Shown: piece by piece, positions 1 through 64,000 of the stretch
Numbering within the stretch: position 1 is the stretch's first letter
Layout of the letters: each line of letters starts with the position of its first letter
Origin: an uncultured Ignavibacteria bacterium
GTDB taxonomy: Bacteria; Zixibacteria; MSB-5A5; CAIYYT01
Reading direction: 5' to 3'
Assembly (NCBI GenBank): GCA_964520555.1
Contig: CAZFNN010000013.1
Location: forward strand, 41,233 to 105,232
DNA length: 64,000 nucleotides
Notes under the pieces: generated by a model
The model's input: the letters and a program-made list of their open reading frames with translations, nothing else
The model's database searches: none
Told to the model about the DNA's origin: nothing
Made by a program: the position numbers and the translations under genes

Positions 1-98
1 TGTCATTGCGAGGAGCGAACCAATCTCAATCATGCCGGCAACAGCAACCGCGACAAAGCAATCTTGTTCGGTAGGTCAAGATCCCTGCGACGCTGACG
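1..98. repeat. hairpin-repeat elements at the window edge
   Basis: TGTCATTGCGAGGAGCGAAC (1-20) ... CGCGACAAAGCAATCT (49-64) is a copy of the 13183-13247 element. GTAGGTCAAGATCCCTGCGACGCTGACG (71-98) matches 62113-62140. Confidence 0.85.
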
Positions 99-111
99 CG
101 CTGACGTTACC

Positions 112-600
112 TCAATCGTCGCACTCCCATTCGCCGCCTACGGCCCTGCGACACTGCATAAACGCCGGTGCGTCGAATTGTACCTCATTGGTATCGATCA
201 AGTAGTAGTGCGAGAACACAAACGGAGATGGCGGAATCTTCTCCATATAATCAGGGACAAGCTCCGCAAGCCTGAGTGCTGGTTTCCCTTCGCGGCTCTG
301 GTGTTGCTCGAGCGCCACCAGGATCAGATCGCCGCGCTCTTTGGCGACGTCGTAGAGCGCGGAACTAATGAATCTCGCTGCCACCAACCCTGCGGCAACC
401 ATCAGAAACCCCGTTAGAATCACGGTCTTTCGTCGGTGCTTATTCCAGACCGCATAATACAGCCCGATCGGAATCGGCGCGAGAATACTCAAGAACAGCA
501 GATGGTTGAATACGCTTATCCCAACGACATAGGTCGACCCCAACACTCCCACCACGCAGGTGACCGCCTGAGCCGCCAGAGCCAGCGTCAACCGATTCAA
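112..600 (-). CDS. small integral membrane protein, function unknown
   Basis: 162-aa ORF with a TTG start, 3 nt downstream of the acyl-CoA dehydrogenase stop. The N-terminal half has hydrophobic helices. No family recognised. Confidence 0.45.
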   Translation of the reverse strand: MNRLTLALAAQAVTCVVGVLGSTYVVGISVFNHLLFLSILAPIPIGLYYAVWNKHRRKTVILTGFLMVAAGLVAARFISSALYDVAKERGDLILVALEQHQSREGKPALRLAELVPDYMEKIPPSPFVFSHYYLIDTNEVQFDAPAFMQCRRAVGGEWECDD

Positions 601-603
601 CGA

Positions 604-1806
604 CTACCCCTCCCACTTCGGCGGCAGACAACGCACCTCGTGATCGTTGCGGAAACCCAGAAAATAATCCGCCTGCATCAACTTGTGAATCTCGCGCGTG
701 CCCTCGTAAATCGCCGCGCCCTTCGCGTTGCGGAAGAAGCGCTCCACCGGATACTCATCCGAGAAGCCATATGCCCCGTGAATCTGCACCGCATTGTACG
801 CCGCCTTCTCCGCCTGATCGGTGCAAAACCACTTGGCCAGCGAGGTCTCCCGCGTCGAACGCATCCCCTTGTTGCGCAGCCAGCCGACCTTCATCCACAG
901 GTATTGCCCCGCCTCGTAACCGTAGATCATCTCGGCGAACATCTCTTTCACCAACTGGTGCGCCGCAATCGGCTGCTGAAACGCCTTGCGCGTCAGGGAG
1001 TATTCCTTGCAGGCATCCATGCACGCCTTGATCAACCCCGTTGATCCCGCCGCCACCGTGTAGCGTCCGCCGTCAAGACACGACATCGCGATCTTGAAAC
1101 CCTCGCCCTCGAAGCCGAGCAGATTCTCCACCGGCACTTCGACATCCTGCAGCGAAATCCATCCCGTCTTGCCCGCGCGCACCCCCAGCTTGCCGCTGAT
1201 TGATCCGGTCGTCACGCCCTTGAAATTGCGCTCGACAATAAACGCCGACAGCCCCGTGTGGTCGCGCTTTTTCTGCTTCTCGGTATCGGTCCAGGCGAAG
1301 ATCAGAAACATGTCGGCGACTTCCGACAACGATATCCACATCTTCTCGCCGTTAAGGATATACTTGTTGCCCGCCTTCTTCGCGGTCGTGAGAATCCCCA
1401 CCGCATCCGATCCCGCCGCCGGCTCGGTCAGCCCGAACGTCCCGATCTTCTCGCCTTTCGCCTGCGGAATCAGGTACTTCTCCTTCTGCATCTCGTTGCC
1501 CCAGGTCAACAGCGTCAGGGAATTGAGCCCGATGTGCACCGAGAAGATCACCCGCGCAGACGTGTCGATATACTCCATTTCCTCGCACACCAAGCCCAGC
1601 GAGATGTAATCCAAGCCCATGCCGCCGTACTTCTGCGGGATGCAGACTCCGAGCAATTCCGCATCCTTGAGCCGCTTGATGAATTCCGGATCGTTCTTGC
1701 CGGCGCGATCCAGCTCGGCGATATGCGGTTTCAGGTACTTGTGCGCCACGTCGCGTGCCATCTGCTGGGCACTAAGGTGGTCGTCGGTCAGTTCAAAATC
1801 AATCAT
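604..1806 (-). CDS. acyl-CoA dehydrogenase
   Basis: 400 aa. Motifs TFGLTEPAAGSDAVG and IYEGTREIH, with overall N/M/C architecture of acyl-CoA dehydrogenases (glutaryl/short-chain-like). Confidence 0.9.
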   Translation of the reverse strand: MIDFELTDDHLSAQQMARDVAHKYLKPHIAELDRAGKNDPEFIKRLKDAELLGVCIPQKYGGMGLDYISLGLVCEEMEYIDTSARVIFSVHIGLNSLTLLTWGNEMQKEKYLIPQAKGEKIGTFGLTEPAAGSDAVGILTTAKKAGNKYILNGEKMWISLSEVADMFLIFAWTDTEKQKKRDHTGLSAFIVERNFKGVTTGSISGKLGVRAGKTGWISLQDVEVPVENLLGFEGEGFKIAMSCLDGGRYTVAAGSTGLIKACMDACKEYSLTRKAFQQPIAAHQLVKEMFAEMIYGYEAGQYLWMKVGWLRNKGMRSTRETSLAKWFCTDQAEKAAYNAVQIHGAYGFSDEYPVERFFRNAKGAAIYEGTREIHKLMQADYFLGFRNDHEVRCLPPKWEG

Positions 1807-1900
1807 GGTCTATCTCCAAGAATTCGTCTTTTCATGGTGTTCCGTGCGCCGCACCGCTCACACCTGCCCGAATCGGATACCTGCCCCTGTTGGCGCTTGT

Positions 1901-1960
1901 CCCCCTCTCCCTCTGGGAGAGGGGTTAGGGGTGAGGGCGCTCGTTCAACAAACACATTTC
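1901..1960 (+). repeat. about 58-bp direct repeat, copy 1
   Basis: CCCCCTCTCCCTCTGGGAGAGGGGTTAGGGGTGAGGGCGCTCGTTCAACAAACACATTTC. Confidence 0.9.
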
Positions 1961-2016
1961 ATTCGGTGCGCTCCGCCTGGTTCACTCCGGCCGGCGCGCC
2001 TGCGTTCAAGCTTCTT

Positions 2017-2075
2017 CCCCTCTCCCTCTGGCTGAGGGGTTAGGGGTGAGGGTGCCCGCTCAACAAACACATTTC
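2017..2075 (+). repeat. about 58-bp direct repeat, copy 2
   Basis: CCCCTCTCCCTCTGGCTGAGGGGTTAGGGGTGAGGGTGCCCGCTCAACAAACACATTTC. Ends 6 nt before a TATAAT and 14 nt before the TPR-like gene ATG. Confidence 0.9.
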
Positions 2076-2089
2076 GCCTTGTATAATCA

Positions 2090-3130
2090 ATGATGAATCG
2101 CCATCATCGCGCCATGTTGCGCCTTCGACTCGCTCTTCTCTCGATGCTGGTGTGCTCAACCTGCTCAACGGCTCTCACGCTCGACTCGGCCTACGTCTCC
2201 GAGCTCCGCCGCGGCATTGCCTTGACCATGACCGAGCAGTTCGACTCGGCGCGTGTCGTCTTCAAGCACCTGGTCGATCGCGAAGCCAACGACTTCGCGG
2301 CGCGGCTCTACCTGGCGGGCGTCGATCATGCTGAGATGCTCGATCGGGAAGAATACGACGGAAAGAAGAAACTCGAGAGCGACGCCGAACACGCCATTGA
2401 ACTGGCCAAAGACGCCCTCAAACGCGGCCACGACCCGGCCTGGGCGTATCTGACCATCGGCAATGCGCACGCTTACATCGCCTCGCTGGAGGCCAAAGCC
2501 GGCGGGTGGTGGTCGGCGATGCGACGGGGACTCAAGGCGAAAGGCGCTTACCTCGATGCCCTCAAAACCGACCCCACCTTGTACGACGCCTACCTTGGCC
2601 TCGGCACCTACCATTACTGGAAGTCCGCCAAGACGGAATTCATCAATTGGTTTCCGCTGGTCGGCGATCGCAAGGACGACGGCGTGCGCGAACTCGAACT
2701 CGCCGTCGATTCGTCCCTCTTTTCCGGCGACCTGGCGCTCAACTCGCTCGTATGGATTCATCTTCACCGCAAGCAGCCCGAGCGCGCGCTCGCCTGCGCC
2801 GAACGGCTGCACGCCCGCTATCCCAACAGCCGGCTCGTGAACTGGGGTCTGGCTTTCTCTCATTATGCCGCCGGCCGCTACCATGAAGCGCTCGATTACT
2901 TCGGCGCGATCATTGCTTCCCTGGAATCCGACTCGACGCAGAGCTACTACAACCTGATCGAGTGCCGCTCACAACGTGCCGAGATCTATCACCTCATCGG
3001 CGACACCGCGAGCGAACGGCGCGAATACGAACAACTGTTGTCATATCCCACCCCGCGCGCAGTTGCGGAGCGGCAGGAAAAGGCGATTCAAAAAGCTCGA
3101 AAAGTTCTGGCCGAATCAAGTCCGCGATAG
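2090..3130 (+). CDS. secreted helical-repeat (TPR-like) protein
   Basis: 346 aa. N-terminal signal-like segment LALLSMLVCSTCSTA, followed by helical repeat composition (YLGLGTYHYW, ALDYFGAII). Exact family not identified. Confidence 0.65.
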   Translation: MMNRHHRAMLRLRLALLSMLVCSTCSTALTLDSAYVSELRRGIALTMTEQFDSARVVFKHLVDREANDFAARLYLAGVDHAEMLDREEYDGKKKLESDAEHAIELAKDALKRGHDPAWAYLTIGNAHAYIASLEAKAGGWWSAMRRGLKAKGAYLDALKTDPTLYDAYLGLGTYHYWKSAKTEFINWFPLVGDRKDDGVRELELAVDSSLFSGDLALNSLVWIHLHRKQPERALACAERLHARYPNSRLVNWGLAFSHYAAGRYHEALDYFGAIIASLESDSTQSYYNLIECRSQRAEIYHLIGDTASERREYEQLLSYPTPRAVAERQEKAIQKARKVLAESSPR

Positions 3131-4513
3131 GACATCCGCCGGCTCACGATATATCCCGTGTCTGGCCACCGCGGCCGCCAAACCCAGTGCAATCCAGAAG
3201 TAATTGTTGATGGCCCCCTTGCCGAAAACAACGCCACCCTCGAAGAGGCCGTTGGCGAGCGCGCCGAGCACCAGCGCAACCGCTGCCGATTGAACCATTC
3301 TTTCCGACGCGTTTGACGCACCTCGCTGCGCGCGCAGGAAATAACGAATTGTCACCAGATAGAATACAGCGGCAAGAATCAGTCCCGGGATTCCCGTCGA
3401 GACCGCATGAACCAGAAATTGATTGTGGGGTAGGAAATCCTTGGTCCGCTTCTCTCCGAACACGTACAACACCCCCGGGTCGCGCACCATCAACCGGCCG
3501 ACGACCTCATGCTGCTTCAATCCGTACCCTTGGCCAAAGAGCGGGTTGTCCGCGACGGCGTTGGCCGCGGCCGCCCAAAGTAGCGTTCGATGCGTTGCCC
3601 CTCCCTTGAGGCGGGCGGCAGTCACCACCATTTCTCGCGCCGAAGGAGTCATCATTACGATCAGGCCCAGCAGCGCGGCCGACCACGCGATCCGCCGCAA
3701 CCACCGCCATTGCCGCTCCAACACCAGAAAGGCGAGCGCCTGCACGACCAGGTTCAATATCGCCGCGCGCGACCACGTCATTCCCACGGCCACCAGCGCA
3801 GGACAGGTGCAGGCCAGGGCGAAAAGCTTGAGCATCCGTGAACGCGCGGCATAGGCCAGGACGATCGCCATCGGCAGCGCGAAACTGACAAATATGCCGA
3901 AGCTGTTGGCATTGTTGAAGAAACCGCGGACGCGAAAGAAGCCTTCGGTCCAGAGCTGCAACAGCGAATACAGCGAGGAGGCGGCTACGCTGGCCAGGAA
4001 CGTGATCCCGACCAGTAACAGCGCCCGCCGGTCGCGCACACACTCGCGCGTCACCATGAACAGCAGCAACAGGATCGCGAATCGAACAATCTCAATCAGG
4101 GTCTCGGTCGGATGGGTCGCCCCCGGCACGCAAACCAGGCTCCAGGCGAGCAGCGCGGCGGCCGCGCGGATCGGCAGCGGGGGCGACCAATCCCAGGCTT
4201 CGCCGACGGCAACCTTGCGCAGCAGCGCGATGACCAGGAATCCGAAGGTCACGAACCACTTGAGGAGATAGAGCGACGTGTCGGTTAGTTGCGGAATAGT
4301 CTCAAACGGACTGGTCAGGCTGACTGCCGCGATCACACCGGCGGACGAGACGATTAGCAACGGCAGCAGCACGGTCGCCAGACCGGTAAACATAATCTGC
4401 AGCGGCGACAGGAACACACTGCCGGCCAGACTTGCCGCGCCGGCAAAGGCGGGGAGCGCCAAGCCCAGTCCGTCAAATCGCCGTGACGTTGCCGTTACCG
4501 GATTGTCTGCCAT
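3116..4513 (-). CDS. O-antigen ligase/polymerase family membrane protein (Wzy_C-like)
   Basis: 465 aa and polytopic. Motifs MTWSRAAILNL and HNQFLVHAVSTGIPG are typical of the O-antigen ligase/Wzy family. Confidence 0.8.
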   Translation of the reverse strand: MADNPVTATSRRFDGLGLALPAFAGAASLAGSVFLSPLQIMFTGLATVLLPLLIVSSAGVIAAVSLTSPFETIPQLTDTSLYLLKWFVTFGFLVIALLRKVAVGEAWDWSPPLPIRAAAALLAWSLVCVPGATHPTETLIEIVRFAILLLLFMVTRECVRDRRALLLVGITFLASVAASSLYSLLQLWTEGFFRVRGFFNNANSFGIFVSFALPMAIVLAYAARSRMLKLFALACTCPALVAVGMTWSRAAILNLVVQALAFLVLERQWRWLRRIAWSAALLGLIVMMTPSAREMVVTAARLKGGATHRTLLWAAAANAVADNPLFGQGYGLKQHEVVGRLMVRDPGVLYVFGEKRTKDFLPHNQFLVHAVSTGIPGLILAAVFYLVTIRYFLRAQRGASNASERMVQSAAVALVLGALANGLFEGGVVFGKGAINNYFWIALGLAAAVARHGIYREPADVLSRT

Positions 4514-4532
4514 CTACGGTTTGCCGCCGCGT

Positions 4533-5717
4533 TTAGCCCAACGGCCCTTTGCGGATCGTCCGGTAGTGCTCCGCCAACGACGCCAGAATCTTGCCGGTGT
4601 TGCTGTTGAGATTCGCGGCTTGATCCTGGACGACCGCCACGGCGACAGCCAGTATCAGGCTAAGGAGAAACGCGCTCACGACCATCACCTTCTTGCGTGG
4701 CCAGATCGCCTCCTCCGGCGGCAGCGCTCGATCCAGTACGGCGACTACGGGGACGTCTTTCTTGGACTGAATCTGCGCGATCTCCCATTGCTGGTACAGC
4801 ATCTCGTAGGTCATCTCCTGAATCTTGAGATCGCGCATCAACTCGGCATAGCGCAGCGTCAGGTCCGGAATACGGTTCAGCGGAATGTCCATCGCCGATG
4901 CGGTCGAATCGCCTGGGTCGCGTTTGCCGATTTCCAATTGCTGCAGCTTCTCGCGCAGCGCGCTGATCTTGGCACTGAGCTGCGTCAGTCCGGGATAATT
5001 TTCGTCGAACTGCCGCCGCAGCAGCTTGTACTCGATTTCGGTCATATTCAGTTCCGCCTGCTGCTGCGCGATGATATCGATCATCGCCTGCGACTGCGCG
5101 TCCAGCGAGATCGCCATGTTCTCGCGCTGGAACGCCAACAGCGCGCCCTGTGCCTTTGCCAGGGCGGTCTCCGTTTCCCGCACCCGCTGTCCGAGGAACT
5201 CACCGAAGAACTGGTTCTTCTGAATCTGGATTTCGGAATTGACTGCATTCAGTCCCGCGACCATCGTGTTGGCGAGCGCCGCCGCCAACTCCGGAGTCCG
5301 GGCCTGCGTCTGCAGTCTCACGATGCCTTCGGGGGTCACCTCCGTCGTGAAACTCTCGCGCAGCTTGCCGAGCGCCTGCAGCCGTGTATCGCTGTCGTAC
5401 TCGACCATGAGATTCAGCGAATCGACCGTGCGCAACAGGACCGTCTCCGATTCCAGGATGCTGGCATAGAGATCGGAGGGTGTCGCCATGAACGGCAACG
5501 CGAAGCTGGCGGCCGCTTGCGACAAATTGGCCCCGACGGCGCCCAGCAGTCCCGCGATCGGTGACTCCTCCTGCGGCGGCAGCATCGTGCAGACGGCCGC
5601 GTATTTGCGCGGCAGCAGCAGACTGGCGACGATCGCGATCACCGTCACGATTAAGACCGTCAGAATGATCATGCGCCGGCGTTTGACCGCGATATCAAGT
5701 ACTGATAAAATCCACAT
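4533..5717 (-). CDS. polysaccharide chain-length determinant (Wzz/GumC-like, no kinase domain)
   Basis: 394 aa. N-terminal TM followed by LLPRKYAAVCTMLPP (Wzz N-domain signature), a long coiled-coil periplasmic region, then a C-terminal TM. Confidence 0.75.
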   Translation of the reverse strand: MWILSVLDIAVKRRRMIILTVLIVTVIAIVASLLLPRKYAAVCTMLPPQEESPIAGLLGAVGANLSQAAASFALPFMATPSDLYASILESETVLLRTVDSLNLMVEYDSDTRLQALGKLRESFTTEVTPEGIVRLQTQARTPELAAALANTMVAGLNAVNSEIQIQKNQFFGEFLGQRVRETETALAKAQGALLAFQRENMAISLDAQSQAMIDIIAQQQAELNMTEIEYKLLRRQFDENYPGLTQLSAKISALREKLQQLEIGKRDPGDSTASAMDIPLNRIPDLTLRYAELMRDLKIQEMTYEMLYQQWEIAQIQSKKDVPVVAVLDRALPPEEAIWPRKKVMVVSAFLLSLILAVAVAVVQDQAANLNSNTGKILASLAEHYRTIRKGPLG

Positions 5718-5818
5718 TTTCCTTTAGTTTTCCTCCCAGAGAGAACCTATGATATCGGGTAATCGGGCGCAGGTCAACCGAATAACAACGACGTCGTACT
5801 CCCGCAGTTTCCAACGGG

Positions 5819-7000
5819 CTATCGCAGCGTCGCGTCCAGTTGACTAACCAACCGCTCCGCGATCTTCTCCCACGTCTGCTCGGCAAGAAATGCCGCATGG
5901 CGCTGCCGCAATTCCGCCGGTCGCAGCGCCAGGGCCGTCTTGATCGCCGCCTCCCACTCCTCCGGGTGGCAGGCGACGGTGCGCACCAGCTCGTCGGGAT
6001 AACTTGCCAACAAGTCATTTGGAGAGCAGACCGATGGCACGCCCGCCGCCGCCGTCTCGTAGAATTTTAGTGGATTTGAGTGATAGATGAACTCGCTGGG
6101 CAGGTAAGGGAGCAGCCCGACATCGAATCCCGCCACGATCTCCGGCACGCGGTCGCGCGCTACTTCGCCCACGTAATGCGCGTTCGCCGCTGAGCCGAGC
6201 CAACGTGCAAAGTCGTTCCCCTGTTGCCGGCCGACAAAAACCAACTGCCACGCGGGATTGCGTTCGGCCAGCGCCTTGAGCAATGGCCAATCGAGCCGCT
6301 CCGAGATCACCCCCGCATATCCCAGGCGCGGCCGGGCAATCGCCTCAATCCGCGGATCAACCTTGGGGCGGTCGCGGTCGAATCGACTCAGCACCGATTG
6401 CGACAGGCCGTTACCCGAGAGCCAGGCCTGCCGATAATGCGGCGCATATCGCTGGAGTAGGGAGGGTGTCACACACAGCAAAACATCAACGTGCTGCCGA
6501 TAACTGACTTCCAGTCTCTGACCGATGTCATCCGCCCTGTCGTCGGCAGCCGCAAGATAGTCGTACATCTCGTAAACTGTCGGCGCCCCTGGGAAAAGAC
6601 CGGTAACATAACCCTGAACCGGATGATAGTACCACACCAGCGGCGGTTCCGGCCCCAGCCCGAGCCGGCCGCGCACTCGCGCGTACCAACCCCGTAGTGC
6701 TTGAACATTGCGGCGCGTGATCCACGGATATCGCCAGGCGACGATATCGGTGAGCCAGTACTTCGGCGAAGCCAGGAACAGATTTTCCGCCAATGGTTCG
6801 AGTTTCTCCGTCTTGAAGTATTCTGTCACGCGCTGCGGCTTGCGGAAGACGGTTGAGACCGGACAAAGCGGGCGATTCACCGCGATGACCGTGAAGCCCT
6901 TTTTCCGACCGACTGCCGCCAGTGCGCGGACTTCATCCTGTCGTGTGAAGCTTGACCAATCGGTCTTGTTGAAAATCAGAAAAACCCGAGGCAGCGGCAT
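5819..7000 (-). CDS. glycosyltransferase (GT-B, family 1/4-like)
   Basis: 393 aa. The C-terminal half (YLPSEFIYHSNPLKFYETAAAGVPSV) resembles the nucleotide-sugar binding region of GT1/GT4 enzymes. Sits in a cluster with the Wzz/Wzy-like genes. Confidence 0.6.
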   Translation of the reverse strand: MPLPRVFLIFNKTDWSSFTRQDEVRALAAVGRKKGFTVIAVNRPLCPVSTVFRKPQRVTEYFKTEKLEPLAENLFLASPKYWLTDIVAWRYPWITRRNVQALRGWYARVRGRLGLGPEPPLVWYYHPVQGYVTGLFPGAPTVYEMYDYLAAADDRADDIGQRLEVSYRQHVDVLLCVTPSLLQRYAPHYRQAWLSGNGLSQSVLSRFDRDRPKVDPRIEAIARPRLGYAGVISERLDWPLLKALAERNPAWQLVFVGRQQGNDFARWLGSAANAHYVGEVARDRVPEIVAGFDVGLLPYLPSEFIYHSNPLKFYETAAAGVPSVCSPNDLLASYPDELVRTVACHPEEWEAAIKTALALRPAELRQRHAAFLAEQTWEKIAERLVSQLDATLR

Positions 7001-7221
7001 CGCATGTCCCTTTCTTAGGGCTCGACAGTATAGCGTTGCGCACCCAATCTAACAAACGCGAAATCTCCACTACGGTCTCGGGCGCGCCCACTTCGCCACT
7101 TCACCTGGCTGCGCTCCAGCACCACCGTCGCCTGGCGGTCGCGTCCTCAACACCTCGTTTGCTCACGCCATTGTTACCTGCGGCCGCAAATCCCCATTTT
7201 TCCGATCCTCATCTAAAGCAT

Positions 7222-7250
7222 TTGACCCAGTCATTGGATTTCAATAGATT
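7222..7250 (+). promoter_or_regulatory. putative sigma70-type promoter for the STAS gene
   Basis: TTGACC (7222-7227), 17-nt spacer, TAGATT (7245-7250), in an AT-richer divergent spacer. Confidence 0.3.
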
Positions 7251-7335
7251 AAATATCTGGCAAGCCGGTTGGCTGCCGCATCCGACTGGTACATTTGTCG
7301 TGTCAGCGGTAGGTTGGGACCATTCAGGAGGACTG

Positions 7336-7680
7336 ATGAAAGTTACCGTCTCAGAAAAAAACGGCGTGAGCGTCGTCTCCGTGTCGGGCAAGATGATGGG
7401 CGGCCCCGACACCGGCGAACTCGATGAAAAACTCTATGCGCTGCTCGCCAAGGGCAACAAAAACGCCGTCGTCGACCTGCTCAACTGCGAATGGATCAAT
7501 TCGTCCGGCTTGTCGATCCTGATTCACCACTACAAAAAATTCAAGGACGCCGGCGGCGAACTCCGGCTGGCGAATCTGACCGACAAAATCGAACGCATCA
7601 TGGTCATCTCGCGTCTGACCGAGGTCTTCTCGGTGCACGATACCTTGGATGACGCCGTCGCTGCCGCCCGCAAGGGTTAG
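7336..7680 (+). CDS. STAS-domain anti-sigma-factor antagonist (SpoIIAA-like)
   Basis: 114 aa from ATG 7336, preceded by AGGAGGA. Motif run VSVSGKMMG...VVDLLNCEWINSSGLSILI...GGELRLANL. The upstream 300 nt of tracked ORF 7036.. has no coding support. Confidence 0.8.
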   Translation: MKVTVSEKNGVSVVSVSGKMMGGPDTGELDEKLYALLAKGNKNAVVDLLNCEWINSSGLSILIHHYKKFKDAGGELRLANLTDKIERIMVISRLTEVFSVHDTLDDAVAAARKG

Positions 7681-7719
7681 GCGGCCGTTCCTCAACTCAA
7701 AGGTCGGGAGGGCTCCCGC

Positions 7720-10047
7720 ATGTTCAGTCGAATCGCCGTTCCCGCAATTGCGGCCATAGTCCTCGCGTGCTGTGTGCCGGCTAATGCCGCCTATGAACGC
7801 GACCTGGCCGAATTGGCCGACAGCCTCCGCCACCTGGCGCCCGATCCGGCCGCCACAGCCGGCATCAGCAACATCAAGCTTGTTCGCGGGGGCATTAGCT
7901 TCACTCTGGAGTCCGGAACGCTCGCACTGGCCAGTCCCGTTGCCGGCCGCCGTCTCGGGGCAGTCTTCACCGGCTCTGCCCATGTCAGCTTCGCACCCCC
8001 CAATCGCGCCGAACGCTACATGTTTCAGCGCCATTGCTCCGACTCGGTCGCGAATTGGGAAGTCAACGAAATCGGCTTCGTCTTCACCGACAGCACGATT
8101 GTCGAGTTAGCCGCCGCCGTTGGTGCGGCCACACCGGCTACGCTGACCAAGGGCTCGGGGCAGCTGGCCGCCCTGATCGATTACGTTGAAGACGACCTCG
8201 ATATTTCTTTCGCCGCCTTCCTCCTGACCAATCTGTTCCAGTCGGCGCGGCCGGGACGATTCCTCGCCCGCTTCCCGACCCCCTGCGGCAGCGGACTGAT
8301 CATCGTCGATCCCAATGAAGTCGAGGAAGTCCAATTCATCCGCCAGAGTCGCACTGGACAGGGAGCCTATCCCGAAATCGTTTCCAGCTTCCACCTGCCG
8401 GAGCAGTACGAAGGCCACCGCTGGGGTCCCGACCGCGAAAACAAAGACGAAATCGACAGCCTCGACTATCGCATCGACTGCAAAATCTGGCAGTCCGCTA
8501 AGTGCGATCTGATCGTTGACCTTGCCTTCACCGCCACCGTCGATTCGCTCCGCGTGCTCAGCTTCACCCTCTTCGATGATTTAATGCAGGAGACCATCCG
8601 CGTCTCCGACTCGCGCGGTGATTCGCTCTACTGGCTCAAGCTGAAGGATGAATACGGCATCACCGTCGCGCTGCAGAAACCGCTGCTGCGCGGCGAACGC
8701 GAAACTTTGCGCTTCACTTATTCCTCCAAGGGCATGCTCGCTAAGACACCGTGGGGCAATAATGTGCTGGTCTCGGCCACGACCTGGTATCCGCGCTACG
8801 GCTATCTCAAACGCGCCCACCATCGCCTCAAGTTCGCCGTGCCCAATCAGTACGAGTTTGTCGGCGTCGGCCGCAAGGTCAACGAAGCTGTCGACGGTGA
8901 TTTCAAGATCTCCGAATGGGACTGCTCCGACTACCCAGTCGCTTTCGTCTCCTACAATTACGGCATCTTCGAGATCGACACTTCGTCGTTCGTCTCGACT
9001 ACCGGCCCGATCCCGCTGGCGGTCTATCGCAGCAAGTCGCATCGCGCTTCCACCAAGGACATGATGGAGAGCGTGCTGGCCGATGTCGCCGCCTCCGGTA
9101 CGCTGTACTCTTTGGAAGTGCATCCGTACCCCTTCGCTTCGCTGGCCGTCACCGAAATTCAGTCGGGACACGGACAAGGCCTGCCCGGCTTGCTCCATCT
9201 TGCTTACAGCACCTTCGATCAGACCTCGCCCTTCGCCTTCGACGATGCCTTCCGCGCCCATGAAGTCGCCCACCAGTGGTGGGGACACCTGGTCGGCTGG
9301 AAGACCTACCACGACCAATGGCTCTCGGAAGCCTTCGCCGAGTATTTCAGCGCCTGGTACATCCAGCGCAAGTATCTTAATGATAAGGAACATCGCGGCC
9401 GCTTTTTCGATCTGCTCGATCAGTGGCGCGACGACGTCTTTCAGTCCGGTTCCTACACCCAGGGCGGCTGGCAGACGGCTTATCAAGAGGGCAATAATGC
9501 CGGCCCGATCTGGATGGGTCAACGCCTGCAATCCTCGAATTCGTCCGACTATGCCACCCTTGTCTACAGCAAAGGCGCCTACGTGCTCTACATGCTGCGG
9601 ATGATGATGTTCGATTTCGTCAAACGCGATGACAGCAACTTCCGCGCGCTGCTCGGCGACTTCCTCAAAGAATATCAGTGGCGCGAAGCCACCACCGCCG
9701 ACTTCCAACGCGTCGCTGAGGAACATTTCGGCAAGCGGCTCGATTGGTTTTTCGATCAGTGGGTCTACGGCGTCGAACTGCCCGAATATGAATGGCGTGC
9801 TGCCGTCCGCGAGCAACCCGACGGCAAGTTCGCGGTCGATGTCTCCGTCACTACGAACGGTGTCAGCGACGGGTTCCGTATGTTGATCCCGTTTACGATC
9901 CTGATGGCCGGTGAATATCACACCACCACGCGGCTCGATATTGATCAGCTCCGGCAGACCGTGACCATCTCCAACCTGCCCTACAAGCCGGAGAAGTTCG
10001 TTTTCAACAGCTTCAAATCGGTGCTCTGCAAAGAGAAGCAGAAGTAG
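7720..10047 (+). CDS. M1-family zinc metallopeptidase (aminopeptidase N-like), secreted
   Basis: 775 aa with a signal peptide. Gluzincin motif HEVAHQWWGH followed 18 residues later by E (WLSEAFAEY). Confidence 0.85.
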   Translation: MFSRIAVPAIAAIVLACCVPANAAYERDLAELADSLRHLAPDPAATAGISNIKLVRGGISFTLESGTLALASPVAGRRLGAVFTGSAHVSFAPPNRAERYMFQRHCSDSVANWEVNEIGFVFTDSTIVELAAAVGAATPATLTKGSGQLAALIDYVEDDLDISFAAFLLTNLFQSARPGRFLARFPTPCGSGLIIVDPNEVEEVQFIRQSRTGQGAYPEIVSSFHLPEQYEGHRWGPDRENKDEIDSLDYRIDCKIWQSAKCDLIVDLAFTATVDSLRVLSFTLFDDLMQETIRVSDSRGDSLYWLKLKDEYGITVALQKPLLRGERETLRFTYSSKGMLAKTPWGNNVLVSATTWYPRYGYLKRAHHRLKFAVPNQYEFVGVGRKVNEAVDGDFKISEWDCSDYPVAFVSYNYGIFEIDTSSFVSTTGPIPLAVYRSKSHRASTKDMMESVLADVAASGTLYSLEVHPYPFASLAVTEIQSGHGQGLPGLLHLAYSTFDQTSPFAFDDAFRAHEVAHQWWGHLVGWKTYHDQWLSEAFAEYFSAWYIQRKYLNDKEHRGRFFDLLDQWRDDVFQSGSYTQGGWQTAYQEGNNAGPIWMGQRLQSSNSSDYATLVYSKGAYVLYMLRMMMFDFVKRDDSNFRALLGDFLKEYQWREATTADFQRVAEEHFGKRLDWFFDQWVYGVELPEYEWRAAVREQPDGKFAVDVSVTTNGVSDGFRMLIPFTILMAGEYHTTTRLDIDQLRQTVTISNLPYKPEKFVFNSFKSVLCKEKQK

Positions 10048-10059
10048 CTTCGTCCGTCG

Positions 10060-10710
10060 CTACTTCAAGAGGAGCATCCGTCGCGTTGCGCTCCATTCAC
10101 CGGCTGTGATCGTGTAGAAGTAGACGCCCGACGGCAACGACTTACCGCCGATTGCAGTTGCGGTCCAGTTGACCTCGTAGCTTCCGGCCGGCAACTCGCC
10201 CAGCTCCTGACTCTCAACCGTCTGTCCCAGCAAATTGACGACGGCGAATCGCACCACCGCCGACCTTTCCAGCGAAAACCGGATCGTGGTGCTGGGATTG
10301 AACGGATTGGGGAAGTTTTGCTCGAGCGCCAACGCGCGCGGCAGGGGGTCCGTGCTCTCCACTTGCACCCCCAGACTCTGCACGAAGATCGTGCCCTTCA
10401 TCGCAGGGTGGAAATCGCAGTGAAAGGGAAACGGCCCATTGCCGTCCGCGGGCTTGATCTCGACGTCAAACGGTACCCCCGCGGCGAGGATGCCGGAATC
10501 CCAACCTTTGGGCGAACCGGCGTCGCTCGTGGACGTGTGCGTTCCGGCAGAGCGCATGAAGCGCACTGTGTCGCCGTGACTGACCGTGGTGTTGACCGGA
10601 TTGAAAAAATTGTTGCCGACACTGACGGTGTGAATCGTCGCGCTCGCCATCGGCGCCAGTGCCAGTGCACCAAGAGCGGCTGCAGCCAGAATGCGTGTTC
10701 TCCGTGGCAT
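10060..10710 (-). CDS. blue-copper cupredoxin (amicyanin-like loop) with T9SS C-terminal sorting domain
   Basis: Start at ATG 10710, preceded by AGGAGG. Signal peptide AALGALALAPMASA. Candidate Cu ligands are H in AGTHTS and C, H, M in FHCDFHPAMKG. The C-terminus FPNPFNPSTTIRFSL...GVYFYTITAG...MLLLK is a typical T9SS/FlgD-Ig-like tail. Confidence 0.75.
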   Translation of the reverse strand: MPRRTRILAAAALGALALAPMASATIHTVSVGNNFFNPVNTTVSHGDTVRFMRSAGTHTSTSDAGSPKGWDSGILAAGVPFDVEIKPADGNGPFPFHCDFHPAMKGTIFVQSLGVQVESTDPLPRALALEQNFPNPFNPSTTIRFSLERSAVVRFAVVNLLGQTVESQELGELPAGSYEVNWTATAIGGKSLPSGVYFYTITAGEWSATRRMLLLK

Positions 10711-10914
10711 AATTCGAGCCTCCTGGTCTCGATAGTCTCTGGCCGGCAGCAACGGCGAGGGGTTCTATCCAAATACGTCGGTCGAGGACCAAATCTCTCA
10801 ATAATTGTTTCCCCGGAGCGCGGCTGGGCGACTCGCGGCCATGTACCGATTTTTGTAACTTTCACCGCCGGCGCCGAGTATCATTACACTCGAACCCCAT
10901 CTGTGAGTGGAGCT

Positions 10915-11646
10915 ATGATCGAAACACGGGATCTCTGCAAGAACTTCAAGGACAAAAAGCGCGGCGTCGTCAAAGCGGTCGACCACGTCAACTTCAGTTG
11001 TAAGGCCGGCGAGGTCTACGGTCTCCTCGGACCCAACGGCGCCGGCAAGACGACGACCCTGCGCATAATTTCCACCGCGCTCCGGCCCACCTCCGGTACC
11101 GCGCTGATTAATGGCGTCGATGTCAGCAAGGAACCGCAGAAAGTGCGCGAACAGATCGGCTTTCTCTCCGGCAACACCGGCCTCTACGGCCGCCTGACCG
11201 CGCGCGAAATGGTCGCCTACTTCGGCAAGCTCTACGGCATGGACGACGGCCTCGTGGCGCGCCGTACGCAGGAACTGTTTAGCCTGCTCGACATGAACAA
11301 ATTCGCCGATTCGCGCAACGAGAAGCTCTCGACCGGCATGAAGCAGAAGGTCTCGATCGTCCGCTCGGTGCTGCACGATCCGCCCGTGATGGTTTTCGAC
11401 GAGCCGACCTCCGGCCTCGATGTCATGAGCTCGCGCACCATCGTCGACTTCATCAAGAAGTGTCGCGATGACGGCAAGTGCGTCATCTTTTCGACGCATA
11501 TCATGTCGGAGGCGATGCGCCTCTGCGACCGCGTCGCGATCATCCACAACGGCCGCATTTACAAAGAGGGAACGGTCAATCGCCTGCTGGAAGAAACCCA
11601 GACCAACAATCTCGAAGACGCCTTTATCAAGATCGTGGGGGAATAG
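10915..11646 (+). CDS. ABC transporter ATP-binding protein (NatA-like)
   Basis: 243 aa from ATG 10915. Walker A GPNGAGKTT, signature LSTGMKQK, Walker B VMVFDEPTSGLD. The long 5' extension of tracked ORF 10318.. runs antisense to the cupredoxin gene. Confidence 0.9.
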   Translation: MIETRDLCKNFKDKKRGVVKAVDHVNFSCKAGEVYGLLGPNGAGKTTTLRIISTALRPTSGTALINGVDVSKEPQKVREQIGFLSGNTGLYGRLTAREMVAYFGKLYGMDDGLVARRTQELFSLLDMNKFADSRNEKLSTGMKQKVSIVRSVLHDPPVMVFDEPTSGLDVMSSRTIVDFIKKCRDDGKCVIFSTHIMSEAMRLCDRVAIIHNGRIYKEGTVNRLLEETQTNNLEDAFIKIVGE

Positions 11647-11649
11647 GTT

Positions 11650-12861
11650 ATGCAACTCAAGAACATCAAGACCATTTTCGCCAAGGAACTCAAGGACACC
11701 CTCCGCGACCGCCGCACGCTGATCTTTATGCTGGTGGTGCCGATCGTTGCCATGCCGCTGCTGATGACCGGCATCTCGCGGCTGATGATCTCGCAGGTAA
11801 AGAAAATCGAGGCACAGGTCTCAAGCCTGGTCGTGCAGAACATGCCGGAACTGCCCGCCGACCTGCAGGATACGCTGCGCACTTCACCGCAGTTCAAGTT
11901 GATCGATGAGGCCGTCTACGCCGACAAGGCCATTGATTCGCTCAAATCGGGCGCGCTCGATCTGGTCATGGTTGTCCCGCCGAACTTCCGTTCCGCGATT
12001 GAACTGGAATCGCCCACCGATGTCGAGATCTACTATGACCGGGCCGATGATATGTCCAACGCCGCTGAAGACAAACTCACGGCTTTGCTGAAACGCTATA
12101 AAGATCGCACCATCGCCGCACGGCTGGTCAAGCGCAACATTGCGACCGAGTTGCTGACTCCCTTTGAGGAAGTCCGCAACAGCGTCGCTTCGCCGCAGAA
12201 ACTGGCGGGCCAGACCTTCGGCCGCATGCTGCCCTATTTCTTTATCCTGATGTGTTTCCTCGGCGCCATGTATCCCGCCATCGACCTCTGTGTCGGCGAG
12301 AAAGAGCGCGGCACGCTGGAAACCTTGCTCGTCGCTCCTGCCACCCGCGGCGAATTCGTGCTCGGCAAGTACGGCGTGATTCTGCTGGCCGGAATGGTCG
12401 CCGGTTTGCTTTGCATGGTCTCGATGACGTATTCGCTCAACAATATGATGGTCGGGATGGGCGATATGGCTGCGGCGATGCCCAAGATCGAATTCAATCT
12501 TTCGATGATTGCCCTGATCCTGATGATCGTCATCCCGCTGGCCGGCATCTTCGCGGCGATCTTGCTGTCGGTTTCGATCTTCGCCAAGTCGGCCAAGGAA
12601 GCGCAAGGCTACATGGGCTTCTTGAACATGTTCCTGATTTTCCCGGCCTTCATTTCCTTCCTGCCGGGCGTAGAGCTCAACTGGACTCTCTCCGTAATCC
12701 CGGTGATGAATACCTCGCTGATCGTCCGCGATGCCATCGCCGGCGAAGTGCACTGGCAGTACATCATCACCGCCTTCGTCTCAACCTTTGTGCTGGCCTC
12801 ACTGGCACTCTGGTTCGCCAAGACCTGGTTCGAGCGCGAGGAGGTCCTCTTCCGCATGTAG
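11650..12861 (+). CDS. ABC-2 type permease (NatB-like)
   Basis: 403 aa, 3 nt after the ATPase gene. One N-terminal TM, a large extracytoplasmic loop, then a cluster of about 5 TM helices. Confidence 0.8.
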   Translation: MQLKNIKTIFAKELKDTLRDRRTLIFMLVVPIVAMPLLMTGISRLMISQVKKIEAQVSSLVVQNMPELPADLQDTLRTSPQFKLIDEAVYADKAIDSLKSGALDLVMVVPPNFRSAIELESPTDVEIYYDRADDMSNAAEDKLTALLKRYKDRTIAARLVKRNIATELLTPFEEVRNSVASPQKLAGQTFGRMLPYFFILMCFLGAMYPAIDLCVGEKERGTLETLLVAPATRGEFVLGKYGVILLAGMVAGLLCMVSMTYSLNNMMVGMGDMAAAMPKIEFNLSMIALILMIVIPLAGIFAAILLSVSIFAKSAKEAQGYMGFLNMFLIFPAFISFLPGVELNWTLSVIPVMNTSLIVRDAIAGEVHWQYIITAFVSTFVLASLALWFAKTWFEREEVLFRM

Positions 12862-13380
12862 CCACCGCGATTTGTCCCGGTGCCCCACCGGTGCCCCATG
12901 GGTGCCTCATTGGTGCCCCACCGCTTGCGGTGGGTCCCGAGGAACGAGGGCCTGCGGTGGCTTCTACCGCGCCGTCAGGAATCCCTTCCTGACGGAACGC
13001 TTCGGTTCCCCATCACAGCGACCTACTCCGGTGCCCCACCGCTTGCGGTGGGTCGCAACGAACGCTGGATTGCGATGGATTGAGAAGCACCAGTAGGGCA
13101 GGTCTCCTTGACGGGATCATCTCAATTGACGAATCATCTCCCGGGAGACCTGCCACGCGCGTCTTGTCGAGGAAACGAGGCCTGTCATTGCGAGGAGCGA
13201 ACGTCTCCCCCCATCCAACTCCGACCTTCGCCGCGACGAAGCAATCTCTGCCCCGATGATTTCCCCTCACTAATCGTCGCGCCACCGCACATCCCACTAA
13301 TCTGGATTCCCGCCTCCGCGGGAATGACGCCGACTCCCCTCTCCCTCTGAGAGGGCAAGGGTGCTTAACCCCCACAACCC
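12862..13380. repeat. intergenic mosaic of short hairpin repeats (at least 6 families)
   Basis: Elements present:
- GGTGCCCCACCGCTTGCGGTGGGT at 12912-12935 and 13030-13053
- CCGTCAGGAATCCCTTCCTGACGG at 12972-12995
- GGGCAGGTCTCC/GGGAGACCTGCC inverted repeat at 13096-13154
- TGTCATTGCGAGGAGCGAAC...CGCGACGAAGCAATCT at 13183-13247
- GGATTCCCGCCTCCGCGGGAATGACGC at 13304-13330, fused to CCCCTCTCCCTCTGAGAGGG at 13336-13364. Confidence 0.9.
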
Positions 13381-13410
13381 TTGCGCCGCCGCCCCCGATT
13401 CGCGTATAAT
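13381..13410 (+). promoter_or_regulatory. putative promoter of the MFS gene
   Basis: TTGCGC, 18-nt spacer, perfect TATAAT (13405-13410). GGAG follows at 13417-13420 and the TTG start at 13429. Confidence 0.4.
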
Positions 13411-13428
13411 CAGCCTGGAGTACCGATC

Positions 13429-14769
13429 TTGAAGCCGACTGCCGCCATCGCCCCGCAACCCGCAACCGACCGACAACCCGGCCGTCTCCGGATCGCCCTG
13501 CGCGCCTTCCGCCATCGCAACTACCGCCTTTACTTCGTCGGGCAGTCGATCTCGATTACCGGCACCTGGATGCAATCGATCGCGCTGAATTGGCTGATCT
13601 ATCGGCTCACCGATTCGCCCTTCATGCTCGGTCTGGTCGGCTTTGTGCTCTATGCGCCGAACTTCTTCCTCGCGCCGATCGCCGGCGTCTTTGCCGACCG
13701 CACCAGCCGCTTCCGCATTTTCTTTACCGCGCAGGTGCTGTCGATGCTCCAGGCCGCCACGCTCGCCACGCTGGTCCTGACCGACATGATCCAGGTCTGG
13801 CACATCGTCGTGCTTTCGGCCGTGCAGGGCATGATCAATTCCTTCGATTTTCCCTCCCGCCAGTCGCTGGTGATCCAACTGGTGGACGACAAAAGCGATC
13901 TGGCCAATGCCATCGCCCTCAATTCCTCGATGGTGAACCTCGCCCGCATGCTCGGCCCGGCGTTTGCCGGCATCCTGATCGCTGCCATTGGCGAGGGCCT
14001 CTGCTTCCTCTTCAATTCCATCAGCTTCATCGCCGTGCTCGGGTGTCTCACGGCGATGCGCCTGCGCCCGCAGGAGGGCAGCTCGCGTGAAAGCGATATC
14101 TGGCGCGGCTTCACCGAGGGCCTCCGCTATGTCCGCCACTCGCCGTCGATCCGCACCGTGCTCGCGCTGCTGGCGTTCGTCAGCATCGTCGGCATGCCGT
14201 ACGCCGCCATCATGCCGGTCTTTGCGCGCGACGTCCTCCACGGCGACTCACAAACCCTCGGCTTCTTGATGGGCATGACCGGCGTCGGCGCCCTTACCGC
14301 CGCCATCTTTCTCGCCACCCGTCGCCGCGTCATCGGTCTTGAAAAGATGTTGGCGCTGGCTTCGACCTTGCTCGGCAGCGGGCTGATTCTTCTGTCATTC
14401 ATGCGGGAAATCCACTTCGCGCTTCCGTTCATGTATCTCATCGGTATCGGTATGATCTCGCAGATCGCGGTCTCGAACACCCTCCTGCAGACTCTGGTCG
14501 ATGACGATCACCGCGGTCGTGTGATCAGCCTCTACGTCGCCTGCTTCGTTGGCATGTTGCCGTTCGGCAATCTGTTCTACGGCTCGCTCGCCTCCGGTAT
14601 CGGCGCTCCCGGCACAATGCTCGTCGGCGGGCTGCTCTGCCTGTTGGCCTCGGCTGCGTTCATGACCCAGTTGCGTGGCTGGCGCGAAACGGCCTACCCG
14701 ATTCTGCAAGAGCGCGCCGCTGCATCTGCCGCTCCGGCAATCGCTCCGGCGCAACCGAACAGCAACTGA
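13429..14769 (+). CDS. MFS transporter (EntS/MFS_3-like)
   Basis: About 446 aa with 12 predicted TM helices. N-terminal FRHRNYRLYFVGQSISITGTWM is typical of this MFS subfamily. The start is chosen at TTG 13429 (SD plus TATAAT upstream); the tracked ORF begins at 13381. Confidence 0.85.
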   Translation: MKPTAAIAPQPATDRQPGRLRIALRAFRHRNYRLYFVGQSISITGTWMQSIALNWLIYRLTDSPFMLGLVGFVLYAPNFFLAPIAGVFADRTSRFRIFFTAQVLSMLQAATLATLVLTDMIQVWHIVVLSAVQGMINSFDFPSRQSLVIQLVDDKSDLANAIALNSSMVNLARMLGPAFAGILIAAIGEGLCFLFNSISFIAVLGCLTAMRLRPQEGSSRESDIWRGFTEGLRYVRHSPSIRTVLALLAFVSIVGMPYAAIMPVFARDVLHGDSQTLGFLMGMTGVGALTAAIFLATRRRVIGLEKMLALASTLLGSGLILLSFMREIHFALPFMYLIGIGMISQIAVSNTLLQTLVDDDHRGRVISLYVACFVGMLPFGNLFYGSLASGIGAPGTMLVGGLLCLLASAAFMTQLRGWRETAYPILQERAAASAAPAIAPAQPNSN

Positions 14770-14829
14770 TTCGCGCCAGCGATTTTCCCTTGGATTTCCG
14801 CCCCAACTTTCCTTTCCTAACACCCGCGT

Positions 14830-16077
14830 ATGAAACTTCTCCGCAATTGCACCCAGCTTATCACCTGCGCCAACGTCGATGCCAAACCCAAAGCCGGCGC
14901 TGAGCAAGTCCGGCTGGAATTCGTCGCCAACGGCGCCATGGTCTTCGACAACCAACGCATCGTCTGGGTCGGCCGCGAGTCCGATCTCCCCGAGGCCTAC
15001 CGCCATCTTCCCGCAGACGACGTTATCAATTGTCATGGACAGATCGTCACGCCCGGCCTGGTTGATCCGCATACGCATCCGGTGTTTGCCGCGACGCGCG
15101 AGGACGAGTTCTATATGCGCAATGCCGGCAAATCCTATATGGAGATCGCCGAAGCCGGCGGCGGTATTCGCAACTCCGCGCGGCGCCTGCGCGCCGCCGA
15201 CCCTGATGCACTCTATCAGCTGGGTGTGCGCTTCCTTGATCGCATGCTCAAGTCGGGCACCACGACCGCCGAGGCCAAGTCGGGCTATGGCCTCGCGACC
15301 GACGCCGAAATCAAGTCGCTCGATGTGATCCAGCGCCTCAACGCCGATCACGCCATCGATCTCGTCCCGACCTTTCTCGGCGCCCACGAATTTCCCGATG
15401 AGTACCGCCAGAACCGCGACGGCTACATCGATCTGCTCGTCAACGAGATGATTCCCGAGGTCGCCCGCCGCAAACTAGCGAAGTACTGCGACATCTTCAC
15501 CGAGGCCGGGGTCTTCGACATCGAGCAATCGCGCCGGGTCATGTCCGCTGCCAAGGCTAATGGTTTCGAGCTCAAGTTCCATGCCGACGAACTGAAATCC
15601 ATCGGCGGCGCCGAACTCGCTGCCGAACTGGGCGCCGTCAGTGCCGATCACCTCGTATATGTCTCTGATACCGGCATCCAGAAGATGGCTGCCGCCGGTA
15701 CCATCGCCGTCCTCTTGCCGGCGACCACCTTTTTTCTCGGTCACCGCGAGTATGCGCCCGCGCGCAAGCTGATCGCCGCCGGCGTCCCCGTGGCGATTGC
15801 GACCGACTTCAATCCCGGCTCCTCCTGCACGACTTCGCTGCCGGCGGCCATGACCGTCGCGGCGATCTATCTCAAGATGTCGCCCGAAGAGATTCTCAAC
15901 GCCGTTACCTTCAACTCCGCCTGCGCGATCGGAATGCAAAAGCAGGTTGGATCGTTACAGGCAGGGAAGTACGCCGACTTCGTGATTTGGGAAGCCGAAA
16001 ACTACAGGCAACTGCCGTACTTCTTTGCACAGAATCCCGTGGCCGCCGTCTACAAACGCGGGCGTCAGGTGGTATGA
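14830..16077 (+). CDS. hutI: imidazolonepropionase
   Basis: 415 aa with amidohydrolase fold. Motifs DPHTHPVF, AGGGIRNS, KFHADE. Confidence 0.9.
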   Translation: MKLLRNCTQLITCANVDAKPKAGAEQVRLEFVANGAMVFDNQRIVWVGRESDLPEAYRHLPADDVINCHGQIVTPGLVDPHTHPVFAATREDEFYMRNAGKSYMEIAEAGGGIRNSARRLRAADPDALYQLGVRFLDRMLKSGTTTAEAKSGYGLATDAEIKSLDVIQRLNADHAIDLVPTFLGAHEFPDEYRQNRDGYIDLLVNEMIPEVARRKLAKYCDIFTEAGVFDIEQSRRVMSAAKANGFELKFHADELKSIGGAELAAELGAVSADHLVYVSDTGIQKMAAAGTIAVLLPATTFFLGHREYAPARKLIAAGVPVAIATDFNPGSSCTTSLPAAMTVAAIYLKMSPEEILNAVTFNSACAIGMQKQVGSLQAGKYADFVIWEAENYRQLPYFFAQNPVAAVYKRGRQVV

Positions 16078-16553
16078 AAACTGCATTCGTCCTCTTGCTC
16101 TGTGCCTTGCTCGTCGGCTGCGGCGTCTATTCGTTCTCGAGTTCCTCGCTGGGCGGCGTCAAGTCGATTGCCGTCCCGGAATTCGAAAATAAGTCGCTGC
16201 AGTACGGCATCCAGCAGGATTTGACCCGCAAGCTCATTGACAGCTTCATTCAGGACAACACCCTGAAGATCGTCGCGGCAGCCGATGCCGACGCCGTCCT
16301 GCGCGGGGAGGTCCTCCGCTACGAACGCACCGCCTACACCTACGACAAGAGCGACAACGTGTCGGAATACAAGGTCAATATTTATGTCAATTTCGTCCTT
16401 GAGCGGAAGGGTGGCAAGATTCTGGTCGAGCGCCAAAACCTCCTCGGCTGGGGCGTCTACGATGCCGCGGCGGAAACCGAAGAGGACGGTAAGGCGGAAG
16501 CTATCGATAAACTTGCCCGCGATATTGTCGATGAAACGACCAAAAGCTGGTAG
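16074..16553 (+). CDS. LptE-like outer-membrane lipoprotein
   Basis: 159 aa. The ATG overlaps the hutI stop (ATGA). Lipobox LLVGC. The pattern IAVPEFENKS...ADAVLRGEVLRY...EYKVNIYVNFVL resembles the LptE family. Confidence 0.5.
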   Translation: MKTAFVLLLCALLVGCGVYSFSSSSLGGVKSIAVPEFENKSLQYGIQQDLTRKLIDSFIQDNTLKIVAAADADAVLRGEVLRYERTAYTYDKSDNVSEYKVNIYVNFVLERKGGKILVERQNLLGWGVYDAAAETEEDGKAEAIDKLARDIVDETTKSW

Positions 16554-16628
16554 GAACTTTCGTACAATATTGCGATTATCATAGATGAATCACAGACTAT
16601 CACCGCGGATTTGGAAAGGTATCAGCCA

Positions 16629-17615
16629 ATGTACAGAAGCGTAGTCGCCTGCATCACTCTCGCTCTCCTTATCTTTTCCAGTGCCCTGGTCGGCGGCCAG
16701 AGCAAGGTCGGCACCACCGCCTATCCGTTCCTGAAAATCGGCGTCGGCGCCAAGGCGCTGGCCATGGGCGGGGCGTTCGTCGGCCTGGCCAATGACGAAT
16801 CCGCGCTCTATTACAATCCCGCCGGTTTGGTCGGCCTGACCACCCGCAGCGTCTCGGCATCCTACATGAATTACATCGCCGACATCCAGTCGGGCAACCT
16901 GATGCTGGTGATCCCGCGCGGAGTCGAGCCTACCGATGAATACCTTGAAGAAGAGAACCCGATCAGCGATGCCCGCTCCACCTTTGCCTTTGGCCTGACT
17001 TATCTCAACTACGGCGACATCGACGAAACCAACGCTTCCGGCCAGGTCATCGACCAGTTCGGCGGCTCTGATATGGCGTTCACCTTCGCTTACTCCGCCA
17101 AGGCCAATCGCCAGCTCGCGGTCGGCGCCGCCGTCAAGTTCATTTATCAGAAGATCGATGAATATGACTCGCAGGGACTCGCCACCGATATCGGGCTGCT
17201 CTATCGCCTCAAGGACGGCCGCACCAATATTGGCTTCTCTGCTTCGAATCTCGGATTCCAGCTCTCCGGATTGTCCGAGAACCACAAAGACCCGCTGCCG
17301 ATTCTGATCCGTGCCGGCCTCTCACATCAACTGCGCGAAATCCCGCTGACGGTCTCTGGCGAAGGCGTCCTGCCGTCTGACAATGACATTTATGGCTCGC
17401 TCGGCGTGGAATATCACCCCGATCTGCCGCTGGCCTTTCGCGCCGGCTACAGTTCCTTCGGTTCGAACTACAAAACCGATGGCGACAAGGATGGCACTGC
17501 CGGTTTGTCGTTCGGCGCCGGCTTCAAGCTCCCCAAGCTAAACGTCGACTACGCTTACTTGCCATATGCCGACCTCGGCTCGCTGCACCGCGTCAACTTG
17601 GCGTACCAATGGTAG
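16629..17615 (+). CDS. PorV/PorQ-family-like outer-membrane beta-barrel protein
   Basis: Signal peptide followed by GTTAYPFLKIGVGAKALAMGGAFVGLANDESALYYNPAGL, which matches the N-terminal signature of PorV/PorQ-type T9SS OMPs. Ends in an aromatic residue (YQW). Confidence 0.55.
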   Translation: MYRSVVACITLALLIFSSALVGGQSKVGTTAYPFLKIGVGAKALAMGGAFVGLANDESALYYNPAGLVGLTTRSVSASYMNYIADIQSGNLMLVIPRGVEPTDEYLEEENPISDARSTFAFGLTYLNYGDIDETNASGQVIDQFGGSDMAFTFAYSAKANRQLAVGAAVKFIYQKIDEYDSQGLATDIGLLYRLKDGRTNIGFSASNLGFQLSGLSENHKDPLPILIRAGLSHQLREIPLTVSGEGVLPSDNDIYGSLGVEYHPDLPLAFRAGYSSFGSNYKTDGDKDGTAGLSFGAGFKLPKLNVDYAYLPYADLGSLHRVNLAYQW

Positions 17616-18061
17616 CGCCCCGTGTGGTCAGAGGCGGGATTATTGGGCTCTGCCTGATACTCGCGGCCGCCATCGCCGCCTGCTCGCCGCCGACCCAGTC
17701 GCCTCGTGAGCGCGTCCTCGAATTCGTCCGTCTCATCCAGGCTGACTCGCTGCCCGATATCATGCCGTACATCGATCTCGATTCGGTTGCCACCTATGAG
17801 TACGCCGATGCAAAATACGATTCGTTGCCTCTGCCGCAGAAGAAGCAGCGCCTGCTGGCCGGGTTCACCGGCAGCGGCGAGATTCGTGCCAATTGGGCTC
17901 GCGCCCAGATCGTCGTCAACGAGGAGCAGTTCCTCGACGACACCAGCGCCTCCGTCGAGGTCTCCTTCATCGACCGCTCCACGCGTATCCAATACTACTC
18001 TCAGTTTCTCATGAAGAAACGAGTCGCCAATTGGATCATCACCGATTTTCAAATCAACTGA
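17609..18061 (+). CDS. lipoprotein, function unknown
   Basis: 150 aa with lipobox AIAAC. Overlaps the preceding stop by 7 nt. Confidence 0.5.
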   Translation: MVAPRVVRGGIIGLCLILAAAIAACSPPTQSPRERVLEFVRLIQADSLPDIMPYIDLDSVATYEYADAKYDSLPLPQKKQRLLAGFTGSGEIRANWARAQIVVNEEQFLDDTSASVEVSFIDRSTRIQYYSQFLMKKRVANWIITDFQIN

Positions 18062-18111
18062 CGGCCCGTTCTGGAAAACTCCCGGCGCGCAAATCCCTCG
18101 TCTTGGCAGTG

Positions 18112-18492
18112 ATGATCATGACGTTCCTTAGCTTCGTCTTTGGTTGCGGCAATCAGGACGGCAGCCGAATCAAACAGGTGACCGTCACCCAGCTTCGCGC
18201 CGAGTTGGAACGCGATTCGACTTTGGCTTTAATTGATGTGCGGACCCCCGAAGAATATAACCAGGTCCGCGTGCCGCACATCAAGGCGCGCATCGACTAC
18301 GCCGCCATTGCCGCCAAGATTGATACCATCCAATTCCCCAAAGATCGGCCGGTCTACCTCATCTGCCGTACCGGCCGACGCAGCCTGATTGCCGCCAAGG
18401 AGCTTCTCGACCTGGGTTACCAATCCCCCATCAATGTCGCTGGCGGTACCGTGGCCTGGGATCAGGCTGGCTACCCGCTGATTAAACGCTGA
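18112..18492 (+). CDS. rhodanese-domain lipoprotein (sulfurtransferase-like)
   Basis: 126 aa from ATG 18112. Lipobox FVFGC and rhodanese active-site loop LICRTGRRS. Confidence 0.8.
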   Translation: MIMTFLSFVFGCGNQDGSRIKQVTVTQLRAELERDSTLALIDVRTPEEYNQVRVPHIKARIDYAAIAAKIDTIQFPKDRPVYLICRTGRRSLIAAKELLDLGYQSPINVAGGTVAWDQAGYPLIKR

Positions 18493-18681
18493 AGCCCCCT
18501 TCAACGTCGAGAAATTGGTCGGGAAAGCGTCGCAATCTCGCGCGACGATGCTTGCCTCGAAGTTTCTGCAACGCACCCCGTTAGCGCGGCAAAAAATCCC
18601 TTGCTTTTCCCAGACCGGTTTTGTAAAGTCGGGTCTGTTATTTTCTTGGATAGAAGCGCTGCGCTTTCGTCATTGGAGGAG

Positions 18682-19731
18682 ATGATGTCGGTTGGGAAGT
18701 CGGTTAGCCTCGTTTTAGGCATTTGTTTCCTGTGTATATTCTTAGCGGGCTGCGAAGGGGATACTGGGCCGATCGGCCCGCCCGGGTTTACAGGTATAGA
18801 TGGTCCTCCCGGGAGCGATTTCGTTCCCGATCCGATTGCGGACCAGGTTTTCGGATTGATGGTTGTCAATGCGGTCGGCACCGACATGAATGGCGCCGCC
18901 AAGATCACCGTCACGTCCAACGAAGCTGCCACTCCCAGCGCTACCCAGGTCGTGGCGGCATTGATGGAGACCGCGCCGGTGATCGACGGTCGCACCAGTT
19001 CGGCGAATGAGTGGGCGCTGATCCCCCTTTCGTCCGTGCAGTTGACCAATCTGTTCGGCGCCGACAACGGTATTACCGCCGCCGACGTCCAGATGGGCTA
19101 CGATCGCACCAACATTTACATGCGCATCCACTGGACGGAAGTGGAGAGCGGTGCGTTACTTGCCGCTGCCGATACCACCTGGAAAATGTGGACCTTTGAC
19201 GGCTCGCAGTGGTCGCAGGGCAACGGCGATGACAAGCTCTTCCTCGTTTGGGAGAACTCACCGATTACCGGCTGGGACGCCGATGGCCTGACGACCATCT
19301 TTAACGGTACCACCTTCAAGACCCCGGCCGCCGGCGAGCAGGCCGATCTCTGGATGTGGTCCGGCACGCGCACCAACTATGCCGGAGTCTTCGCCGACAA
19401 GAACGTCGTTTATTCAGCAACCGACGGCGAGCGCGATGATTTCGGAATTCAGTACTACATCGAAAACACGCCGCAAGGCGGTCTTCCGGCCTACATGAAG
19501 ACGCATTCGCCCAAGGTTGGCTCAACCTATCCGCTTTGGGCTTTCGAATACGGACCGTTCGTGAACACGATTGACTGGGAAACCGGCGCCACGATTCCGG
19601 GTGTCATCACCCTCCAACCGTCGGTTTCGGCAGCGGATGTGCGGGCGGCGGCAGTGTTTGTCAACGGCGCCTGGACCGTCGAACTCCGGCGCGCCCGTAA
19701 CACCGGCCATCACGATGACGTCGTGTTGTAG
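18682..19731 (+). CDS. lipoprotein with collagen-like GXY stalk and EB_dh/DOMON-like domain (paralog 1)
   Basis: ATG 18682 follows GGAGGA. Lipobox LAGC. Seven Gly-X-Y triplets (GDTGPIGPPGFTGIDGPPGSD). Domain motifs APVIDG..EW, ADLWMWSGTRTN and GAWTVELRRARNTGHHDDV. Confidence 0.7.
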   Translation: MMSVGKSVSLVLGICFLCIFLAGCEGDTGPIGPPGFTGIDGPPGSDFVPDPIADQVFGLMVVNAVGTDMNGAAKITVTSNEAATPSATQVVAALMETAPVIDGRTSSANEWALIPLSSVQLTNLFGADNGITAADVQMGYDRTNIYMRIHWTEVESGALLAAADTTWKMWTFDGSQWSQGNGDDKLFLVWENSPITGWDADGLTTIFNGTTFKTPAAGEQADLWMWSGTRTNYAGVFADKNVVYSATDGERDDFGIQYYIENTPQGGLPAYMKTHSPKVGSTYPLWAFEYGPFVNTIDWETGATIPGVITLQPSVSAADVRAAAVFVNGAWTVELRRARNTGHHDDVVL

Positions 19732-19791
19732 GGATGGGAGGAACGATCATGGCCAAGCTGATTTTCCAGGTGATGAATGTGGGAGGAATTG

Positions 19792-21066
19792 ATGCGCAAG
19801 TTTAAGATAGGAGTCGTCCTCGCAATCCTCTTCACGGGATTGGTCTATCTCGTCGGCTGCGACGGCGACGAAGGTCCGGTCGGCCCGAAAGGGCTCAAGG
19901 GCCGCAAAGGTGACTCCGGTGCGGATACTGAAGTCGGCCAGCCGAGCGCGCGCTACTTCGGCATCGGTGTGACCAATTCGCACCGCTATGCCGTCAATGG
20001 CGATATCAGCGTATTCGTCACTTTCGACTCCACGGTGCGCGCCAACCGCGATACCGTGGTGGCCGGATACCTCGCGACACCGCCGCTGATCGATGGTAAC
20101 GATGGCGAGGAAATTGAATGGGGTCCGCAGAAGTCCCGCCTGCGCCTCGCGGCCCTCAATACGGCCTCCGGCTACAAGGACAATGAAATCTACGAAGTGG
20201 TTTGCCGCGCCGCCTGGGACGAGAACTTCATCTACACGTTCTTCCAGTGGAAAGAACGCCAGGTGACCGTTCGCGTCACCGGCGGTGATTCCACCGTCTT
20301 TGACGCCGGCGCTTCCGATCAACCGCATCAGCTCTACTTCGATGCCCAATCCAAACGCGTCGACCACATCGACGGCGAGGATACCACGTTCTTCGAGTGG
20401 ATTCGGAAAGAAGTTCTCGGTGTCGCCGAAGTCTGTGATACGGTTCCCATTCCATTTCCTCCATTCATAATCATCTCGTGCCGCCAAGACACGCTTTTCG
20501 GCGATACCAACTTTGTCTGGCTGCAGCAGCCCATTGATGAAGACAAGCTGGCGATGTTCTGGTGCGATGAGGAATTCGATGGCTGGTCACAGTTTGCGTT
20601 CCAGGAGTACTTCGGCGTTCCGGGCAACGCGACCGGTTCCAACGACGCCTTGATCGACGCCTGGGTCTGGGGCTCGGGCACGACCAACCCAGTGAACACG
20701 GCCGACGACTGGTACTTGATCAGCAGCGGCTTTGAGCCGGATGCCGGCGCGCCGCCCTTTATCGACAATTTCGTCGTTCCCGATTCCGTGCCGCTTTATC
20801 AGAGCTTCCGCGATCCGAACTATAAATCGACCGCGAACCTGCTGATTCAAATCTATCCGTTCTGGTACTTTGATGCGGTCGGATACGCCTACAACGGCTG
20901 GGATATCTATCGGGCAGTCTATGTTCCCGGAGTTGTGACGACGCTTCCGTCCGACTCGCGCGCCGACGTCTATGCGCGCGCTATCTTCGACGGCGGTACT
21001 GGTGTCTGGACTGTAGAGATGCGCCGTGCGCGCAACACCTACAGCGGCGATGATGTGAAGTTCTGA
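19792..21066 (+). CDS. lipoprotein with collagen-like GXY stalk and EB_dh/DOMON-like domain (paralog 2)
   Basis: ATG 19792 follows GGGAGGA. Lipobox LVGC. Seven GXY triplets (GDEGPVGPKGLKGRKGDSGAD). Motifs PPLIDG..EW, IDAWVWGSGTTN and GVWTVEMRRARNTYSGDDV. Confidence 0.7.
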   Translation: MRKFKIGVVLAILFTGLVYLVGCDGDEGPVGPKGLKGRKGDSGADTEVGQPSARYFGIGVTNSHRYAVNGDISVFVTFDSTVRANRDTVVAGYLATPPLIDGNDGEEIEWGPQKSRLRLAALNTASGYKDNEIYEVVCRAAWDENFIYTFFQWKERQVTVRVTGGDSTVFDAGASDQPHQLYFDAQSKRVDHIDGEDTTFFEWIRKEVLGVAEVCDTVPIPFPPFIIISCRQDTLFGDTNFVWLQQPIDEDKLAMFWCDEEFDGWSQFAFQEYFGVPGNATGSNDALIDAWVWGSGTTNPVNTADDWYLISSGFEPDAGAPPFIDNFVVPDSVPLYQSFRDPNYKSTANLLIQIYPFWYFDAVGYAYNGWDIYRAVYVPGVVTTLPSDSRADVYARAIFDGGTGVWTVEMRRARNTYSGDDVKF

Positions 21067-21073
21067 GGAGGAG

Positions 21074-22189
21074 ATGACGATGATGAATGCATACTTCAAG
21101 ATATCGCTTCTGGCGGGATTGACGGTTCTGTTGCTGCTGGCGCTGACGGGTTGCGACGGCGTTTCCGGTCCGCGTGGGCCGGTTGGTGATCAGGGTGACC
21201 CGGGCGACAACTATGTTCCACCGGTGCCGGCCAACCGCTTCTTCTCTCTGGCCATTACTAACAACAGTCAGCGCAGCCACAATGGTGCGCCCAAACTGTA
21301 CCTCGCCTTTGACGGCCTCCATCAGGCCGCCGGTGACACGGTGGTCTCCCAGCGGCTTGCCGCCGGTCAGACTCCGGCGATCGATGGTGTCGACAATGGC
21401 ACCGCCGAATGGGGCGATAAGGTGACCAACGTGACACTTTATCGTGCCGCCGGTGACTTCAACTTCATCGAAGGCGCGCAGGTGCGTTCCGCTTACGACA
21501 ATGAGTTCGTCTACTTCCAGGTGAAGTGGACGGAAGTTGCCAACGCCACCTACGGCCTTGAAGTCTCGCGCAGCGACAATCCGAATCCCTGGGTCTATCC
21601 CGCTGCCGGTACCGGCGACAACGTCGGACGGTGGGACAAGGGAACATCGAATGAGGATCGTCTCAACCTGTTCTTCGAAATCACGCCCGTGACCCGGTAT
21701 GCCAGCGACGGCTGCTACGTCACCTGCCATACCACGAATATGAACGAGACAAACTATCACGCGACCCGCGGCCCGCGCGAGCGCATGGATATCTGGCATT
21801 GGACCGCCGGTACGACCAATCACACCGGCTACGGCTACGACCGCTATCTTGACGCCTCCCTGATCGGTGTCAAGCCCGACATCGGCACGCCGGTGGTGCG
21901 GTCAAACCGCGAATTTATCGCGGCCGGCGCCGATACCACCGATCGTCCGCTTTACATGGCGCTTGGCGATCCCAACAGCAATTCCGGTTATCCCCTCTGG
22001 GATTTTGCCATCACCGGCGTCGCCAATGAAGGCTGGACTCCCGGCGCTACCATTCCGGCCTTCGTCAACAGTATCCCGACCCTGAGTTCGGCGGATCTGA
22101 TCGCCGTCGGCCAGTACGACAACGGCACCTGGACGGTCGAGCTGAAGCGCAAACGCGTTACCGGCAACGGCGACGACGCTACATTCTAA
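21074..22189 (+). CDS. lipoprotein with collagen-like GXY stalk and EB_dh/DOMON-like domain (paralog 3, carries CX3CH)
   Basis: Starts 7 nt after paralog 2. Lipobox LTGC. Six GXY triplets (GVSGPRGPVGDQGDPGDN). Motifs PAIDG..EW, CYVTCH, MDIWHWTAGTTN and GTWTVELKRKRVTGNGDDA. Confidence 0.7.
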   Translation: MTMMNAYFKISLLAGLTVLLLLALTGCDGVSGPRGPVGDQGDPGDNYVPPVPANRFFSLAITNNSQRSHNGAPKLYLAFDGLHQAAGDTVVSQRLAAGQTPAIDGVDNGTAEWGDKVTNVTLYRAAGDFNFIEGAQVRSAYDNEFVYFQVKWTEVANATYGLEVSRSDNPNPWVYPAAGTGDNVGRWDKGTSNEDRLNLFFEITPVTRYASDGCYVTCHTTNMNETNYHATRGPRERMDIWHWTAGTTNHTGYGYDRYLDASLIGVKPDIGTPVVRSNREFIAAGADTTDRPLYMALGDPNSNSGYPLWDFAITGVANEGWTPGATIPAFVNSIPTLSSADLIAVGQYDNGTWTVELKRKRVTGNGDDATF

Positions 22190-22220
22190 GCGCCGCGCTT
22201 ATTCATAATTCGTATCTTCT

Positions 22221-22256
22221 GGGTCGACGGCTTCTCGCTGTCGACCCGTTCATTTG
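22221..22256 (+). terminator. possible terminator after the paralog triplet
   Basis: GGGTCGAC (22221-22228) pairs with GTCGACCC (22240-22247). Followed by GTTCATTTG, a weak U-tract. Confidence 0.35.
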
Positions 22257-22450
22257 CCCTCCGCTGTAGCCTCAAAAAGCAGTTGCCAGACATTCCCCAG
22301 AGCCGTAAATTGTGACATCTTTATCGACGAACAACGGCCGGACCCTTGGCGGTATTGGATGATTGTGAAAAGCGGCTTCAGGGACTTTCTCAGCGGCGGA
22401 ATTCTTCGGCGGGACTGGCTCAGCCCCGCCGGCAGGCACGGAGCCGCCCG

Positions 22451-23059
22451 ATGACAGCTTTTGGTTTGAAGCGCCTCCATCTGCGCACCGATCAAATCCT
22501 GTTGCGGCCGCTCCGCAATCGCGATGCCTCCGCCCTGGCCGCCGCCGTGCAGCTCAGCCTGCCACACTTGCAGCCGTTCCTCCCTTGGGCCGAGTCCGAC
22601 TACTCGGTGCGCCACGCGCGCGACTTCATTCGCCGCGCCATCACCTGGCGCCGCTCGCGTAGCGCCTATGCTTTCGGCATTTTCGACGCGCACACGCGGG
22701 AACTCATCGGCGGCAACGGCCTGCACGGAATCCGTAGTGGCACCGCCTCCGCGGAAATCGGCTACTGGATCCGCTCCGATCGCGCGGGGCAAGGCATCGC
22801 CACTGCATCCTCGGCGCTGGTCTTGCGCTTCGCCTTTGAGGCCCTCCACTGCCATCGCGTGGTCCTCCGGGCCGCCACTGATAATGTCGGCTCGCTGCGC
22901 GTCGCCGAAAAACTCGGCTTTCACCTCGACGGCGTCCAACGTCACGAGGCGCATTTCGCCCGCGGGTGGAGCGATTTCAACTATTTCACTTTGCTGGAAG
23001 ACGAATATCGCGCCAATCATCATCTGCTGATGCGCTGGCTGGTGCCCAAAAGGGATTGA
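22451..23059 (+). CDS. GNAT N-acetyltransferase (RimJ/RimL-like)
   Basis: 202 aa from ATG 22451. Motifs IGYWIRSDRAGQGIAT and NVGSLRVAEKLGF. Confidence 0.8.
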   Translation: MTAFGLKRLHLRTDQILLRPLRNRDASALAAAVQLSLPHLQPFLPWAESDYSVRHARDFIRRAITWRRSRSAYAFGIFDAHTRELIGGNGLHGIRSGTASAEIGYWIRSDRAGQGIATASSALVLRFAFEALHCHRVVLRAATDNVGSLRVAEKLGFHLDGVQRHEAHFARGWSDFNYFTLLEDEYRANHHLLMRWLVPKRD

Positions 23060-23107
23060 CTCGCGACGACGATTTGGTTCTGTAAATAGGGGTCAAAAAG
23101 GACGATC

Positions 23108-24646
23108 ATGCTTGCCAAAGTTCTCTCCGCTGCCGTGCTCGGTATCGAGGCCTACACCGTCGAAGTCGAGGCCGACATCACGCCGCAACTCCCCCAATTC
23201 GCCACCGTCGGCCTCCCCGACGGCGCCGTCAAGGAAGCCAAAGAACGCGTGATGTCCGCGATCAAGAACTCCGATTTCATCATGCCCAGCAAGAAGGTCA
23301 CCATCAATCTCGCGCCGGCGGATATTCGCAAAGAGGGTTCCGCCTTCGACCTGCCGATGGCGGTCGGCATCCTGGCGGCAACCGGGCAGGTGATGCGCGA
23401 GGAATTCCAGGATCTCGTAATGCTTGGCGAACTCTCCCTCGACGGCACCCTCAAGCCTGTGCCCGGCGTGCTGCCGATGGCGCTCGGCGTGCGCAAGAGC
23501 GGCTTGCGGGGCATCCTGGTCCCGCGAGAGAACGCCTCCGAGGCCGCCATGTCGGACGGACTGGAGGTTTACCCGATCGGCTCGCTCAAGGAGGCCATCG
23601 CGTTCCTCGAAGATGAACGCCTGCTCACGCCCTTCCGCATCGACATGAAGGAAATCTTTGACACCGCCCGCAACTACACCATCGACTTCGCCGAGGTGAA
23701 AGGGCAGGAGGCCACCAAGCGCGCGCTCGAGGTTGCCGCGGCCGGCGGCCACAATATTATCCTCGTCGGTCCGCCCGGCTCCGGCAAGACGATGCTGGCG
23801 CGGCGGCTTCCGACGATCTTGCCGGACATGACCGTCGACGAGGCACTGGAGACAACGAAGATCCACTCCGTCGCCGGCGTCCTTCCCGCCGACACGCCGC
23901 TGATCGCCACGCGGCCGTTTCGTTCGCCGCACCACACGATTTCCGATGCCGGCCTGATCGGCGGCGGCCGCATTCCGCGTCCCGGCGAGGTCTCGCTCTC
24001 GCACAACGGCGTCCTCTTCCTCGATGAGCTCCCCGAATTTCGCAAGGATGTCCTCGAGATGTTGCGCCAGCCGCTCGAAGACGGTTTCGTGACGATCTCG
24101 CGCGTCATGACTTCGCTGACTTACCCCTCCAAGATGATGCTCGCCGCCGCGATGAATCCCTGTCCCTGCGGCTACCATGGCGATCTCTCGCACGAATGTA
24201 CCTGCATCCCCATGCAGATTCAGAAGTATCGCGGCAAGATTTCCGGCCCGTTGCTCGACCGCATCGACATCCACATCGAAGTCCCCGCCGTCAAATTCAA
24301 GGAACTCACCGACCGCAGCCTCGGCGAGAAATCGGAGATCATCCGCAAGCGCGTCAACGAGGCCCGTCAACGCCAGCACGCCCGCTTCAAAGACCGCAAA
24401 CATCTTTACTGCAACGCCCACATGGAATCGAAGGACCTGCGCGAGTTCTGCCTGCTGGACGATTCCAGCCAGGACTTGCTCCGCACCGCCATCAGCAAAC
24501 TTGGCCTCTCGGCGCGCGCCTACGACCGCATCATCAAGGTCGCCCGCACCATCGCCGACCTCGAAGGCTGCGATAACATCACCGTCCCGCACATCTCCGA
24601 GGCGATCCAGTATCGCAGTCTCGATCGCAATCTCTGGATGGGGTGA
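23108..24646 (+). CDS. comM: Mg-chelatase-like AAA+ ATPase YifB/ComM
   Basis: 512 aa. N-terminal Lon-like domain (LGIEAYTVEVEADI), Walker A GPPGSGKT, and the C-terminal ComM-type helix region. Confidence 0.9.
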   Translation: MLAKVLSAAVLGIEAYTVEVEADITPQLPQFATVGLPDGAVKEAKERVMSAIKNSDFIMPSKKVTINLAPADIRKEGSAFDLPMAVGILAATGQVMREEFQDLVMLGELSLDGTLKPVPGVLPMALGVRKSGLRGILVPRENASEAAMSDGLEVYPIGSLKEAIAFLEDERLLTPFRIDMKEIFDTARNYTIDFAEVKGQEATKRALEVAAAGGHNIILVGPPGSGKTMLARRLPTILPDMTVDEALETTKIHSVAGVLPADTPLIATRPFRSPHHTISDAGLIGGGRIPRPGEVSLSHNGVLFLDELPEFRKDVLEMLRQPLEDGFVTISRVMTSLTYPSKMMLAAAMNPCPCGYHGDLSHECTCIPMQIQKYRGKISGPLLDRIDIHIEVPAVKFKELTDRSLGEKSEIIRKRVNEARQRQHARFKDRKHLYCNAHMESKDLREFCLLDDSSQDLLRTAISKLGLSARAYDRIIKVARTIADLEGCDNITVPHISEAIQYRSLDRNLWMG

Positions 24647-24770
24647 GTCTGTCGGCTTCGGGGCAGACCATGGTCCGGCACCGAAAAAGCGCCTTGACCA
24701 AGTTGATCGGGCCGATTAACTTTTATGTAAGATGGAATAACAGGCACAAATAGTCAGGGAGGGTTGAACT

Positions 24771-27137
24771 ATGCCACAGGTACTTCGTATCCTGCTCGGC
24801 GTATTTGTCTTAGTCGGATTGTTTCTGGGGAATCCTCAAGTTGGCAATGCGTCCCCGGAAGTCGGCGCCGACGCGGCAGCCTCAAAAATCATCATGGACG
24901 ACTTGTACACTTACGGGCAATTCGGCACCGGCATTGGTACCGGCGAAATCGTCTGCGGCGACTTCGATCATGATGGAGACAACGAGGTCCTCTGCAACGC
25001 AATCTCGTATGCCGGAAATTACTGGTACATTTTCGAATATCACAGCGCGAGCAACAACTACGAGATCAATCGACTTGGACCGGTGTATTCCGAGCGCATC
25101 GTTCATCTCGTTGTGCGCGCCGGCGTTTTCGGTGAAGGCGATTTGATCTATGTCGGTCTGGAGAACGGCGAGGTCATCGTGTACGATGCCGTGACGCTCC
25201 GCGAGATCGATCGCCTGATCACCCCTTCTTATGGACTCTCGCGAATGGCGATTGGAGACGCCGACAACGACGGCAGCGACGAGTTGGTAGTCACCAGCAG
25301 CTTTTACGGCTATCCGAGCTCTGCATACACATTCGTGTATGATCTGATCTCGCTCGATCTCGAGTTGCAGATTGAATACGGTGGCTCTGACCTCGCGATC
25401 GCCAATGTCGATGTCGATGCCGACAATGAACTTGTGCTCAGTTCCGGCTTCGTGCTGCAAGTCAATGGCGATGACTTCGCAGTCGAGTGGGAGTATGCCC
25501 CAGGCTTCGGTGATCAGATCGGTCTGGCCGATATCGATGAAGACGATCAGGCGGAGATCGTTGGACGCGCCGGTTGGTACTACATAACCAGCTACGACGT
25601 CGACCTCCAGTCTCCCGTGTGGCAGATCGCCGCGTATCTCGATGTAGCTGACATCCAATTGTACGATGTTGAGGGCGACGGCCAGATCGATTTGCTTGTT
25701 GGCGACGGCCAGTGGGGGAGCATTCATTGCTTCGAGACGCTGGATCCCAATCACGACGGTGTCGTGACGGAGAAGTGGAGCGTGGCTAACCCTGAACACG
25801 GTGTTACGGATGTCGGTGTCGGCGACAGCGATAATGACGGTGAATTGGAATTACTTTGGGGGGCGGGTTACTCTTCGTCAGGACCTGACTACCTGTTTGT
25901 CCACGACTTGCCTTCGCTCGCCTTCCAATGGAAGAGCCAACCCATTGAAGGTCCCTTTCGGCAAATTGCCGCTGGGGACCTGAACGACGACGGGCTCGAA
26001 GAGCTGGTGCTCCTTCCGGGAGAATTCAACTATGTCACTAACGGTGGGGAATTTCTCGTCTACTATCCAGCTACTCAAACGCTTGTGCCGCAATTGCTAT
26101 CACAGCCGGTGGTAGCCTGTCGGATAGCCAACGCTGACGATGACCCGGAGAGCGAATTGCTGCTCACAATGGGCGGATGGTCGGGTCCGACGGTACGGAT
26201 ATTGGACGGGACAAACTTTGCTATGGACCGGGAGATCCAGTTCACCTCGTTCAACGGCATCGCCGTGGGAAATCTGATCGCTTTGGACGCCGGAGATGTC
26301 GATGCTGACGGTGTGCTTGAACTGGTAGCAACCGACCGGAGCTACTTGTACCAGATCGACCTGCCTTCCGGCAGTATCGAGTGGCGGAGCATCCACCTGT
26401 CGGGATACGGTGACGTCGAGTTATACGTAACCCAGTTTGATGACGATCCAGCCCGGGAAATCGTGCTCCTGGCAAACTCGCTCTACGTAGTCGACGGCGC
26501 CTCTCATCAAATGTGGCAGTCCGCATTCTCCGAGTACAAGCTGATGGATTTGACGGATGTCGACGGCGACGATCGCCCCGAGATCGCGGTGATTGAGACG
26601 CCCGGGACAATCACGGCGATCGACGGCGCGACCCATCTTGTGGATTGGAGTGACAGCGGCTTTCCAACCACCTCACACACCCTCAAGTTCTTTGACTTTG
26701 ATCTCGATGGCCTGAGCGATGTCTTGCTCGATGTCTCCGGCAGGCTCCAGATCTGGAACAACACCGCACAATTACTCATGTGGGAATCCGAGCAGTTGGC
26801 AACGAATCTTTCCGTCTTTCAAGGCGTCGCGGTCGGCGACTTCGACAGCGACGGGCTCCCTGATGTCGGCGCCGCGATCAATCATCGATTTGATCACTTT
26901 GAAGTAACAGCGATCGTCCCCTTGAACTGCGGTGATGCCGATGGCGATGGGATCATCGCGATTGGCGACATTGTGTATCTGATCAACTTCCTGTACGTAG
27001 CCGGTGCTGCGCCCCTCGATCCCACGGGTTCGGACGTGAACTGCGACGGCCGCTTGAATCTGACTGACGCCGTCTACCTAGTCAATTTCATATTCAGCGT
27101 CGGCAACACACCCTGCAGTAATTGCCCATCGCCGTAG
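24771..27137 (+). CDS. secreted FG-GAP/VCBS-repeat protein with dockerin-like C-terminal module
   Basis: 788 aa with a signal peptide. Repeated DxDxDGxxE motifs (GDADNDGSDELV, GDSDNDGELELL, GDLNDDGLEELV, GDFDSDGLPDV). Last about 70 aa: CGDADGDGIIAIGDIVYLINFLY...DVNCDGRLNLTDAVYLVNFIF. Confidence 0.8.
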   Translation: MPQVLRILLGVFVLVGLFLGNPQVGNASPEVGADAAASKIIMDDLYTYGQFGTGIGTGEIVCGDFDHDGDNEVLCNAISYAGNYWYIFEYHSASNNYEINRLGPVYSERIVHLVVRAGVFGEGDLIYVGLENGEVIVYDAVTLREIDRLITPSYGLSRMAIGDADNDGSDELVVTSSFYGYPSSAYTFVYDLISLDLELQIEYGGSDLAIANVDVDADNELVLSSGFVLQVNGDDFAVEWEYAPGFGDQIGLADIDEDDQAEIVGRAGWYYITSYDVDLQSPVWQIAAYLDVADIQLYDVEGDGQIDLLVGDGQWGSIHCFETLDPNHDGVVTEKWSVANPEHGVTDVGVGDSDNDGELELLWGAGYSSSGPDYLFVHDLPSLAFQWKSQPIEGPFRQIAAGDLNDDGLEELVLLPGEFNYVTNGGEFLVYYPATQTLVPQLLSQPVVACRIANADDDPESELLLTMGGWSGPTVRILDGTNFAMDREIQFTSFNGIAVGNLIALDAGDVDADGVLELVATDRSYLYQIDLPSGSIEWRSIHLSGYGDVELYVTQFDDDPAREIVLLANSLYVVDGASHQMWQSAFSEYKLMDLTDVDGDDRPEIAVIETPGTITAIDGATHLVDWSDSGFPTTSHTLKFFDFDLDGLSDVLLDVSGRLQIWNNTAQLLMWESEQLATNLSVFQGVAVGDFDSDGLPDVGAAINHRFDHFEVTAIVPLNCGDADGDGIIAIGDIVYLINFLYVAGAAPLDPTGSDVNCDGRLNLTDAVYLVNFIFSVGNTPCSNCPSP

Positions 27138-27600
27138 TTGGCCCGTTTGGCATATCTACATGCCTGACAGGCGCCCACCTCTACGGGAATGACGCTCTCT
27201 CCCCTCTCCCTTTGGGAGAGGGGTCGGGGGTGAGGGTTCCTCGTTGCGGCAGGTCTTCCCGCGCAGCGCTATCGACTCTCTATGGTACCACCAAGGCCGA
27301 GCGCTTCGTGGGGCGACCTGCCGCCTCAATCCAACGACAACGATCGCGCACCTCCCGAGCACCAGTTGCACTCGCCGTTCCCAATCCCCTCTTAAAAAAG
27401 GGGGCCAGGGGATTGTATTCGCTTCGCTCTCCGAGCGCCTCGTCTCCACTCGAAATCCCAACCACCCTGAACTCCCGCCTCCGCGGGAATGACGCTTCCT
27501 CCCCTCTCCTTCTGGGAGAGGGGTCGGGGGTGAGGGCTGGGCAGTTTCAATTATCTCGCACTGACTTGAACGAAATCCCGCTTGCGACGTAACAGTTAAG
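27138..27600. repeat. intergenic hairpin-repeat mosaic
   Basis: Elements present:
- composite GGGAATGACGC + CCCCTCTCCC-N3-GGGAGAGGGG-TCGGGGGTGAGGG at 27181-27237 and 27470-27537
- GTTGCGGCAGGTCTTCCCGCG at 27243-27263
- CCCCTCTTAAAAAAGGGGGCCAGGGGATTGTATTC at 27386-27420. Confidence 0.9.
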
Positions 27601-27622
27601 TGATGATCTTCAAGGACGAACC

Positions 27623-29335
27623 ATGACCGCCGTCTTCCGCTCACGCTCTGTCACGCACGCCTTTGCACTGCTGATGTTATTCGGTCTCGCCGCCGGTCTG
27701 CTTCTCACCGCCGGCAATCTGCGCAGCCAATCCAAAATCCGCATCCCGCAAACCATGCTCGCTCAGGACTCCCTCAAAGTCTGGGTGCTCTTTACCGACA
27801 AGGGCGAAACCACCGCGACACCGTCGCGCAAGGCCGCGATCTCGTCTGCTGCGCTCCAGCGGCGTGCCCGGCGCGGCACGAACGCCGCCGCCGACGCTCT
27901 CGACCGCGAAGTTGACCGCGCTTACATCGACCAGATTCGCGCCCTGTCATTGCGCATCGTTCATCCGTCCCGCTGGCTCAATGCTGTCAGTGCCTACGTC
28001 ACCCCCGCGCAACTGGACGATCTTGCACAACTCGATTGCGTGTCCGAAATCCGCTCCGTCGCCCGCTTCACCCGACCGGTGGAACCGATATTGCCGTTGA
28101 GCGAAGCACTGCTCCGTCCGACAATTCCATATCCGGCTTTTTACGGCCCTTCCTACGCCCAGTTGAACCTGATTCAAGTCCCGCTCCTGCACGATCTCGG
28201 CTACACCGGCGAGGGTATCCGCATTCTCATCCTCGACACCGGCTTCAATACCCAACACCCGGCGTTTCTCGCGACCGATGTCGAGGCCACCTGGGATTTC
28301 ATCAACAATGATGAAGACGTTATCGACGCAGCCACTGCCGAGGACGGCCAGCAAGCGCACGGCACCGCCACATTGTCGCTGATCGGCGCCTCCGAGGAGA
28401 AGAAGGCGATCGGCGCAGCCTATGAAGCCACGTTTCTGTTGGCCAAGACTGAGGTCTATGGCAGCGAGACTTCCATCGAGGAGGACAACTGGGTGGCTGG
28501 CGTCGAATGGGGCGAGTCGCTCGGCGCCGATGTTGCTTCCAGTTCGCTGGGTTATATCGACTGGTACGAGTACGCCGACCTTGACGGCAACACCGCCCTC
28601 TGCACGCAGGCCGCCGATATCGCCGCCTCGCTCGGCGTGATCGTCGTCAATGCCATCGGCAATGGCCAGCGCCTCTCGACATTCCCGACCTTGATCGCGC
28701 CCTCTGATGGCGACAGCGTCATCGCCGTCGGCGCCGTCTCGAACGCCGGTGAGATTGCCTTCTTTTCCTCCAACGGTCCGACTGCCGACGGCCGCATCAA
28801 GCCCGACGTCTGCGCGCAAGGCACCAGCAATTACATCGCGAATTACAGCGGCGGTTACGGCCTGGGGCAAGGAACCTCCTATTCTACCCCGCTGGTTGCC
28901 GGCGCGGTCGCTCTTCTCCTGCAGGCACACCCCGAGTGGCAATTCGGCAACCTCTATCGCGCTCTGACTCTCACCGCCACGCGCGCCGCAGCCCCTGACA
29001 ATGTCTACGGCTATGGTATTGTCCGAGCACTCGAGGCGTTGAACTATGATGGCTCCGCCCCCAAATTCATCAAAGGCGTTACGGCCTATCCGAACCCCTT
29101 CGATGACTTCGTTGAATTCGACTTCGAGATCCCGCCGGCTGGCGCAGTCGAAATCCGCATTTACACGGTTGCCGGCGAGAAGATCGCAACTCTGACCCGC
29201 CCCGCCTCCGATCCGTTGCCGCTCAAATGGCAAGGCCGCAATGATTCCGGCGAGGAGGCCGCCCCCGGAATTTATATCGCTTACATTTCCGCCCCCGGCC
29301 TTTCCGAAACCCGGAAGATCTTCAAGACCCGCTGA
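27623..29335 (+). CDS. subtilisin-like S8 serine peptidase with T9SS C-terminal sorting domain
   Basis: 570 aa. Catalytic triad contexts ILDTGF (D), HGTATLS (H) and GTSYSTPLVAG (S). C-terminal tail YPNPFDDFVEFDF...GIYIAYISAPG. Confidence 0.9.
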   Translation: MTAVFRSRSVTHAFALLMLFGLAAGLLLTAGNLRSQSKIRIPQTMLAQDSLKVWVLFTDKGETTATPSRKAAISSAALQRRARRGTNAAADALDREVDRAYIDQIRALSLRIVHPSRWLNAVSAYVTPAQLDDLAQLDCVSEIRSVARFTRPVEPILPLSEALLRPTIPYPAFYGPSYAQLNLIQVPLLHDLGYTGEGIRILILDTGFNTQHPAFLATDVEATWDFINNDEDVIDAATAEDGQQAHGTATLSLIGASEEKKAIGAAYEATFLLAKTEVYGSETSIEEDNWVAGVEWGESLGADVASSSLGYIDWYEYADLDGNTALCTQAADIAASLGVIVVNAIGNGQRLSTFPTLIAPSDGDSVIAVGAVSNAGEIAFFSSNGPTADGRIKPDVCAQGTSNYIANYSGGYGLGQGTSYSTPLVAGAVALLLQAHPEWQFGNLYRALTLTATRAAAPDNVYGYGIVRALEALNYDGSAPKFIKGVTAYPNPFDDFVEFDFEIPPAGAVEIRIYTVAGEKIATLTRPASDPLPLKWQGRNDSGEEAAPGIYIAYISAPGLSETRKIFKTR

Positions 29336-29339
29336 TCCG

Positions 29340-29740
29340 TCGTCGAACCTTATCAATTCTGCTTGAGGTAACTCCGCTGTAGTTCCGACTTCAGTCGGAA
29401 CTTTCTCGACGCCGTCGGGAATCCCTTACTACACGCATTGAGGCAGGTCTTGATCCGCGCGCTACCACGATCGCCACAACCCTTCGCTCTCCGACGTGCG
29501 ATTGTGACCTGCCGCCCACTTGACCACCGACGGCCACGAATCTCTGACATCCTCGCTCTACCTGCCAATACGAGTTCCCCCTTAGCAAAGAGGTCTTCAT
29601 TCATGCTGGATTCCCGCCTCCGCGGGAATGACGCTTCCTCCCCTCACCTCCTGGGAGAGGGGCCGGGGGTGAGGGCTGCTTGCGCACCATCGACCGCGAC
29701 ATCCACCGCCTCCGCCAGCCCGATTCCCCCTTAGGTCGTG
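29340..29740. repeat. intergenic hairpin-repeat mosaic
   Basis: Elements present:
- GCTGTAGTTCCGACTTCAGTCGGAAC at 29376-29401
- ATTGAGGCAGGTCTTGATCCGCGCG near 29437
- ATTGTGACCTGCCGCC near 29500
- CCCCCTTAGCAAAGAGG near 29575
- composite GGATTCCCGCCTCCGCGGGAATGACGC + CCCCTCACCTCCTGGGAGAGGGGCCGGGGGTGAGGGC at 29608-29676. Confidence 0.9.
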
Positions 29741-29781
29741 GGTTCGCGCATCCCCCTTGTGAAATCCGTCACATTTTCGAT

Positions 29782-29810
29782 TTGACTTGATAAATCCACT
29801 CTTGTATCCT
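29782..29810 (+). promoter_or_regulatory. putative promoter of sucCD
   Basis: TTGACT (29782-29787), 17-nt spacer, TATCCT (29805-29810). A perfect 8-bp hairpin GGACGCGG/CCGCGTCC (29820-29841) lies in the predicted leader. Confidence 0.35.
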
Positions 29811-29871
29811 TCCCTCCGTGGACGCGGCCCGATCCGCGTCCTCGCATTTTACTGCTTTGTGAGGAGTCGAC

Positions 29872-31062
29872 ATGCGCCTTTACGAATATGAAGCGAAGGA
29901 ACTGTTCGCCAAGTTCAAGATCCCGATCAGCGCCGGCAAACTTGCCCAAACCCCCGCTGATACCTTCAAACTGGCCACCGAAGCCGGCTACCCCCGCGTC
30001 CTGAAATCGCAGGTTCTCACCGGCGGCCGCGGCAAGGCTGGCGGCATCAAGATCGTCAATTCCGAAGCGGAGGCGAAGGCCGCCGCCGAGACACTGTTCA
30101 AGCTGACCATCAAGGGCTTCCCGGTCACGCGTGTTCTCGTCGATGAGAAGCTAAATATCGCCCAGGAATACTACCTCGGCGTTACCATCGACCGCGCCAA
30201 CTACAAGCTGGTCATGATCGCCTGCGCCGAGGGCGGCGTCGACATCGAAGAGACCGCCGCCAAGTCGCCGGAGAAGATCCTCAAGGCCGCTTTCGGCATC
30301 GATGACGACTTCATGTCGTTCCATGCCATCAAGATCGGTCACTTCCTCGGCTTCCAGGGTGACCAGCTCAAGGCGTTCATCCCGATCGCGCGCGGCTTGT
30401 ACAGCTTCTTTGTCAAGTATGACGCCAAGCTCGCCGAAATCAACCCGCTCGTGCGCACCGCCGACGGCAAACTCATTGCCGCCGATGCCCGCGTTTCCCT
30501 CGATGACGACGCACTCTTCCGGCACAAGGATCTCCAGGACATGGGCATCGAGAAGCGCCACGAGGAAGGCGAAATGACCCCCCGCGAACAGCAGGCTCAA
30601 GCCTGGGAAATCCCTTATCTCGACCTCGACGGCGATATCGGCATGTTTCCCGGCGGTGCCGGCTTCGGCATCATGGGCAACGATTTCATCCAATACTACG
30701 GCGGCAAACCGGCCAACTTCATGGACTCCGGCGGCGGCCCGACACCCGAACGCCTCGCCAAGATGCTGATCCTGCTCGACGAAAATCCGCAGGTGAAGGC
30801 GATCTTCGGCGCCCGCTTCGGCGGGATCAGCCGCTGCGACGACTTCGCCAAGGGCGTGCTGATGTTCCTCAAGGACCACGGCCTTTCCAAACCGATGGTG
30901 ATGCGCTTCACCGGCAACATGTGGAAGGAAGGGATGCAAATCTTCGCCGACGCGAAGAAAGAGAACCCCACGCTCTTCGAGAATATCGAATACCACGGCA
31001 TCGAAACACCGATCGAGGAAATCGCCAAACGGGCCGTCGAACTCGCGCGGGAGGTGAAGTAA
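29872..31062 (+). CDS. sucC: succinate--CoA ligase beta subunit-like (ATP-grasp)
   Basis: 396 aa. N-terminus MRLYEYEAKELFAKFKIP, GGRGKAGGIKIV, ANFMDSGGG. The CoA-ligase half is divergent from canonical SucC (GDIGMFPGGAGFGIMGND). Sits directly upstream of sucD. Confidence 0.75.
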   Translation: MRLYEYEAKELFAKFKIPISAGKLAQTPADTFKLATEAGYPRVLKSQVLTGGRGKAGGIKIVNSEAEAKAAAETLFKLTIKGFPVTRVLVDEKLNIAQEYYLGVTIDRANYKLVMIACAEGGVDIEETAAKSPEKILKAAFGIDDDFMSFHAIKIGHFLGFQGDQLKAFIPIARGLYSFFVKYDAKLAEINPLVRTADGKLIAADARVSLDDDALFRHKDLQDMGIEKRHEEGEMTPREQQAQAWEIPYLDLDGDIGMFPGGAGFGIMGNDFIQYYGGKPANFMDSGGGPTPERLAKMLILLDENPQVKAIFGARFGGISRCDDFAKGVLMFLKDHGLSKPMVMRFTGNMWKEGMQIFADAKKENPTLFENIEYHGIETPIEEIAKRAVELAREVK

Positions 31063-31063
31063 C

Positions 31064-31930
31064 ATGGCAATCCTGGCTGACAAGAAATCGCGCGTGATCG
31101 TGCAGGGCATCACCGGCGGCGCTGGCTCGTTCCACTGCAAGCGCATGAAAGCCTACGGCACCAACATCGTCGCCGGCACCTCGCCCGGTAAGGGCGGCAG
31201 CACTGTCGAGGGCGTTCCCGTTTACGACACTGTCGAGGAATGCGTCAAGCAGCAGGGCGCGGACACTTCCGTGATCTTCCTGCCGGCGCAATTCGTCAAG
31301 GAGGCAGCGATCGAGGCGATCTACGCCGGCATCAAATTCATCGTCGTCGTGCCGGAGCATATCCCGATTCTCGACATGATGAAGGTGCGCAAAGAGGCCC
31401 TCAAATTCGGCGCGACCGTTCTCGGCGGCAACACCGCCGGCATCATCACGCCCGGACAGGCCAATCTCGGCATCATGCCCGATATCGCCTTCAAACCCGG
31501 CCGCGTCGGCACGGTGAGCCGTTCCGGCTCGCTCACTTATTACATCGCCGACACGCTCACCCGCGAAGGTTACGGCGAGACCACCTGCGTCGGTCTCGGC
31601 GGCGACCCCGTGCTCGGTTCGACCTTTGACGAAATCCTCTGGAAGTTCGAGCAGGACCCTGAGACCAAGGCGGTCGTCATGGCCGGTGAAATCGGCGGCG
31701 TTTACGAGGAACGCGCCAAGGACACGATCAGCAAGATGAAAAAGCCGGTGGTCGTCATGATCGGCGGCATCTTTGCGCCTCCCGGCAAGCGCATGGGCCA
31801 TGCCGGCGCGATTGTCGAAGGCAATATGGGCACCGCGGAATCAAAACTGAAGGTCCTGGAAAGCGCCGGCGCCCACCGCGCTAAAACCTTCCTCGATATT
31901 CCGCGCATCCTCAAGTCTCTGGCCGTATAG
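31064..31930 (+). CDS. sucD: succinate--CoA ligase alpha subunit
   Basis: 288 aa. Motifs VIVQGITGG and SRSGSLTY, with the phosphohistidine loop MGHAGAIV. Confidence 0.9.
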
Positions 31931-31939
31931 AGCTCGCAG

Positions 31940-32060
31940 CCGAAGCCGTCATTCCCGCGCAAACGGGAATCCAGCTTCCCGCGCCGTCAGGAATCCTTTC
32001 CTGACGGCCTCGCTCTTTGTGGGTCAGGATCCCAGTGATCCTGACCCACAACCACCTTGC
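31940..32060. repeat. three hairpin repeats between convergent genes
   Basis: GTCATTCCCGCGCAAACGGGAAT at 31948-31970. CCGTCAGGAATCCTTTCCTGACGG at 31984-32007. Perfect 13-bp stem GTGGGTCAGGATC/GATCCTGACCCAC at 32019-32049. Confidence 0.9.
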
Positions 32061-32068
32061 CTCCCGTC

Positions 32069-32105
32069 CAAAATCAAGATGCCCCGTCCACAAGAACGGG
32101 GCATC
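32069..32105 (-). terminator. rho-independent terminator of the LVIVD-repeat gene
   Basis: On the minus strand, hairpin GATGCCCCG/CGGGGCATC (32078-32105) is followed by TTGATTTTG. Lies 28 nt after the stop. Confidence 0.55.
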
Positions 32106-32132
32106 TTCACGATTTCTACTTTACCGCCACGT

Positions 32133-34277
32133 CTACTGCTGACACGGCGCCGGTCCGCCCCCAAATACCCACATGATCAAATACACCGCGTCCGAAATCG
32201 TGACCAACCGATCGCAATTCACATCCGCCGATCGATAGGGCAATGGTTCCGGACCGTCACTGAAGATGAAGTTAATCATGAAGACCGCGTCCGAAACGCT
32301 GACCTCCCCGGTGTTATCGCAGTCCCCGTTCAGAATAACCGGCACCGGAGCCTCGAGCACATATAGGCTGCCGTTGGCGTAGAGGAACAAGTTGCCGCCC
32401 TCAAACTCGATCGCCTCACCGCGGTCACCGTAGAAGTTGGTTGACACTTCTTGCGGATACCACGGGCTGTAGAGATCCACGATTGACAGACTCCTCGCGC
32501 CGGTGAAGACATAGTCACCGTCGACCACACTGCCGTAGGCACGTCCGTCCTTAAGATACTCACTGCCGACCTTGGCCGGCGTCGCCGGCGAACTGATATC
32601 GATGACATCAAAATGACCGCCGCCCTCGATGAGGCAGAGGTAGTCCCCGGCGAGCGCGATGTCCTTGCCCTGCGCGCTGTAAGCGCTGACGTATTCACCA
32701 AGCTTGACCGGAGCCGACGGTACTGTGACATCGAGGAAGGAAACGGTACTGGTCTCCGCCCCGGTGAACCAGTGCACGAACAACGTCTGATCGCGCATCT
32801 GCATGCTGGTTGTATACTCCATCCCCGGCTCCGAGTACACCATCTCCGCCACAGGATGGAGCGGATCGCTGAGGTCAATGAACTGAACTCCAGCGCCGCC
32901 GGTAGAGTACGCGCGATCGCCGTCAATCAGGACATTCATCGACAAATATGGCTCGACGACTCGGCCTGTAAGAACCGGGTTTGCCGGATCGCTGATATCC
33001 AGCGCGTTGATGGCCTCGCCGTCGGCCACATAGGCAATGCCGTCCACCAGTTCGACACTCCACGCGCCATAGCCCGGTGGATACCACGAGGCCAACATCT
33101 GTGGATGCGCCCGGTCGGTGATATCCGCCAAAATCAGATGCCCACAGGCGATCGCCGCCAAATTGCCCCTGACATCGATATCGTGCGCCCACGAATAGGT
33201 GCCCTCGTAACTACCGATCAGCACCGGGGCCGCCGGATTCGTCGCACTGAATATGCTGATCTTGTTCAACAACTCGAAATACAACTGGTGTCCCACCGCC
33301 ATCGCGCCCCACGACTGGGTTGGCACCGACCCAACGCGCACCGGCTCAGCCGGATTGTTGAAGTCAATGACGTGAACGTATTCGTTCTGACCGCGCGTGC
33401 CATAGACATTCGCATCAATTACATCGATTTGTCCATACAAGGGCCCGTTGTAGGCGCCCAACCGAACCGGCGCCGCCGGCGCACTGATATCGAGGGCCAC
33501 GATTTCGTTGGTGTCATCGCCGGTGCGATCGACCACATAAAGCCGATCGCCTTCACCGGTCAGATACTTCGCGTCGACAAACTCCGTGTAGGTGGTCACG
33601 GTCGTCGGCGCGGTCGGAACCGAAAGGTCGACGACCCGTACATCCGCACCCTCGATTGTAAACAGTTTGTCTCCGCGCATCACGCCGCGCCAGCCGCTGG
33701 CCCGGTATTGCATCGCCACCGGCTGCGGCGCCGCCGGGTTGGAGATATCGACAATAGCGATATTGCCCGAATCAAGAATGACCAGATACTGGCCGTAGTT
33801 GATGAAGCAGTAGCCTAACGACTCCAGCAAGCACTCGCCGCTGATCACGGGCGCCGCTGGATTGCTGACGTCCACCGAGACCAGATACCGCTCGGTGCCC
33901 GTTCCCCGCCGAATCAAGTATACGTGCGTGCCGGAAACACCGATGCCATTACTGTAGATGCCGGCATCGAAGAACACCTGGGATACTACCACCGGCGCCA
34001 TTGGATCACTGGCATCAACAACGAAGAGCCCCCAAACCGCCAGGCAGTAGATGATATCGCCGTTGACCGCAAACGTCTCCACGTAGGGCAGTGCCAGATG
34101 GCCGACGATATTGACCGGATACCGTGGGTCAGTGGTAGCCGGCAAAAGCCGTTCTTCGCTCGCGGCTGACGGCCCCGGCGGTAGAGCCTCACCGGGAATC
34201 AGTACGGCCTGTAGTTGAACGACAAAAGTCAGGATCAGCAACGGCAGAAGTAAGCGTCTCATGATTGAACCTCCCAT
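32133..34277 (-). CDS. secreted LVIVD-type beta-propeller repeat protein with dockerin-like C-terminal module
   Basis: 714 aa with a signal peptide. Many repeats of the form YVADG..L.I.DISDPANPV (LVIVD repeat type). Last about 66 aa: GDCDNTGEVSVSDAVFMINFIF...DVNCDRLVTISDAVYLIMWVF. Confidence 0.75.
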   Translation of the reverse strand: MGGSIMRRLLLPLLILTFVVQLQAVLIPGEALPPGPSAASEERLLPATTDPRYPVNIVGHLALPYVETFAVNGDIIYCLAVWGLFVVDASDPMAPVVVSQVFFDAGIYSNGIGVSGTHVYLIRRGTGTERYLVSVDVSNPAAPVISGECLLESLGYCFINYGQYLVILDSGNIAIVDISNPAAPQPVAMQYRASGWRGVMRGDKLFTIEGADVRVVDLSVPTAPTTVTTYTEFVDAKYLTGEGDRLYVVDRTGDDTNEIVALDISAPAAPVRLGAYNGPLYGQIDVIDANVYGTRGQNEYVHVIDFNNPAEPVRVGSVPTQSWGAMAVGHQLYFELLNKISIFSATNPAAPVLIGSYEGTYSWAHDIDVRGNLAAIACGHLILADITDRAHPQMLASWYPPGYGAWSVELVDGIAYVADGEAINALDISDPANPVLTGRVVEPYLSMNVLIDGDRAYSTGGAGVQFIDLSDPLHPVAEMVYSEPGMEYTTSMQMRDQTLFVHWFTGAETSTVSFLDVTVPSAPVKLGEYVSAYSAQGKDIALAGDYLCLIEGGGHFDVIDISSPATPAKVGSEYLKDGRAYGSVVDGDYVFTGARSLSIVDLYSPWYPQEVSTNFYGDRGEAIEFEGGNLFLYANGSLYVLEAPVPVILNGDCDNTGEVSVSDAVFMINFIFSDGPEPLPYRSADVNCDRLVTISDAVYLIMWVFGGGPAPCQQ

Positions 34278-34605
34278 TTAACACTGATTTCCAAGCAATC
34301 TGTAACCGGCCACTCGGCTCTGTTGCCGCGCTCTGATGAGGTTCGAAGTCGAATAGCCGCCTCGGTGCCGCTATTTCGTTCCTTTGAGAACTATTTCAAG
34401 ATCGTTGAGTTACAGCACCATATTACGACGGTTCTTGATTTCCGTCAAGAATAATCTTGGCCCCGGGCTCATGCGCTTTCGTCCACCAGACTCTGATTCC
34501 TTTGCATCCGTACGGCTGATCGCTTATGTTGGCGTCGTTATCAGGCTCCCGCCGGAGGTAACATCACCCTCGGATCGGGACCAGACTTGTAACCAAGAAG
34601 GACCT

Positions 34606-35613
34606 ATGTCCGAAGTCTTAGCCTCCGTCTACCGCAATAAGTCAGTCGAGTCGGTCCATTATGGCTCGATTGTCGTCACTGACAATGCCGGCACCGTCCT
34701 CTACTACTGCGGCGACCCGGAACTGGTCACCTACACGCGTTCGTCGATGAAGGCCTTCCAGTTCCTCGCCGTCTACGAGACCGGCGCCACCAAACGCTTC
34801 GGCCACAACCTGCAGCAAATCGCCATCATGCTCGGCTCGCACAACGGCAGCGAATTGCATCAGAAGGTCGCCAAGTCGAACCTCGATTTGATCGGCCTCG
34901 ACGAATCGTACCTTAAATGCGGCACGCATCTGCCGATCGAATTGCGCAACCAGGGCGAAGTCCCGGTTGCCGGCGTCAAGTACTCGCCGCTTGCGCACAA
35001 CTGCTCCGGCAAACACTCCGGTCAATTGGCGCTCGCCGTCCACATTGACGACGACCCGCACAACTACATCGCTCCCGAATCGAAGACCCAAGTCATGGTG
35101 CGGCAGGCGATCAGTGAAGCCTACGATTATCCCGCCGACCAATTCGGTCGCGGCACCGACGGCTGTTCGCTGCCGAACTACGCCCTGCCGCTGCGCAACA
35201 TGGCCAAAGGCTACGCGAATCTCGTGACCCGAACTGCCGCGTCACCGTTGCGCCGCGAAGCTTATGGCGTCGTCATCGACGCCATGACCGAGCACGCCCT
35301 GATGGTCTCCGGCAATGGCCGCAGCGATCTGGCGATTACCGAAGCCGGCAAGGGGGATGTCATCCTCAAGATCGGCGGGGAAGCCGTCCAGGTGGTCGGC
35401 GTCATCTCCAAAGGTCTCGGCATCGCCATCAAGATCGCCGACGGCAACTCCCGCGCGCTGGCGCCGGTGATCTGCGAAGTCCTGCGCCAGTTGGGGGTCT
35501 TCGATGATGCCGCCCTCAAATCTCTCGGGAAGTTCGCGCGTACTCCCCTGTACAATGATCGCAAAATTCTCATCGGCGAAATTGTGCCGACGTTCAAATT
35601 GAAGAAAGGCTGA
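34606..35613 (+). CDS. asparaginase II family protein
   Basis: 335 aa from ATG 34606. Motifs SVESVHYGSIVV, TRSSMKAFQ and GSHNGSELHQ...LKCGTHLP, characteristic of the Asparaginase_II family. Confidence 0.8.
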   Translation: MSEVLASVYRNKSVESVHYGSIVVTDNAGTVLYYCGDPELVTYTRSSMKAFQFLAVYETGATKRFGHNLQQIAIMLGSHNGSELHQKVAKSNLDLIGLDESYLKCGTHLPIELRNQGEVPVAGVKYSPLAHNCSGKHSGQLALAVHIDDDPHNYIAPESKTQVMVRQAISEAYDYPADQFGRGTDGCSLPNYALPLRNMAKGYANLVTRTAASPLRREAYGVVIDAMTEHALMVSGNGRSDLAITEAGKGDVILKIGGEAVQVVGVISKGLGIAIKIADGNSRALAPVICEVLRQLGVFDDAALKSLGKFARTPLYNDRKILIGEIVPTFKLKKG

Positions 35614-35614
35614 T

Positions 35615-36154
35615 ATGAAGGATTTCCTGAAATCCAAATTCCCGGAACTTAATCAGATCAAAGACGCCAAGCTCCGTGAGGGCGTGCTCAACGTCATGGT
35701 CGAAGCCGTCGAGCTCAGCGGCTTCTCCCAAGCAGAACTCGATCAGGTGCCGTTTACGCTGCTGATCCCCGGCACGCCGATTTCGCTGATCACCCACACC
35801 CGCGCTGTGCTCGATACCGCCCTGCGCGCCGCCGATTCACTCGCGCAGTTCTTCGGCGATCGCATCCCGGTCAATCGCGACTATCTGATCGCCGGCGGCC
35901 TGCTGCACGATATCGGCAAGTTTGCCGAGTACAAGAACGACAACGGCAAATTCGGCAAGTCTGACTTCGGCAAACTGGTGCGCCATCCGTTCTCCGGCGC
36001 GGCACTCGCGATGAAACACGGCCTGCCGCCTGACGTCGTGCATCTGATCGCGACTCACGCCGGCGAAGGCGACAAAGGCTACCGCACGCCGATGTCGATC
36101 ATCCTGCACCATGCCGACTTCATCAACTTCGAAGCCCTCGGCGGCAAATTGTAA
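35615..36154 (+). CDS. HD-domain phosphohydrolase
   Basis: 179 aa, starting 1 nt after the preceding stop. Motif GGLLHDIGK, with a downstream H...D pair. Confidence 0.75.
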   Translation: MKDFLKSKFPELNQIKDAKLREGVLNVMVEAVELSGFSQAELDQVPFTLLIPGTPISLITHTRAVLDTALRAADSLAQFFGDRIPVNRDYLIAGGLLHDIGKFAEYKNDNGKFGKSDFGKLVRHPFSGAALAMKHGLPPDVVHLIATHAGEGDKGYRTPMSIILHHADFINFEALGGKL

Positions 36155-36159
36155 CGACT

Positions 36160-36700
36160 CACTCGCCTCCAAGTACACATCAATACACTTCTTCCCCTCT
36201 CCCCCTGGGAGAGGGGCAGGGGTGAGGGCCTTCTCGCACCTCACTCCCGGGAATTTCTACCACTTTGATCCGCGTGCTGCGACCTGCCGCCCACCTCTCG
36301 TGACAATCACTAACCTCACATAGTCCAATGGCACTCGCCAATGCGCATTCCCCCTTAGCAAAGGGGGTTAGGGGGTAGTATTCTCCGTTAACTCGTGCGT
36401 CTGCGCTTTCGGTGTTCGACACTTCGACAAGTCCTCTCGCCGCCGGTAGGTTAGACATTCCTGTCTGACACTCAATATTGCAGCCCCTCACCAACAGACA
36501 AGAATGTCCATCCTACCGCATTTCCTCAGCCTTCCTTATTCCCCTCCTCCGCGAGCAGGGCAGGGGTGAGGGCCGTTTCGCGCCACCCATTTTCCTCCCA
36601 ATTCGCATGACTTTCCACTCTATGATTGCTATATTGCCGAAACTATCCCTCCCCCTTGCAGCAAGGGGGCGAGTACTGCGTTATCCCGCGGCCGGCGGGA
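36160..36700. repeat. intergenic hairpin-repeat mosaic
   Basis: Elements present:
- CCCCTCTCCCCCTGGGAGAGGGGCAGGGGTGAGGGC at 36194-36229
- CCCCCTTAGCAAAGGGGGTTAGGGGGTAGTATTC at 36350-36383
- inverted repeat with 23-bp arms at 36445-36467 and 36495-36517
- degenerate G-rich unit at 36541-36573
- CCCCCTTGCAGCAAGGGGGC at 36648-36670. Confidence 0.9.
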
Positions 36701-36716
36701 TTCAACTTGGGAGCCG

Positions 36717-38114
36717 ATGATGGAACATTTTGCCGAGCCCTACCGCATCAAGGTTGTTGAGCCGATCAATTTGATCTCCCGCGAAGAACGCGAACAGCGC
36801 ATCCGCGAAGCCCATTTCAACATCTTCAACCTCAAGTCGCGCCACGTCTTCGTCGATCTGCTCACCGACTCCGGCACCAGCGCCATGAGCGACAACCAGT
36901 GGGCTGGCATGATGCTCGGCGATGAGGCCTACGCTCAGTGCCGCAACTACGAGAATTTCGAGGAGGCGCTCCGCGACATCTTCGGCTTCAAACACTTCAT
37001 TCCCGTCCATCAGGGTCGTGTCGCCGAAAACTTGCTCTTCTCCACGATTGTTAAGCCCGGCGACTTCATCATCAACAACACCCATTTCGACACTACTCGC
37101 GCCAACACGATGCACAAGGGCGGTATCCCGGTCGACATCCCCTGCAAGGAAGCCCGCGATCCGCACTCGCAATTTCCGTTTAAAGGCAATATGGATGTCG
37201 CCCGCCTCGAGGATTTCATCCGCGAGAAGGGCGCCGCTAAAATTCCGGCCTGCTTCATTACGTTGACCAACAATTCCGCCGGTGGCCAGCCGGTCTCGCT
37301 CGAGAACATCAAGGCCGTGCATTCAGTACTGCAAAAATTCGGCGTGCCGCTCTATTTCGACTGCGCCCGCTTTGCTGAAAATGCCTACTTCATCAAGACC
37401 CGCGAGCAAGGCTACGCGAACAAGTCGATCAAAGAGATCGCCCGCGAAATCTTCTCCTACGCCGACGGCGCGCTGATGTCCGCCAAGAAGGACGGCCTCG
37501 TCAACATGGGCGGCTTCCTCGGCGTCAACGACTCCGAACTCGAGCAGAAGCTGACCAATCTCATGATCCTGATCGAGGGCTTCCGCACCTACGGCGGCCT
37601 GGCTGGACGCGACCTCGAAGCTATCGCGCGCGGTATCTACGAGGCGCTCGACGAACGCTACCTCGAGTTCCGCACCAAACAGGTCAAATTCCTCGGCGAC
37701 GAATTGATGAAACGCGGAGTGCCGATCATTGAGCCCGCCGGCGGTCATGCCATCTTTATCAACGCCGGCGAATACCTGCCGCACATCGAGCCGAAGGATT
37801 TCCCCGGTCAATCCCTCGTCGTCGCGCTGTATCGCGAGGGCGGCATCCGCGCCTGCGAAATCGGCTCGATCATGTTTGAGTCCAAGGACCCGATCACCGG
37901 CAAACAGGAATACGCGCCGTACGAACTGGTGCGCCTCGCCGTCCCGCGCCGCGTCTACACCAATGCGCACCTGATGCACGTTGCCGTGACGCTGGAGAAG
38001 ATCAACAGTTACAAGGATAAGCTGGTCGGCTTCGAATTCGAGTACGAAGCCCAATATCTTCGCCACTTCACTATGAAACTGCGCGAGAAAATCCCCGTCA
38101 AAGCAAACGTGTAG
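36717..38114 (+). CDS. tryptophanase / tyrosine phenol-lyase family (beta-eliminating lyase)
   Basis: 465 aa. Motifs EPYRIKVVEP and DLLTDSGTSAMS, with the PLP-lysine context SAKKDGLVNMGG. I cannot separate TnaA from TPL by eye. Confidence 0.9.
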   Translation: MMEHFAEPYRIKVVEPINLISREEREQRIREAHFNIFNLKSRHVFVDLLTDSGTSAMSDNQWAGMMLGDEAYAQCRNYENFEEALRDIFGFKHFIPVHQGRVAENLLFSTIVKPGDFIINNTHFDTTRANTMHKGGIPVDIPCKEARDPHSQFPFKGNMDVARLEDFIREKGAAKIPACFITLTNNSAGGQPVSLENIKAVHSVLQKFGVPLYFDCARFAENAYFIKTREQGYANKSIKEIAREIFSYADGALMSAKKDGLVNMGGFLGVNDSELEQKLTNLMILIEGFRTYGGLAGRDLEAIARGIYEALDERYLEFRTKQVKFLGDELMKRGVPIIEPAGGHAIFINAGEYLPHIEPKDFPGQSLVVALYREGGIRACEIGSIMFESKDPITGKQEYAPYELVRLAVPRRVYTNAHLMHVAVTLEKINSYKDKLVGFEFEYEAQYLRHFTMKLREKIPVKANV

Positions 38115-38420
38115 GTCACGCTCCCCGCGATCCTGACTAGACGCTGTCTGCGATAATCCCTGTGGTGCCGACTTCAGTCGGCTCACTTCCGCGTCGTCAG
38201 GAATCCTTTCCTGACGAAATCTCGCCAACCACTCGCCGTCTCGTAGGTCGAAACCCCTTTTGGCAGATCCTCAGAATCGGTGACGCAATATGCGGGGTTT
38301 CGACAATCTGCTGGTCGGCCACGCTCCCCGTGATCTTAGCGCGTCCCTTGGCTTTCGTCTCAGACGGAAATGGCGTCTTCCCCTCTCCCTCTGGGAGAGG
38401 GGCAGGGGTGAGGGTCGTTT
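38111..38420. repeat. intergenic hairpin-repeat mosaic
   Basis: Elements present:
- GTAGGTCACGCTCCCCGCGATCCTGAC at 38111-38137
- CCTGTGGTGCCGACTTCAGTCGGCTC at 38158-38184
- TCGTCAGGAATCCTTTCCTGACGA at 38194-38217
- GTCGAAACCCC/GGGGTTTCGAC inverted repeat near 38249-38303
- CCCCTCTCCCTCTGGGAGAGGGGCAGGGGTGAGGGT at 38380-38415. Confidence 0.9.
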
Positions 38421-38421
38421 C

Positions 38422-38985
38422 CTACCGCACTACCTTCACATCCCCCAAACCCACCTTTGCGAATACCCGAATCTTGACATCGGCGCCATCGTAATTGGCA
38501 TCCTTATGATCCAGACTCGCGCCGAATCCGTCGCGCTTGTTCGTAAAGATCTCCACGTCGCCGATCCCCGAATTGCACGTCGCCATCAGCGGAATTCCCG
38601 CTGGGATAATCACGTGAATGTCACCAATCCCCAGACTACACTCGACTTTGTTCTCGCCCGTCGCCAGCGTTGTCTGGGTCAGGTCCAAATTGATCTCGCC
38701 GATCCCCTCCTCGATGCGCAACCCCGCCGAGTCAATCGCGCTCGGCCGCAGATTCACATCGCCGAAGGTCTTCTTGAACTGCCGCCCGTCAAACTTCGCG
38801 TAGTCGAACACGTGCTGTCTCTCCGGACGAATCCTTTCGACCAACATCCACCCGCCCAGCACGATCAATACCACCGGCCAATAGGTGCTGACTGCATCGC
38901 CCAGGTCAAATTCGAACCAGCGCATGTTGTCTGCCAGAAACAAGACGCCGATCAGCAGCAATAGGAATCCCCAGAACATTCGCAT
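38422..38985 (-). CDS. LiaF-like membrane protein (DUF2154-type C-terminal domain)
   Basis: 187 aa. Two N-terminal TM helices, then repeated GIGDIxV / GLGDVKV beta-strand motifs as in the LiaF C-terminal domain. Confidence 0.55.
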   Translation of the reverse strand: MRMFWGFLLLLIGVLFLADNMRWFEFDLGDAVSTYWPVVLIVLGGWMLVERIRPERQHVFDYAKFDGRQFKKTFGDVNLRPSAIDSAGLRIEEGIGEINLDLTQTTLATGENKVECSLGIGDIHVIIPAGIPLMATCNSGIGDVEIFTNKRDGFGASLDHKDANYDGADVKIRVFAKVGLGDVKVVR

Positions 38986-39109
38986 TATACCTCCAATTCA
39001 ACTACGACCGTCGAATTTCGTAAGTTGCCTTTGGATCAATTCGTTCGATTCAAGTCAAACCCACGAAAGGGAATAAGGCCCACCGCCCCGGCCGGCACAA
39101 GGAAATTCC

Positions 39110-39138
39110 TTGACTCTCCCCGTGCGCCCCGATAGCTT
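39110..39138 (+). promoter_or_regulatory. putative promoter of argF
   Basis: TTGACT (39110-39115), 17-nt spacer, TAGCTT (39133-39138). AAGGAG SD at 39164-39169. Confidence 0.3.
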
Positions 39139-39176
39139 CACCGCGGTTTGATTTTGTACTATTAAGGAGCTATCCG

Positions 39177-40097
39177 ATGAAAAGAGACTTTCTTGCCGAA
39201 ACCGACTTCACTACTGCCGAAATTAAGCGGATTTTCGAACTTTGCGCCCAGATGAAGAGCGGTGAGATCGCCCCCAAACCGTTGGCGGGCAAGACCGTCG
39301 GCTGCATTTTCCATAAAGCCTCATTACGCACCCGCATCTCCTTCGAGGTCGGCATCAGCGAACTCGGCGGCTCCTCCCTCTATATTACCGAAAAAGAAAT
39401 CGAACTCGGCAAGCGCGAGTCGATTTACGATGCCGCCAAGGTGCTCTCCCGCTACCTCGGCATGATCACAATCCGCACTTTCGCCCACAGCGACGTCGAG
39501 CAACTGGCGCAGCATGCGTCGATTCCCGTTATCAACGCCTTGACCGATTTGCTCCATCCCTGCCAGATTTTTGGCGATGCCTTTACTATTATAGAGAAGA
39601 AACAAAAGCTCGAGGGGCTCAAGATCGTCTACCTGGGGGATGGCAACAACATCGCCAACTCCTGGATCAACCTCACCCGCCGCTTTAACTTCCATTTTGT
39701 GGTCGGAACCAACCCTAACACCATGCCGGACGAGAATTTGCTCAAGGCCGCCCGGGCCGATAACCTCGGCAAGGTGGAGGTAGTGTACGATCCTAAAGTC
39801 GCCGCCCGCGATGCCGATGTAGTCTATACGGATGTGTGGGCGAGCATGGGCCAGAAGCATCTGGCGGAAGAAAAAGCGGCGCTACTCAAAGACTTTCAGG
39901 TTAACGACGCGTTGATGAAACTCGCCAAGCCCGATTGTCTCGTGATGCACTGTCTGCCCGCTCTGCGCTACGCCGAGATCACTGACTCGGTGATGGACGG
40001 CCCTAACTCGGTTGTTTTCGATCAGGCCGAAAACCGACTCCACATCCAGAAAGCAATCATGCTTGTGTTGATGGATGACAAACGACTGAAGAACTGA
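39177..40097 (+). CDS. argF: ornithine carbamoyltransferase
   Basis: 306 aa. Motifs SLRTRISFE, HPCQ, TDVWASMGQ and HCLPA. Confidence 0.88.
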   Translation: MKRDFLAETDFTTAEIKRIFELCAQMKSGEIAPKPLAGKTVGCIFHKASLRTRISFEVGISELGGSSLYITEKEIELGKRESIYDAAKVLSRYLGMITIRTFAHSDVEQLAQHASIPVINALTDLLHPCQIFGDAFTIIEKKQKLEGLKIVYLGDGNNIANSWINLTRRFNFHFVVGTNPNTMPDENLLKAARADNLGKVEVVYDPKVAARDADVVYTDVWASMGQKHLAEEKAALLKDFQVNDALMKLAKPDCLVMHCLPALRYAEITDSVMDGPNSVVFDQAENRLHIQKAIMLVLMDDKRLKN

Positions 40098-40118
40098 TTC
40101 TTCACAAAGGAGTCACAC

Positions 40119-40937
40119 ATGTTGCGCCAAAGTCTGGCCGTCGGACTGTTTCTGGTCCTGGCCGCGACCCTCACGTTCGTCGGTTGTTCCGATGACAACC
40201 CGACCAACTCCACCGTCGGCGATCCCAACGCGCCTGCCTTTCAGCCGATGAAAGCCGCGATCGCGCAGGCCGTCGATTCCACCCTCGCGATGTCGCTCAA
40301 GTTCGCTTACAAGCCGAATCGCTACCCGTCCGACATCGACTGGGAATGGCCGGCCCTCGGTCCGAACGACTCGCTGCTGTACAATTACGTTGGTGATTGG
40401 CACGTCCTCTATCTCGGTCTCAGCACCGCGCTCGACTACAGCTACGTCTATGTCGACTCGGCCCGGTTCTGGGAAGGCACCACCGCCGTCCAGTATTTCC
40501 GTTCGCCGTATATCACCGGCCTCGACCTGATCCGGCATCAAACCTATACCTACACCGGCAGCGGGGACGACTACACCAATATCGCCAGCTACCTTGACTT
40601 GAGCTTCCGCGACTTGCAGGACCCGACGCGCTACTTCTATGGCGATGCCCAGGTGACCATCGACGATTACTACGTCGAAGGCGGCAGCCAGAAGACTGCG
40701 CGGTACGAATTCACCGCCAACGCCGACGACATCACTTACACTGTCGATTATGCCAATCCCTGGTACGACTCGTATCCGACCGGCGGTACGTTGACCCTCA
40801 CCGCCGCCGTCAATCGTGACGATGTCGACGTCGAGTGGGATATCACCATCGAATTTCAATCGAACGGCACGGCGCAGGTGAGTGCCACCGACGGCCACCT
40901 GACGTACTCGTACACCTTTACGCCCGAGTACAACTAA
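40119..40937 (+). CDS. lipoprotein, function unknown
   Basis: 272 aa with lipobox TFVGC. Tyr/Thr/Asp-rich beta-type composition. No family recognised. Confidence 0.55.
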   Translation: MLRQSLAVGLFLVLAATLTFVGCSDDNPTNSTVGDPNAPAFQPMKAAIAQAVDSTLAMSLKFAYKPNRYPSDIDWEWPALGPNDSLLYNYVGDWHVLYLGLSTALDYSYVYVDSARFWEGTTAVQYFRSPYITGLDLIRHQTYTYTGSGDDYTNIASYLDLSFRDLQDPTRYFYGDAQVTIDDYYVEGGSQKTARYEFTANADDITYTVDYANPWYDSYPTGGTLTLTAAVNRDDVDVEWDITIEFQSNGTAQVSATDGHLTYSYTFTPEYN

Positions 40938-40939
40938 GC

Positions 40940-41330
40940 CGTCCGACCATCGGGCCGCCCGCCTTCCGGGCCGTCCCTCCACCACAACTCTTCCGGGGTG
41001 TGCCGCTTCCGCCGCACACCCCGTTCTGTTTCTCATCTCCGACCTCGATCGCGGCGAAGCAGTCCCCTCCCAAGCTTCTTGTCTTTCGATCGTTGCGGCA
41101 GGTCTTGATCCCGCGCGTTCCTGCAACCGCGATAATGTCCTCACCTTCCCGCGCGGGATTGTGACCTGCCGCTGTTTCCGAGTGTCCAACAGCCCTATCG
41201 TTTCTGCTGCAGGTGCCCCACCGCTTGCGGTGGGTTCTGCATCGTGCCAGGACGTCTCCCACACCGTAGTGAGCAATCTCCTCTCTCCTCTTGGGAGACA
41301 GGCCGGGGGTGAAGGCCTGTGCGGCCCCTC
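40940..41330. repeat. intergenic hairpin-repeat mosaic
   Basis: GTTGCGGCAGGTCTTGATCCCGCGCG at 41092-41117. ATTGTGACCTGCCGC near 41158. GGTGCCCCACCGCTTGCGGTGGGT at 41212-41235. Degenerate CTCCTCTTGGGAGACAGGCCGGGGGTGAAGGC near 41285-41316. Confidence 0.9.
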
Positions 41331-41369
41331 CCCCTTGACCCATCCGCCAATCCTTCCTATACTCTCCCA

Positions 41370-41807
41370 ATGGAAAAAGAAGTCGTCCGCTACAACGGCT
41401 GCTTCGTCTGCGGCCCCAACAACCCGATCGGCCTCAACCTGAAATTCCTCTTCGACGGCACCGTCTGCCGCACCGAATTCCACCCCGATGATCGCCACGA
41501 GGGCTACAAGGGCATTCTCCACGGCGGCATCCTTGCCGCTATTCTCGACGAGGTCATGATCAAGGCGGCGCTCGCGCTTGATGTCCTCTGCGTGACCGCC
41601 TCGATGGAGGTTCGTTTCAAAGCCCCCGCCGATATTCGTTCGACCTATTCCTTCACCGGCCAGATTCTCAGCCATCGTGGCCGGGTGATCGAGACAGAGG
41701 GAAAGGCGTTCGATCAAGACGGCACCCTCGTCGCCGAGGCCACCGGCAAGTACATGACCGTCTCTCCGCAGATGAAAGAACGCCTCCGCCAGTCGCTCGA
41801 TTCCTGA
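41370..41807 (+). CDS. PaaI/4HBT-type hotdog-fold thioesterase
   Basis: 145 aa from ATG 41370. Motifs CFVCGPNNPIGL and GILHGGILAAILDEV. Confidence 0.75.
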   Translation: MEKEVVRYNGCFVCGPNNPIGLNLKFLFDGTVCRTEFHPDDRHEGYKGILHGGILAAILDEVMIKAALALDVLCVTASMEVRFKAPADIRSTYSFTGQILSHRGRVIETEGKAFDQDGTLVAEATGKYMTVSPQMKERLRQSLDS

Positions 41808-42007
41808 GGCCGGGCTATGCAGCCGCCTTCGTCTTAAGCGCAATCCGCTTCATTTGCGCCCGGATTTCCTCGACCGCGTCAACCCCCTTGTCGCTCCCCC
41901 ATACCAAATCCGGTCAATGATAACACCTTAACCGGAATCGCGATTGCGCCCCATCCGCCCGCACAACGGCACGATCCTTGCAAAAGACTCCTTCCGAGGA
42001 GACTTTT

Positions 42008-42493
42008 ATGAACTGCTACTTCTACGGCTCGAACCTGCATCCCGAAAAACTCGTGCGCCAGAAGGGCATCATTTCCTTCGCGATCCCCGACTACGGCGTC
42101 ATGTTCCGCGCCCAGTACGAGGGCAACCGCTACGAATGTGAGTACCAGGCCGGCATCGCCCTGATTCGCTTCCTCCAACTAAATCAGGCGCACTTTGCCG
42201 GCAAAGGCGTCAAGCTCCTCACCGACTCGCCGATCGTCGTTTACCAGGTGAACAACAAGCTTTCCGCCGCCGGCAACCTCGAACGCCTGCGCGATATCAT
42301 CATGTACTACAAGCGCCGCCTCGGTTTCGAGCTGAAATGGATTCCCACCAAGATGAATCGCGCCGAAATGGGGCTCGACGATCTGGCCGTTAGTCAGAAT
42401 ACGCCCAAGTTCAATTACGACATCTTCGATGAAAGCACCCGGCGTCGCGAGGCCGCCCAACCCGGAAGCCGCCAGAACTCCAAAATCGTCTGA
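42008..42493 (+). CDS. hypothetical protein, possibly degenerate RNase H-like fold
   Basis: 161 aa from ATG 42008, after GAGGAG. The segment KLLTDSPIVVYQV...LKWIPTKMNRAEMGLDDLA resembles RNase HI/RVT_3-type domains, but the first acidic residue context is FYGSN rather than DG. Confidence 0.4.
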   Translation: MNCYFYGSNLHPEKLVRQKGIISFAIPDYGVMFRAQYEGNRYECEYQAGIALIRFLQLNQAHFAGKGVKLLTDSPIVVYQVNNKLSAAGNLERLRDIIMYYKRRLGFELKWIPTKMNRAEMGLDDLAVSQNTPKFNYDIFDESTRRREAAQPGSRQNSKIV

Positions 42494-42613
42494 TTTGACG
42501 CGCCCATCCCAACCGATTTTTCGCTTTCAGATTCATCGAAATCGCCGGCTCAAGCGTACAAACCAACAAGAAAACTTGCCGATGATGATAGCATTATGTA
42601 CATACCGCGCACT

Positions 42614-43717
42614 ATGAAGGCCACTGTTACCTCTGCTGCATTAGTGATGCTATTGCTGGCCGTCGCCTCCCTCAAGGCCGAGCAATACCAAGTCGCACCG
42701 GAGCTGATCGACACGGTCGATCTCACCGAACATCGCCGTACCTGGGGCGCACCCGACGGCGCCTTTTTCATTCTCAAGAAATCGGGTGCCGAACTGCGCC
42801 AATATCCCGATGTCAACGTGCGCGCCCTCAATCCGCGCGCCAATCAGAAGCTAATCTCGTCCGAACGCGGCAAATACTACGCTTTGCTCGGCTATGCGAA
42901 TTTTTCTCCGAGCGATCTCAAGATTCAATCCATCGCGCTCTACGGCGCCTCCGGTGAGCAGATCTGGAGCATCAAAGATCCCGGCTGTAATTCCTTTATC
43001 CTCTGTGACGGCGCTCCGGTGGCGGTGGGTGTTTCTGGTGCCGAGGGTTTGGCCGAATCGCGGCTGCAATTCTATGGATCCACCGGCGAACTGCGCGGCT
43101 CCACTCGCGTACAGAATTTCTATGCCGGTCAATGGTGCGCCGACGGCGAATGGTTTTTCGCCATCACCGGCGGCCAGTTGATGCGTTTTGCCCCCAACGG
43201 CCAGGATGTCACCATGATCGGTCTCGCCGCCAAGTATTTCGTCGAAGCGCGCGGCACCGTCGTCGCAGCCCAGACTGATTCCTTGCTGGCCTTTGTCCTG
43301 CCCGGTTCAACCTTTGCCTTGCCGCTTAGAGTCGCCGACCTGCGCGAAGTCCGCTTCTCCGCCGACGGCTCCCGCGCCGCGATTCTGACGAGAACTGATC
43401 TGGAAATCCTTGATTTGAGCACTCGTGAGACGGTGGGGAAGATGTCGCTGGCAAATTCGCCCTTTCAATTCTTTCATCTCGACGCCGACGCCAACTTCAA
43501 CTTCTTCGTTTGCGGCGTCAACAACTCCGCCGACCTGCCCGACCGCCGTAACACCGTCGGCAAGGTGCTGCTGCTCAACGCCTCCGCCGTCCAGCTCTGG
43601 GAAGAATCCTTCGGCTATGAAGACTGGTCGGTACGCTTTCCCGACGTCCGCCTTGATGGCGAACGCCGCATCTTCTCCGTTCTCACCGCCCACGACTTGT
43701 TCGTCTACCACTACTGA
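42614..43717 (+). CDS. secreted hypothetical protein (beta-rich)
   Basis: Signal peptide MKATVTSAALVMLLLAVASLKA. About 345 aa of beta-strand-type composition. No family recognised. Confidence 0.5.
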   Translation: MKATVTSAALVMLLLAVASLKAEQYQVAPELIDTVDLTEHRRTWGAPDGAFFILKKSGAELRQYPDVNVRALNPRANQKLISSERGKYYALLGYANFSPSDLKIQSIALYGASGEQIWSIKDPGCNSFILCDGAPVAVGVSGAEGLAESRLQFYGSTGELRGSTRVQNFYAGQWCADGEWFFAITGGQLMRFAPNGQDVTMIGLAAKYFVEARGTVVAAQTDSLLAFVLPGSTFALPLRVADLREVRFSADGSRAAILTRTDLEILDLSTRETVGKMSLANSPFQFFHLDADANFNFFVCGVNNSADLPDRRNTVGKVLLLNASAVQLWEESFGYEDWSVRFPDVRLDGERRIFSVLTAHDLFVYHY

Positions 43718-43719
43718 GC

Positions 43720-43960
43720 CCCGTTGTGGTGACGATATCGCTATTGACTCCCCACTGTGGTTTCGATACCGCTACTGACTTCCACCTTGTGGTCCCGACA
43801 CCTTTGCTGACCGAACCGTCGCTCTTGTGGTTTAGATACCGCCACTGACCGAACCCCTGCTCCTGTAGCTCCGACTTCAGTCGGAGACCCGTCTCACAGC
43901 TCCGGTGCCCCACCGCTTGCGGTGGGTTCTCGCGCAGAGGATTGCGGTGGGTCTACCCAC
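43720..43960. repeat. tandem about 30-bp repeats plus hairpin repeats
   Basis: Four tandem units of type TTGTGGT-N3-GATA(T/C)CGC(T/C)A(T/C)TGAC between 43720 and 43850. These are followed by CCTGTAGCTCCGACTTCAGTCGGAG at 43863-43887, GGTGCCCCACCGCTTGCGGTGGGT at 43904-43927, and a partial GCGGTGGGT near 43944-43952. Confidence 0.85.
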
Positions 43961-43983
43961 GAAGATTTGCGCTGGGTTACCGC

Positions 43984-44017
43984 AAACAAAAAGGGCGGTC
44001 CCGATCGGGAACCGCCC
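43984..44017 (-). terminator. rho-independent terminator of rpsT
   Basis: On the minus strand, GGGCGGTTCCC-GATC-GGGACCGCCC is followed by TTTTTGTTT. Lies 24 nt after the stop. Confidence 0.8.
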
Positions 44018-44040
44018 TCAGCTTGATGCGCGCCGAAAAA

Positions 44041-44301
44041 CTACTTCGGCTGCGCTTTTTTGTTGAGCATTTTCGCCAAACGGCTTTTCTTGCGGGACGC
44101 GGTGTTCTTGTGCATGACATTGCGCTTAACCGCTTTGTCGAGCAGGGAAGTCAACTCCGAATACGACTCGGCGTTCGCGCCCGGCCCCTGCTTCACGGCC
44201 TTGACGGCCGACCGCAGTTCCGATTTCACCGCGCGGTTACGCTCGCGCGCCACTAATGATTGCTTGTGCCGTTTAACGGCGGACTTATGACGTTTAGCCA
44301 A
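44041..44301 (-). CDS. rpsT: 30S ribosomal protein S20
   Basis: 86 aa, basic. (M)AKRHKSAVKRHKQSLVARERNRAVKS is typical of bS20. TTG start with GGAGG 9 nt upstream. Confidence 0.95.
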   Translation of the reverse strand: MAKRHKSAVKRHKQSLVARERNRAVKSELRSAVKAVKQGPGANAESYSELTSLLDKAVKRNVMHKNTASRKKSRLAKMLNKKAQPK

Positions 44302-44340
44302 TTCTCTGTTCCTCCAGGGTCCTTAACATCAAAGCCTGAT

Positions 44341-44368
44341 AATATAGGCTTCCGGCGATTCTTGTCAA
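44341..44368 (-). promoter_or_regulatory. sigma70-type promoter of rpsT
   Basis: On the minus strand: TTGACA (44368-44363), 16-nt spacer, TATATT (44346-44341). Confidence 0.6.
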
Positions 44369-44401
44369 TTGGAAACTAACGCCTCCGAAAAAGGCAGCCT
44401 G

Positions 44402-45949
44402 ATGCGCTCGGCCGGCATCGTCTCCGCCGCCACCCTCATTTCCCGGGTCCTGGGACTGGTACGCGAACAGGTTACGGCTTATTTGTTTGGCGCCGGCGAT
44501 CTGGTCGACGCCTTTAAGTCCGCTTTTCGCATCCCTAATCTCCTGCGTGACATGTTCGCCGAGGGCGCCCTTTCCGCCGGCTTCGTCCCGCTCTTCACCC
44601 AAAAACTCCGCTCCGGCAATCGCGAGGAGGCGGTCCGCTTCGCCGGTCTGGTCTTCGGCGCCCTGACCGCCATCGTCTCGGCGGTCGTGATCTTCATGGT
44701 CGCCGTCACGCCGCAGATCGCGACCGTCATCGCCGAGGGCTTCGAAAGCGTTCCCGGCAAGCTGGATGCCACCATCGCCATGGCGCGCGTCATGATGCCG
44801 TTCCTGCTGTTGGTCTCGCTCGCCGCCATGCTGATGGGCGTCCTCAATTCCCTCGGCAAATTCTTTGTCCCCGCGCTGGCGCCGGCGCTGATGAACGTCG
44901 GCATGATCGTCTGTTCGATCGTTCTCTCACCCTTCGTTGACCCGCCCGTTCTGAGTCTGGCGATCGGCGTCCTCGTCGGCGGCGCCATGCAATTCTTCAT
45001 TCAATACTTGGCGCTCAAAAAGATCGGCTTTCGTTTCCCGCTGATCTTCGACCTGGCTAATCCCGACTTATACCGACTCCTGCTTTTGATACTGCCGACC
45101 GCTGTCGGTTTGGCCGCCACGCAGATCAATGTCGCCGTCATCACCCGCATCGCCTCCGGTGATTCCGGCGCCGTCTCGTATCTCGACTACGCCTTCCGTC
45201 TGCTGCATCTGCCGCTCGGGCTCTTCGCCATCGCCATCGCGACCGTGGCCTTGCCGCGGCTGTCCGGCGAAGCCGCCGCCGGCAACGACGCCGAATTCGG
45301 CCGCATCCATTCCAGCGCCCTGCGTCTCGGACTCTTCCTCAGCCTGCCCGGCACGGTTCTGATGATCCTGCTCGCGCACGAAATCTGCGCCGCCGTTTAC
45401 CAGTACGGTGCCTTCACCGCCGACGATGCCGTCAACACCGGCCGCGCGCTGGCAATGTACGGCATCGGCCTGCCGTTCTTCACGTTGGTGCGCATCTCCG
45501 TTCCGGCTTTCTACGCCCTGCGCGACACCCGCACACCGGCGCTGGTTTCGATCCTGAGCGTTGCCATCAATATCATCCTCTGCTTCCAACTGCAGGGTCG
45601 TCTCGGCTTCGCCGGATTGGCACTGGCAGCTTCGCTGGCCGGCCTCGCCAATTTTGCGCTGCTATCCTACTTGCTGCGCCGCCGCACCGGCCTGGCGCAT
45701 GACGCCGCCTTCTACGGCGCGCTGCTCAAGATCGCCGCTGCTGCCGCCGCAATGGGCGCCGCCGTTTGGGCAACGCGTGAATTCGTCCTTCGGGAACTGG
45801 TCAAAAGTGATTTACACCGACTGCTGCAAGTTGTCATCCTCTGTGCGGTGGCGGCGGCGGTGTTCGTTCTGATGTGCAAAATTTTAAGACTCGAGGAGTG
45901 GACGCGCCTGTGGGGCGCGGTTAGTCGCAAGCTGTCTCGTCGCAGTTAA
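44402..45949 (+). CDS. murJ: lipid II flippase MurJ
   Basis: Motifs SAATLISRVLGLVREQV..LFGAG..DAF..AFRIPNLLR..FAEGALS..FVP. About 14 TM helices. Start is ATG 44402; the tracked TTG 44369 would abut the rpsT -35 box. Confidence 0.9.
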   Translation: MRSAGIVSAATLISRVLGLVREQVTAYLFGAGDLVDAFKSAFRIPNLLRDMFAEGALSAGFVPLFTQKLRSGNREEAVRFAGLVFGALTAIVSAVVIFMVAVTPQIATVIAEGFESVPGKLDATIAMARVMMPFLLLVSLAAMLMGVLNSLGKFFVPALAPALMNVGMIVCSIVLSPFVDPPVLSLAIGVLVGGAMQFFIQYLALKKIGFRFPLIFDLANPDLYRLLLLILPTAVGLAATQINVAVITRIASGDSGAVSYLDYAFRLLHLPLGLFAIAIATVALPRLSGEAAAGNDAEFGRIHSSALRLGLFLSLPGTVLMILLAHEICAAVYQYGAFTADDAVNTGRALAMYGIGLPFFTLVRISVPAFYALRDTRTPALVSILSVAINIILCFQLQGRLGFAGLALAASLAGLANFALLSYLLRRRTGLAHDAAFYGALLKIAAAAAAMGAAVWATREFVLRELVKSDLHRLLQVVILCAVAAAVFVLMCKILRLEEWTRLWGAVSRKLSRRS

Positions 45950-45961
45950 AGGAGGCCCAAT

Positions 45962-48154
45962 ATGCGCGCGCCCGCGCTCTATGCTTTGCTGCTCTTTGTG
46001 GTCGGCATCCTGCTGGCCGCTGCCGTCGAAATCCCGTCACTGGCATATCTCGGGGTGGCGCTGCTCTCCACCGGCGCGGCTCTGGTCTATACTCTTGTCG
46101 AACGCTTGATTCTCAGCCGCATCGCGCTCGCCGTCGCGCTGATTGCCTGCGGCGCTTTTCTGACTCGTCAGCAACTGAGCGATCTTCCCTCCAATCACAT
46201 CTCGCACTTCACCGAGCTGGGTGGCAAGGCGCGTATCATCGGCGTCGTCGCCGACGAACCCGATATTCGCCCGACCCGCACCTACCTCGTGATTGCCGCT
46301 GAGTCCCTCAGCTATCGCGATCGAACGATCCCGGTCTCCGGTCGTCTGCGCGTGCGAATCAACGAACCGACCACCGCGTTCAATTATAAGGATCGCGTCG
46401 CTTTTGATGGTTTTGTCGGCGCCCCCAGTTCAGCGCGCAATCCCGGCGCCTTCGATTACCGTCGCTATCTGGGCAGCCGCGGCATTCACGCCGTCTGCTA
46501 TCTCACCGCTGACGATCGCGTCGAATTGCTCGCATCCGGTGCCGGCGAACCTTTTATCCGCTCGATTGTCGTGCCGGTGCGCGACTACATCATTCGCACC
46601 TACGAACGCTACCTGAGCGCCGAAAACTCCGCGCTCTTGCGTGGCTTCCTGATCGGCGATGTTCGCTTCATTCCCGAGTCCGTCCACAACCGCTTCAGGG
46701 ACACCGGCACCCTGCACGTGCTGGCAGCTTCCGGTGCCAACGTCGGCTACGTTCTCGCCACGATCTTCCTGATCCTGCGTCCGCTGCGCCTGCGCCGACC
46801 CTATCGCTACTTGCCCGCGCTCGTCGGCGTGGTCATCTTTTCTTTCCTCGCTTTCAATCAACCCTCCGTCGTCCGCGCATCCGTGATGGCGATCGTCGCC
46901 TTGGTCGGCATGATGGCGCACCGCGACAACAATTGGCTCAACTCGGTCTGCGTTGCCGGGCTGATTATCCTCGCCTTTCGCCCGCTGTACCTATTTGATC
47001 TGGGTACGCAATTGTCCTTCGCCGCCGCCATCGCGCTGATTCTCTTCATGCCCGTCTGCGAGCCGTGGCTGCCGCAAGGGAAGTCGTGGCCCGTCAAACT
47101 CGCCCGCTATGTAATGATCCTCTTTCTCGGCAGCATCATCGCCCAGCTTGGTGTTGTGCCGATTCTGCTCCACAATTTCCATACTGTGCCGCTGGTGAGC
47201 TTCCTGGCCAACCTCGTGATCGTCCCGCTTGTCGGTATTGTCACCATGCTGGGCATCATTCTCATCTTTCTCTCGCCGATTGCACTCGCCGCGTCCGCTG
47301 TCGGCGCCGCCCTTAAGCATGCCATGGACTTCCTTGGCTCGGCGCTGGCAGTCTTCGACAACCTGCCGATCCCGCCCCTGCGGCTCGGCGCGCCGTCACT
47401 GGCGCTGATCTTTGCCTATTACTTGACTTTGCTGCTGCTGCTGGCGCTCCTTAAGAAAAGCAAATCCGCCGTTGCCTTCGTCTGGCTGCTTCTGATCGCC
47501 CTCAACTTTGGCCTCTGGAGTGCCGCGATCGGTGGGGAAGCCGCCCAGTCACGGGTCACCCTCCTCGACACTGCCAAATTACCGACCGTCGTCGTCGAGA
47601 CTCCCGGCCACGCTCCAACCGTGATCAACGCCGGCACGGTCGAACGCGGTTACGATGCCGGCGAAGCGATCGTCCTGCCGTACCTGCGCTATCGCGGAAT
47701 CACCAAATTGGAGCACATCTTTCTCACGGGCGTCGAATACCACGGACGGGAAGCCATGACCTCCGTCCTCAGCGGTCTGTATCAGCAGCCTCCGCTTCCG
47801 GCCATCGAGACCCGCGACCCCATCATCCGCCTCGAATTCGACTCGCTGCGAATTCTTCTCGTTACTGCCAATCTCCCTGTGCAACAGTTGCACAAACTCG
47901 TTGATCGGGTCGATGTTCTCGGCTTGGACTGGCGGCTTCTGAACAATCCGGCCACCGGCGATTTCGTCCGCCGTCTGCAGCCGCCCGTCGTCGTAATCCT
48001 CAACTATTTCAGCCGTTATGGCGGTGAGGCCGCGCTCACTTCGTTCCGGCTCGCCCACCCGCACTGTCGTGTCTGGAGTACCCTCGAATCCGGCGCCCTT
48101 CAATTGATTGTCGAACGCGGCAGAGTCCGGGTATTGCCGATGGCCAATACTTAG
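45962..48154 (+). CDS. comEC: DNA internalization competence protein ComEC/Rec2 (degenerate C-terminal beta-lactamase-like domain)
   Basis: 730 aa. N-terminal DUF4131-like region. Competence domain motif FRDTGTLHVLAASGANVGYV. The C-terminal soluble domain lacks HxHxDH (it reads FLTGVEYHGRE). Confidence 0.85.
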   Translation: MRAPALYALLLFVVGILLAAAVEIPSLAYLGVALLSTGAALVYTLVERLILSRIALAVALIACGAFLTRQQLSDLPSNHISHFTELGGKARIIGVVADEPDIRPTRTYLVIAAESLSYRDRTIPVSGRLRVRINEPTTAFNYKDRVAFDGFVGAPSSARNPGAFDYRRYLGSRGIHAVCYLTADDRVELLASGAGEPFIRSIVVPVRDYIIRTYERYLSAENSALLRGFLIGDVRFIPESVHNRFRDTGTLHVLAASGANVGYVLATIFLILRPLRLRRPYRYLPALVGVVIFSFLAFNQPSVVRASVMAIVALVGMMAHRDNNWLNSVCVAGLIILAFRPLYLFDLGTQLSFAAAIALILFMPVCEPWLPQGKSWPVKLARYVMILFLGSIIAQLGVVPILLHNFHTVPLVSFLANLVIVPLVGIVTMLGIILIFLSPIALAASAVGAALKHAMDFLGSALAVFDNLPIPPLRLGAPSLALIFAYYLTLLLLLALLKKSKSAVAFVWLLLIALNFGLWSAAIGGEAAQSRVTLLDTAKLPTVVVETPGHAPTVINAGTVERGYDAGEAIVLPYLRYRGITKLEHIFLTGVEYHGREAMTSVLSGLYQQPPLPAIETRDPIIRLEFDSLRILLVTANLPVQQLHKLVDRVDVLGLDWRLLNNPATGDFVRRLQPPVVVILNYFSRYGGEAALTSFRLAHPHCRVWSTLESGALQLIVERGRVRVLPMANT

Positions 48155-48312
48155 CCCGACAAAACACTTACCCCGCTTCAACATCACATTCGGGAATGGC
48201 AATTCACCCTTAAGAATCCCGACCCACCTCCCGATAATGAATATGAAGTAGACCCTGCGGCGAATTGTGTCCGCAGCGAGTTAATTTTTGAACAGTCTAA
48301 CAAGCTGAGATC

Positions 48313-49503
48313 ATGAGTTTTACCGGCAATCTCCAAACGGTGGCGTTTCCCGATTTGCTCCAGTTGTTCTCTGCGGGCAAGAAGACCGGCACTGTAACCA
48401 TTATTCGCGGCAATATCCGCAAAGAGATTGTCTTCAAGGAAGGCAACATCATCAGCGCCAGCTCGCAGGATGCGGAAGAGGACTACCTCGGCCAGATCGT
48501 GCTCAAGAGCGGCCGCATCACCAAGACCGACCTGCAGCGTGCCGTCTACATGCACAAGACGTCGGGCAAGAAGATCGGCCAAGTCCTGGTTGAGATGAAA
48601 CTGCTGAACCGCGAAGAACTCGGCCTCCTTCTCAAACAGCAGGTGGAAGAGATCATCTACAACCTCTTCAGTTGGAAAGAGGGCGAGTTCATTTTCAAGG
48701 AAGGCCAGTTGCCCGCTTCGCGCGAAGGCCTGGTCGAACTCAACACCATGAACATCATCATGGAAGGCACGCGCCGTATCGACGAGTGGGTCGAAATCCA
48801 GAAAGTGCTGCCCTCCGATCATCAGATTCTGCGCGTCGCCGGCACACCGCAGATTAAGTCCGACGAGGTCACCATCTCGCTCGACGAATTCCGCATCCTG
48901 ACGCTGATCGACGGCACCCGCACCGTGCAGGACATCCTTTCGCAGTCGCCGCTCGGCGATTTCGCCACCTCGCGCGCCGTCTACAAGCTCCTGCTCGGCA
49001 AATTGGTGGAAGTCGCCGGCGCCAAGGAAGCCGAAGTGGCCGACCCGCGCGAAGAGGATTCCCTCTTCTGGCTATTGTTGCGCGTCTACGCCGCCTCGTT
49101 CAGCACCGTCCAGCGTACGCTCGAAAAGAAACTCGGCACTGAGAACGAGAAGGTGCAGGTGACCCTCGCCAATTTCCGCAAGGGCATCTGGCAGTACTTC
49201 AACGGTGTCAGCCACGCCGATTTCCCGACGAATTTCGAAGCCCTCAAACGCGCGCTGGCCAAGACTCCGAAAGAAACCCGCACGCTGAAACTGATCAGCG
49301 GCTTGAACCAGATTCTCGAAGAACAGCTCGCCTACGTCTACAACTACCTCGGCATCGAAATCCGCAAGCAGGTGGCCGCCGATATCAAGAAGGAAGTCGC
49401 CTTGCCGCTGGCCGAACGCCGCGAAATCGACAAGAAGTACGACGTCGGCAACGAGCTGTACCGGATCCTGAAGGAAGTGAAAGTGACCAAGGAGGTCCTG
49501 TGA
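48313..49503 (+). CDS. PATAN/DUF4388-domain protein
   Basis: 396 aa. N-terminus MSFTGNLQTVAFPDLLQLFSAGKKTGTVTI...KEIVFKEGNIISA...YLGQIVL..GRIT is the DUF4388 signature. A second helical half follows. Confidence 0.7.
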   Translation: MSFTGNLQTVAFPDLLQLFSAGKKTGTVTIIRGNIRKEIVFKEGNIISASSQDAEEDYLGQIVLKSGRITKTDLQRAVYMHKTSGKKIGQVLVEMKLLNREELGLLLKQQVEEIIYNLFSWKEGEFIFKEGQLPASREGLVELNTMNIIMEGTRRIDEWVEIQKVLPSDHQILRVAGTPQIKSDEVTISLDEFRILTLIDGTRTVQDILSQSPLGDFATSRAVYKLLLGKLVEVAGAKEAEVADPREEDSLFWLLLRVYAASFSTVQRTLEKKLGTENEKVQVTLANFRKGIWQYFNGVSHADFPTNFEALKRALAKTPKETRTLKLISGLNQILEEQLAYVYNYLGIEIRKQVAADIKKEVALPLAERREIDKKYDVGNELYRILKEVKVTKEVL

Positions 49504-49877
49504 TGCGCCTGAACCACACGGCCGGGCTGAGCCTGCTCGCCCTCGTGATCTTGCCCTTCACCGGCGCGGCGGCGCAGACCGCTCCCGGCGAGTCCTCGGC
49601 GGTTGCCGTGGCGGTGGATATTCTGCTGCTGATCGCCGGGTTGCTCTGCTTCTCGATGTGCATGAAGATTTTCGCCCTGCTGAAAGGCGGGGAATTGTCG
49701 CCCGGCTGGCAGCTGCTGTCGGTCTCCTTCCTGATCTTCTCGATCGGCCAGGCCCTCAGCATCTCGCTCGAACTCGACTTCTTGTCGCTGCCCCAGGGCG
49801 CCGTCAGTGCACTGCAGGTGCTGGCCCTGTTTATGATCGTGATGGGCGTCGCCCGCATCAAGAAGAGTCTGACCTAA
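49503..49877 (+). CDS. small membrane protein (signal peptide plus 3 TM)
   Basis: The ATG overlaps the preceding TGA (TGATG), with AAGGAGG 8 nt upstream. About 124 aa. No family recognised. Confidence 0.5.
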   Translation: MRLNHTAGLSLLALVILPFTGAAAQTAPGESSAVAVAVDILLLIAGLLCFSMCMKIFALLKGGELSPGWQLLSVSFLIFSIGQALSISLELDFLSLPQGAVSALQVLALFMIVMGVARIKKSLT

Positions 49878-49898
49878 CCCCAATCCGTGAAGGTCTCT

Positions 49899-50765
49899 AT
49901 GATGGAATCAGCAAGTCTGGCAGAGCGGATCGAAAAGTGCGAGCGGATTCTCAAGGAGAATTCGAACTCGCAGGTCTTCGCCGCGCTCGCCGACGCTTAC
50001 CGGGCTAACGGCGATCTCGATCAGGCGTTCCGCGTCTGTCGGCAAGGCCTGCGCGTCCATCCGACTTATGGGCCCGGCCACCTGGTGATGGCCCGCATCA
50101 GCTTTGAACGCAAAATGTTCGACTGGGCCGAACAGGAACTCGCCGAAGCCGTCGCCATCGACGGCGAAACCCGCGCCACCTCGCAGCTGCGCGTCGAAAT
50201 CCAGATCGCCAAAGGCAACTTCGGCGAAGCGGAATTGGATATCAAGAAGCTCCGCGCCACCGGCACGAATCCGCTGATGATCCAGGACCTGCAACAGCGC
50301 CTGGAGAAAGCCAAGAAGGAACTGCGCCGCCGCCGCAACGAGCAGGCTCCCGCCGTCGGCTTTGCCGCCGCGACCTCCTCGCTGCCGCCCTCGCCGCCGA
50401 CCAAGGTGCAGGAACCGCCGCTGACCTTAAGCCAGATGATGGACTGCGTCAGCGACTTCCCCAACGTCACCAGCGTCGTCTGCGCCAACCATGACGGTAC
50501 CGCCGTCGATCACCGCGGCGCCCCGGCGCAGTCCCCCGGCGAAGTCGCCGCCTTCGGCATCGAAATGTGCCGCAATACGCAAACCGACGGCGCCCGGCAG
50601 GTGCTGGGCGAAGCTCAACAAATCGTCGTGGAGACTCAGGATGCCACCATCGTCATCGTGCGCCTCAGCCGGTACGATCTCGTCCTGATGTGTGATAAGG
50701 ATGTCAACCTGGGCTCGATGCGTCTCAAGCTGGATGAGATCATCGACCGCCTCCGGATTGAATAG
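49899..50765 (+). CDS. TPR-Roadblock/LC7 fusion protein
   Basis: The N-terminal approximately 140 aa are TPR-like (ALADAYRANGDLDQAFRVCRQGL). A Pro/Ala linker follows. The C-terminal approximately 110 aa are Roadblock-like (VTSVVCANHDGTAVDHRG...ATIVIVRLSRYDLVLMCDKDVNLG). The tracked ORF begins at GTG 49887. Confidence 0.6.
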   Translation: MMESASLAERIEKCERILKENSNSQVFAALADAYRANGDLDQAFRVCRQGLRVHPTYGPGHLVMARISFERKMFDWAEQELAEAVAIDGETRATSQLRVEIQIAKGNFGEAELDIKKLRATGTNPLMIQDLQQRLEKAKKELRRRRNEQAPAVGFAAATSSLPPSPPTKVQEPPLTLSQMMDCVSDFPNVTSVVCANHDGTAVDHRGAPAQSPGEVAAFGIEMCRNTQTDGARQVLGEAQQIVVETQDATIVIVRLSRYDLVLMCDKDVNLGSMRLKLDEIIDRLRIE

Positions 50766-50780
50766 AGTTGAGAGGATGCT

Positions 50781-51731
50781 ATGGCTTTGACGATCAGGGA
50801 TGTTCGGCACTTGGTTTTGTTCCTGTTGATTCTCGCGGCGCTGCCGATGCTGGTCTATCCCAATACCCTCGGCTTCGGGATCGGGTTGACCGGTTGGTCT
50901 TACGTCGCCGGCGAGTTGCTGTTCTTTCTGGCGGTCAGCATGATCTTCAATCGCGATACCTCGCTCACCCGCGGCGCTGCCGCCGCCGGCTTGATCTGGA
51001 TCGGCCGCGTCGCCCTCTCCGGCGTCTTCTGCCTCTTCCTGATCGGCATGGAGCGCGTGGCGCCGGCCGCCGCCTGGAGCGATGCGTATCTCGAATTCCC
51101 GCCGGCCGTCTACCTGTTTACACTCACCGCTCCGTTTGTCTTCAACTCGACCGTGAGGTCCATCATGGCTAAAAAACGCCGCGTCCGCAAGCACACCAGC
51201 GAACGCATCATCATCGACGGCGCCGCGCGCGCCACGACGATGACGACGCCGTCCGCGCCGGTGCCGCGCGATTATTCCGTCACCGCCGTGCCGCAACCGC
51301 GACCGACGGCGGAATTCCTCGAACGCACCTTCCAGCACGCCGTCCAGCACGTCGGCGAATACTCCGGCGTCCTCTGCGCCATGCTGATCGACGGGGAAGG
51401 CCTGCCGGTCGCCGGCTGGAGCCGCGGCCGCTACGACCAGGACATGTGGAGCGCGCTCGCGCGCAAAATCGTCGACGACGTCAACCGCACCTGCGCCCAG
51501 GGCGGCACCGTCCATCCCCAAACCCTCGAGTTCAAAACCGGCCAGGAGCGCTTCTTTCTTCAACGCGTCGCCGATATGTGGCTCCTCTCCATCGCCGACG
51601 CCGCCTCCGACGAACTCGAAAAAATCCGCGTGCACCAAGCCGTCGATATGGTGCTGCGCCACCTTCAGGATCGTTACAAAAATCTCTATATGAGCGAAGC
51701 AGGGAGAAGTTATGCGGGAAGTACTGTCTGA
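50781..51731 (+). CDS. membrane-anchored Roadblock/LC7-domain protein
   Basis: 316 aa. About 4 N-terminal TM helices, a basic linker (KKRRVRKH), then a C-terminal Roadblock-like domain (SGVLCAMLIDGEGLPVAG...RFFLQRVADMWLLSIADAASD). Confidence 0.55.
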   Translation: MALTIRDVRHLVLFLLILAALPMLVYPNTLGFGIGLTGWSYVAGELLFFLAVSMIFNRDTSLTRGAAAAGLIWIGRVALSGVFCLFLIGMERVAPAAAWSDAYLEFPPAVYLFTLTAPFVFNSTVRSIMAKKRRVRKHTSERIIIDGAARATTMTTPSAPVPRDYSVTAVPQPRPTAEFLERTFQHAVQHVGEYSGVLCAMLIDGEGLPVAGWSRGRYDQDMWSALARKIVDDVNRTCAQGGTVHPQTLEFKTGQERFFLQRVADMWLLSIADAASDELEKIRVHQAVDMVLRHLQDRYKNLYMSEAGRSYAGSTV

Positions 51732-52047
51732 ACTGAATAAGACCTCCGGGATCACCGGCAGCATGCTCGTCGGGCACGACGGCATCGTCATCGCCGCCGA
51801 TCTCAACAGCAAGTTCGACAACGAAACCATCGGCGCCCTGGCCGGGTCGATCAGTTCCACCGTGGCCAAGAGCCTCGAACGGCTCCAACAAACGCCGTTG
51901 AAACAACTGACCATTGAGGCGGATGAAGCCAAAATGTTCATCGCGGCCACCCCCGTCGGCTATCTCGTGGTGACCGCCGAACCGCGCGTCAACATCGGAC
52001 TCGTTCGTCTCGAAATCAAGAATGCGATCACGCAGATCAGTCTGTAA
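51712..52047 (+). CDS. stand-alone Roadblock/LC7 protein (MglB/MglC-like)
   Basis: 111 aa, overlapping the preceding gene by 20 nt. Motif run ITGSMLVGHDGIVIAADL...AKMFIAATPVGYLVVTAEPRVNIG. Confidence 0.7.
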   Translation: MREVLSELNKTSGITGSMLVGHDGIVIAADLNSKFDNETIGALAGSISSTVAKSLERLQQTPLKQLTIEADEAKMFIAATPVGYLVVTAEPRVNIGLVRLEIKNAITQISL

Positions 52048-52079
52048 GGCCACGGCAGGGAGACTCTAGGAGACTCTAA

Positions 52080-53156
52080 ATGGTATCAATCAACTACGCG
52101 AGCCGGGAAGTTAGCTGCAAGATTGTCTACTACGGCCCCGGCTTGTCGGGCAAGACGACCAACCTGCAATACGTCCACGCCAAGGTGCCGAAAAAAACCC
52201 GCGGCGATCTCATCAGTCTGGCCACCGATGCCGATCGTACGCTCTATTTCGACTTTCTCCCGATCAACATCGGCGCCATCAATGGCTTCGCCACCAAGTT
52301 CCAGCTCTATACCGTGCCGGGACAAGTCTTCTACAATGCGACCCGCAAGCTCGTGCTCCGCGGTGTCGACGGCGTCGTCTTCGTCGCCGATTCCCAGCGC
52401 TCCAAGAAAGAAGAAAACATCGAGTCGCTGAACAACCTCAAGGAAAACCTCGTCGAATACGGCTACGACCTCAACACCCTGCCGATCGTGCTCCAATATA
52501 ACAAGCGCGATCTGCCGGAGGTGATGACGGTGGCCGAACTGCAGGCCGATCTCAACTGGAACAACCTGCCGTTCTTCGAGGCCTCCGCCGTCAAAGGTGT
52601 CGGCGTCTTCGATACGCTGAAACTGATTACCAAGCTGGTGCTCAATAAAGCCAAGAAGGGCGATGACTCGTCCGCTGCCGGCGCCGATGAGGCCGAACCC
52701 GCGGCCGCTTATCCGGCCGGCCCGCAGTCGTCCGGCGCACCGCCACCGGCCACACCGGAGCCGGAATCGGAGTACGAGCGCGCTGCCGCAACAGCCGTCG
52801 CGGCCCCGGCGACCGAAACGGCGCCGCGCCGCGTTGAGGTGCAGGCGCCGCCCGACGAGGAAGAGTGGGCCATGGCGCGCCCGGCGGCAACCGCCGCTGC
52901 GGCGGTTGCGCCCAAGCCGCACAAGCCGACCATCGCGGAGATTGAATCGCATCTGCAACCGATCGGCAATGGCGACTTCAACGCTCTGAAAATGGATAAA
53001 CCCGCGGCCGTGAAAACTACCGCGGACGCGCCTGCGACCGACTACGCCGAAACCTTCGAGGTGCCCAAGGTCGTCGGCATGCAGCGCAGCACCCGCGTCA
53101 AAAAGAAAAAGAAAGTATTCTTCTTATTCCGCTGGTTCAGCCGGGATAAGGATTAG
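52080..53156 (+). CDS. mglA: MglA-type Ras-like small GTPase with approximately 165-aa C-terminal extension
   Basis: Residues 1-194 are nearly co-linear with Myxococcus MglA as I recall it: MVSINYASREVSCKIVYYGPGLSGKTTNLQY, DRTLYFDFLP, YTVPGQVFY, QYNKRDL. The extension is Ala/Pro/Glu-rich and ends RVKKKKKVFFLFRWFSRDKD. Confidence 0.9.
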   Translation: MVSINYASREVSCKIVYYGPGLSGKTTNLQYVHAKVPKKTRGDLISLATDADRTLYFDFLPINIGAINGFATKFQLYTVPGQVFYNATRKLVLRGVDGVVFVADSQRSKKEENIESLNNLKENLVEYGYDLNTLPIVLQYNKRDLPEVMTVAELQADLNWNNLPFFEASAVKGVGVFDTLKLITKLVLNKAKKGDDSSAAGADEAEPAAAYPAGPQSSGAPPPATPEPESEYERAAATAVAAPATETAPRRVEVQAPPDEEEWAMARPAATAAAAVAPKPHKPTIAEIESHLQPIGNGDFNALKMDKPAAVKTTADAPATDYAETFEVPKVVGMQRSTRVKKKKKVFFLFRWFSRDKD

Positions 53157-53171
53157 TCAGGAGGTCTGAAA

Positions 53172-53660
53172 GTGGCTGGCGACAAACTCATTGTCTATTG
53201 GGACGACACCGAGAAAATCGATACGGTGATGACCCGGCTTCTGAAAGGTTCGGAAGCTAAGTGCGCCCTTTTGGTCGATAAGGATGGTCACCTCATCGCC
53301 CGACACGGCTTCACCCAATCTCTCGACACCACCGCGCTTTCGGCGCTCATGGCAGGCAGCTTCGCCTCCACCGCCGAAATTGCCAAGCTCGTGGGTGAAC
53401 CGGAATTCTCCGTCCTCTTTCACCAGGGACGCAAAGACCATATCCACATGGGCATCGTCGGCGACCGCTCGATTCTCGCGGTCATCTTCGACGATCGCAC
53501 CACGATCGGCATGGTCCGGCTCTATGCCAAGGAAGCTGCCGAAGAATTGCAGAAAATCTTCGAAACCGTCCTGCGCAAGGTCAACAGCACCGACCAGGGA
53601 CTGTCCGAAGAATTCACCGCCTCGGCGGAAAATAAACTGGAGGATATCTTCCGCGAATAG
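53172..53660 (+). CDS. mglB: MglB-like Roadblock/LC7 GTPase-activating protein
   Basis: 162 aa, GTG start 15 nt after mglA. Motifs LVDKDGHLIARHG.TQSLDTTALSAL..G, FHQG.KDHIHM.IVG.R.ILAVIFD and an acidic C-terminal helix, as in MglB. Confidence 0.85.
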   Translation: MAGDKLIVYWDDTEKIDTVMTRLLKGSEAKCALLVDKDGHLIARHGFTQSLDTTALSALMAGSFASTAEIAKLVGEPEFSVLFHQGRKDHIHMGIVGDRSILAVIFDDRTTIGMVRLYAKEAAEELQKIFETVLRKVNSTDQGLSEEFTASAENKLEDIFRE

Positions 53661-53698
53661 CTGCGGCAGGAATCGCAGCGGCAGCACCAGGAAGGACT

Positions 53699-55396
53699 AT
53701 GCCGAGCTCTAAAGAATTAGGGACAATGCTCGTCGACGCCGGCAAGATCACCGGCGATCAGCTCACCCAGGCTCTCGCCCTGGTGGAGCAGGGCAAGGGC
53801 CGCATCGAACAGGTCCTCGTGCAGATCGGCGCTGTGCCGGATGAAGAAGATATTACCAACTTCATCGGCAAACAGCTCAACATCGGCGCGATCCGCCTTT
53901 CCGATCTCGAGCTCAATCCCGATATCGTCAAGCTGATCCCCAACGACATTGCGCGCAAGTTCAATGTCATCGCGGTCAGCAAGCTTGGTAAAACCCTGGT
54001 CGTCGCTATCAGCGATCCCAACAATATCTATGTGCTCGATGCGATCAAATTCATCACCGGCTGCACGGTGCAACCGGTCATCTCGCCCGAACCCGCCATC
54101 CAGAAGGCGGTCGAGCACTACTATTCCAATTCCTCGCAGTACACCGAGATTCTCAAGGGCCTCGAAGATTCCGAAATCGAGGTCATTACCGCGGGCGACG
54201 ATGATATCAACGTTATGGAGCTGCAATCGGCGGTGCAGGACAAACCGCTGGTCAAGCTCGTCGACTCGATTATCGCCGAAGCCGTCCGCAAGGGCGCCTC
54301 GGATATTCACATCGAAACCTATGAAAAGCGGCTGCGCCTGCGCTACCGCATCGACGGCGATCTGATCGAAATGGCGCCGCTCCCGTTCAAGTACCGCGCG
54401 GCCATCGTCAGCCGCGTCAAGATCATGGCCGACCTCGATATCTCCGAGCGCCGCCTGCCCCAGGACGGACGCATCAAAATCAAAATCAGCGACCGCGCGA
54501 TTGACCTCCGCGTGTCGGTCCTGCCGACCATCTTCGGCGAAAAAGTCGTGATGCGTATTCTCGACCCGAAAGCCTTGATGCACGATCTGACCCATCTCGG
54601 CTTTCCGGAACTCTCGCTCAAGAAATTCGACAAAGCGATTCACCTGCCGTATGGCATTATCCTCGTCACCGGCCCGACCGGTTCCGGTAAGACGACGACC
54701 CTGTACTCGGCGCTCAAGGCGATCAACACCGTCGACGTCAACATCATGACCGCCGAAGACCCGGTCGAATTCAACTTCGAAGGCATCAACCAGGTCGCGG
54801 TCAAGCCCGATATCGGGCTGACCTTCGCCGCCGCGCTCCGGTCGTTCCTGCGTCAGGACCCGGACATCGTCATGGTCGGCGAAATTCGCGACGGCGAAAC
54901 CGCCGAAATTGCCATCCGCGCTTCGCTCACCGGACACCTGGTCTTCAGCACCCTGCACACGAACGATGCGCCCTCGTCGATCAACCGACTCATCGATATG
55001 GGCATTCCCAACTACCTGGTCGCCTCCGCCGCCAAGCTCATCATGGCCCAGCGTATGGTGCGCCGAATCTGCAAGCGCTGTCGCGAAGAGGTCAAGGCGG
55101 ATTCCGAAGTCCTCCTGCGCCTGGGCGTGCCCGAGGCCGAAATCAAGGGCTTCAAGGTCTACGAGGGCAAAGGTTGCTCCGAGTGCAACAACACCGGCCT
55201 CGCCGGACGAACCGGTTTGTTCGAAGTGATGGAAATCACTCCCGAAGTCGAGCGCCTCATCCTCGAAAACGCGCCGACCCCGGATATTCAGGCCCAGGCC
55301 ATCAAGGAAGGCATGCACACTCTGCGCATGGCCGGCATTGAAAAAGTCAAACTCGGCGTCACGACCATCGAACAAGTTCTGGGCGAGACGTCATAG
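53699..55396 (+). CDS. pilB: type IV pilus assembly ATPase PilB (GspE family)
   Basis: 565 aa. N-terminal GSPII/MshEN-like domain, Walker A GPTGSGKTTT, and the tetracysteine motif CKRC...CSEC. Confidence 0.9.
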   Translation: MPSSKELGTMLVDAGKITGDQLTQALALVEQGKGRIEQVLVQIGAVPDEEDITNFIGKQLNIGAIRLSDLELNPDIVKLIPNDIARKFNVIAVSKLGKTLVVAISDPNNIYVLDAIKFITGCTVQPVISPEPAIQKAVEHYYSNSSQYTEILKGLEDSEIEVITAGDDDINVMELQSAVQDKPLVKLVDSIIAEAVRKGASDIHIETYEKRLRLRYRIDGDLIEMAPLPFKYRAAIVSRVKIMADLDISERRLPQDGRIKIKISDRAIDLRVSVLPTIFGEKVVMRILDPKALMHDLTHLGFPELSLKKFDKAIHLPYGIILVTGPTGSGKTTTLYSALKAINTVDVNIMTAEDPVEFNFEGINQVAVKPDIGLTFAAALRSFLRQDPDIVMVGEIRDGETAEIAIRASLTGHLVFSTLHTNDAPSSINRLIDMGIPNYLVASAAKLIMAQRMVRRICKRCREEVKADSEVLLRLGVPEAEIKGFKVYEGKGCSECNNTGLAGRTGLFEVMEITPEVERLILENAPTPDIQAQAIKEGMHTLRMAGIEKVKLGVTTIEQVLGETS

Positions 55397-55438
55397 CGCC
55401 GCTGACACGGAAAGAGATTCAGAACTGAGGATATTGCC

Positions 55439-56521
55439 ATGATTAACCTGCGCGAATTGCTCGAGATTCTGCTCGAACGGAAAGGCTCCGACCTGCACCT
55501 CTCCGTCGGCTCGCCGCCCCAGGTCCGCGTTGACGGCCGCCTGATTCCGCTCGACATGGACGTGCTGACGCCGGAAACTACCAAGAAGCTGGCCTACAGC
55601 ATGATGTCCGAAAAGCAGAAACAGCGCTTTGAGGAAAACAACGAACTTGATATGTCGTTCGGCATCGAGAACATGAGCCGCTTCCGCGTCAACGTTTACA
55701 TGCAGCGCGGCAATATCTCCGTCGCCCTGCGCCAGATTCCGTTCAAAGTGCCGACCTTCGAAGAACTCGGCATCGACAAAACCATCGTCGAATTCGCCAA
55801 TGTTCCCAAAGGCCTCGTCCTGATTACCGGGCCGACCGGCTCCGGTAAGTCGACGACCCTGGCGGCGCTGATCGACAAGATCAATCGCGAACGCAGGGCG
55901 CATATCCTGACCGTGGAAGATCCGATCGAATACCTGCACCGCCACCAAAGCTGTCTGGTCAACCAGCGTGAAGTCGGCGCCGATACCCGCTCCTTCGCGG
56001 CGGCGCTCAAGTACGCGCTGCGGCAGGACCCCGACGTCGTCCTGATCGGTGAAATGCGCGACCTCGAGACCGTGTCCGAGGCGCTCAACATTTCCGAAAC
56101 CGGCCATCTGACCTTTGCCACCCTGCATACCAACTCCTGCGCGGAGACCATCAACCGCGTCATCGACGTGTTTCCGGTCAACCAGCAGGAGCAGATTCGC
56201 GTGACGCTCTCGTTCGTGCTGCAGGGTGTCGTTTCGCAGCAACTGGTGCCGCGCATCGGCGGCGGCCGCGTCCTGGCCACCGAAATCATGGTCTGTACGC
56301 CCGCCATCCGCGCCCTGATTCGCGACGACAAGATTCACCAAATCTATAGCATGCTGCAATCCGGCCAGAAGTACGGCATGAAGACCATGAACATGTCGCT
56401 GGCTGAGCTCTATCTGGCGCGCAAGATCACGATCGGCGAGGCGATGGCCCGTTCGTCCAACGTGCAGGAACTCAACGAAATCCTCTCGCGCGTGCAGACG
56501 GTCGCGGAAGTGCATCGTTAA
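55439..56521 (+). CDS. pilT: twitching-motility retraction ATPase PilT
   Basis: 360 aa. Motifs GSDLHLSVGSPPQVRVDG, GPTGSGKSTT, and the AIRALIRDDKIHQI motif. Confidence 0.92.
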   Translation: MINLRELLEILLERKGSDLHLSVGSPPQVRVDGRLIPLDMDVLTPETTKKLAYSMMSEKQKQRFEENNELDMSFGIENMSRFRVNVYMQRGNISVALRQIPFKVPTFEELGIDKTIVEFANVPKGLVLITGPTGSGKSTTLAALIDKINRERRAHILTVEDPIEYLHRHQSCLVNQREVGADTRSFAAALKYALRQDPDVVLIGEMRDLETVSEALNISETGHLTFATLHTNSCAETINRVIDVFPVNQQEQIRVTLSFVLQGVVSQQLVPRIGGGRVLATEIMVCTPAIRALIRDDKIHQIYSMLQSGQKYGMKTMNMSLAELYLARKITIGEAMARSSNVQELNEILSRVQTVAEVHR

Positions 56522-56542
56522 CGAAGATAACTGGAGGTTGTT

Positions 56543-57742
56543 ATGCCGGTTTTTGAATACAAAGGCAAGACGGTCACCGGTTCGCAAGTCGAAGGCGAAC
56601 TGAAAGTCAAAGACCGCGCCGAACTCGATCGCATTCTGCGCCGCAACAAGATCCTGGTCGACAAGGTTTCCAAGAAGCCGTCGCAGATCCAGATCAAGAT
56701 CGGCTCGGGCATTAAGAAAGTGCACATCTCCCGCTTCACGCGCCAGTTCGCGACCATGATCGGCGCCGGTCTCCCGATGGTGCAGTGCCTGGATATTCTC
56801 TCCAAGCAGATGGATTCCCAGGAATTCTGCAAAATCATCGGCGAAATCAAGGACGCCGTTTCATCCGGTTCGACGCTCTCGGAGGCGATGGGCAAGCACA
56901 AGAAGGTCTTCGACGAACTCTACGTCAACATGGTCGAGGCCGGTGAAATGGGCGGCGCCCTCGACACGATTCTCGTCCGCCTCGCCAACTATCGCGAAAA
57001 AGCCGACGCGCTGACCCGCAAGGTCAAGGGCGCTTTGGTCTATCCGGCGATTGTGTCGCTGGTCGCGACCGGCGTGACGATTGCGATGTTGACCTTCATC
57101 GTGCCGATCTTCGCCAAGATGTTCGCCAATCTCGGCGCCGAGCTGCCCGGCCCGACCCAGTTCGTGCTCGGCATCTCGCACTTCCTGCAGAACTATTTCC
57201 TGGTGATCCTCGGCGCGCTGGTGCTGCTTTTCGTCGCCTTCAAGATCATGATGCGCAACGAAGAAGGCCGCTTCCAGTTTGACAAGTTTATGCTCAAAAC
57301 GCCGGTCTTCGGCGATTTGATCCGCAAATCCGCGGTTGCGCGCTTCACCCGCACCCTCGGCACGCTGATTCAGTCCGGCGTCACCATTCTCGACGCCCTC
57401 GAAATCACCGCCAAAACCGCGGGTAATAAGGTACTCCAGCGGGCGATCAAGAAATCGGTGCTGTCGATCGCCGAAGGCGATACCATCACCAACCCGCTGA
57501 AAGAATCGGGCGTGTTTCCGCCGATGGTAATCCAGATGATTGGCGTCGGCGAAAAAACCGGCGGTCTCGACGAAATGCTCTCCAAGATCGCCGACTTCTA
57601 CGATGAGGAAGTCGATGCGGCCGTCAGCGCCCTGACCTCGATGATCGAACCGATCATCATCGTCTTTATGGGTATCGTGATCGGCGGCATCCTGATCGCC
57701 ATGTACTTGCCGATGTTCGACATTATTGGCAAGATCAACTAA
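56543..57742 (+). CDS. pilC: type IV pilus platform protein PilC (GspF family)
   Basis: 399 aa. Two GspF-type repeats and three TM segments. N-terminus MPVFEYKGK. Confidence 0.9.
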   Translation: MPVFEYKGKTVTGSQVEGELKVKDRAELDRILRRNKILVDKVSKKPSQIQIKIGSGIKKVHISRFTRQFATMIGAGLPMVQCLDILSKQMDSQEFCKIIGEIKDAVSSGSTLSEAMGKHKKVFDELYVNMVEAGEMGGALDTILVRLANYREKADALTRKVKGALVYPAIVSLVATGVTIAMLTFIVPIFAKMFANLGAELPGPTQFVLGISHFLQNYFLVILGALVLLFVAFKIMMRNEEGRFQFDKFMLKTPVFGDLIRKSAVARFTRTLGTLIQSGVTILDALEITAKTAGNKVLQRAIKKSVLSIAEGDTITNPLKESGVFPPMVIQMIGVGEKTGGLDEMLSKIADFYDEEVDAAVSALTSMIEPIIIVFMGIVIGGILIAMYLPMFDIIGKIN

Positions 57743-57773
57743 GCGTCCGTTCGGCAGACAACCTTCGACTGAG

Positions 57774-57805
57774 GCCACCTCCGCTTGAGCGGAGGTGGCT
57801 TCTTC
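57774..57805 (+). promoter_or_regulatory. perfect 11-bp hairpin: weak terminator or translational control element
   Basis: GCCACCTCCGC (57774-57784), TTGA loop, GCGGAGGTGGC (57789-57799), then TTCTTC and ATG at 57806. The 3' arm contains the only SD (GGAGG) of the kinase gene. Confidence 0.5.
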
Positions 57806-59560
57806 ATGACGATGAAACAGCGTAAGAAAAAGCTCAAGGAAGAGTTGCGCAGCTTCTGGTTCATCCCGCTGCGCCTTTCGATCTTCCTATTGCTCTTCGG
57901 CGCCGTCGTCCTCAACGAAAGCACCCAGCGCCAGACCTTCTGGCCGTTCCTGCTCTACTCGCTGGCGACGCTGCTGTTCCTGCTCGTCATCGAGATCGAC
58001 GCCCGCTTCTTCCGTCCCGGCTTCCTGCGCACGATCATCTTCGTTCACTTTGCCTTTGAGTTGCTGGCCGAGGGCGCCATTATCCAGAGCGCCGGCCAGT
58101 TGACGGTGCAGTATTCCATCCTGTTCCTGCTCACGATCGTCTCGGCCAGCCTGATCTACAAACTCGTCGGGACGATCACCATCGCCACGCTGGCTTCGCT
58201 GACCTACGCCTTCACCTCCAGCCTCAATCGGCTCTTCGAGAAAGGCGAAGCCATCTCCTTCGACACCTTCCGCATCACCGTGCAGGGCAATGACGACGTC
58301 TTCTACGCGATCTTCATCCACGTCTGCACCTTCTATCTGGTCGCCTTTATCTCCGGCTTCCTCGCGCAAAAGCTCCGCGCCAAGGAAGGCGAACTCACGC
58401 ACGCTTCGGAAGAACTCGAGCGCGTTCAGCTTGACACCGACGACATTCTCCAGAATCTCCATTCCGGTCTCGTCACCGTCGACGCCGCCGGCCGCATCGT
58501 CTATTTCAACCGCGCCGCCGAAAATATCCTTGGCTATCGCGGCATCGATGTGAAAGGGAAGAGCTTTCTGGAGGTCTTCAATCACTCCATGCCCGACTTC
58601 TGCGAACGCGTGCTCTCGGTACTCAAACTGGCCAAGCCGAATGTGCGCACCGAGGTGGAGATCGTCGGCAAGAATGGCCGGCGCCTGCCGCTCGGCCTCT
58701 CCGCCTCGATCCTCGGCGATGAACGCATCGGCCTGCGTGGCGTGGTCGCCGTCTTTCAAGATCTTACCGCCGCCAAGGAGATGGAGCAGGCGCTGATCAA
58801 GGCGGACCGCCTCGCCGCCGTCGGCGAACTCTCGGCCCGCATCGCCCACGAAATTCGCAACCCGCTCGCCTCGATCTCCGGCTCGGTGGAAGTCCTCAAG
58901 AACGAAATCGCCTTGCAGGATGACAATGCCCGCCTGATGCAGTTGATCGTGAAAGAATCGGAGCGGCTGTCGCGGATTCTTAACGATTTCCTCAGCTACG
59001 CCCGCACCGGCCCCGGTCGCTCAGCCAAAGTCGAAATCGTCTCGGTCGCCGGTGAAGTCGTCGAACTGCTGCGTCATGACCCGCGCGTGCCGGCCGGCGT
59101 CAAATTCGAATTCGTCACCGCGCAACCGACCGACTACGTTATCGGCGACGAAGATCAGATCCGCCAGGTCTTGCTCAATATTCTGACCAACGCCGTCGAT
59201 GCCGTCGCTCCCGACGACGGACGCATCATCGTGAAAATCGGCCTCCACGCCCAACGGGCCGAATATCCCGCCGGCGATTGGCTGAGCCTTGTCATCACCG
59301 ACAATGGCAGCGGTATCAGCCCCGACGTCAAAGACAAACTGTTTGAGCCGTTCTTCTCGCGCAAGAAGGGAGGCACCGGCCTTGGCCTGGCGATCGTCAA
59401 GCGCTGCGTCGACAACATGAGAGGCCACATCGAAATCGAATCGGCACCCGGCGCCGGTGCCAAGTTCATCCTCTATCTCCGCCGCTACCAGCTTGCCCGC
59501 GATGAAGAAATGACAGCCGCGCCGGACTCATCCAAAGCTGCTCTTCTCAACGCCAAGTAG
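57806..59560 (+). CDS. PilS-like sensor histidine kinase (6 TM, PAS, HisKA, HATPase)
   Basis: H-box [13 protein letters not shown]-box [12 protein letters not shown]-boxes DNGSGI and [10 protein letters not shown]. Sits in the position after pilC, as pilS does in Myxococcus/Geobacter clusters. Confidence 0.8.
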
Positions 59561-59564
59561 ACTG

Positions 59565-59950
59565 ACGCCCCGCCGCCACTCCCGGTGGGTTGCACATTCC
59601 TGTCCGGCACTCGCTTCGTCGCAGCAGGTCTTTGTCGTTGCGGCAGGTCTTCCCGCGAAGCGCTCCCGATTCTCGTCCAACCGCCAACCGCCGCGACAAA
59701 GCAATCTGCTCCCAGACGCGGCTCGACCTGTTCAATTCCCCTCTATCAAGAGGGGTGGATCGAGCCCGCCTCGCCAACACCTCGATCATCTGCACACCCC
59801 CGCCCGCTGCCAATCCACTCCTGCTGCCGATCAAGCGGGCGCGAGACGGGGTGAGCCGCCTGATCTTGCTCACCCTCCTATTGGAAGCAGCATCGGTGGT
59901 GAGGGTGCCTCGCACATTCCTCCCATTCTCAACCTCGCCCAGACGTATCA
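59565..59950. repeat. intergenic hairpin-repeat mosaic
   Basis: GGGTTGCACATTCCTGTCCGGCA near 59587-59609. GTTGCGGCAGGTCTTCCCGCG at 59637-59657, preceded by a partial duplicate GCAGCAGGTCTTT. CGCGACAAAGCAATCT at 59692-59707. CCCCTCTATCAAGAGGGG near 59740-59757. Confidence 0.85.
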
Positions 59951-59960
59951 ACTGGAGACT

Positions 59961-62102
59961 ATGCCGGAACATACCAACCGCCTCATCCACGAAACCTCAC
60001 CCTACCTGCTCCAGCATGCGCACAACCCCGTCGACTGGTACGCCTGGGGCGAGGAGGCCTTCGCCAAAGCCCGCGCCGAGGACAAACCGATCTTTCTCTC
60101 GATCGGCTACTCTGCCTGCCATTGGTGCCATGTGATGGAGCGTGAGTGTTTCGACAATGACATCATCGCCGCTCTCATGAATCGGCTCTTCGTCAATATC
60201 AAGGTCGATCGCGAAGTGCGCCCCGACCTCGACGATCTCTATATGACGTTCGTGCAGATGACCACCGGCTCCGGCGGCTGGCCGATGTCGGTCTGGTTGA
60301 CTCCCGACGGTCGCCCCTTTTTCGGCGGCACCTATTTTCCGCCCGAGGACGCGCATGGCCGCCGCGGCTTTCCCGCAATTCTGCACGCCGTCGCCGACGC
60401 TTGGCGCACCGAGCGCGACAAAATCATCGCCGGCAGTGAGGAAGTCGTCGCGCATCTTAAGGCGGCGAGTGCCTTGCCCTCCGGCGTCGCCAAGCTGAAT
60501 GCCACCACCATCGCCACGGCCGTTCATCAACTGCTCGAACGCTTCGATCCCGTCGAGGGCGGCTTCGGTAATGCCCCCAAGTTCCCGCCCAGCTTCGCGC
60601 TCTCGCTCATGCTGCGCCGCTGTCGCCGTGATACCGAACCGCGCATCCTCCACGCCGTCAGACTGACACTCGACAAGATGGCGAGCGGCGGTATCTACGA
60701 CCACCTCGGCGGCGGTTTCCATCGCTACTCGGTCGACAACGTGTGGCTGGTGCCGCACTTCGAGAAGATGCTCTATGACAACGCCCTGCTGGCCGTCGCC
60801 TATGCCGACGCCTGGCAGGTCACGCATGACGATCGCTTCCGGACCGTCGTCACCGAGATTCTCGACTACGTCCTGCGCGACCTGGAAGATCCCGCCGGCG
60901 GTTTCCACTCCGCCGAAGATGCCGATAGCGATGGGGAAGAGGGGAAGTTCTACGTTTGGACTGAATCGGAAATCATGGATGCCTTGGGTGCGACCGACGG
61001 CTATCTCTTCTGCGATTTCTACGGCGTCGACCGCGGCGGCAACTTCGAACATCAGCGCTCGGTGCTGAACATTCGCAGCCACCCGTACGACTTCGCCCCG
61101 CGCTATAATTACGCGGTCGAGTCGCTGACCGAACGCCTGCGCAAATTGCGCCGCCGCTTGCTCGAACACCGCGACAGTCGCAACCGCCCGTTTAAGGACG
61201 ATAAGGTTCTGACCGAGTGGAATGGCCTGATGCTCTCCGCCCTCGCCCGCGGCCACCGTATCACCAACGATCCGCGCTACCTCGAGGCTGCGCGTCGCTG
61301 CGCCGCCTTCATCGAACAGACGCTGCTGACGCCTCAGGGCTTGATGCGCGTCTACCGCAACGGCGTCGTCCAGCAACCCGGCTTCCTGACCGACTACGCC
61401 TTTGTCGCGGCCGGTCTGATCGACCTCTACGAGGCCTCCTTCGAAATCCGGTGGCTGCAGCTGTCCGATCGACTCGTGAATGAAATGATCGCCCGCTTCG
61501 CCGACGCCGTCGACGGCGGCTTCTTCATGACCTCCACCGATCACAACGACATCCTGCTGCGTCAGAAGGATTCCTACGATGGCGCCATACCTTCCGGCAA
61601 CTCTGTCGCCGCCATGACCCTCTTGCGCTTGGCCGCGTTCACCGACAGGGAGGAGTACCGCAAGCTGGCCGAAGCCACCATTGCGGCTCTCAGTGGTAAT
61701 GCCGCCCGCGTCCCGACCGCCCACCTCAATCTACTCAGTGCCGTCGATTTCCTGGACGGCCCCGTGCGCCAGATCGCGATTGTCGGCAATATCACCGACC
61801 CTGAGACCCAGTCTATGCTGGGCGTCGTCCAGCGCTCGTTCCTCCCCGACAGCGTCGTCGCTTTTTTCGATCCGACAACGTTCGCCTCCGATCCCACAGC
61901 GACCACAGCCGTCCCGACTGCCGTTGCCGTTGGTCGATCTGCAGCCAACACCGATCCGGCTTGCGACCCGCGCCTCGTAATCCCCTTCCTGCAAAATCGC
62001 GCGATGCCGAACAACCGTCCAACCGCCTATGTCTGCGAAAACTCCGTCTGCCAACTCCCCGCGTTGACCGCTGAAGACCTCGCCGCTCAACTCGAAATCT
62101 GA
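59961..62102 (+). CDS. thioredoxin-domain/six-hairpin glycosidase-like protein (YyaL/DUF255 family)
   Basis: 713 aa. Motifs [29 protein letters not shown] and [15 protein letters not shown]. Confidence 0.85.
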
Positions 62103-62104
62103 AA

Positions 62105-62145
62105 AAGCCGCCGTAGGTCAGGATCCCTGTGATGCTGACGTTCCC
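62105..62145. repeat. hairpin-repeat element downstream of yyaL
   Basis: GTAGGTCAGGATCCCTGTGATGCTGACG at 62113-62140. Same family as 71-98, 32019-32049 and 38111-38137. Confidence 0.8.
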
Positions 62146-62371
62146 CGTCACACGCTCATCTTCGTTCTTCACGCCCTCCGCCGCCGACGGCGGATTCGCA
62201 AAGTCGCCGTCCGCGAGGGTCCCGTGAATGTCGCCCCTCCGCCCCGCCAAATTCCCCCTCCGCCAAGCAGATTCGACGCCTGCCTTAAAGTATCGCTCAA
62301 ACCAGGTAATACTGGATACTTGAAGTCGACCTTTTACACCCATTTTCTCGACCACCCCGACCAATAAACTC

Positions 62372-62399
62372 TTGACACCCACCGGCATCTGAATATATT
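62372..62399 (+). promoter_or_regulatory. sigma70-type promoter of the atp operon
   Basis: Perfect TTGACA (62372-62377), 16-nt spacer, TATATT (62394-62399), 28 nt upstream of GTG 62427. Confidence 0.55.
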
Positions 62400-62426
62400 T
62401 GCCCCCTAACTCAAGGCGGCTTCGTC

Positions 62427-62657
62427 GTGGATGATAAGAAAGACGAGAAGCCTGAGTATCTCAGGCAGGTGGGCCTGTTAAGTTCAATCCCGATCCTGAT
62501 GGTCGTTGGGCCGCTGGTCGGGTACTTTATCGGCAGTTGGATCGACGGCTGGGCGGGAACCGACCCCTGGTTCAAAATCATCTTGATTGTGCTGGGTTTC
62601 GTTGCCTCCGGCAAAGAAATTTACAACATCGTGCGTAAAGTGAATAAGAGTTTGTAA
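62427..62657 (+). CDS. atpZ: AtpZ/ATPase_gene1-family small membrane protein
   Basis: 76 aa with a GTG start. GLLSSIPILMVVGPLVGYFIGSWIDGWAGTDPWFKIILIVLGFVASG matches the two-helix AtpZ pattern. Confidence 0.65.
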   Translation: MDDKKDEKPEYLRQVGLLSSIPILMVVGPLVGYFIGSWIDGWAGTDPWFKIILIVLGFVASGKEIYNIVRKVNKSL

Positions 62658-62671
62658 TTTTTTTCACAAGC

Positions 62672-63082
62672 ATGGGTCTGGAGTTCATCACACGAGTCAT
62701 TCGCACCAGCGCCATCACGGGGCTGGTCGTCGCGCTTTGTCTCGCGCTTTACTACGATTGGAAATTCGCCCTCGGCTTTCTAACCGGCCTCGCTTGGAGC
62801 CTGGTCAATCTCTTTTTCATCCGTCAACTGATTGCCAAAGTCGTCTCCCCCGGCAAGACTGTGCGCAAGAACATCGCCGCCGCGTTCGCGATCATCAAGT
62901 TTCCGCTGCTCTACGTCGCGGGCTATTTCATTATCGCCTCCGGTTGGTTCTCGATCTACGCGCTGCTGATCGGCTTTTCCTTCATGTTCGTTATCATCGT
63001 CCTCAAGGTGCTGGGCCGGCTCGTTCTCGGCCTCGATCTGCCCGGACTGAAGCATAACCACGCGGAGGGCACGCGCCCGTGA
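62672..63082 (+). CDS. atpI: ATP synthase protein I-like
   Basis: 136 aa with 4 TM helices. The call rests mainly on its position between atpZ and atpB. Confidence 0.55.
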   Translation: MGLEFITRVIRTSAITGLVVALCLALYYDWKFALGFLTGLAWSLVNLFFIRQLIAKVVSPGKTVRKNIAAAFAIIKFPLLYVAGYFIIASGWFSIYALLIGFSFMFVIIVLKVLGRLVLGLDLPGLKHNHAEGTRP

Positions 63083-63987
63083 ATCCCGCTCTCTTGAACG
63101 TTTTCGCCTCGACCGAGCACGAAGTCGGCCACGTTGCCGACACGCTCGCCCACGCCGCCGATTCGCTCACGCACGCGGCTGATACGCTGGCGCATGCCGC
63201 CGGCGCGCACGGTGGCGGCCATGACGGCGGCTCGCATGAACTGCCCAATATCGTCATGCTGCTCTACAAGGCGTTCGGCGAACCCTTCACCGCGCTTCAT
63301 CACTGGGAAAACATCTTCTTTGCCTTCCTGGCGCTGGGCTTCTTGTGCGTGATGGCGATGATCATCTACCGCAAACGCCAGTTGATCCCCGGCAAACTGC
63401 AGAACTTTGCCGAGCTGATCGTCGAAGGCCTCTACAACTTCTTCCACAGCATGCTCGGCGACCACGCCCGTAAATACACGCCGTTTCTCGGCACGCTCTT
63501 TATCTACATCCTGACGATGAACTGGATGGGGATGATCCCGTTCTTCAAAGCGGCCTCGTCCAGCGCCACCATTACCGTGTCGCTGGCCATCATCGTCTTT
63601 TTTTACTCGCAGGCAGTCGGTCTCAAGCATCTCGGCATCGGCGGGTGGATTTTCCATCTGCTCGGCTCGCCCAAGAGCGTGATCGAATGGTGCCTGTCGC
63701 CGCTGTTTTTTGCGATCCACCTGATTGGGGAAATCGCCAAGCCGCTGTCGTTGTCGCTGCGTCTCTTCGGCAACATCACCGGCGAGGACATCCTGATCGC
63801 CGCCTTCACCGGCATCGGCATCATGGCCCTGTCCTTTATCGATTCCCCCGTCGGCTTGCCGTTCCAGTTCCCGTTCTATTTCCTCGGACTGCTGCTGTCG
63901 ACGATTCAGGCGCTGGTCTTTACCTCGCTCTCGGCGATTTACATATTCCTGATGCTGCCGCATCAACATGAAGGCGAAGAACATTAA
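63079..63987 (+). CDS. atpB: F0F1 ATP synthase subunit a
   Basis: 302 aa. Motif LSLSLRLFGNITGEDIL (the essential Arg helix). GTG start overlapping the atpI stop. Unusual His/Ala-rich N-terminal extension. Confidence 0.9.
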   Translation: MNPALLNVFASTEHEVGHVADTLAHAADSLTHAADTLAHAAGAHGGGHDGGSHELPNIVMLLYKAFGEPFTALHHWENIFFAFLALGFLCVMAMIIYRKRQLIPGKLQNFAELIVEGLYNFFHSMLGDHARKYTPFLGTLFIYILTMNWMGMIPFFKAASSSATITVSLAIIVFFYSQAVGLKHLGIGGWIFHLLGSPKSVIEWCLSPLFFAIHLIGEIAKPLSLSLRLFGNITGEDILIAAFTGIGIMALSFIDSPVGLPFQFPFYFLGLLLSTIQALVFTSLSAIYIFLMLPHQHEGEEH

Positions 63988-64000
63988 TTGAGATAAACAT

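Follow-up and report, generated by a model that had tools for sequence, protein, structure and literature searches.

Three lipoprotein genes with collagen-like stalks

Three adjacent genes, here called A, B, and C, lie on the + strand of the 64,000-nucleotide stretch of DNA that was analysed (the window). Gene A encodes a lipoprotein of 349 aa (18682..19731, +), gene B one of 424 aa (19792..21066, +), and gene C one of 371 aa (21074..22189, +), with gaps of 60 nt between A and B and 7 nt between B and C. Alternative starts on the same strand exist for A (18601 or 18682) and B (19777 or 19792), and C starts at 21074; each favoured ATG is preceded at 4–7 nt by a Shine-Dalgarno sequence of the GGAGGA type (GGAGGAG in A and C, GGGAGGA in B). 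The three proteins are 33–34% identical in pairwise comparison, and the invariant columns of their alignment include P.IDG..EW, D...Y..W.E, D.W.W..TN, and G.WTVE..R.R.T...DD. The three genes make up a single operon and are ancient paralogues. A terminator-like hairpin with a 12-bp stem and eight G-C pairs follows the stop codon of C (22220..22248, +), as found by a consensus scan in which the regional number of such sites is not above shuffle expectation.

All three proteins follow the same order: a signal peptide, a Cys, the stalk directly after it, a Pro-rich linker of ~10 residues, and an EB_dh head of ~300 aa. The signal peptides have a basic n-region and a hydrophobic core and end in the lipoboxes LAGC in A (18682..18753, +; Cys24), LVGC in B, and LTGC in C, all of which fit the pattern [LVI][ASTVI][GAS]C, and the G-C pair is retained among homologues. 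The Cys at the start of each mature chain would be lipidated, judging from these motifs. The residue at +2 is Glu in A and Asp in B and C, and the preliminary description of this DNA had noted that Asp at this position is an inner-membrane retention signal in E. coli. However, Asp is not conserved: homologues mostly have Glu, with Thr, Gln, or Ser as further residues in A, so that a signal of the E. coli type is not readable from these proteins.

The stalks consist of uninterrupted Gly-X-Y triplets: seven in A (GDT GPI GPP GFT GID GPP GSD; 18757..18819, +), seven in B (GDE GPV GPK GLK GRK GDS GAD; 19864..19926, +), and six in C (GVS GPR GPV GDQ GDP GDN; 21158..21211, +). They are the only runs of at least five triplets in a six-frame translation of the window, where ~0.02 runs of at least six would be expected from Gly frequency, and they are thus far beyond chance. 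The lipobox Gly at −1 is itself in phase with the repeat. Across 121 distinct stalks (36 of A, 29 of B, and 56 of C) the Gly is invariant, with neither a substitution nor an indel, while the X and Y positions vary with an entropy of up to ~3 bits and all four Gly codons are found at each stalk Gly position. Charges are segregated among the chains: B has most of the basic residues, and the acidic ones lie mainly in A and C. The A stalks have ~3 acidic residues, almost no basic ones (mean 0.19), and a hydrophobic F, L, or Y at X of triplet 4. The B stalks hold most of the Lys and Arg of the three (mean of 2.9 basic residues, mostly at Y positions of triplets 3–5). All C stalks have Arg in the Y position of triplet 2, and Asp is common at X of triplets 4–6. 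The adjacent + strand paralogues with their gaps, the lipoboxes and +2 residues, the triplet counts, and the head landmarks given in the preliminary description were all recovered from the open reading frames, their identity, and their alignment.

EB_dh heads and a haem motif in C

All three heads pass the gathering cut-off of 33.3 bits for the Pfam family EB_dh (PF09459), with 53.3 bits for A, 41.8 for B, and 74.6 for C, and they are the only EB_dh open reading frames within the window. The AF2 model of C is of high confidence (pLDDT 92.1, pTM 0.84); that of B has a pLDDT of 82.8, with residues 190–239 below 50, and the B head carries an insertion of ~50 aa whose modelling is of low confidence. 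In Foldseek searches, the C model matches NxrC (7b04_C, 1.3e-5) and EbdC (2ivf_C, 1.8e-4) best, the same two structures top the list for B, and both are matched with a probability of 1.00 ahead of CBM9 structures. The heads are thus predicted to be β-sandwiches of the EB_dh (DOMON-like) fold, with fold models covering B and C, as the preliminary description had supposed from the sequence landmarks.

That description had also envisaged three ligand- or haem-binding heads; haem binding by all three does not agree with the distribution of candidate ligands. C contains a CX3CH motif (Cys214-Tyr-Val-Thr-Cys218-His219; 21713..21730, +), a candidate site of covalent haem c attachment, and two further His that are invariant in C-type proteins: His69 in His69-Asn-Gly-Ala-Pro-Lys74, itself invariant and a candidate distal haem contact (21278..21295, +), and His229 in N-Y-H-A-T, a candidate axial ligand (21758..21760, +). 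CX3CH is invariant in all C-type sequences; among 51 diverse family members Cys218 and His219 are invariant and Cys214 is at least 90% conserved, and the wider EB_dh family has nearly one CX3CH motif per EB_dh domain. In contrast, the same seven residues spanning Cys218-His219 are deleted from A and B, which also lack the first Cys and do not conserve His69 or Lys74. C therefore has the Cys-Xn-Cys-His signature of c-type cytochromes, although as CX3CH rather than canonical CXXCH, and conservation points to this motif as a putative haem attachment site of non-canonical spacing.

HMMER alignments, which map C onto the ligands of EbdC and NxrC to a precision of about two residues, place the N-terminal strand with His69 and Lys74 on the C-terminal strand of NxrC that bears the haem ligand Lys305, and His229 no more than two residues away from EbdC Met108 and NxrC Met155. 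Among 143 family domains, the equivalent of His229, 10 residues before D-x-W, is a Met 78 times and a His 10 times. Altogether, C offers three or four candidate axial ligands for two positions. These sequence features suggest that C is the likely haem carrier, giving one haem head rather than three, and that A and B appear to have lost the site.

Conservation and genomic setting

The order A-B-C and the triplet counts of 7/7/6 hold without exception in 20 distinct Zixibacteria loci, and the counts also across ~85 homologues. A orthologues are ~348 aa long in the 20 loci, gene order, spacing, and the joint presence of A, B, and C are always kept in the loci found, and C-type heads diverge to ~42% identity with the window protein. 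Triplet organisation and stalk lengths, conservation of which the preliminary description had left to be checked, are thus kept in every related locus found. In a phylogenetic tree A, B, and C each form a clade with 100% bootstrap support, but the deep branches do not resolve the route from two to three genes. Sister lineages have exactly two stalk genes at the orthologous locus, one haem-less and one with CX3CH, and their stalk lengths (7/7, 8/7, 7/7, 7/6, and 7/6) stay within one triplet. The orthology of this locus is indicated by YifB (70–72% identical) and by retention of LptE, an outer-membrane barrel, and a 148-aa lipoprotein. Single-gene loci have 4, 11, 15, 16, or 17 triplets, and singleton representatives have up to 22; relatives with several copies more often have two than three.

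In the window, the neighbours of the triplet encode LptE, the outer-membrane barrel (with weak PorV/FadL matches), a GNAT protein, and YifB, a set without redox context, and no multi-CXXCH open reading frame occurs within the window. The upstream genes for LptE, the barrel, and the 148-aa lipoprotein are syntenic with the stalk genes, including in the two-gene lineages, and YifB and an amidohydrolase are likewise kept. Pfam families of Mo-bisPGD alpha and FeS beta subunits are absent among the window neighbours and among called genes within ~5–10 kb at seven loci (L001, L002, L005, L006, L008, L009, and L010), some of whose flanks end at contig ends. A, B, and C also have no match to the NCBIfam model DMSO_red_II_gam. 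We therefore rejected the idea that they are gamma subunits of a DMSO-reductase-type enzyme, since the Mo/FeS subunits are absent nearby.

A redox role of the wider family is suggested by domain fusions and gene neighbourhood. The wider EB_dh subfamily bearing CX3CH often has cytochrome c domains in the same polypeptide; collagen-EB_dh-cytochrome c fusions occur in P0126, P0129, P0164, and P0230, P0088 has an EB_dh domain with an inserted cytochrome c, and NCBI labels some relatives 'c-type cytochrome'. In Neomarinimicrobiota, a stalked single-gene relative lies beside genes for a cytochrome c and for a protein with a cupredoxin domain. T9SS sorting, dockerin, and PKD domains occur in some relatives.

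A possible mixed-chain trimer among known systems

We infer, with slightly less than an even chance of being right, that A, B, and C assemble into a collagen-like heterotrimer for extracytoplasmic electron transfer, in which one head carries a c-type haem and the other two carry none. One chain of each would zip into a single triple helix, with the C-terminal heads serving as its nucleus and the three lipid anchors holding the opposite end. Collagen rises by 0.286 nm per residue, and the 18–21 residues of the stalks would then give a semi-rigid rod of ~5–6 nm that holds the heads off the membrane. Head C alone would bind haem, covalently through Cys214 and Cys218, with His219 as proximal ligand and either His229 or the His69/Lys74 strand on the opposite face, while the A and B heads may act in scaffolding or partner binding. 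The whole would be a membrane-tethered, single-haem electron-transfer station of fixed height in the periplasm or at the cell surface. By the same logic the two-gene sister lineages may form 2:1 trimers, and the long-stalked single-gene relatives homotrimers. The fixed 7/7/6 pattern, the two-gene sister loci, and the segregated charges strengthen the plausibility of such a heterotrimer, which the preliminary description had proposed by comparison with C1q. In a home-made charge-pair score (crude axial and lateral pairs, rough geometry, related sequences) the best ABC register reaches 4.4, compared with −0.8, 0.05, and 2.2 for the homotrimers and 2.36 ± 0.45 in a triplet-shuffle control that never attains the observed value (0/500), but in several genomes the B homotrimer equals or exceeds the ABC score. 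A triple helix of six or seven triplets without hydroxyproline would by itself be marginal and would rest on nucleation by the heads; we know of no trimerisation of EB_dh heads. If the model is true, the ABC stalk would be the first natural mixed-chain collagen of bacteria, none being known to us before.

The same observations can be read without mixed chains. The equal stalk lengths could equally mean that three separate homotrimers, A3, B3, and C3, with different jobs require a common height above the membrane. All characterised bacterial collagen-like proteins are, to our knowledge, homotrimers, any trimer of a single-gene stalked relative has to be a homo-oligomer, and the charge pairs of B and C homotrimers score well in several genomes. 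We nevertheless consider this arrangement unlikely: an A3 helix would have a net charge of about −8 with no compensating pairs and a score near zero or negative, A, B, and C strictly co-occur in fixed order at every locus, and stalk length differs by no more than one triplet at loci with two or three genes but spans 4–22 triplets among singletons. Somewhat less probable is that there is no triple helix and that the repeat is an extended or flexible, polyproline-II-like tether of monomeric lipoproteins. In lipoproteins a disordered tether commonly follows the lipidated Cys, six or seven triplets are short, and the AF2 monomer models show the stalk as coil (pLDDT ~58–83). Moreover, the scores against Pfam Collagen (PF01391) of 16.0 bits for A, 17.1 for B, and 13.6 for C are all below the gathering threshold of 27.2, because the runs are too short. 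A spacer, however, needs no Gly at every third residue, and both the 121 stalks without Gly substitution or indel and the phasing of the lipobox Gly argue against it, as do longer-stalked relatives of 11–22 triplets that exceed the Collagen threshold (P0098, 27.8; P0126, 37.9; P0209, 32.8).

A further alternative concerns function rather than the stalk. The heads, at least those of A and B, may bind carbohydrate or some other ligand of the envelope in the manner of CBM9. The complex may have a structural or adhesive role, or it may belong to an outer-membrane module together with the upstream LptE, barrel, and 148-aa lipoprotein. CBM9 structures come next among the fold and profile matches (1i82_A, 2.2e-6), A and B are without the haem motif, the synteny with the three upstream genes persists even in two-gene lineages, and the T9SS, dockerin, and PKD domains of relatives indicate surface exposure. 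Yet C is strongly constrained at CX3CH and the two His, the family has repeatedly been fused to cytochrome c, and the housekeeping synteny may be simple backbone conservation, as YifB and the amidohydrolase are also kept. We judge this alternative improbable.

EbdC of ethylbenzene dehydrogenase and NxrC of Kuenenia nitrite oxidoreductase, both gamma subunits in the type II DMSO-reductase family, are extracytoplasmic haem proteins that share with the triplet Pfam EB_dh, the β-sandwich fold in the B and C models, a D/N-x-W-[HY]-W-K strand, and the W-T-V..R...TG..D end motif. However, their haem b ligands Met and Lys (Met155/Lys305 in NxrC) are not kept as such: C has CX3CH and His as candidate haem site instead, and A and B have neither. 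In addition, the strand corresponding to the C-terminal Lys-ligand strand of NxrC is N-terminal in the triplet, whose heads are larger by ~100–170 aa and sit on lipid-anchored, collagen-like stalks, and the genes for proteins of the EbdC, NxrC, DdhC, and SerC type accompany those for Mo-bisPGD alpha and FeS beta subunits, which are absent within ~5–10 kb in the triplet loci examined.

Complement C1q (A, B, and C chains), like related collagen-stalked heterotrimers, in turn offers an organisational likeness only, with three paralogous clustered chains, N-terminal Gly-X-Y, and a C-terminal head, for which 1:1:1 assembly in the triplet, the heads gathered at a single end of the helix, is a proposal by analogy. 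The gC1q head has a TNF-like jelly-roll fold instead of an EB_dh domain, and C1q stalks are several times longer, hydroxylated, and bundled as six trimers, whereas the triplet is bacterial, lipid-anchored, and only 6–7 Gly-X-Y triplets long. The bacterial collagen-like proteins Scl1/Scl2, BclA, Lcl, and Bucl8 likewise have prokaryotic Gly-X-Y repeats without hydroxyproline next to a globular domain, but they are homotrimeric surface adhesins or spore fibres of tens of triplets, unlike three different short chains that are lipid-anchored at the N terminus and bear heads of haem-protein type; stalk matches to the Lcl, Scl, and Collagen models of NCBIfam and Pfam are weak, and none reaches a family cut-off.

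The favoured functional model is that of an anchored c-type haem domain on a repetitive spacer, as in PgcA and membrane-anchored cytochrome c_y. These proteins have flexible, single-chain linkers rich in Pro-Thr or Ala/Pro and class I or multihaem folds, whereas the triplet would have a presumably rigid, three-stranded, collagen-like spacer and a DOMON-like β-sandwich head. Geobacter PgcA, described as 'hemes on a string', is a tethered lipoprotein cytochrome with a repetitive spacer in extracytoplasmic electron transfer (PMC10570954).

The preliminary description knew of no bacterial system of this architecture, and the literature searched indeed yielded no description of a stalked triplet of this kind, but collagen and EB_dh are combined in single-gene lipoproteins of other phyla. 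These are the true nearest architectural relatives of C: P0098, P0126, P0129, P0209, P0230, and L029 (Neomarinimicrobiota), for which we found no published function, have a lipobox, Gly-X-Y after the Cys, and EB_dh with CX3CH. They differ from the triplet in being single genes of 11–22 triplets, often with a C-terminal cytochrome c and without haem-less partners. The triplet is thus a new variant built from known parts.

Stalk genes and their conserved locus

The three stalk genes lie on the + strand, with open reading frames called at 18601/18682-19731 (gene A), 19777/19792-21066 (gene B) and 21074-22189 (gene C). A GGAGGA-type Shine-Dalgarno sequence stands 4-7 nt ahead of the favoured ATG in each of them, the gaps are 60 nt (A-B) and 7 nt (B-C), and a 12-bp G+C-rich hairpin, from a consensus scan only, follows the stop codon of C at 22220-22248. 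This layout is that of a single operon. Each product has a basic n-region and a hydrophobic core followed by a lipobox (LAGC, LVGC and LTGC in A, B and C, respectively), and the Cys and a single acidic residue then lead into 7, 7 and 6 unbroken Gly-X-Y triplets, the stalk, ahead of the EB_dh head. The Gly at position -1 of the lipobox is in phase with the repeat, so that the presumably lipidated Cys of the mature protein stands at an X position. No other run of at least five triplets occurs when the whole window is translated in six frames; about 0.02 runs of six or more would be expected by chance. A, B and C are mutually 33-34% identical, and no further EB_dh ORF lies in the window. The preliminary description of three stalk-and-head paralogues was confirmed overall: its Gly-X-Y coordinates were matched exactly on re-reading, and its landmark motifs are invariant columns in the comparison of the three proteins.

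Homologue searches with the full-length paralogues yielded 20 proteins, and 66 when the stalk was trimmed off; we suspect that collagen-like words filling the candidate list caused the low full-length yield. Together with a scan of one genome per GTDB species, queried with C-type sequences only, these searches gave 20 distinct loci, in records titled Zixibacteria, Zixiibacteriota or "uncultured Ignavibacteria bacterium" and including one ENA contig, Zixibacteria_JADJGC01. The triplet organisation and the stalk lengths, whose conservation in related MAGs had been named as a point to check, are kept in all 20 loci (A-B-C order, 7/7/6 triplets), and the triplet counts hold without exception in about 85 homologous proteins. 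Among distinct stalks (A, n = 36; B, n = 29; C, n = 56) there are 0 Gly substitutions and 0 indels, entropy at X and Y reaches about 3 bits, and each Gly position uses all four Gly codons. As these sequences show, Gly periodicity and stalk length are under purifying selection, while the heads diverge to about 42% identity.

The taxon labels of the loci look inconsistent, with close relatives titled Zixibacteria or Zixiibacteriota, and several of the MAGs whose C proteins are 52-72% identical (L011-L013, L016, L017, L019, L021 and L022) are titled "uncultured Ignavibacteria bacterium". Gene calls confirmed the triplet and full synteny for three such MAGs (contigs of L001, L005 and L006).

In the gene-called loci, the gene order is kept throughout: an MFS transporter, a HutI-like amidohydrolase, LptE, an outer-membrane barrel of about 330 aa and a lipoprotein of about 148 aa stand upstream, followed by a rhodanese lipoprotein (sometimes), A-B-C, a GNAT and YifB. 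The barrel of the window is a 334-aa outer-membrane beta-barrel (16611-17615) with weak PorV and FadL/TodX matches under the gathering score, and the 150-aa lipoprotein after it (17609-18061) has no Pfam match; this pair lies after LptE and ahead of the stalk genes in all loci checked, with three stalk genes or with two. Directly upstream of gene A, at 17893-18492, lies the rhodanese-domain lipoprotein (…FVFGCGNQ…), which is present in most close loci. It is missing from two loci (L008 and L009), and no rhodanese-sized ORF occupies that slot in the two-gene loci; hence it is not core to the stalk system. For the residue at +2 of the lipoproteins, the preliminary description had also pointed to the E. 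coli retention signal for the inner membrane, Asp at +2, adding that the rule may not hold here. As a conserved feature this signal falls, since +2 is mostly Glu in homologues, and in A also Thr, Gln or Ser, and the E. coli rule is therefore uninformative on the compartment. At 24771-27137, the window encodes a 788-aa secreted protein with FG-GAP/VCBS-type beta-propeller repeats and a C-terminal type I dockerin; dockerin domains are unusual outside cellulosome-producing bacteria.

Fold of the heads and distribution of the haem motif

Against the Pfam EB_dh model (gathering score 33.3 bits), the proteins score 53.3 (A), 41.8 (B) and 74.6 bits (C); their Pfam Collagen scores are under threshold because the Gly-X-Y runs are short, and no NCBIfam model was found for any of the three. 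The AlphaFold2 model of C has a pLDDT of 92.1 and a pTM of 0.84, and that of B a pLDDT of 82.8, with a low-confidence insertion that B-type proteins have and A and C lack (residues about 190-239, window 20359-20508, pLDDT <50) and that holds two Cys in the window protein (…EVCDTVPIPFPPFIIISCRQD…). Foldseek searches of the PDB ranked NxrC of Kuenenia nitrite oxidoreductase first (7b04_C; 1.3e-5 for C and 6.5e-5 for B), with EbdC of ethylbenzene dehydrogenase (2ivf_C) also among the best matches for both models and CBM9 modules next, at much weaker scores. In addition, a 51-sequence profile of the wider family matched NxrC at 9e-20, CBM9 at 2e-6 and EbdC at 8e-6. Such a profile was needed, as PDB searches with single or six sequences went no further than a collagen peptide, or reached NxrC at E = 0.017. 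Thus, from the Pfam scores, the models and the 51-sequence profile, it is established that A, B and C belong to the EB_dh/DOMON-like fold family, and the head assignment of the preliminary description holds by profile search and by the modelled fold of B and C. Membership in the narrower class of gamma subunits of type II DMSO-reductase enzymes is not established, as no molybdopterin or FeS subunit genes were found within about 5-10 kb of any gene-called locus examined.

In EbdC and NxrC, haem b lies between a Met and a Lys (Met155 and Lys305 in NxrC). All C-type proteins share an invariant Cys214-x-x-x-Cys218-His219, an invariant His229 within N-[YF]-H-A-T and, in the first beta strand, an invariant His69-Asn-Gly-Ala, usually followed by Pro-Lys74 (80-95% conserved); this N-terminal His69..Lys74 strand aligns with the C-terminal strand of NxrC that bears Lys305. 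A and B have in common a 7-residue deletion over Cys218-His219, lack the first Cys as well, carry Phe or Asn at the position of His229 and do not conserve His69. Conservation leads us to infer a c-type (CX3CH) haem protein in C and haem-less derivatives in A and B, with His229, His69 and Lys74 as candidates for facing the iron in C. The earlier idea of three haem-binding heads is not upheld, CX3CH and the conserved His being found in C and gone from A and B.

An exhaustive profile search gave 1,521 cluster representatives of the wider family at E <=0.001, and the best 150 of these were analysed. In this set, almost each EB_dh domain has one CX3CH (156 motifs), and of 143 residues standing 10 positions ahead of the conserved D-x-W, 78 are Met and 10 are His; HMMER alignments place that position at most 2 residues from Met108 of EbdC and Met155 of NxrC. 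Moreover, class I cytochrome c domains are repeatedly fused to EB_dh relatives (P0126, P0129, P0164, P0230 and P0088), and some relatives carry the NCBI label "c-type cytochrome". Many proteins labelled "ethylbenzene dehydrogenase-related" are stand-alone CX3CH haem-motif proteins or haem-less derivatives of these, and do not serve as subunits in molybdoenzymes that oxidise hydrocarbons or nitrite.

In some relatives, a single chain carries 2-4 EB_dh domains in tandem, each with CX3CH (P0096, P0084, P0088 and P0112), together with extra parts: a T9SS C-terminal sorting domain in P0096, PKD domains in P0084, and inserted cytochrome c domains plus a dockerin in P0088. Members of the family are thus often extracellular and multi-copy, and relatives with T9SS sorting, dockerin or PKD domains make exposure at the surface a possibility. 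Among the gene contexts seen for the family, the one that points most clearly to redox is at L029 5458-6624, in a Candidatus Neomarinimicrobiota MAG (JAZFSI010000137.1), where a single stalked EB_dh lipoprotein with 11 Gly-X-Y triplets and the motif CDAFCH is encoded between genes for a cupredoxin-domain protein and a cytochrome c protein of 325 aa, with a PAS/HAMP histidine kinase and two response regulators also in the flanks. The L038 contig (ENA ERZ24794640 NODE_1891; segments 8001-10624 and 17060-17506) encodes P0230, a lipoprotein with 16 triplets, an EB_dh domain with CX3CH and then a cytochrome c domain; its stop codon overlaps the start of a Lysyl_oxidase (PF01186) plus TSP_3 protein, and genes for a 2OG-Fe(II) oxygenase (PF13640, 2OG-FeII_Oxy_3) and a MopE copper-binding protein lie within 8 kb. 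A lysyl oxidase beside a collagen-stalked cytochrome hints at cross-linking or modification of the stalk.

Gene number, stalk charges and assembly

A metagenome scan with an alignment as query found sister lineages with an orthologous neighbourhood (YifB 70-72% and amidohydrolase 55-58% identical; LptE, the barrel and the 148-aa lipoprotein present), and a scan with the single protein P0104 as query gave no match. These lineages, with a GC content of 47-53%, have exactly two stalk genes, the one without a haem motif first and then the CX3CH one: L040 (6001-8256, 7/7 triplets), L041 (5980-8198, 8/7), L043 (3364-4876, 7/7), L046 (6004-8175, 7/6) and L047 (1367-3538, 7/6). Single-gene loci have 4, 11, 15, 16 or 17 triplets, and singleton representatives up to 22. 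Thus, stalks of paralogue sets are at most one triplet apart although their heads are about 30% identical, whereas singletons vary widely in length. One, two and three genes would match the needs of homotrimers, 2:1 trimers and 1:1:1 trimers, respectively. In a neighbour-joining tree, A, B and C each form a clade with 100% bootstrap, which makes the three-gene state old; the deeper nodes all have 14% bootstrap or less, including that of A/B versus the haem-less gene of the two-gene lineages.

The stalks also differ in charge. Those of A hold about 3 acidic and 0.2 basic residues and those of B about 2.9 Lys/Arg, mostly at Y positions; in C, the Arg at Y of triplet 2 is invariant and Asp is frequent at X of triplets 4-6. 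A charge-pair score of our own scheme, a rough count of lateral and axial Y-to-X' pairs over related sequences, is 4.4 for the best ABC register, compared with -0.8 for A3, 0.05 for B3 and 2.2 for C3. In some genomes, B3 scores higher than ABC. Triplet-shuffled controls average 2.36 +/- 0.45, and none of 500 shuffles reaches 4.4. We take the score as weakly favouring ABC co-assembly.

We propose, with slightly less than even confidence, that one lipidated chain each of A, B and C would wind up into a collagen-like helix, starting at the heads and proceeding to the membrane; at the 0.286 nm rise per residue of collagen, this helix would be about 5-6 nm long. Its N-terminal end would be fixed by three lipid anchors, and the stalk would keep three heads, that of C with haem c and the haem-less ones of A and B, at a set height; C would pass electrons between the membrane and periplasmic or surface partners, and A and B would supply assembly specificity or docking. 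The fuller reading is a natural prokaryotic ABC collagen heterotrimer, with a minimal, lipid-anchored, C1q-like stalk of 6-7 triplets set in register by chain-specific charges and with one c-type haem DOMON-like head beside two degenerate ones. Its evolution, at a locus conserved in Zixibacteria and their relatives, would have started with homotrimers from one gene and passed through 2:1 trimers from two genes to reach 1:1:1 trimers from three. This fuller reading we put forward more tentatively.

It is unlikely that A, B and C instead form three separate homotrimers. Three points count against co-assembly: a run of 6-7 triplets that lacks hydroxyproline is marginal on its own, EB_dh heads are, to our knowledge, not known to trimerise, and the need for a fixed height could keep stalk lengths constant in separate homotrimers too. 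Monomers with a non-helical tether are quite improbable, since the purifying selection on Gly periodicity and length is a strong argument that the segment is more than a flexible tether. A complex that binds a ligand or belongs to the envelope, with haem in a secondary role, we regard as very unlikely. The heterotrimer reading is, as far as sequences can tell, strengthened.

Significance and relation to known systems

No description of a collagen-stalked EB_dh lipoprotein was found in the literature searched, and the triplet is a new variant built from known parts. The characterised bacterial collagen-like proteins known to us are long homotrimers that act as adhesins or form spore fibres. Should A, B and C indeed wind into a single helix, the complex would be the first natural heterotrimeric bacterial collagen that we know of, and its stalk would rank among the shortest natural collagen stalks. 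In collagen chemistry, designing chains that assemble as ABC in one specific register is difficult, and at least 20 natural sequence sets of 18-21 residues per chain would then form a compact rule book for it, and an expressible collagen model that needs no hydroxylation. The complex would also represent a new way of placing a single haem at a fixed distance from the membrane. All Zixibacteria loci found keep the stalk system, and relatives of it occur in several other phyla.

Compared with EbdC and NxrC, the heads of A, B and C share the fold family but not the Met/Lys ligation of haem b, and they lack the molybdoenzyme partner genes that accompany those subunits. C1q likewise has three clustered paralogous chains with a collagen stalk and globular heads, although its heads are not homologous to those of A, B and C. 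The nearest functional idea for the complex is a tethered lipoprotein cytochrome of the PgcA type, while the nearest real relatives are the uncharacterised single-gene Collagen-EB_dh(-cytochrome c) lipoproteins of other phyla.

Follow-up and report, generated by a model that had tools for sequence, protein, structure and literature searches.

A conserved Zixibacteria gene array that may join an MglA/MglB GTPase switch and Roadblock proteins to type IVa pilus motors

Genes for a Ras-like MglA/MglB switch, further Roadblock proteins and a PATAN protein stand in one row with the genes for the type IVa pilus motors in a Zixibacteria genome, which raises the question of whether the switch acts on the motors. 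The window analysed is a 64,000-nucleotide stretch of DNA from this uncultured phylum, confirming the non-myxobacterial lineage proposed in the first-pass annotation. Its list of open reading frames includes eleven on the + strand, co-directional from 48313 to 59560. The coordinates and gaps re-derived from the sequence agree with the ORFs and junctions annotated before, and nearly all of the earlier domain calls hold in HMM and profile searches and in profile matches to the PDB.

Gene array and conservation

The array and its upstream neighbours are as follows.

44369-45949, MurJ, preceding ComEC
45962..48154, + strand, ComEC, DNA-uptake channel, conserved upstream neighbour of the cassette (Pfam Competence 177 bits, plus DUF4131)
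48313..49503, + strand, g1, PATAN/DUF4388 protein of 396 aa, without a receiver domain (Pfam DUF4388 118 bits)
49500..49877, + strand, g2, small membrane protein of 125 aa (hydropathy segments)
49887..50765, + strand, g3, TPR and Roadblock protein of 292 aa (TPR_19, TPR_14, TPR_2; orthologue profile)
50781..51731, + strand, g4, integral membrane Roadblock protein of 316 aa (hydropathy; orthologue profile)
51712..52047, + strand, g5, stand-alone Roadblock/LC7 protein of 111 aa (Pfam Robl_LC7 36.5 bits)
52080..53156, + strand, g6, MglA, group 1 GTPase (PDB 5ymx, E 4e-82, aa 3-197)
53085..53153, + strand, polybasic/aromatic motif at the conserved C-terminal end of MglA, RSTRVKKKKKVFFLFRWFSRDKD
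53172..53660, + strand, g7, MglB, Roadblock-fold GTPase-activating protein (PDB 6izw_B, E 2.4e-39, aa 3-162)
53699..55396, + strand, g8, PilB, type IVa pilus extension ATPase (TIGR02538 708 bits, cut-off 675.65)
55439..56521, + strand, g9, PilT, retraction ATPase (TIGR01420, PilT/PilU family, 488 bits, cut-off 319)
56543..57742, + strand, g10, PilC, inner-membrane platform protein (two T2SSF domains, 220 bits)
57785..59560, + strand, g11, PilS-type sensor histidine kinase, 3' end of the conserved cassette (6TM_PilS 37 bits, PAS, HisKA, HATPase_c)

The g1 and g2 genes overlap in GTGATG (49500-49505) and g4 and g5 overlap by 20 nt (51712-51731). The gaps in the window are 15 nt from mglA to mglB, 38 nt from mglB to pilB, 42 nt from pilB to pilT and 21 nt from pilT to pilC; pilS follows pilC after 42 nt with a TTG start, or 63 nt with the first ATG. 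A promoter and terminator scan of the cassette returned nothing above chance. Judged by their spacing, the eleven genes appear to be co-transcribed, and across the Zixibacteria the cassette probably forms a single operon or two that are closely linked. ComEC, with 158 nt between it and g1, is probably a separate transcription unit.

The same gene order is present in 18 other Zixibacteria species-representative genomes and is also obtained from independent gene calls on contigs of JGI and ENA. Orientation is likewise kept in all 18 genomes, and the genes downstream of pilS differ between them. The accessory proteins are 22-54% identical, and conservation of the order despite this divergence suggests that the arrangement is more than chance. 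The junctions in these loci are just as short, with medians of 14 nt for g3-g4, -17 for g4-g5, 27.5 for g5-mglA, 17 for mglA-mglB and 25.5 for pilT-pilC. The two widest internal gaps would leave room for internal promoters: mglB-pilB has a median of 67.5 nt and reaches 155, and pilB-pilT has a median of 146 nt. MurJ-ComEC-cassette is also a conserved order, with a ComEC-g1 gap of 124 nt at the median and up to 423.

Linkage of mglA-mglB to pilBTC is unusual, as had been suggested: PilB, PilT and PilC have no match within 10 kb at any of about 60 MglA loci outside the Zixibacteria, drawn from the Myxococcota, Acidobacteriota, Gemmatimonadota, Desulfuromonadota, Planctomycetota and BRC1. A 2014 survey of prokaryotic small GTPases has group 1 MglA with only occasional PATAN neighbours and no pilus genes. 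No literature connecting the Zixibacteria with MglA or pili was found, nor any published description of MglA/Roadblock/PATAN wiring to pilBTC. In a BRC1 genome g3-g4-g5-mglA-mglB-PATAN is present without pilBTC; the regulatory module is therefore not tied to pili by necessity.

The MglA GTPase and its tail

The earlier identification of MglA is upheld by the match to PDB 5ymx and by the conserved TVPGQ, which is accompanied by the conserved motifs R53-T54 and NKRD. The G domain (aa 1-195) is followed in the window by a 163-aa tail rich in Ala, Pro and Glu. Low-complexity tails of 130-280 aa are found in every Zixibacteria MglA, including all 18 orthologues besides that of the window, and the 120 best database homologues also have the tail. 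The polybasic/aromatic end motif is present in 19 of 19 Zixibacteria orthologues, with a variant of it in 118 of those 120 homologues. Its commonest form among GTDB orthologues is KK(R/P)GFFKRLFG(I/L)K, and the MglA of locus L005 contains GFLKRLFG exactly.

The membrane-targeting sequence of E. coli MinD, KGFLKRLFGG, is transplantable and suffices by itself to bring fusion proteins to the membrane. The end motif of MglA is proposed to be such a sequence, by which MglA seems to be anchored at the membrane. This conserved tail with its membrane-targeting-like motif, absent from the first-pass annotation, is the most unusual feature of the cassette. The AlphaFold model of MglA is poor (pLDDT 54.9), with an unstructured tail and no helix predicted for the end motif, and the motif did not stand out from the linker in a simple calculation of the hydrophobic moment. 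In Planctomycetota relatives the C-terminal end is a transmembrane helix (Kyte-Doolittle score 2.1-2.75), and the BRC1 MglA tail lacks the polybasic end.

Roadblock, PATAN and small membrane proteins

Four Roadblock domains had been annotated and all are supported, those of g5 and MglB above the Pfam threshold and those of g3 and g4 by profile searches only. The Pfam Roadblock cut-off is 23 bits; g4 scores 17.5 bits, with no Pfam model above threshold for the protein, and g3 has no match to the Pfam Roadblock model. Both domains were settled with profiles built from orthologues. In g3, an N-terminal TPR domain (aa ~14-140) is followed by a variable linker and the Roadblock domain (aa ~180-290), the profile of which matches Roadblock 7yh1_D (E 1e-9) and LAMTOR2 (E 6e-6); hhalign gives a probability of 98.7 against g5, and a BRC1 homologue of g3 is found at a probability of 99. 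The N-terminal ~125 aa of g4 contain two strongly and about two weakly hydrophobic helices by hydropathy and alignment, with a variable linker before the C-terminal Roadblock domain (aa ~185-300), which matches 7f8f (E 1.3e-5) and dynein roadblock (5e-5) and aligns with g5 in hhalign at a probability of 91. A set of 1.84 billion proteins holds only 154 representatives of g4. The g5 profile matches 7yh1_D (E 2e-13), identity across the Zixibacteria is 51-96%, and in loci of the Planctomycetota and BRC1 a g5-like gene lies ahead of mglA.

The PATAN protein g1 has a beta core with an alpha-clip insertion of the MshEN/GSPII type (aa ~56-110). A small region of helix and strand (aa ~190-237) and, towards the C-terminus, a long helical region of ~150 aa (aa 245-387) are also present. 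A profile matches Thermus PilF (E 2.5e-15) and MshE (9e-8) at aa 56-110. The AlphaFold model of g1 (pLDDT 80.6) gives a local Foldseek match to PilF GSPII-A with a probability of 0.99 and an rmsd of 1.9 A. Among the best matches, 516 homologues are of ~396-403 aa, and the few with names from their source are labelled DUF4388 or hypothetical. The proposed role of g1 is that of an adaptor to PilB and PilC.

By hydropathy, the N-terminus of g2 resembles a signal peptide and the protein has three hydrophobic helices, with a conserved loop motif, (R/K)GGxLSxxW, after the first helix past the signal-like segment. No family model matches it above threshold. Most Zixibacteria loci have an ORF of 120-128 aa at this point that aligns with g2, and it is a called gene in L081 and L082.

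MglB, pilus motors and kinase

MglB scores 48 bits against Robl_LC7 and has the C-terminal helix region; its 90.6 bits against the NCBIfam MglB model are under the 200-bit equivalog cut-off. PilB matches T2SSE (465 bits) and carries an N-terminal MshEN domain (64 bits), and the PilT translation contains AIRALIRD. The best NCBIfam model for PilC is the Myxococcus-type PilC, at 525 bits under an equivalog cut-off of 700. There is no PilR adjacent to the PilS-type kinase, no pilR, pilin or pilMNOPQ was found near the cassette, and within it neither a recruiter resembling RomR/RomX nor an exchange factor could be identified. The description of the cassette as self-contained was therefore too strong.

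Proposed role of the cassette

The reading favoured here, with modest confidence, is that the cassette wires a membrane-tethered Ras-like MglA/MglB switch and a multi-Roadblock scaffold to the type IVa pilus motors, and homology suggests that it may control polarity or retraction. The long disordered tail with its MinD-like end would hold MglA at the cytoplasmic membrane, and the MglB Roadblock dimer would stimulate GTP hydrolysis and so remove the active state of MglA. The TPR fusion g3, the integral membrane g4 and the stand-alone g5 could form a membrane-anchored scaffold that places the action of MglB or MglA, which g2 may join. MglA-GTP would engage the TPR domain, as with the TPR effectors SgmX and Bd2492, and also g1, which shares the alpha-clip module with the PilB N-terminus. 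The outcome would be the place and time at which the PilC platform is occupied by PilB and not by PilT, and thus where pili extend and retract, with the PilS-type kinase perhaps adding sensory or transcriptional feedback. The first-pass annotation had also cited Thermus for MglA-MglB sorting of PilB and PilT; the Thermus proteins served for structures, and to our knowledge such sorting is not established there.

Contacts of this kind have precedents. MglA-GTP is reported to stimulate type IV pili via the TPR protein SgmX (PMC7668184, PMC7519303), and MglA binds the TPR protein Bd2492 (PMC3983030). A cyanobacterial PATAN domain binds the N-terminal domains of PilB1 and PilC (bioRxiv 2021.06.11.447907), and PATAN and TPR proteins were among the listed candidates from which the pilus regulator SopA of M. 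xanthus emerged (PMC11580455).

The module might instead be adjacent to the motor genes and functionally separate, controlling some other process such as gliding, secretion or cell-envelope polarity. This would agree with the BRC1 locus, where a receiver-domain protein and a PDZ protein follow the module in place of pilBTC, and with the Gemmatimonadota and Planctomycetota, which hold parts of it without pilus genes. MglA of Myxococcus controls gliding as well, and mglB-pilB is the loosest regulatory-to-motor spacing. That gap is still short at the median, however, order and orientation are kept in all 18 genomes whereas what lies beyond pilS differs, and PATAN and MglA each have an independent experimental link to PilB; functional separation is considered unlikely. 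The module would in that case merely lie upstream of a pilBTC-pilS operon, its position frozen early in the phylum.

A competence pilus, mainly importing DNA via ComEC, with the GTPase module timing or placing uptake pili and no steering of motility, is considered slightly less likely. ComEC is directly upstream on the same strand in a conserved order, and type IV pili and ComEC work together in natural transformation in many bacteria. Against this, the ComEC-g1 gap is larger and variable, no further competence genes (comEA, dprA, comF) were seen in the window, and the MglA functions known to us all concern polarity or motility. Since one pilus can serve both uses, this role is compatible with motor control by the switch. 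The alternative given the least weight concerns the MglA tail, the basic/aromatic end of which could bind another partner, for example a cytoskeletal filament, nucleic acid or PilB, rather than the membrane; the linker would then be a spacer or phase-separation region. The lack of a predicted helix and the ordinary hydrophobic moment fit this, as does SofG, an M. xanthus MglA paralogue with extensions that works with a bactofilin scaffold. The motif is, however, nearly identical to that of MinD and forms the very end of the protein, preceded by a polybasic run, and Planctomycetota homologues with the Robl-mglA-mglB order carry a genuine transmembrane helix instead.

Comparison with known systems

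The polarity module of Myxococcus xanthus comprises MglA, MglB, MglC, RomR/RomX, RomY and the effector SgmX on type IVa pili. The Zixibacteria cassette shares a group 1 MglA (G domain about 63% identical, with the intrinsic Arg and TVPGQ), an MglB about 44% identical, C-terminal helix region included, extra Roadblock proteins, a TPR protein and, putatively, PilB/PilT as the output. The g5 protein has no match to MglC in the PDB profile search, and the cassette shows no homologue of RomR/RomX. Locus comparison confirms that mglBA of Myxococcus is unlinked to the pil genes, and the order there is mglB-mglA, whereas in the Zixibacteria mglA-mglB is directly followed by pilB. The 163-aa tail with its membrane-targeting-like end, the fusion of TPR to Roadblock in g3 and the integral membrane Roadblock protein g4 are further differences.

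The cyanobacterial PatA-type regulators PixG, PixE and LsiR combine PATAN with a receiver domain and bind PilB1 and PilC. In g1, as in these regulators, the PATAN domain bears an alpha-clip insertion similar to the N-terminal repeats of the pilus ATPase, and contact with the PilB and PilC N-terminal domains is expected. Unlike them, g1 has the helical C-terminal region in place of a receiver domain, thus it is not a PatA-type response regulator, and it is linked to a GTPase switch rather than a chemosensory system.

MinD and the Zixibacteria MglA both finish in a short motif, (K/R)n-GF(F/L)KRLFG, and the L005 sequence equals the E. coli MinD core. In MinD it is directly on a ParA/MinD ATPase, but here it is on a Ras-like GTPase via a disordered linker; the window variant, KKKKKVFFLFRWFSRDKD, is more aromatic and its membrane binding is predicted.

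By analogy only, several Roadblock subunits, one of them membrane-anchored, encoded with a small GTPase recall the eukaryotic Ragulator/LAMTOR-Rag, and a GTPase tethered by a variable linker and a basic/hydrophobic end recalls the hypervariable regions of lipid-anchored Ras and Rab. Orthology is not claimed beyond the common Roadblock fold, and anchoring is predicted to rely on a transmembrane domain and an amphipathic-type motif rather than on lipid modifications.

Two related arrangements, Robl-mglA-mglB with tail-anchored MglA in the Planctomycetota and the BRC1 (Sumerlaeota) locus L018, differ in having no PilB, PilT or PilC within 10 kb. In L018, genes resembling g3, g4 and g5 and those for a long MglA, for MglB and for PATAN are arranged in almost the same way; PATAN comes after mglB there and leads the array in the Zixibacteria.

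Composition of the gene array

Eleven plus-strand ORFs stand in a row at 48313-59560, and the ORF list confirmed both the row and the junctions that the first-pass annotation had read from it. There is a GTGATG overlap at 49500-49505 and a 20-nt overlap at 51712-51731, with gaps of 15, 38, 42 and 21 nt elsewhere; the last gap, before pilS, measures 42 nt if translation starts at a TTG and 63 nt if it starts at the first ATG. A PATAN protein, MglB, PilB, PilT, PilC and a PilS-type kinase had also been named in the row, and all of these are supported by family models. The genes are called g1 to g11 in row order, and those assigned by family or structure matches are as follows.

Features of the array in window positions, with supporting matches
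48313-49503, plus strand: g1, DUF4388/PATAN protein (PF14332, 118 bits over aa 4-159)
48478-48642: g1 alpha-helical insertion (aa 56-110), MshEN/GSPII-type alpha-clip
52080-53156, plus strand: g6, MglA (M. xanthus MglA structure, E 4e-82, residues 3-197)
52665-53156, plus strand: low-complexity tail of MglA (aa 196-358)
15 nt 3' of mglA: g7, MglB (M. xanthus MglB, PDB 6izw_B, E 2.4e-39 over aa 3-162, its whole length; Robl_LC7, 48 bits)
Next in row: g8, PilB (TIGR02538, 708 bits, above the cut-off of 675.65)
53699-53880: PilB N-terminus, MshEN/GSPII-type alpha-clip repeats
Next in row: g9, PilT (TIGR01420, 488 bits, above the cut-off of 319)
Next in row: g10, PilC (two T2SSF domains; equivalog model 525, below the cut-off of 700)
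57785-59560, plus strand: g11, kinase with a PilS-type six-helix (6TM) membrane domain, PAS, HisKA and HATPase_c

The motors thus form a type IVa set in which PilB and PilT pass curated models and PilC, with its two T2SSF domains, falls under equivalog cut-offs. MglB scores 90.6 against the NCBIfam Thermus-type equivalog, which has a cut-off of 200, and that equivalog is therefore not applicable. The kinase has the PilS architecture, and no response regulator that would make a PilS-PilR pair is adjacent to it in the window or in three related loci (L002, L007 and L012). No pilin or PilR-type gene occurs 3' of pilS up to window position 62102, leaving the PilS-type kinase an orphan. Scans of the 64-kb window returned no Rfam family matches and no tRNA genes, and a promoter and terminator scan found nothing exceeding shuffled expectation; a promoter-like site at 48210-48238, 5' of g1, is not counted as evidence.

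The first-pass annotation had counted four Roadblock domains. All four are supported, but Pfam alone gives only g5 and MglB: in single-sequence searches g4 falls short of the Roadblock cut-off of 23 bits, at 17.5, and TPR repeats are all that appears in g3. Orthologue alignments of g3, g4 and g5 (A1, A2 and A3) were built and used for profile searches. These matched the C-terminus of g3 to a Roadblock/LC7 structure (E 1e-9) and LAMTOR2 (6e-6), the C-terminus of g4 to Roadblock structures at E 1.3e-5 and 5e-5, and g5, which is already above the Pfam threshold, to a Roadblock structure at E 2e-13. Aligned to g5 with hhalign, g3 and g4 have probabilities of 98.7 and 91, respectively. By sequence, then, g3 is assigned as a TPR-Roadblock fusion and g5 as a bare Roadblock protein; sequence and hydropathy divide g4 into a membrane domain at the N-terminus and a Roadblock domain, joined by a variable linker. 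An assignment of g5 as an MglC orthologue was rejected, there being no MglC or MglB chain in its PDB profile matches at E <= 0.01. The remaining gene, g2, encodes a membrane protein of 125 aa that matches no family and has the conserved loop (R/K)GGxLSxxW; an ORF of 120-128 aa that can be aligned with it occupies the same position in most relatives.

Conservation in the Zixibacteria

A scan for MglA in one genome per GTDB species yielded 80 loci, against all of which fourteen window proteins were searched by tblastn. The first-pass annotation knew of no described system of this composition; no characterised example was found in the searchable literature. The order is present in 18 loci (L001-L017 and L020), each followed to its contig's reach. 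Most bear the label Zixibacteria; in the rest the automatic label differs but the cassette does not. In full, the genes run MurJ, ComEC, PATAN, small ORF, TPR-Roadblock, membrane-Roadblock, Roadblock, MglA, MglB, PilB, PilT, PilC and PilS. Apart from L001, a close relative, the loci have identities of 30-54% for the PATAN protein, 27-39% for g3 and 22-31% for g4, so that the order has persisted through deep divergence. Gene calls made independently on contigs from JGI and ENA show the same eleven genes, and g1 is 99% identical to a protein labelled candidate division Zixibacteria.

On its 3' side the cassette ends with pilS, after which the genomes differ: the window has a gene for a DUF255 protein, L007 and L012 have one for a peptidyl-prolyl isomerase, and L002 has ATP synthase. 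On the 5' side, MurJ and ComEC (window 44369-48154) lie directly before the cassette on the same strand and are kept in Zixibacteria. S20, at 44041-44301 on the opposite strand before MurJ, is also called in loci L081 and L082.

Elsewhere in the window the genes are for metabolism and transport, and there are no further pilus genes. Three tandem plus-strand paralogues at 18601-22189 (376, 429 and 371 aa) each have an EB_dh (ethylbenzene dehydrogenase-like) domain. Large proteins with FG-GAP repeats (788 aa, 24771-27137), a subtilase domain (570 aa, 27623-29335) and LVIVD repeats (714 aa, 32133-34277, minus strand) are probably secreted or surface-located. Long ORFs with no Pfam match at E <= 1e-5 are at 40113-41843 (minus strand) and 42596-43717, 38290-38964 and 16611-17615 (all plus strand); the first of these, of 576 aa, may be spurious in GC-rich sequence. 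GC skew is below zero in every 2-kb bin of the window (cumulative -3.28), though most genes are on the plus strand.

Related loci in other lineages

Loci from Myxococcota, Thermoanaerobaculia, Gemmatimonadota, Geobacter relatives and other groups, about 60 in all, have the order mglB-mglA. By tblastn, the approximately 60 non-cassette loci had no match to PilB, PilT or PilC within 10 kb. Planctomycetota loci have the order Roadblock-mglA-mglB, as in the Zixibacteria cassette. A BRC1/Sumerlaeota MAG (L018, 7868-15040) has a g3-like gene, a g4-like gene, Roadblock, a long MglA, MglB and PATAN in a row, with hhalign probabilities of 99 for the g3-like and 94.4 (E 9e-8) for the g4-like protein. 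Where Zixibacteria have pilBTC, this locus encodes one protein with a receiver domain and another with PDZ, and motor genes are absent, so that the regulatory module stands by itself. A 125-aa ORF 5' of its g3-like gene was considered as a g2 homologue and set aside, since it does not translate into a membrane-like protein and is probably spurious. The regulatory half is accordingly an older unit, whose joining to pilB-pilT-pilC-pilS appears confined to Zixibacteria among the genomes sampled. The order pilB-pilT-pilC-pilS itself also occurs in Myxococcus and Geobacter.

The PATAN protein and c-di-GMP motifs

The AlphaFold model of g1 (pLDDT 80.6, pTM 0.47) divides into four: the beta core, an insertion of four helices, a small helix-strand region at 190-237 and a helical C-terminal region at 245-387. 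Summed over three repeats, its insertion reaches E 2.5e-15 against the GSPII/MshEN domains of Thermus PilF; the E-value for the Vibrio MshE domain is 9e-8, and in Foldseek the predicted model superposes on PilF GSPII-A with an rmsd of 1.9 A. The rest of the model, including the C-terminal helical region, has no significant global PDB neighbour by Foldseek; matches to GATOR1/SEAC subunits and MukF were set aside as weak (E about 0.1). There is no Response_reg match in g1, and its C-terminal half is all-helical in the model. Both sequence and model therefore indicate that g1 is not a PatA-type response regulator, in which PATAN is combined with REC.

The conserved Arg of MshEN motifs has a part in c-di-GMP receptor function. 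In the first of the two tandem motifs (RLGxxLLxxG...Q), g1 has Tyr or Leu and PilB has Glu in place of this residue, and against the c-di-GMP motif model NF053729 the two proteins score 36.6 and 35.6, with a cut-off of 38. On this sequence evidence, the MshEN-type c-di-GMP motifs of both proteins are judged degenerate. A study of cyanobacterial PATAN proteins, in which the domain bound the N-terminal domains of PilB1 and PilC, pointed out the same alpha-clip similarity and said that a general role of PATAN in type IV pilus motor placement 'remains to be seen' (bioRxiv 2021.06.11.447907). The cassette provides genomic support for such a role.

MglA and its C-terminal tail

Group 1 MglA proteins are recognised by the P-loop GxxxxGK(T/S), the guanine-specificity motif NKxD, an intrinsic Arg finger beside the G2 Thr and TVPGQ in place of DxxGQ at G3 (PMC4316618). 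In the window MglA, the P-loop GPGLSGKT and NKRD are identical to M. xanthus MglA in alignment, and DRTLYFDF (R53-T54) and YTVPGQ are conserved with respect to it and invariant in 33 homologues. By sequence its G domain belongs to group 1, with the whole architecture a variant: it has 358 aa against a single-domain norm of about 195 aa for the group, leaving a tail of 163 aa.

A tail of 133-281 residues is present in 19 out of 19 Zixibacteria MglA, rich in Ala, Pro, Glu and Ser and without conserved sequence, and each of the 19 ends in a conserved basic/aromatic motif. Neither tail nor motif was remarked on in the first-pass annotation. Among the best 120 homologues in a large protein collection, lengths are 325-473 aa except for one of 248 aa, and in 118 of them a variant of the motif is the C-terminal end. 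Variants include KKKKKxFFLFRWFSRDxD, KKKRSFWRKLFSWI, KKKGFFLFRWLFGRK and KKRGFFKRLFGIK. The last form is almost the same as the E. coli MinD membrane-targeting sequence KGFLKRLFGG, and the MglA of L005, a cassette locus, has exactly GFLKRLFG. Like that of MinD, the motif combines an extreme C-terminal position, a basic run and spaced hydrophobic residues. As a tandem tag, KGFLKRLFGG held a chloroplast FtsZ fusion at the membrane (PMC5471200).

Four Planctomycetota MglA (L043, L044, L047 and L067; 311-356 aa, ORF starts near 6611, 4210, 10001 and 10001) have a strongly hydrophobic 19-residue segment within the last 25 or so residues, with Kyte-Doolittle values of 2.1-2.75. These look like tail-anchored proteins with a transmembrane-like helix. 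The presence of two different devices at the same place, the Zixibacteria motif and the Planctomycetota segment, argues that the MglA tail may serve membrane attachment. No description of a membrane anchor or amphipathic helix on MglA was found in the searchable literature, and the 2014 small-GTPase survey makes no mention of a membrane-anchored MglA (PMC4316618).

Proposed mechanism and alternatives

The gene content suggests, at somewhat better than even odds, that the Zixibacteria cassette wires the MglA/MglB switch to the type IVa pilus motors. From the observed identities, motifs, conserved order and tail motif, we infer the following steps. MglA would be held at the membrane via its tail and turned off by MglB. 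The membrane-Roadblock protein g4, perhaps with g2, would anchor a Roadblock assembly including g5 and g3, and so set the site at which MglA is switched off. MglA-GTP, via the TPR domain of g3 and via g1, would recruit PilB to PilC or activate it there, competing with PilT. There is precedent for MglA acting through TPR proteins in SgmX (PMC7668184, PMC7519303) and Bd2492 (PMC3983030), and PATAN and TPR proteins are on an M. xanthus list of candidate pilus regulators (PMC11580455).

It is improbable that the regulatory half and the pilBTC-pilS half are no more than neighbours. The BRC1 row is without the motors; among the cassette loci the halves are kept together, and junction lengths are short and conserved. 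A pilus chiefly for DNA uptake and linked to ComEC is slightly less probable again: the upstream MurJ-ComEC pair could hint at a link between pilus and DNA uptake. Least probable of the three is a tail that binds a partner other than the membrane. A low-confidence AlphaFold model of full-length MglA (pLDDT 54.9, poor even in the G domain, from a gappy 33-sequence alignment) has an unstructured tail without a terminal helix, a weak indication only. Hydrophobic moments of the MglA C-terminus (0.38-0.76) are not above linker maxima, a measure that does not discriminate because the MinD peptide itself reaches only 0.38; the likeness to MinD and the Planctomycetota segments point to the membrane.

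Beyond the wiring of switch to motors, a more speculative reading, which is rather unlikely as a whole, is that the cassette is a eukaryote-like membrane platform for a small GTPase in Zixibacteria, with another form in Planctomycetota. It would join a Ras-like GTPase tethered by a hypervariable linker and a basic/hydrophobic anchor, a membrane-anchored multi-subunit Roadblock scaffold that is Ragulator-like in design, and TPR and PATAN adaptors coupling the GTPase directly to the pilus motor. If this were true, tethering to the membrane would stand in for polar recruitment of the RomR/RomX type, as known in Myxococcus, and the platform would be an independent, or ancestral, way of placing a small GTPase on the membrane.

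Comparison with known systems

All of the component families are known, as is MglA control of type IV pili from Myxococcus and Bdellovibrio. No description of Zixibacteria with MglA, pili or motility was found in the searchable literature. As far as that literature shows, what appears to be new is the physical linkage of switch to motor, the predicted four-Roadblock set, one member of which is membrane-integral and another fused to TPR, a PATAN protein without receiver at the head of the array, and the predicted membrane-tethered MglA, which is absent from the 2014 survey. Although the phylum is uncultured, the small soluble proteins of the cassette lend themselves to expression in E. coli and to assays of binding, GTPase activity and membrane association.

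MglA and MglB serve as the model pair for bacterial Ras-like polarity control, and almost everything known of the mechanism comes from Myxococcus, where the partners of the pair are scattered in the genome and were identified one by one. In the cassette one conserved row unites the switch with its GAP, three more Roadblock proteins, TPR, PATAN and the motors, in effect an evolutionary parts list. Eukaryotes pair Roadblock scaffolds with small GTPases anchored in the membrane, and the cassette gives a bacterial system with which to compare them.

Follow-up and report, generated by a model that had tools for sequence, protein, structure and literature searches.

The 64,000 nt stretch of Zixibacteria DNA analysed here (the window) encodes an MglA that is probably tethered to the membrane, a reading to which we would give a probability of about 70%; a C-terminal anchor would keep its G domain on the inner side of the cytoplasmic membrane, and type IV pilus polarity would be under the control of this MglA. 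The gene runs from nt 52080 to 53156, on the forward strand as are all the features discussed below, and its product has 358 aa, compared with the ~195-aa single domain by which an MglA is usually recognised. MglA is the paradigm of small-GTPase-driven polarity in bacteria and, to our knowledge, the mechanistic work on it all takes the protein to be soluble, with landmark and GEF proteins capturing it at a pole. NCBIfam holds no model specific to the long form, and a literature search whose coverage excluded most subscription journals returned no description of an anchored MglA.

The GTPase core was claimed by the sequence-only reading to be complete at about residues 1-194 (nt 52080-52661), and so it is found to be: residues 3-197 align end to end with the solved structure of M. 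xanthus MglA (5ymx, E 4.3e-82) and the protein also aligns with that of T. thermophilus (3t12, E 1.4e-70), with a predicted pLDDT of about 90 for residues 100-190. In alignments of 64 and of 118 sequences the residues G19, G21, G24, K25, T26, T27, R53, T54, D58 and Q82 are invariant. The P-loop, of the pattern GxxxxGKT, spans G19-T27, R53 is the intrinsic Arg finger and Q82 the catalytic residue, the roles of these elements in MglA having been described previously (PMC4316618, PMC10933270). As judged from these residues the gene product is a genuine Ras-like GTPase of the MglA type, with its catalytic residues complete.

The long gene is a single uninterrupted frame of 358 aa plus a stop, with GGAG ~8 nt 5' of its ATG. 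Three studies independent of one another (soil 2024, activated sludge 2018 and bioreactor 2021) provide Logan contigs that cover nt 52300-53300 with 0 indels, a single unitig is identical to the window across nt 52371-53146, and in the comparison with an 81%-identical ortholog the indels are all multiples of 3, those relative to L001 being of 3, 18 and 9 nt; the frameshift that had been contemplated near nt 52640-52700 is thus not there. Codon changes relative to L001 (synonymous/non-synonymous) number 60/2 in the core, 22/53 in the linker and 8/2 in the tail, a pattern that indicates strong purifying selection on core and tail with a relaxed linker and is typical of a domain-linker-motif protein. 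Furthermore, more than 118 full-length homologs, with identity down to 48%, cover 97-100% of the query. That the extension is an artefact, be it an assembly frameshift, a real stop that was read through or two genes fused, has in its favour only prior suspicion and a 1-nt deletion at nt 52802 that, in an RNA run, one unitig of a divergent strain carries and a second does not; with the assemblies, the selection pattern and the full-length homologs all against it, this explanation is rejected and its probability is negligible. At 85% identity metatranscriptome contigs of RNA run X15 tile nt 51700-53700, none doing so at 95%, which is evidence from a strain 90-95% identical to the window and from data that may contain DNA.

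The extension begins in frame at residue 195 (nt 52662) and counts 164 aa where ~165 had been claimed; the string AEPAAAYPAGPQSSGAPPPATPEPESEYE quoted from it earlier is present. Its Ala/Pro/Glu-rich character stands, as A, P, E and T together make up 57% of a 144-aa linker that has a net charge of about -12 and a GC content of 74-75%, against about 56% in the core. The label of low complexity suits this A/P/E/T-rich linker but does not apply uniformly, since in the window clade three conserved islands are found in the extension besides the terminal motif. Residues 195-320 (nt 52662-53039) form the acidic Ala/Pro/Glu/Thr-rich part that is predicted to be disordered (pLDDT <50). The linker varies in sequence and length, from 357 to 369 nt in one strain variant, with the reading frame always kept; across the family neither its charge nor its length is conserved, the linker of L017 being Lys/Glu-rich and coiled-coil-like and that of L016 Ser/Asp/Glu-rich.

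Island 1 (residues 249-263, nt 52824-52868) reads PRRVEVQAPPDEEEW, with the consensus pRRvEV....d..W in the window clade, and island 2 (residues 283-297, nt 52926-52970) reads PTIAEIESHLQPIGN, with the clade consensus ptlaEIESkL....N. The sole helix that AlphaFold2 predicts in the extension, residues 285-290, lies inside island 2 (pLDDT 74 for residues 281-290). Island 3, the pre-anchor peptide (residues 321-338, nt 53040-53093), reads DYAETFEVPKVVGMQRST and has the clade consensus fADaFEVPxVxgMqkSl, in which the alignment of 64 sequences shows no variation at F326, P329 and M334, its position in the wider family being taken by PS.xxP.MAxSL[KR]. All three islands are conserved, yet lipid binding does not account for them. 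A Pfam search with the extension alone gave no family at E <= 1, and a match to Fcf2 in a PDB search (E 0.055) was set aside as spurious and due to low complexity.

The polybasic-aromatic ending that had been reported for this MglA is indeed present, the last 20 aa (nt 53094-53153) being RVKKKKKVFFLFRWFSRDKD. It consists of a polybasic block, K341-K345 (nt 53100-53114), followed by an aromatic/hydrophobic plug, V346-F353 (VFFLFRWF, nt 53115-53138), in which F350 is invariant and F347 and L349 are conserved to at least 90%; the net charge of the last 25 aa is +8. The plug ends 5 residues from the C-terminus, so that it has the extreme C-terminal, basic-flanked location of a MinD-type membrane-targeting sequence (MTS). 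On the Wimley-White interfacial scale the free energy of FFLFRWF is -6.1 kcal/mol, that of the MinD motif FLKRLF is -1.6 and that of the subclades with GFFKRLFGIK about -2.4, and the difference between the plug and MinD suggests that one copy of the anchor could suffice. The window has 141 stop-to-stop frames of 150 aa or more, and that of MglA is the only one to end with a net charge of +4 or above, four or more aromatics and a segment whose Wimley-White energy is -4 kcal/mol or lower. Other types of anchor do not fit this ending: the last 160 residues are free of cysteine and the C-terminus reads ...SRDKD, which leaves no CAAX, CC or CXC motif, and the hydrophobic run is of 7-8 aa, where a tail anchor has a C-terminal hydrophobic helix of at least 18 aa.

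A helical-wheel type of check gave a different answer from the one that an amphipathic membrane-targeting helix would lead us to anticipate. The maximum hydrophobic moment of the window tail is reached by 2960 of 5000 and 3618 of 5000 shuffles, and the amphipathic-helix model is not supported when hydrophobic moments are compared with shuffles at helix and strand periodicity. The sister subclades come out better, with a corresponding count of 393/5000 for SFWRKLFSWI and of 1193/5000 for GFFKRLFGIK, the latter close to the 1111/5000 of MinD itself. AlphaFold2 (mean pLDDT 55.5 with the 64-sequence alignment and 62.3 with the 118-sequence alignment) predicts no helix in the tail, where pLDDT is about 52-60; the extension is modelled as disordered with no docking of the islands or the tail onto the core, at a confidence too low for this to count as a negative result. 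The window tail is more aptly called a polybasic block with an aromatic plug next to it, with no demonstrable amphipathic helix, and the analogy with MinD is one that runs by homology to sister subclades and is not direct.

The tail is the best-conserved part of the extension, with an information content of 2.5-3.2 bits at residues 331-350 and about 1.0 bit in the linker; of the 120 closest database relatives (325-473 aa), 118 have a net charge of +4 or more and two or more aromatics among their last 25 residues (median charge +8). The MglA homologs of related MAGs are all of the long kind, with 325-476 aa. The statement that canonical MglA has no tail is correct for the characterised proteins, which like most homologs from cultured organisms have 192-210 aa, but not for the family at large, as the best 150 of about 2,400 MglA representatives (at 50% identity) all have 255-717 aa. 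The motif takes the forms FFLFRWF, GFFKRLFGIK, SFWRKLFSWI and FSLFGWLRRLF in different subclades, and this change of sequence with charge and hydrophobicity kept is what lipid binding predicts. One subclade has the C-terminus KKRGFFKRLFGIK, and L005 ends in NKPGFLKRLFGNK, which has the 8-mer GFLKRLFG in common with E. coli MinD, ending ...EEEKKGFLKRLFGG; the window tail itself has only the K-run and the F/L/F pattern in common with the MinD motif. In Planctomycetota four homologs (L043, L044, L047 and L067) have a disordered linker that is followed by a terminal TM helix (Kyte-Doolittle 19-mer 2.1-2.75), and the same arrangement is found in a further 21-24 of 150 diverse representatives. In neighbour-joining trees the MTS-tailed clade is monophyletic (bootstrap 98/100), its union with the TM-tailed clades receives 20/100 and all long forms together 47/100, values too low to favour common origin over convergence. 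The same predicted design is seen in hundreds of uncultured relatives and, by analogy, resembles eukaryotic Ras anchoring.

The gene lies in a cluster of Roadblock and pilus genes. It is preceded by a TPR protein whose C-terminal domain is roadblock-like and weakly LAMTOR-like (nt 49887-50765; LAMTOR5/MP1 matches at E 0.004-0.007, below Pfam thresholds), by a membrane-embedded Roadblock protein of 316 aa in which TM-like segments at the N-terminus are followed by a Robl domain at the C-terminus (nt 50781-51731), and, directly upstream, by a Roadblock/LC7 protein of 111 aa (nt 51712-52047) that is kept in every anchor-bearing locus. An MglB-like GAP of 162 aa (nt 53172-53660; Robl_LC7 E 8.8e-13, MglB model NF052242 E 1.1e-25, below the equivalog cut-off) has GGAGG as its ribosome-binding site, lies 15 nt 3' of the stop of MglA and is present in all related loci. 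It is followed by the type IV pilus extension ATPase PilB (nt 53699-55396) and the retraction ATPase PilT (nt 55439-56521), which are the likely output of the MglA module. All anchor-bearing loci of the Zixibacteria type have the order TPR-Roadblock, membrane-Roadblock, Roadblock, MglA, MglB, PilB and PilT, which L001-L017 preserve in full; the L020 locus, which is cut at its 5' end, shows only Robl-MglA-MglB-PilB-PilT. A scan for promoters and terminators over 48-60 kb gave nothing above shuffles, which is consistent with one operon but is not proof of it.

From these observations a mechanism can be proposed, in which we infer both lipid binding and the control of PilB and PilT by the window MglA. 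The protein would begin with the G domain (residues 1-194) and continue with some 125 aa of acidic, disordered spacer, the pre-anchor peptide (residues 321-338) and, at the end, a lipid-binding element. Lysines 341-345 would draw in anionic phospholipids and the VFFLFRWF plug would enter the bilayer interface, whilst the spacer, being anionic, would be pushed off the membrane and so act as a leash, allowing the G domain to sample a shell of roughly ten nanometres under the bilayer. Within this shell the GTP/GDP cycle may be controlled by MglB as GAP together with the three further Roadblock proteins, one of them membrane-embedded, and PilB and PilT would be the output through which the polarity or activity of type IV pili is set.

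The terminal motif might alternatively be a peptide that docks onto a protein partner (the Roadblock proteins, MglB, PilB/PilT or PilM) or folds back onto the G domain as an autoinhibitor. The presence of three extra conserved islands would fit such a role, as would the pre-anchor F.VP.V.GM..S, which is as conserved as the tail and has no explanation in lipid binding, and there is a precedent in the C-terminal helix of MglB, known to regulate MglA allosterically (PMC6785124). We nevertheless regard docking as distinctly unlikely, since the sequence of the motif differs between subclades with its charge and hydrophobicity kept, in some members it equals the MinD membrane-targeting sequence, and in Planctomycetota a TM helix takes its place, a segment with which a specific docking peptide would not be interchangeable; the AlphaFold2 model, low in confidence, also has no docking onto the core. 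The same replacement by a TM helix and the same identity with MinD in relatives point to lipid and away from a role of the extension in polar self-association or condensates (through coacervation of acidic spacer and basic sticker) or in binding nucleic acid or polyphosphate. Strong charge segregation, with -12 in the linker and +8 in a tail with 5 aromatic residues, would suit condensates, and disordered polar organisers are common in bacteria, but the charge and length of the linker vary across the family, as L017 and L016 illustrate, and we take this explanation to be highly improbable.

A further rival accepts the anchor as real and makes it conditional, so that MglA would cycle on and off the membrane under the control of its nucleotide state or of oligomerisation, as Arf/Sar1 or MinD do. 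The GFFKRLFGIK motif is about as weak as that of MinD, and the acidic linker could mask the basic tail, both of which would favour gating; the window variant is far more hydrophobic and more basic than the MinD motif, no contact between tail and core is predicted, and MglA is monomeric in the known complexes, at 1 MglA to 2 MglB, according to the account in PMC4316618 that cites Miertzschke et al. 2011. Conditional anchoring is judged unlikely, and a standing tether is the reading that we prefer.

If the window MglA is tethered, its diffusion would be two-dimensional, it could be locally concentrated where the pilus is based, there may be no soluble pool, and it would provide a natural experiment on polarity without recruitment of the RomR/RomX type. 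In practical use, short tails such as these (KKKKKxFFLFRWF, KKRGFFKRLFGIK) are candidates for membrane tags that could be transplanted and would differ stepwise in strength. There would also be a bearing on the evolution of eukaryotic small GTPases, as bacterial Ras-like GTPases with a hypervariable linker and an anchor would have been built at least twice, with different anchors. Our widest proposal is offered tentatively and may well prove wrong: that a linker plus C-terminal anchor on Ras-superfamily switches is an old and widespread bacterial design and not a eukaryotic invention, carried by a mostly uncultured MglA radiation (Zixibacteria, allied FCB lineages, Planctomycetota and others) with interchangeable anchors (MinD-like helix, polybasic-aromatic plug or TM helix) and a membrane-embedded Roadblock scaffold partner, which would be the prokaryotic counterpart of Ras-HVR and Ragulator-Rag logic and would replace the RomR/RomX landmark in type IV pilus polarity.

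Among known systems the MglA proteins of M. xanthus and T. thermophilus are like the window protein in their G domain, P-loop, Arg finger, catalytic Gln and adjoining MglB-type Roadblock GAP; they differ in being of 195-203 aa, soluble and RomR/RomX-recruited, where the window MglA has a 164-aa extension with its putative anchor. The gene order also differs, being mglB-mglA for characterised MglA and Robl-mglA-mglB in the window, which adds three Roadblock proteins. A linkage to PilB and PilT is common to both, by operon in the window and by sorting in M. xanthus, whose MglA sends PilB and PilT to poles opposite one another (PMC4085708). Experiments have established the C-terminus of E. coli MinD as an amphipathic helix that targets the membrane (PMC8155659 and references therein). 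This MTS is a further comparison, together with the amphipathic helices of FtsA and MreB: the long MglA too carries, at its very C-terminus, a short motif of basic residues with Phe/Leu, and the sister-clade tails (KKRGFFKRLFGIK; GFLKRLFG in L005) are near-identical to KKGFLKRLFGG of E. coli MinD. The motif of the long MglA is however borne by a GTPase through a linker of >120 aa, that of MinD sits directly on a ParA/MinD ATPase, and the window tail (KKKKKVFFLFRWF) is non-amphipathic, about 4.5 kcal/mol more hydrophobic and not known to have a dimerisation switch.

Eukaryotic Ras and Rho proteins have the same layout that is predicted for the window MglA, with a Ras-fold G domain, a flexible variable linker and a C-terminal polybasic anchor. 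In K-Ras4B a polybasic anchor lies in the hypervariable region, and the Rit/Rin and RGK GTPases have polybasic-aromatic tails that are not lipidated; as in Rit and RGK, the window anchor would need no lipid modification. The window protein differs from the eukaryotic ones in having no CAAX box or cysteine, in a linker that is 4-6 times longer and in an independent origin within the MglA family. The MARCKS effector domain combines a Lys-rich stretch with several Phe and inserts into the interface without a helix, its basic and aromatic residues being interleaved. With its block pattern and no predicted helix, the window tail is closer to this domain or to Rit than to MinD, although MARCKS is an unrelated protein and the basic and aromatic residues of the window tail form two separate blocks. 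SofG of M. xanthus is an MglA-family small GTPase that serves PilB/PilT positioning (PMC4085708), like the role proposed here; it is localised by the bactofilin BacP and not through a lipid anchor, and MglA proper is a much closer match to the window protein than SofG is. Finally, in the Ragulator-Rag system a LAMTOR roadblock scaffold anchors a GTPase to a membrane, and the window locus is like it in combining a small GTPase gene with genes for several proteins of the Roadblock fold, among them a membrane-attached one. This likeness is an analogy only, and the window GTPase departs from it in bearing its own putative anchor.

The long MglA is encoded by a single unbroken ORF of 358 aa at 52080-53156 (+) of the window. 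Over residues 3-197 it aligns gap-free with the solved structures of M. xanthus MglA (5ymx, E 4.3e-82; 6h17; 6hjh) and of T. thermophilus MglA (3t12, E 1.4e-70), proteins of 195-203 aa, and G19-T27, R53, T54, D58 and Q82 are invariant in the homolog alignments. Pfam finds the generic Ras and Arf families alone, at residues 50-187, and no family in the extension even at E <= 1. Every defining feature of the MglA family was found except single-domain size, and the protein is a complete MglA switch. The extension begins at nt 52662 (residue 195), just where the sequence-only reading had placed it, and is 164 aa long; Ala, Pro, Glu and Thr make up 57% of its first 144 residues, which include 23 acidic and 11 basic residues, and the linker has a GC content of 74-75% against ~56% in the core. 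The protein ends in RVKKKKKVFFLFRWFSRDKD (nt 53094-53153) and has neither a CAAX box nor a TM helix. The window has 141 stop-to-stop frames that reach 150 aa, and of these the long MglA alone combined in its last 25 residues a net charge of at least +4, at least four aromatics and a Wimley-White interfacial segment of -4 kcal/mol or lower. The codons of the putative anchor at 53100-53140 are A/T-rich (AAA AAG AAA AAG AAA GTA TTC TTC TTA TTC), which is unusual for a genome of ~57-60% GC, and across 53100-53249 GC falls to 45%, against the 74-75% of the linker.

Three unrelated studies (soil 2024, activated sludge 2018 and bioreactor 2021) supplied Logan contigs that cover 52300-53300 with zero indels, and two unitigs, one over 52371-53146 and another over 52596-53149, are identical to the window, so the frameshift that the sequence-only reading had wished to see excluded is absent. 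These indel-free independent assemblies rule out, for practical purposes, that the extension is an artefact. In a wastewater metatranscriptome (a run that may contain DNA) contigs of a 90-95% identical strain tile 51700-53700 without a break, a stretch that starts in the upstream Roadblock gene, takes in core, linker and tail and reaches mglB. A 1-nt deletion at 52802, seen in this run in one of a pair of divergent unitigs, was treated as strain or assembly noise. The linker turns over through in-frame replacement: in a strain variant from a bioreactor (run X6, contig 27) 357 nt of it (window 52667-53025) are swapped for 369 unrelated nt, both multiples of three, with both flanks kept.

Codon-by-codon comparison with the 81% identical ortholog in the related locus L001 gave 60 synonymous and 2 non-synonymous changes in the core (residues 1-194), 22 and 53 in the linker (195-322) and 8 and 2 in the last 36 codons (323-358), along with three indels of 3, 18 and 9 nt. 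A core and an end motif under constraint, with a relaxed yet frame-preserving spacer between them, mark a functional peptide on a tether. Relatives were sought by a word-indexed search that gave 8000 candidates, and among the best 120 examined all but P0086 (248 aa) are 325-473 aa long, many with 97-100% of the query covered. The closest cluster among the matches listed, at 94% identity, includes MCC6962760.1 from a Zixibacteria MAG, annotated merely as 'GTPase domain-containing protein'. A polybasic and aromatic/hydrophobic end motif is found in 118 of the best 120, whose last 25 aa carry at the median a net charge of +8 and 4 aromatics. Column information falls from ~3.5-4.3 bits in the core to ~1.0 in the linker and rises again to 2.5-3.2 at residues 331-350; the terminal segment is thus conserved. 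Its flavour in the window's clade is KKKKK[RK]FFLFRWF, with KKRGFFKRLFGIK, KKKRSFWRKLFSWI and KRFSLFGWLRRLF recurring in other relatives.

The extension had been described as low-complexity, but it is not featureless, as three islands are conserved in the window's clade. These are island 1 (residues 249-263, pRRvEV....d..W), island 2 (283-297, window 52926-52970 (+), ptlaEIESkL....N), which reads PTIAEIESHLQPIGN in the window and is a candidate partner-binding motif, and island 3 (321-338, fADaFEVPxVxgMqkSl), which recurs in changed form family-wide as PFALPS.RPKMAA, APSVIPPAPSLKR and MAPSLRRR. Linker composition varies widely among relatives: two related loci have other linkers, one of 240 aa that is Lys/Glu-rich and coiled-coil-like (L017) and one of 285 aa that is Ser/Asp/Glu-rich (L016), each with the basic-aromatic end kept. 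Across such relatives constraint falls only on the protein's two ends. AlphaFold2 gave a mean pLDDT of 55.5 from a 64-sequence alignment and 62.3 from one of 118 sequences. Core residues 100-190 reach ~90; definition is poor in the P-loop and switch regions, and the model is without nucleotide. Residues 200-335 fall below 50 except in island 2, where residues 285-290 form a short helix (block pLDDT 74), the only helix modelled in the extension; no tail helix was assigned in either run (tail pLDDT 52-62). The predicted structure supports a disordered linker, and neither supports nor excludes folding of the tail at a membrane.

Among 80 loci of species-representative genomes, a long motif-bearing MglA is found in 18 Zixibacteria-type MAGs, some of which carry the NCBI labels Ignavibacteria or Terriglobales, and short homologs of 192-210 aa in all Myxococcota, Acidobacteriota and Geobacter-like genomes and most Gemmatimonadota. 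In four Planctomycetota MAGs (L043, L044, L047 and L067; ORF starts near position 6001 or 4210) the MglA homolog is 311-356 aa long, and its disordered linker, rich in Ala, Pro and Arg, leads to a terminal hydrophobic helix that is a tail anchor (Kyte-Doolittle 19-mer 2.07-2.75). HMMER, run exhaustively against 1.84 billion representatives at 50% identity, gave 2389 proteins at E <= 1e-30; the top 150 are all 255-717 aa long. Classed by simple rules, the C-termini of these 150 are MinD-like or polybasic-aromatic in 40 under the strict rule, a terminal TM helix in 21-24 (e.g. P0166, P0169, P0186, P0230) and of other kinds in the remainder, among them a recurrent F.DL.PF.G.D motif and an end of beta-rich type, 'VLKLRI...RRAA'; by eye, ~10-15 more of these others end MinD-like below the thresholds, e.g. 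KKRGFFSRLFGG and KKKGFFGRLFGRG. Applied to background frames from all the DNA used in the analysis, the motif rule picks out 22 of 2280, of which ~19 are expected to be MglA genes, namely that of the window and those of the 18 motif-bearing loci. Long MglA with the recurrent acidic end (F.DL.PF.G.D), and likewise those with the beta-rich segment '..G.VLKLRI....RRAA', which looks like a small folded domain, are anchor-less (P0160, P0196, P0197, P0199, P0178, L024; and P0225, P0229, P0238, P0243, P0250).

Neighbour-joining of the G domains gives the motif-bearing clade a bootstrap of 98/100 and the TM clade 100/100, with only 20/100 for the two as sisters and 47/100 for monophyly of all long forms. 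If the two clades share an origin, the anchor type was swapped later, and if they arose separately, the anchors are convergent; either scenario argues that the C-terminus serves for membrane attachment.

The gene lies in a dense cluster of co-directional genes that overlap or are 15-45 nt apart, and no terminator signal stands above background. Directly upstream of the module is a DUF4388/PATAN protein (48313-49503 (+), E 3.5e-34), PATAN proteins being linked to MglA/Roadblock and motility loci. There follow a TPR protein with a roadblock-like C-terminus (49887-50765 (+)), whose last 130 aa weakly match two Ragulator roadblock families, LAMTOR5 at E 0.0044 and MAPKK1_Int/MP1 at E 0.0073, neither of which reaches the Pfam cut-off; a membrane-embedded Roadblock protein of 316 aa (50781-51731 (+)) with TM-like segments near its N-terminus (residues 8-26 and 70-88, Kyte-Doolittle >2) and, at the other end, a Roadblock/LC7 domain (E 7.7e-4 for the fragment); a 111-aa Roadblock protein (51712-52047 (+)), the start of whose gene is overlapped by the last 20 nt of the preceding one; and, beyond the long MglA, MglB (53172-53660 (+)), PilB (53699-55396 (+)), PilT (55439-56521 (+)), PilC (56543-57742 (+), T2SSF E 1e-65) and a PilS-like histidine kinase (57785-59560 (+); 6TM_PilS, PAS, HisKA, HATPase_c). 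Four roadblock-type proteins, namely the TPR protein, the products of two Roadblock genes and MglB, therefore surround one GTPase, and as PilC and the PilS-like kinase follow PilT, the module sits inside a complete type IVa pilus motor/regulation cluster. The block TPR / TM-Robl / Robl / MglA / MglB / PilB / PilT is kept in L001-L017, with the membrane-embedded Roadblock gene upstream of motif-bearing MglA, and in L020, the 5' end of which is cut, only Robl / MglA / MglB / PilB / PilT are visible. The order Roadblock-mglA-mglB is found in all long-form loci, of motif and TM (Planctomycetota) types (L001-L020 vs L019-L080), unlike canonical short MglA loci, in nearly all of which mglB is immediately upstream of mglA. 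It is natural to infer that this locus acts in type IV pilus polarity.

We put at roughly 0.7 the probability that the tail functions in membrane tethering, as the sequence-only reading had proposed. A complete MglA switch would be leashed to the cytoplasmic membrane by a flexible acidic spacer of ~125 aa and held by the C-terminal polybasic-aromatic anchor, with MglB and membrane-associated Roadblock proteins as its partners beside the pilus motor ATPases. The main rivals to tethering are that the tail is a protein-docking peptide, that it is a condensate sticker, and that membrane binding is gated by nucleotide or avidity, the last of which refines rather than contradicts tethering. For the tethered protein we infer lipid binding by the tail, in a constitutive or gated mode, partners for islands 1-3 and independence from RomR/RomX. 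As the reference survey of prokaryotic Ras-superfamily GTPases (PMC4316618) is silent on any C-terminal extension or anchor of MglA, and no description of an anchored MglA was found in the literature searched, this combination of a known switch and a known anchor type appears to be undescribed; recent Asgard work dates anchoring C-terminal extensions to eukaryogenesis (PMC10933270). The combination is widespread in uncultured lineages and directly testable.

The translated minD of E. coli K-12 ends ...EEEKKGFLKRLFGG, and L005 has a Zixibacteria homolog with the C-terminus NKPGFLKRLFGNK, which contains an 8-mer identical to E. coli MinD; KKRGFFKRLFGIK is the end common to many other homologs. 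According to PMC8155659 (citing Szeto 2002/2003, Hu & Lutkenhaus 2003), experiments have established that the MinD C-terminus is an amphipathic helix which targets membranes, and that one copy binds weakly, dimerisation being needed. The window's own tail showed no such amphipathicity, its hydrophobic moment being no higher than in shuffled controls at helical or strand periodicity (3618/5000; 2960/5000 and 3219/5000), because its hydrophobic residues form one block (VFFLFRWF) behind a lysine block. On the interfacial scale, whose values are reportedly those of Wimley & White 1996, FFLFRWF of the window scores -6.1 kcal/mol vs -1.6 for FLKRLF of MinD, and this, with the single hydrophobic block, makes the tail look like a stronger, polybasic-plus-aromatic anchor and not a classical amphipathic helix. 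With the MinD-type class it shares C-terminal position and basic flank, and its sister clades share the sequence similarity, of which the window variant has just the K-run and the F/L/F pattern; amphipathic periodicity is lacking in the window's own tail. Polybasic-plus-aromatic anchors are those of the MARCKS effector domain and of the Rit and RGK GTPases, and it is this type that the window's tail looks like.
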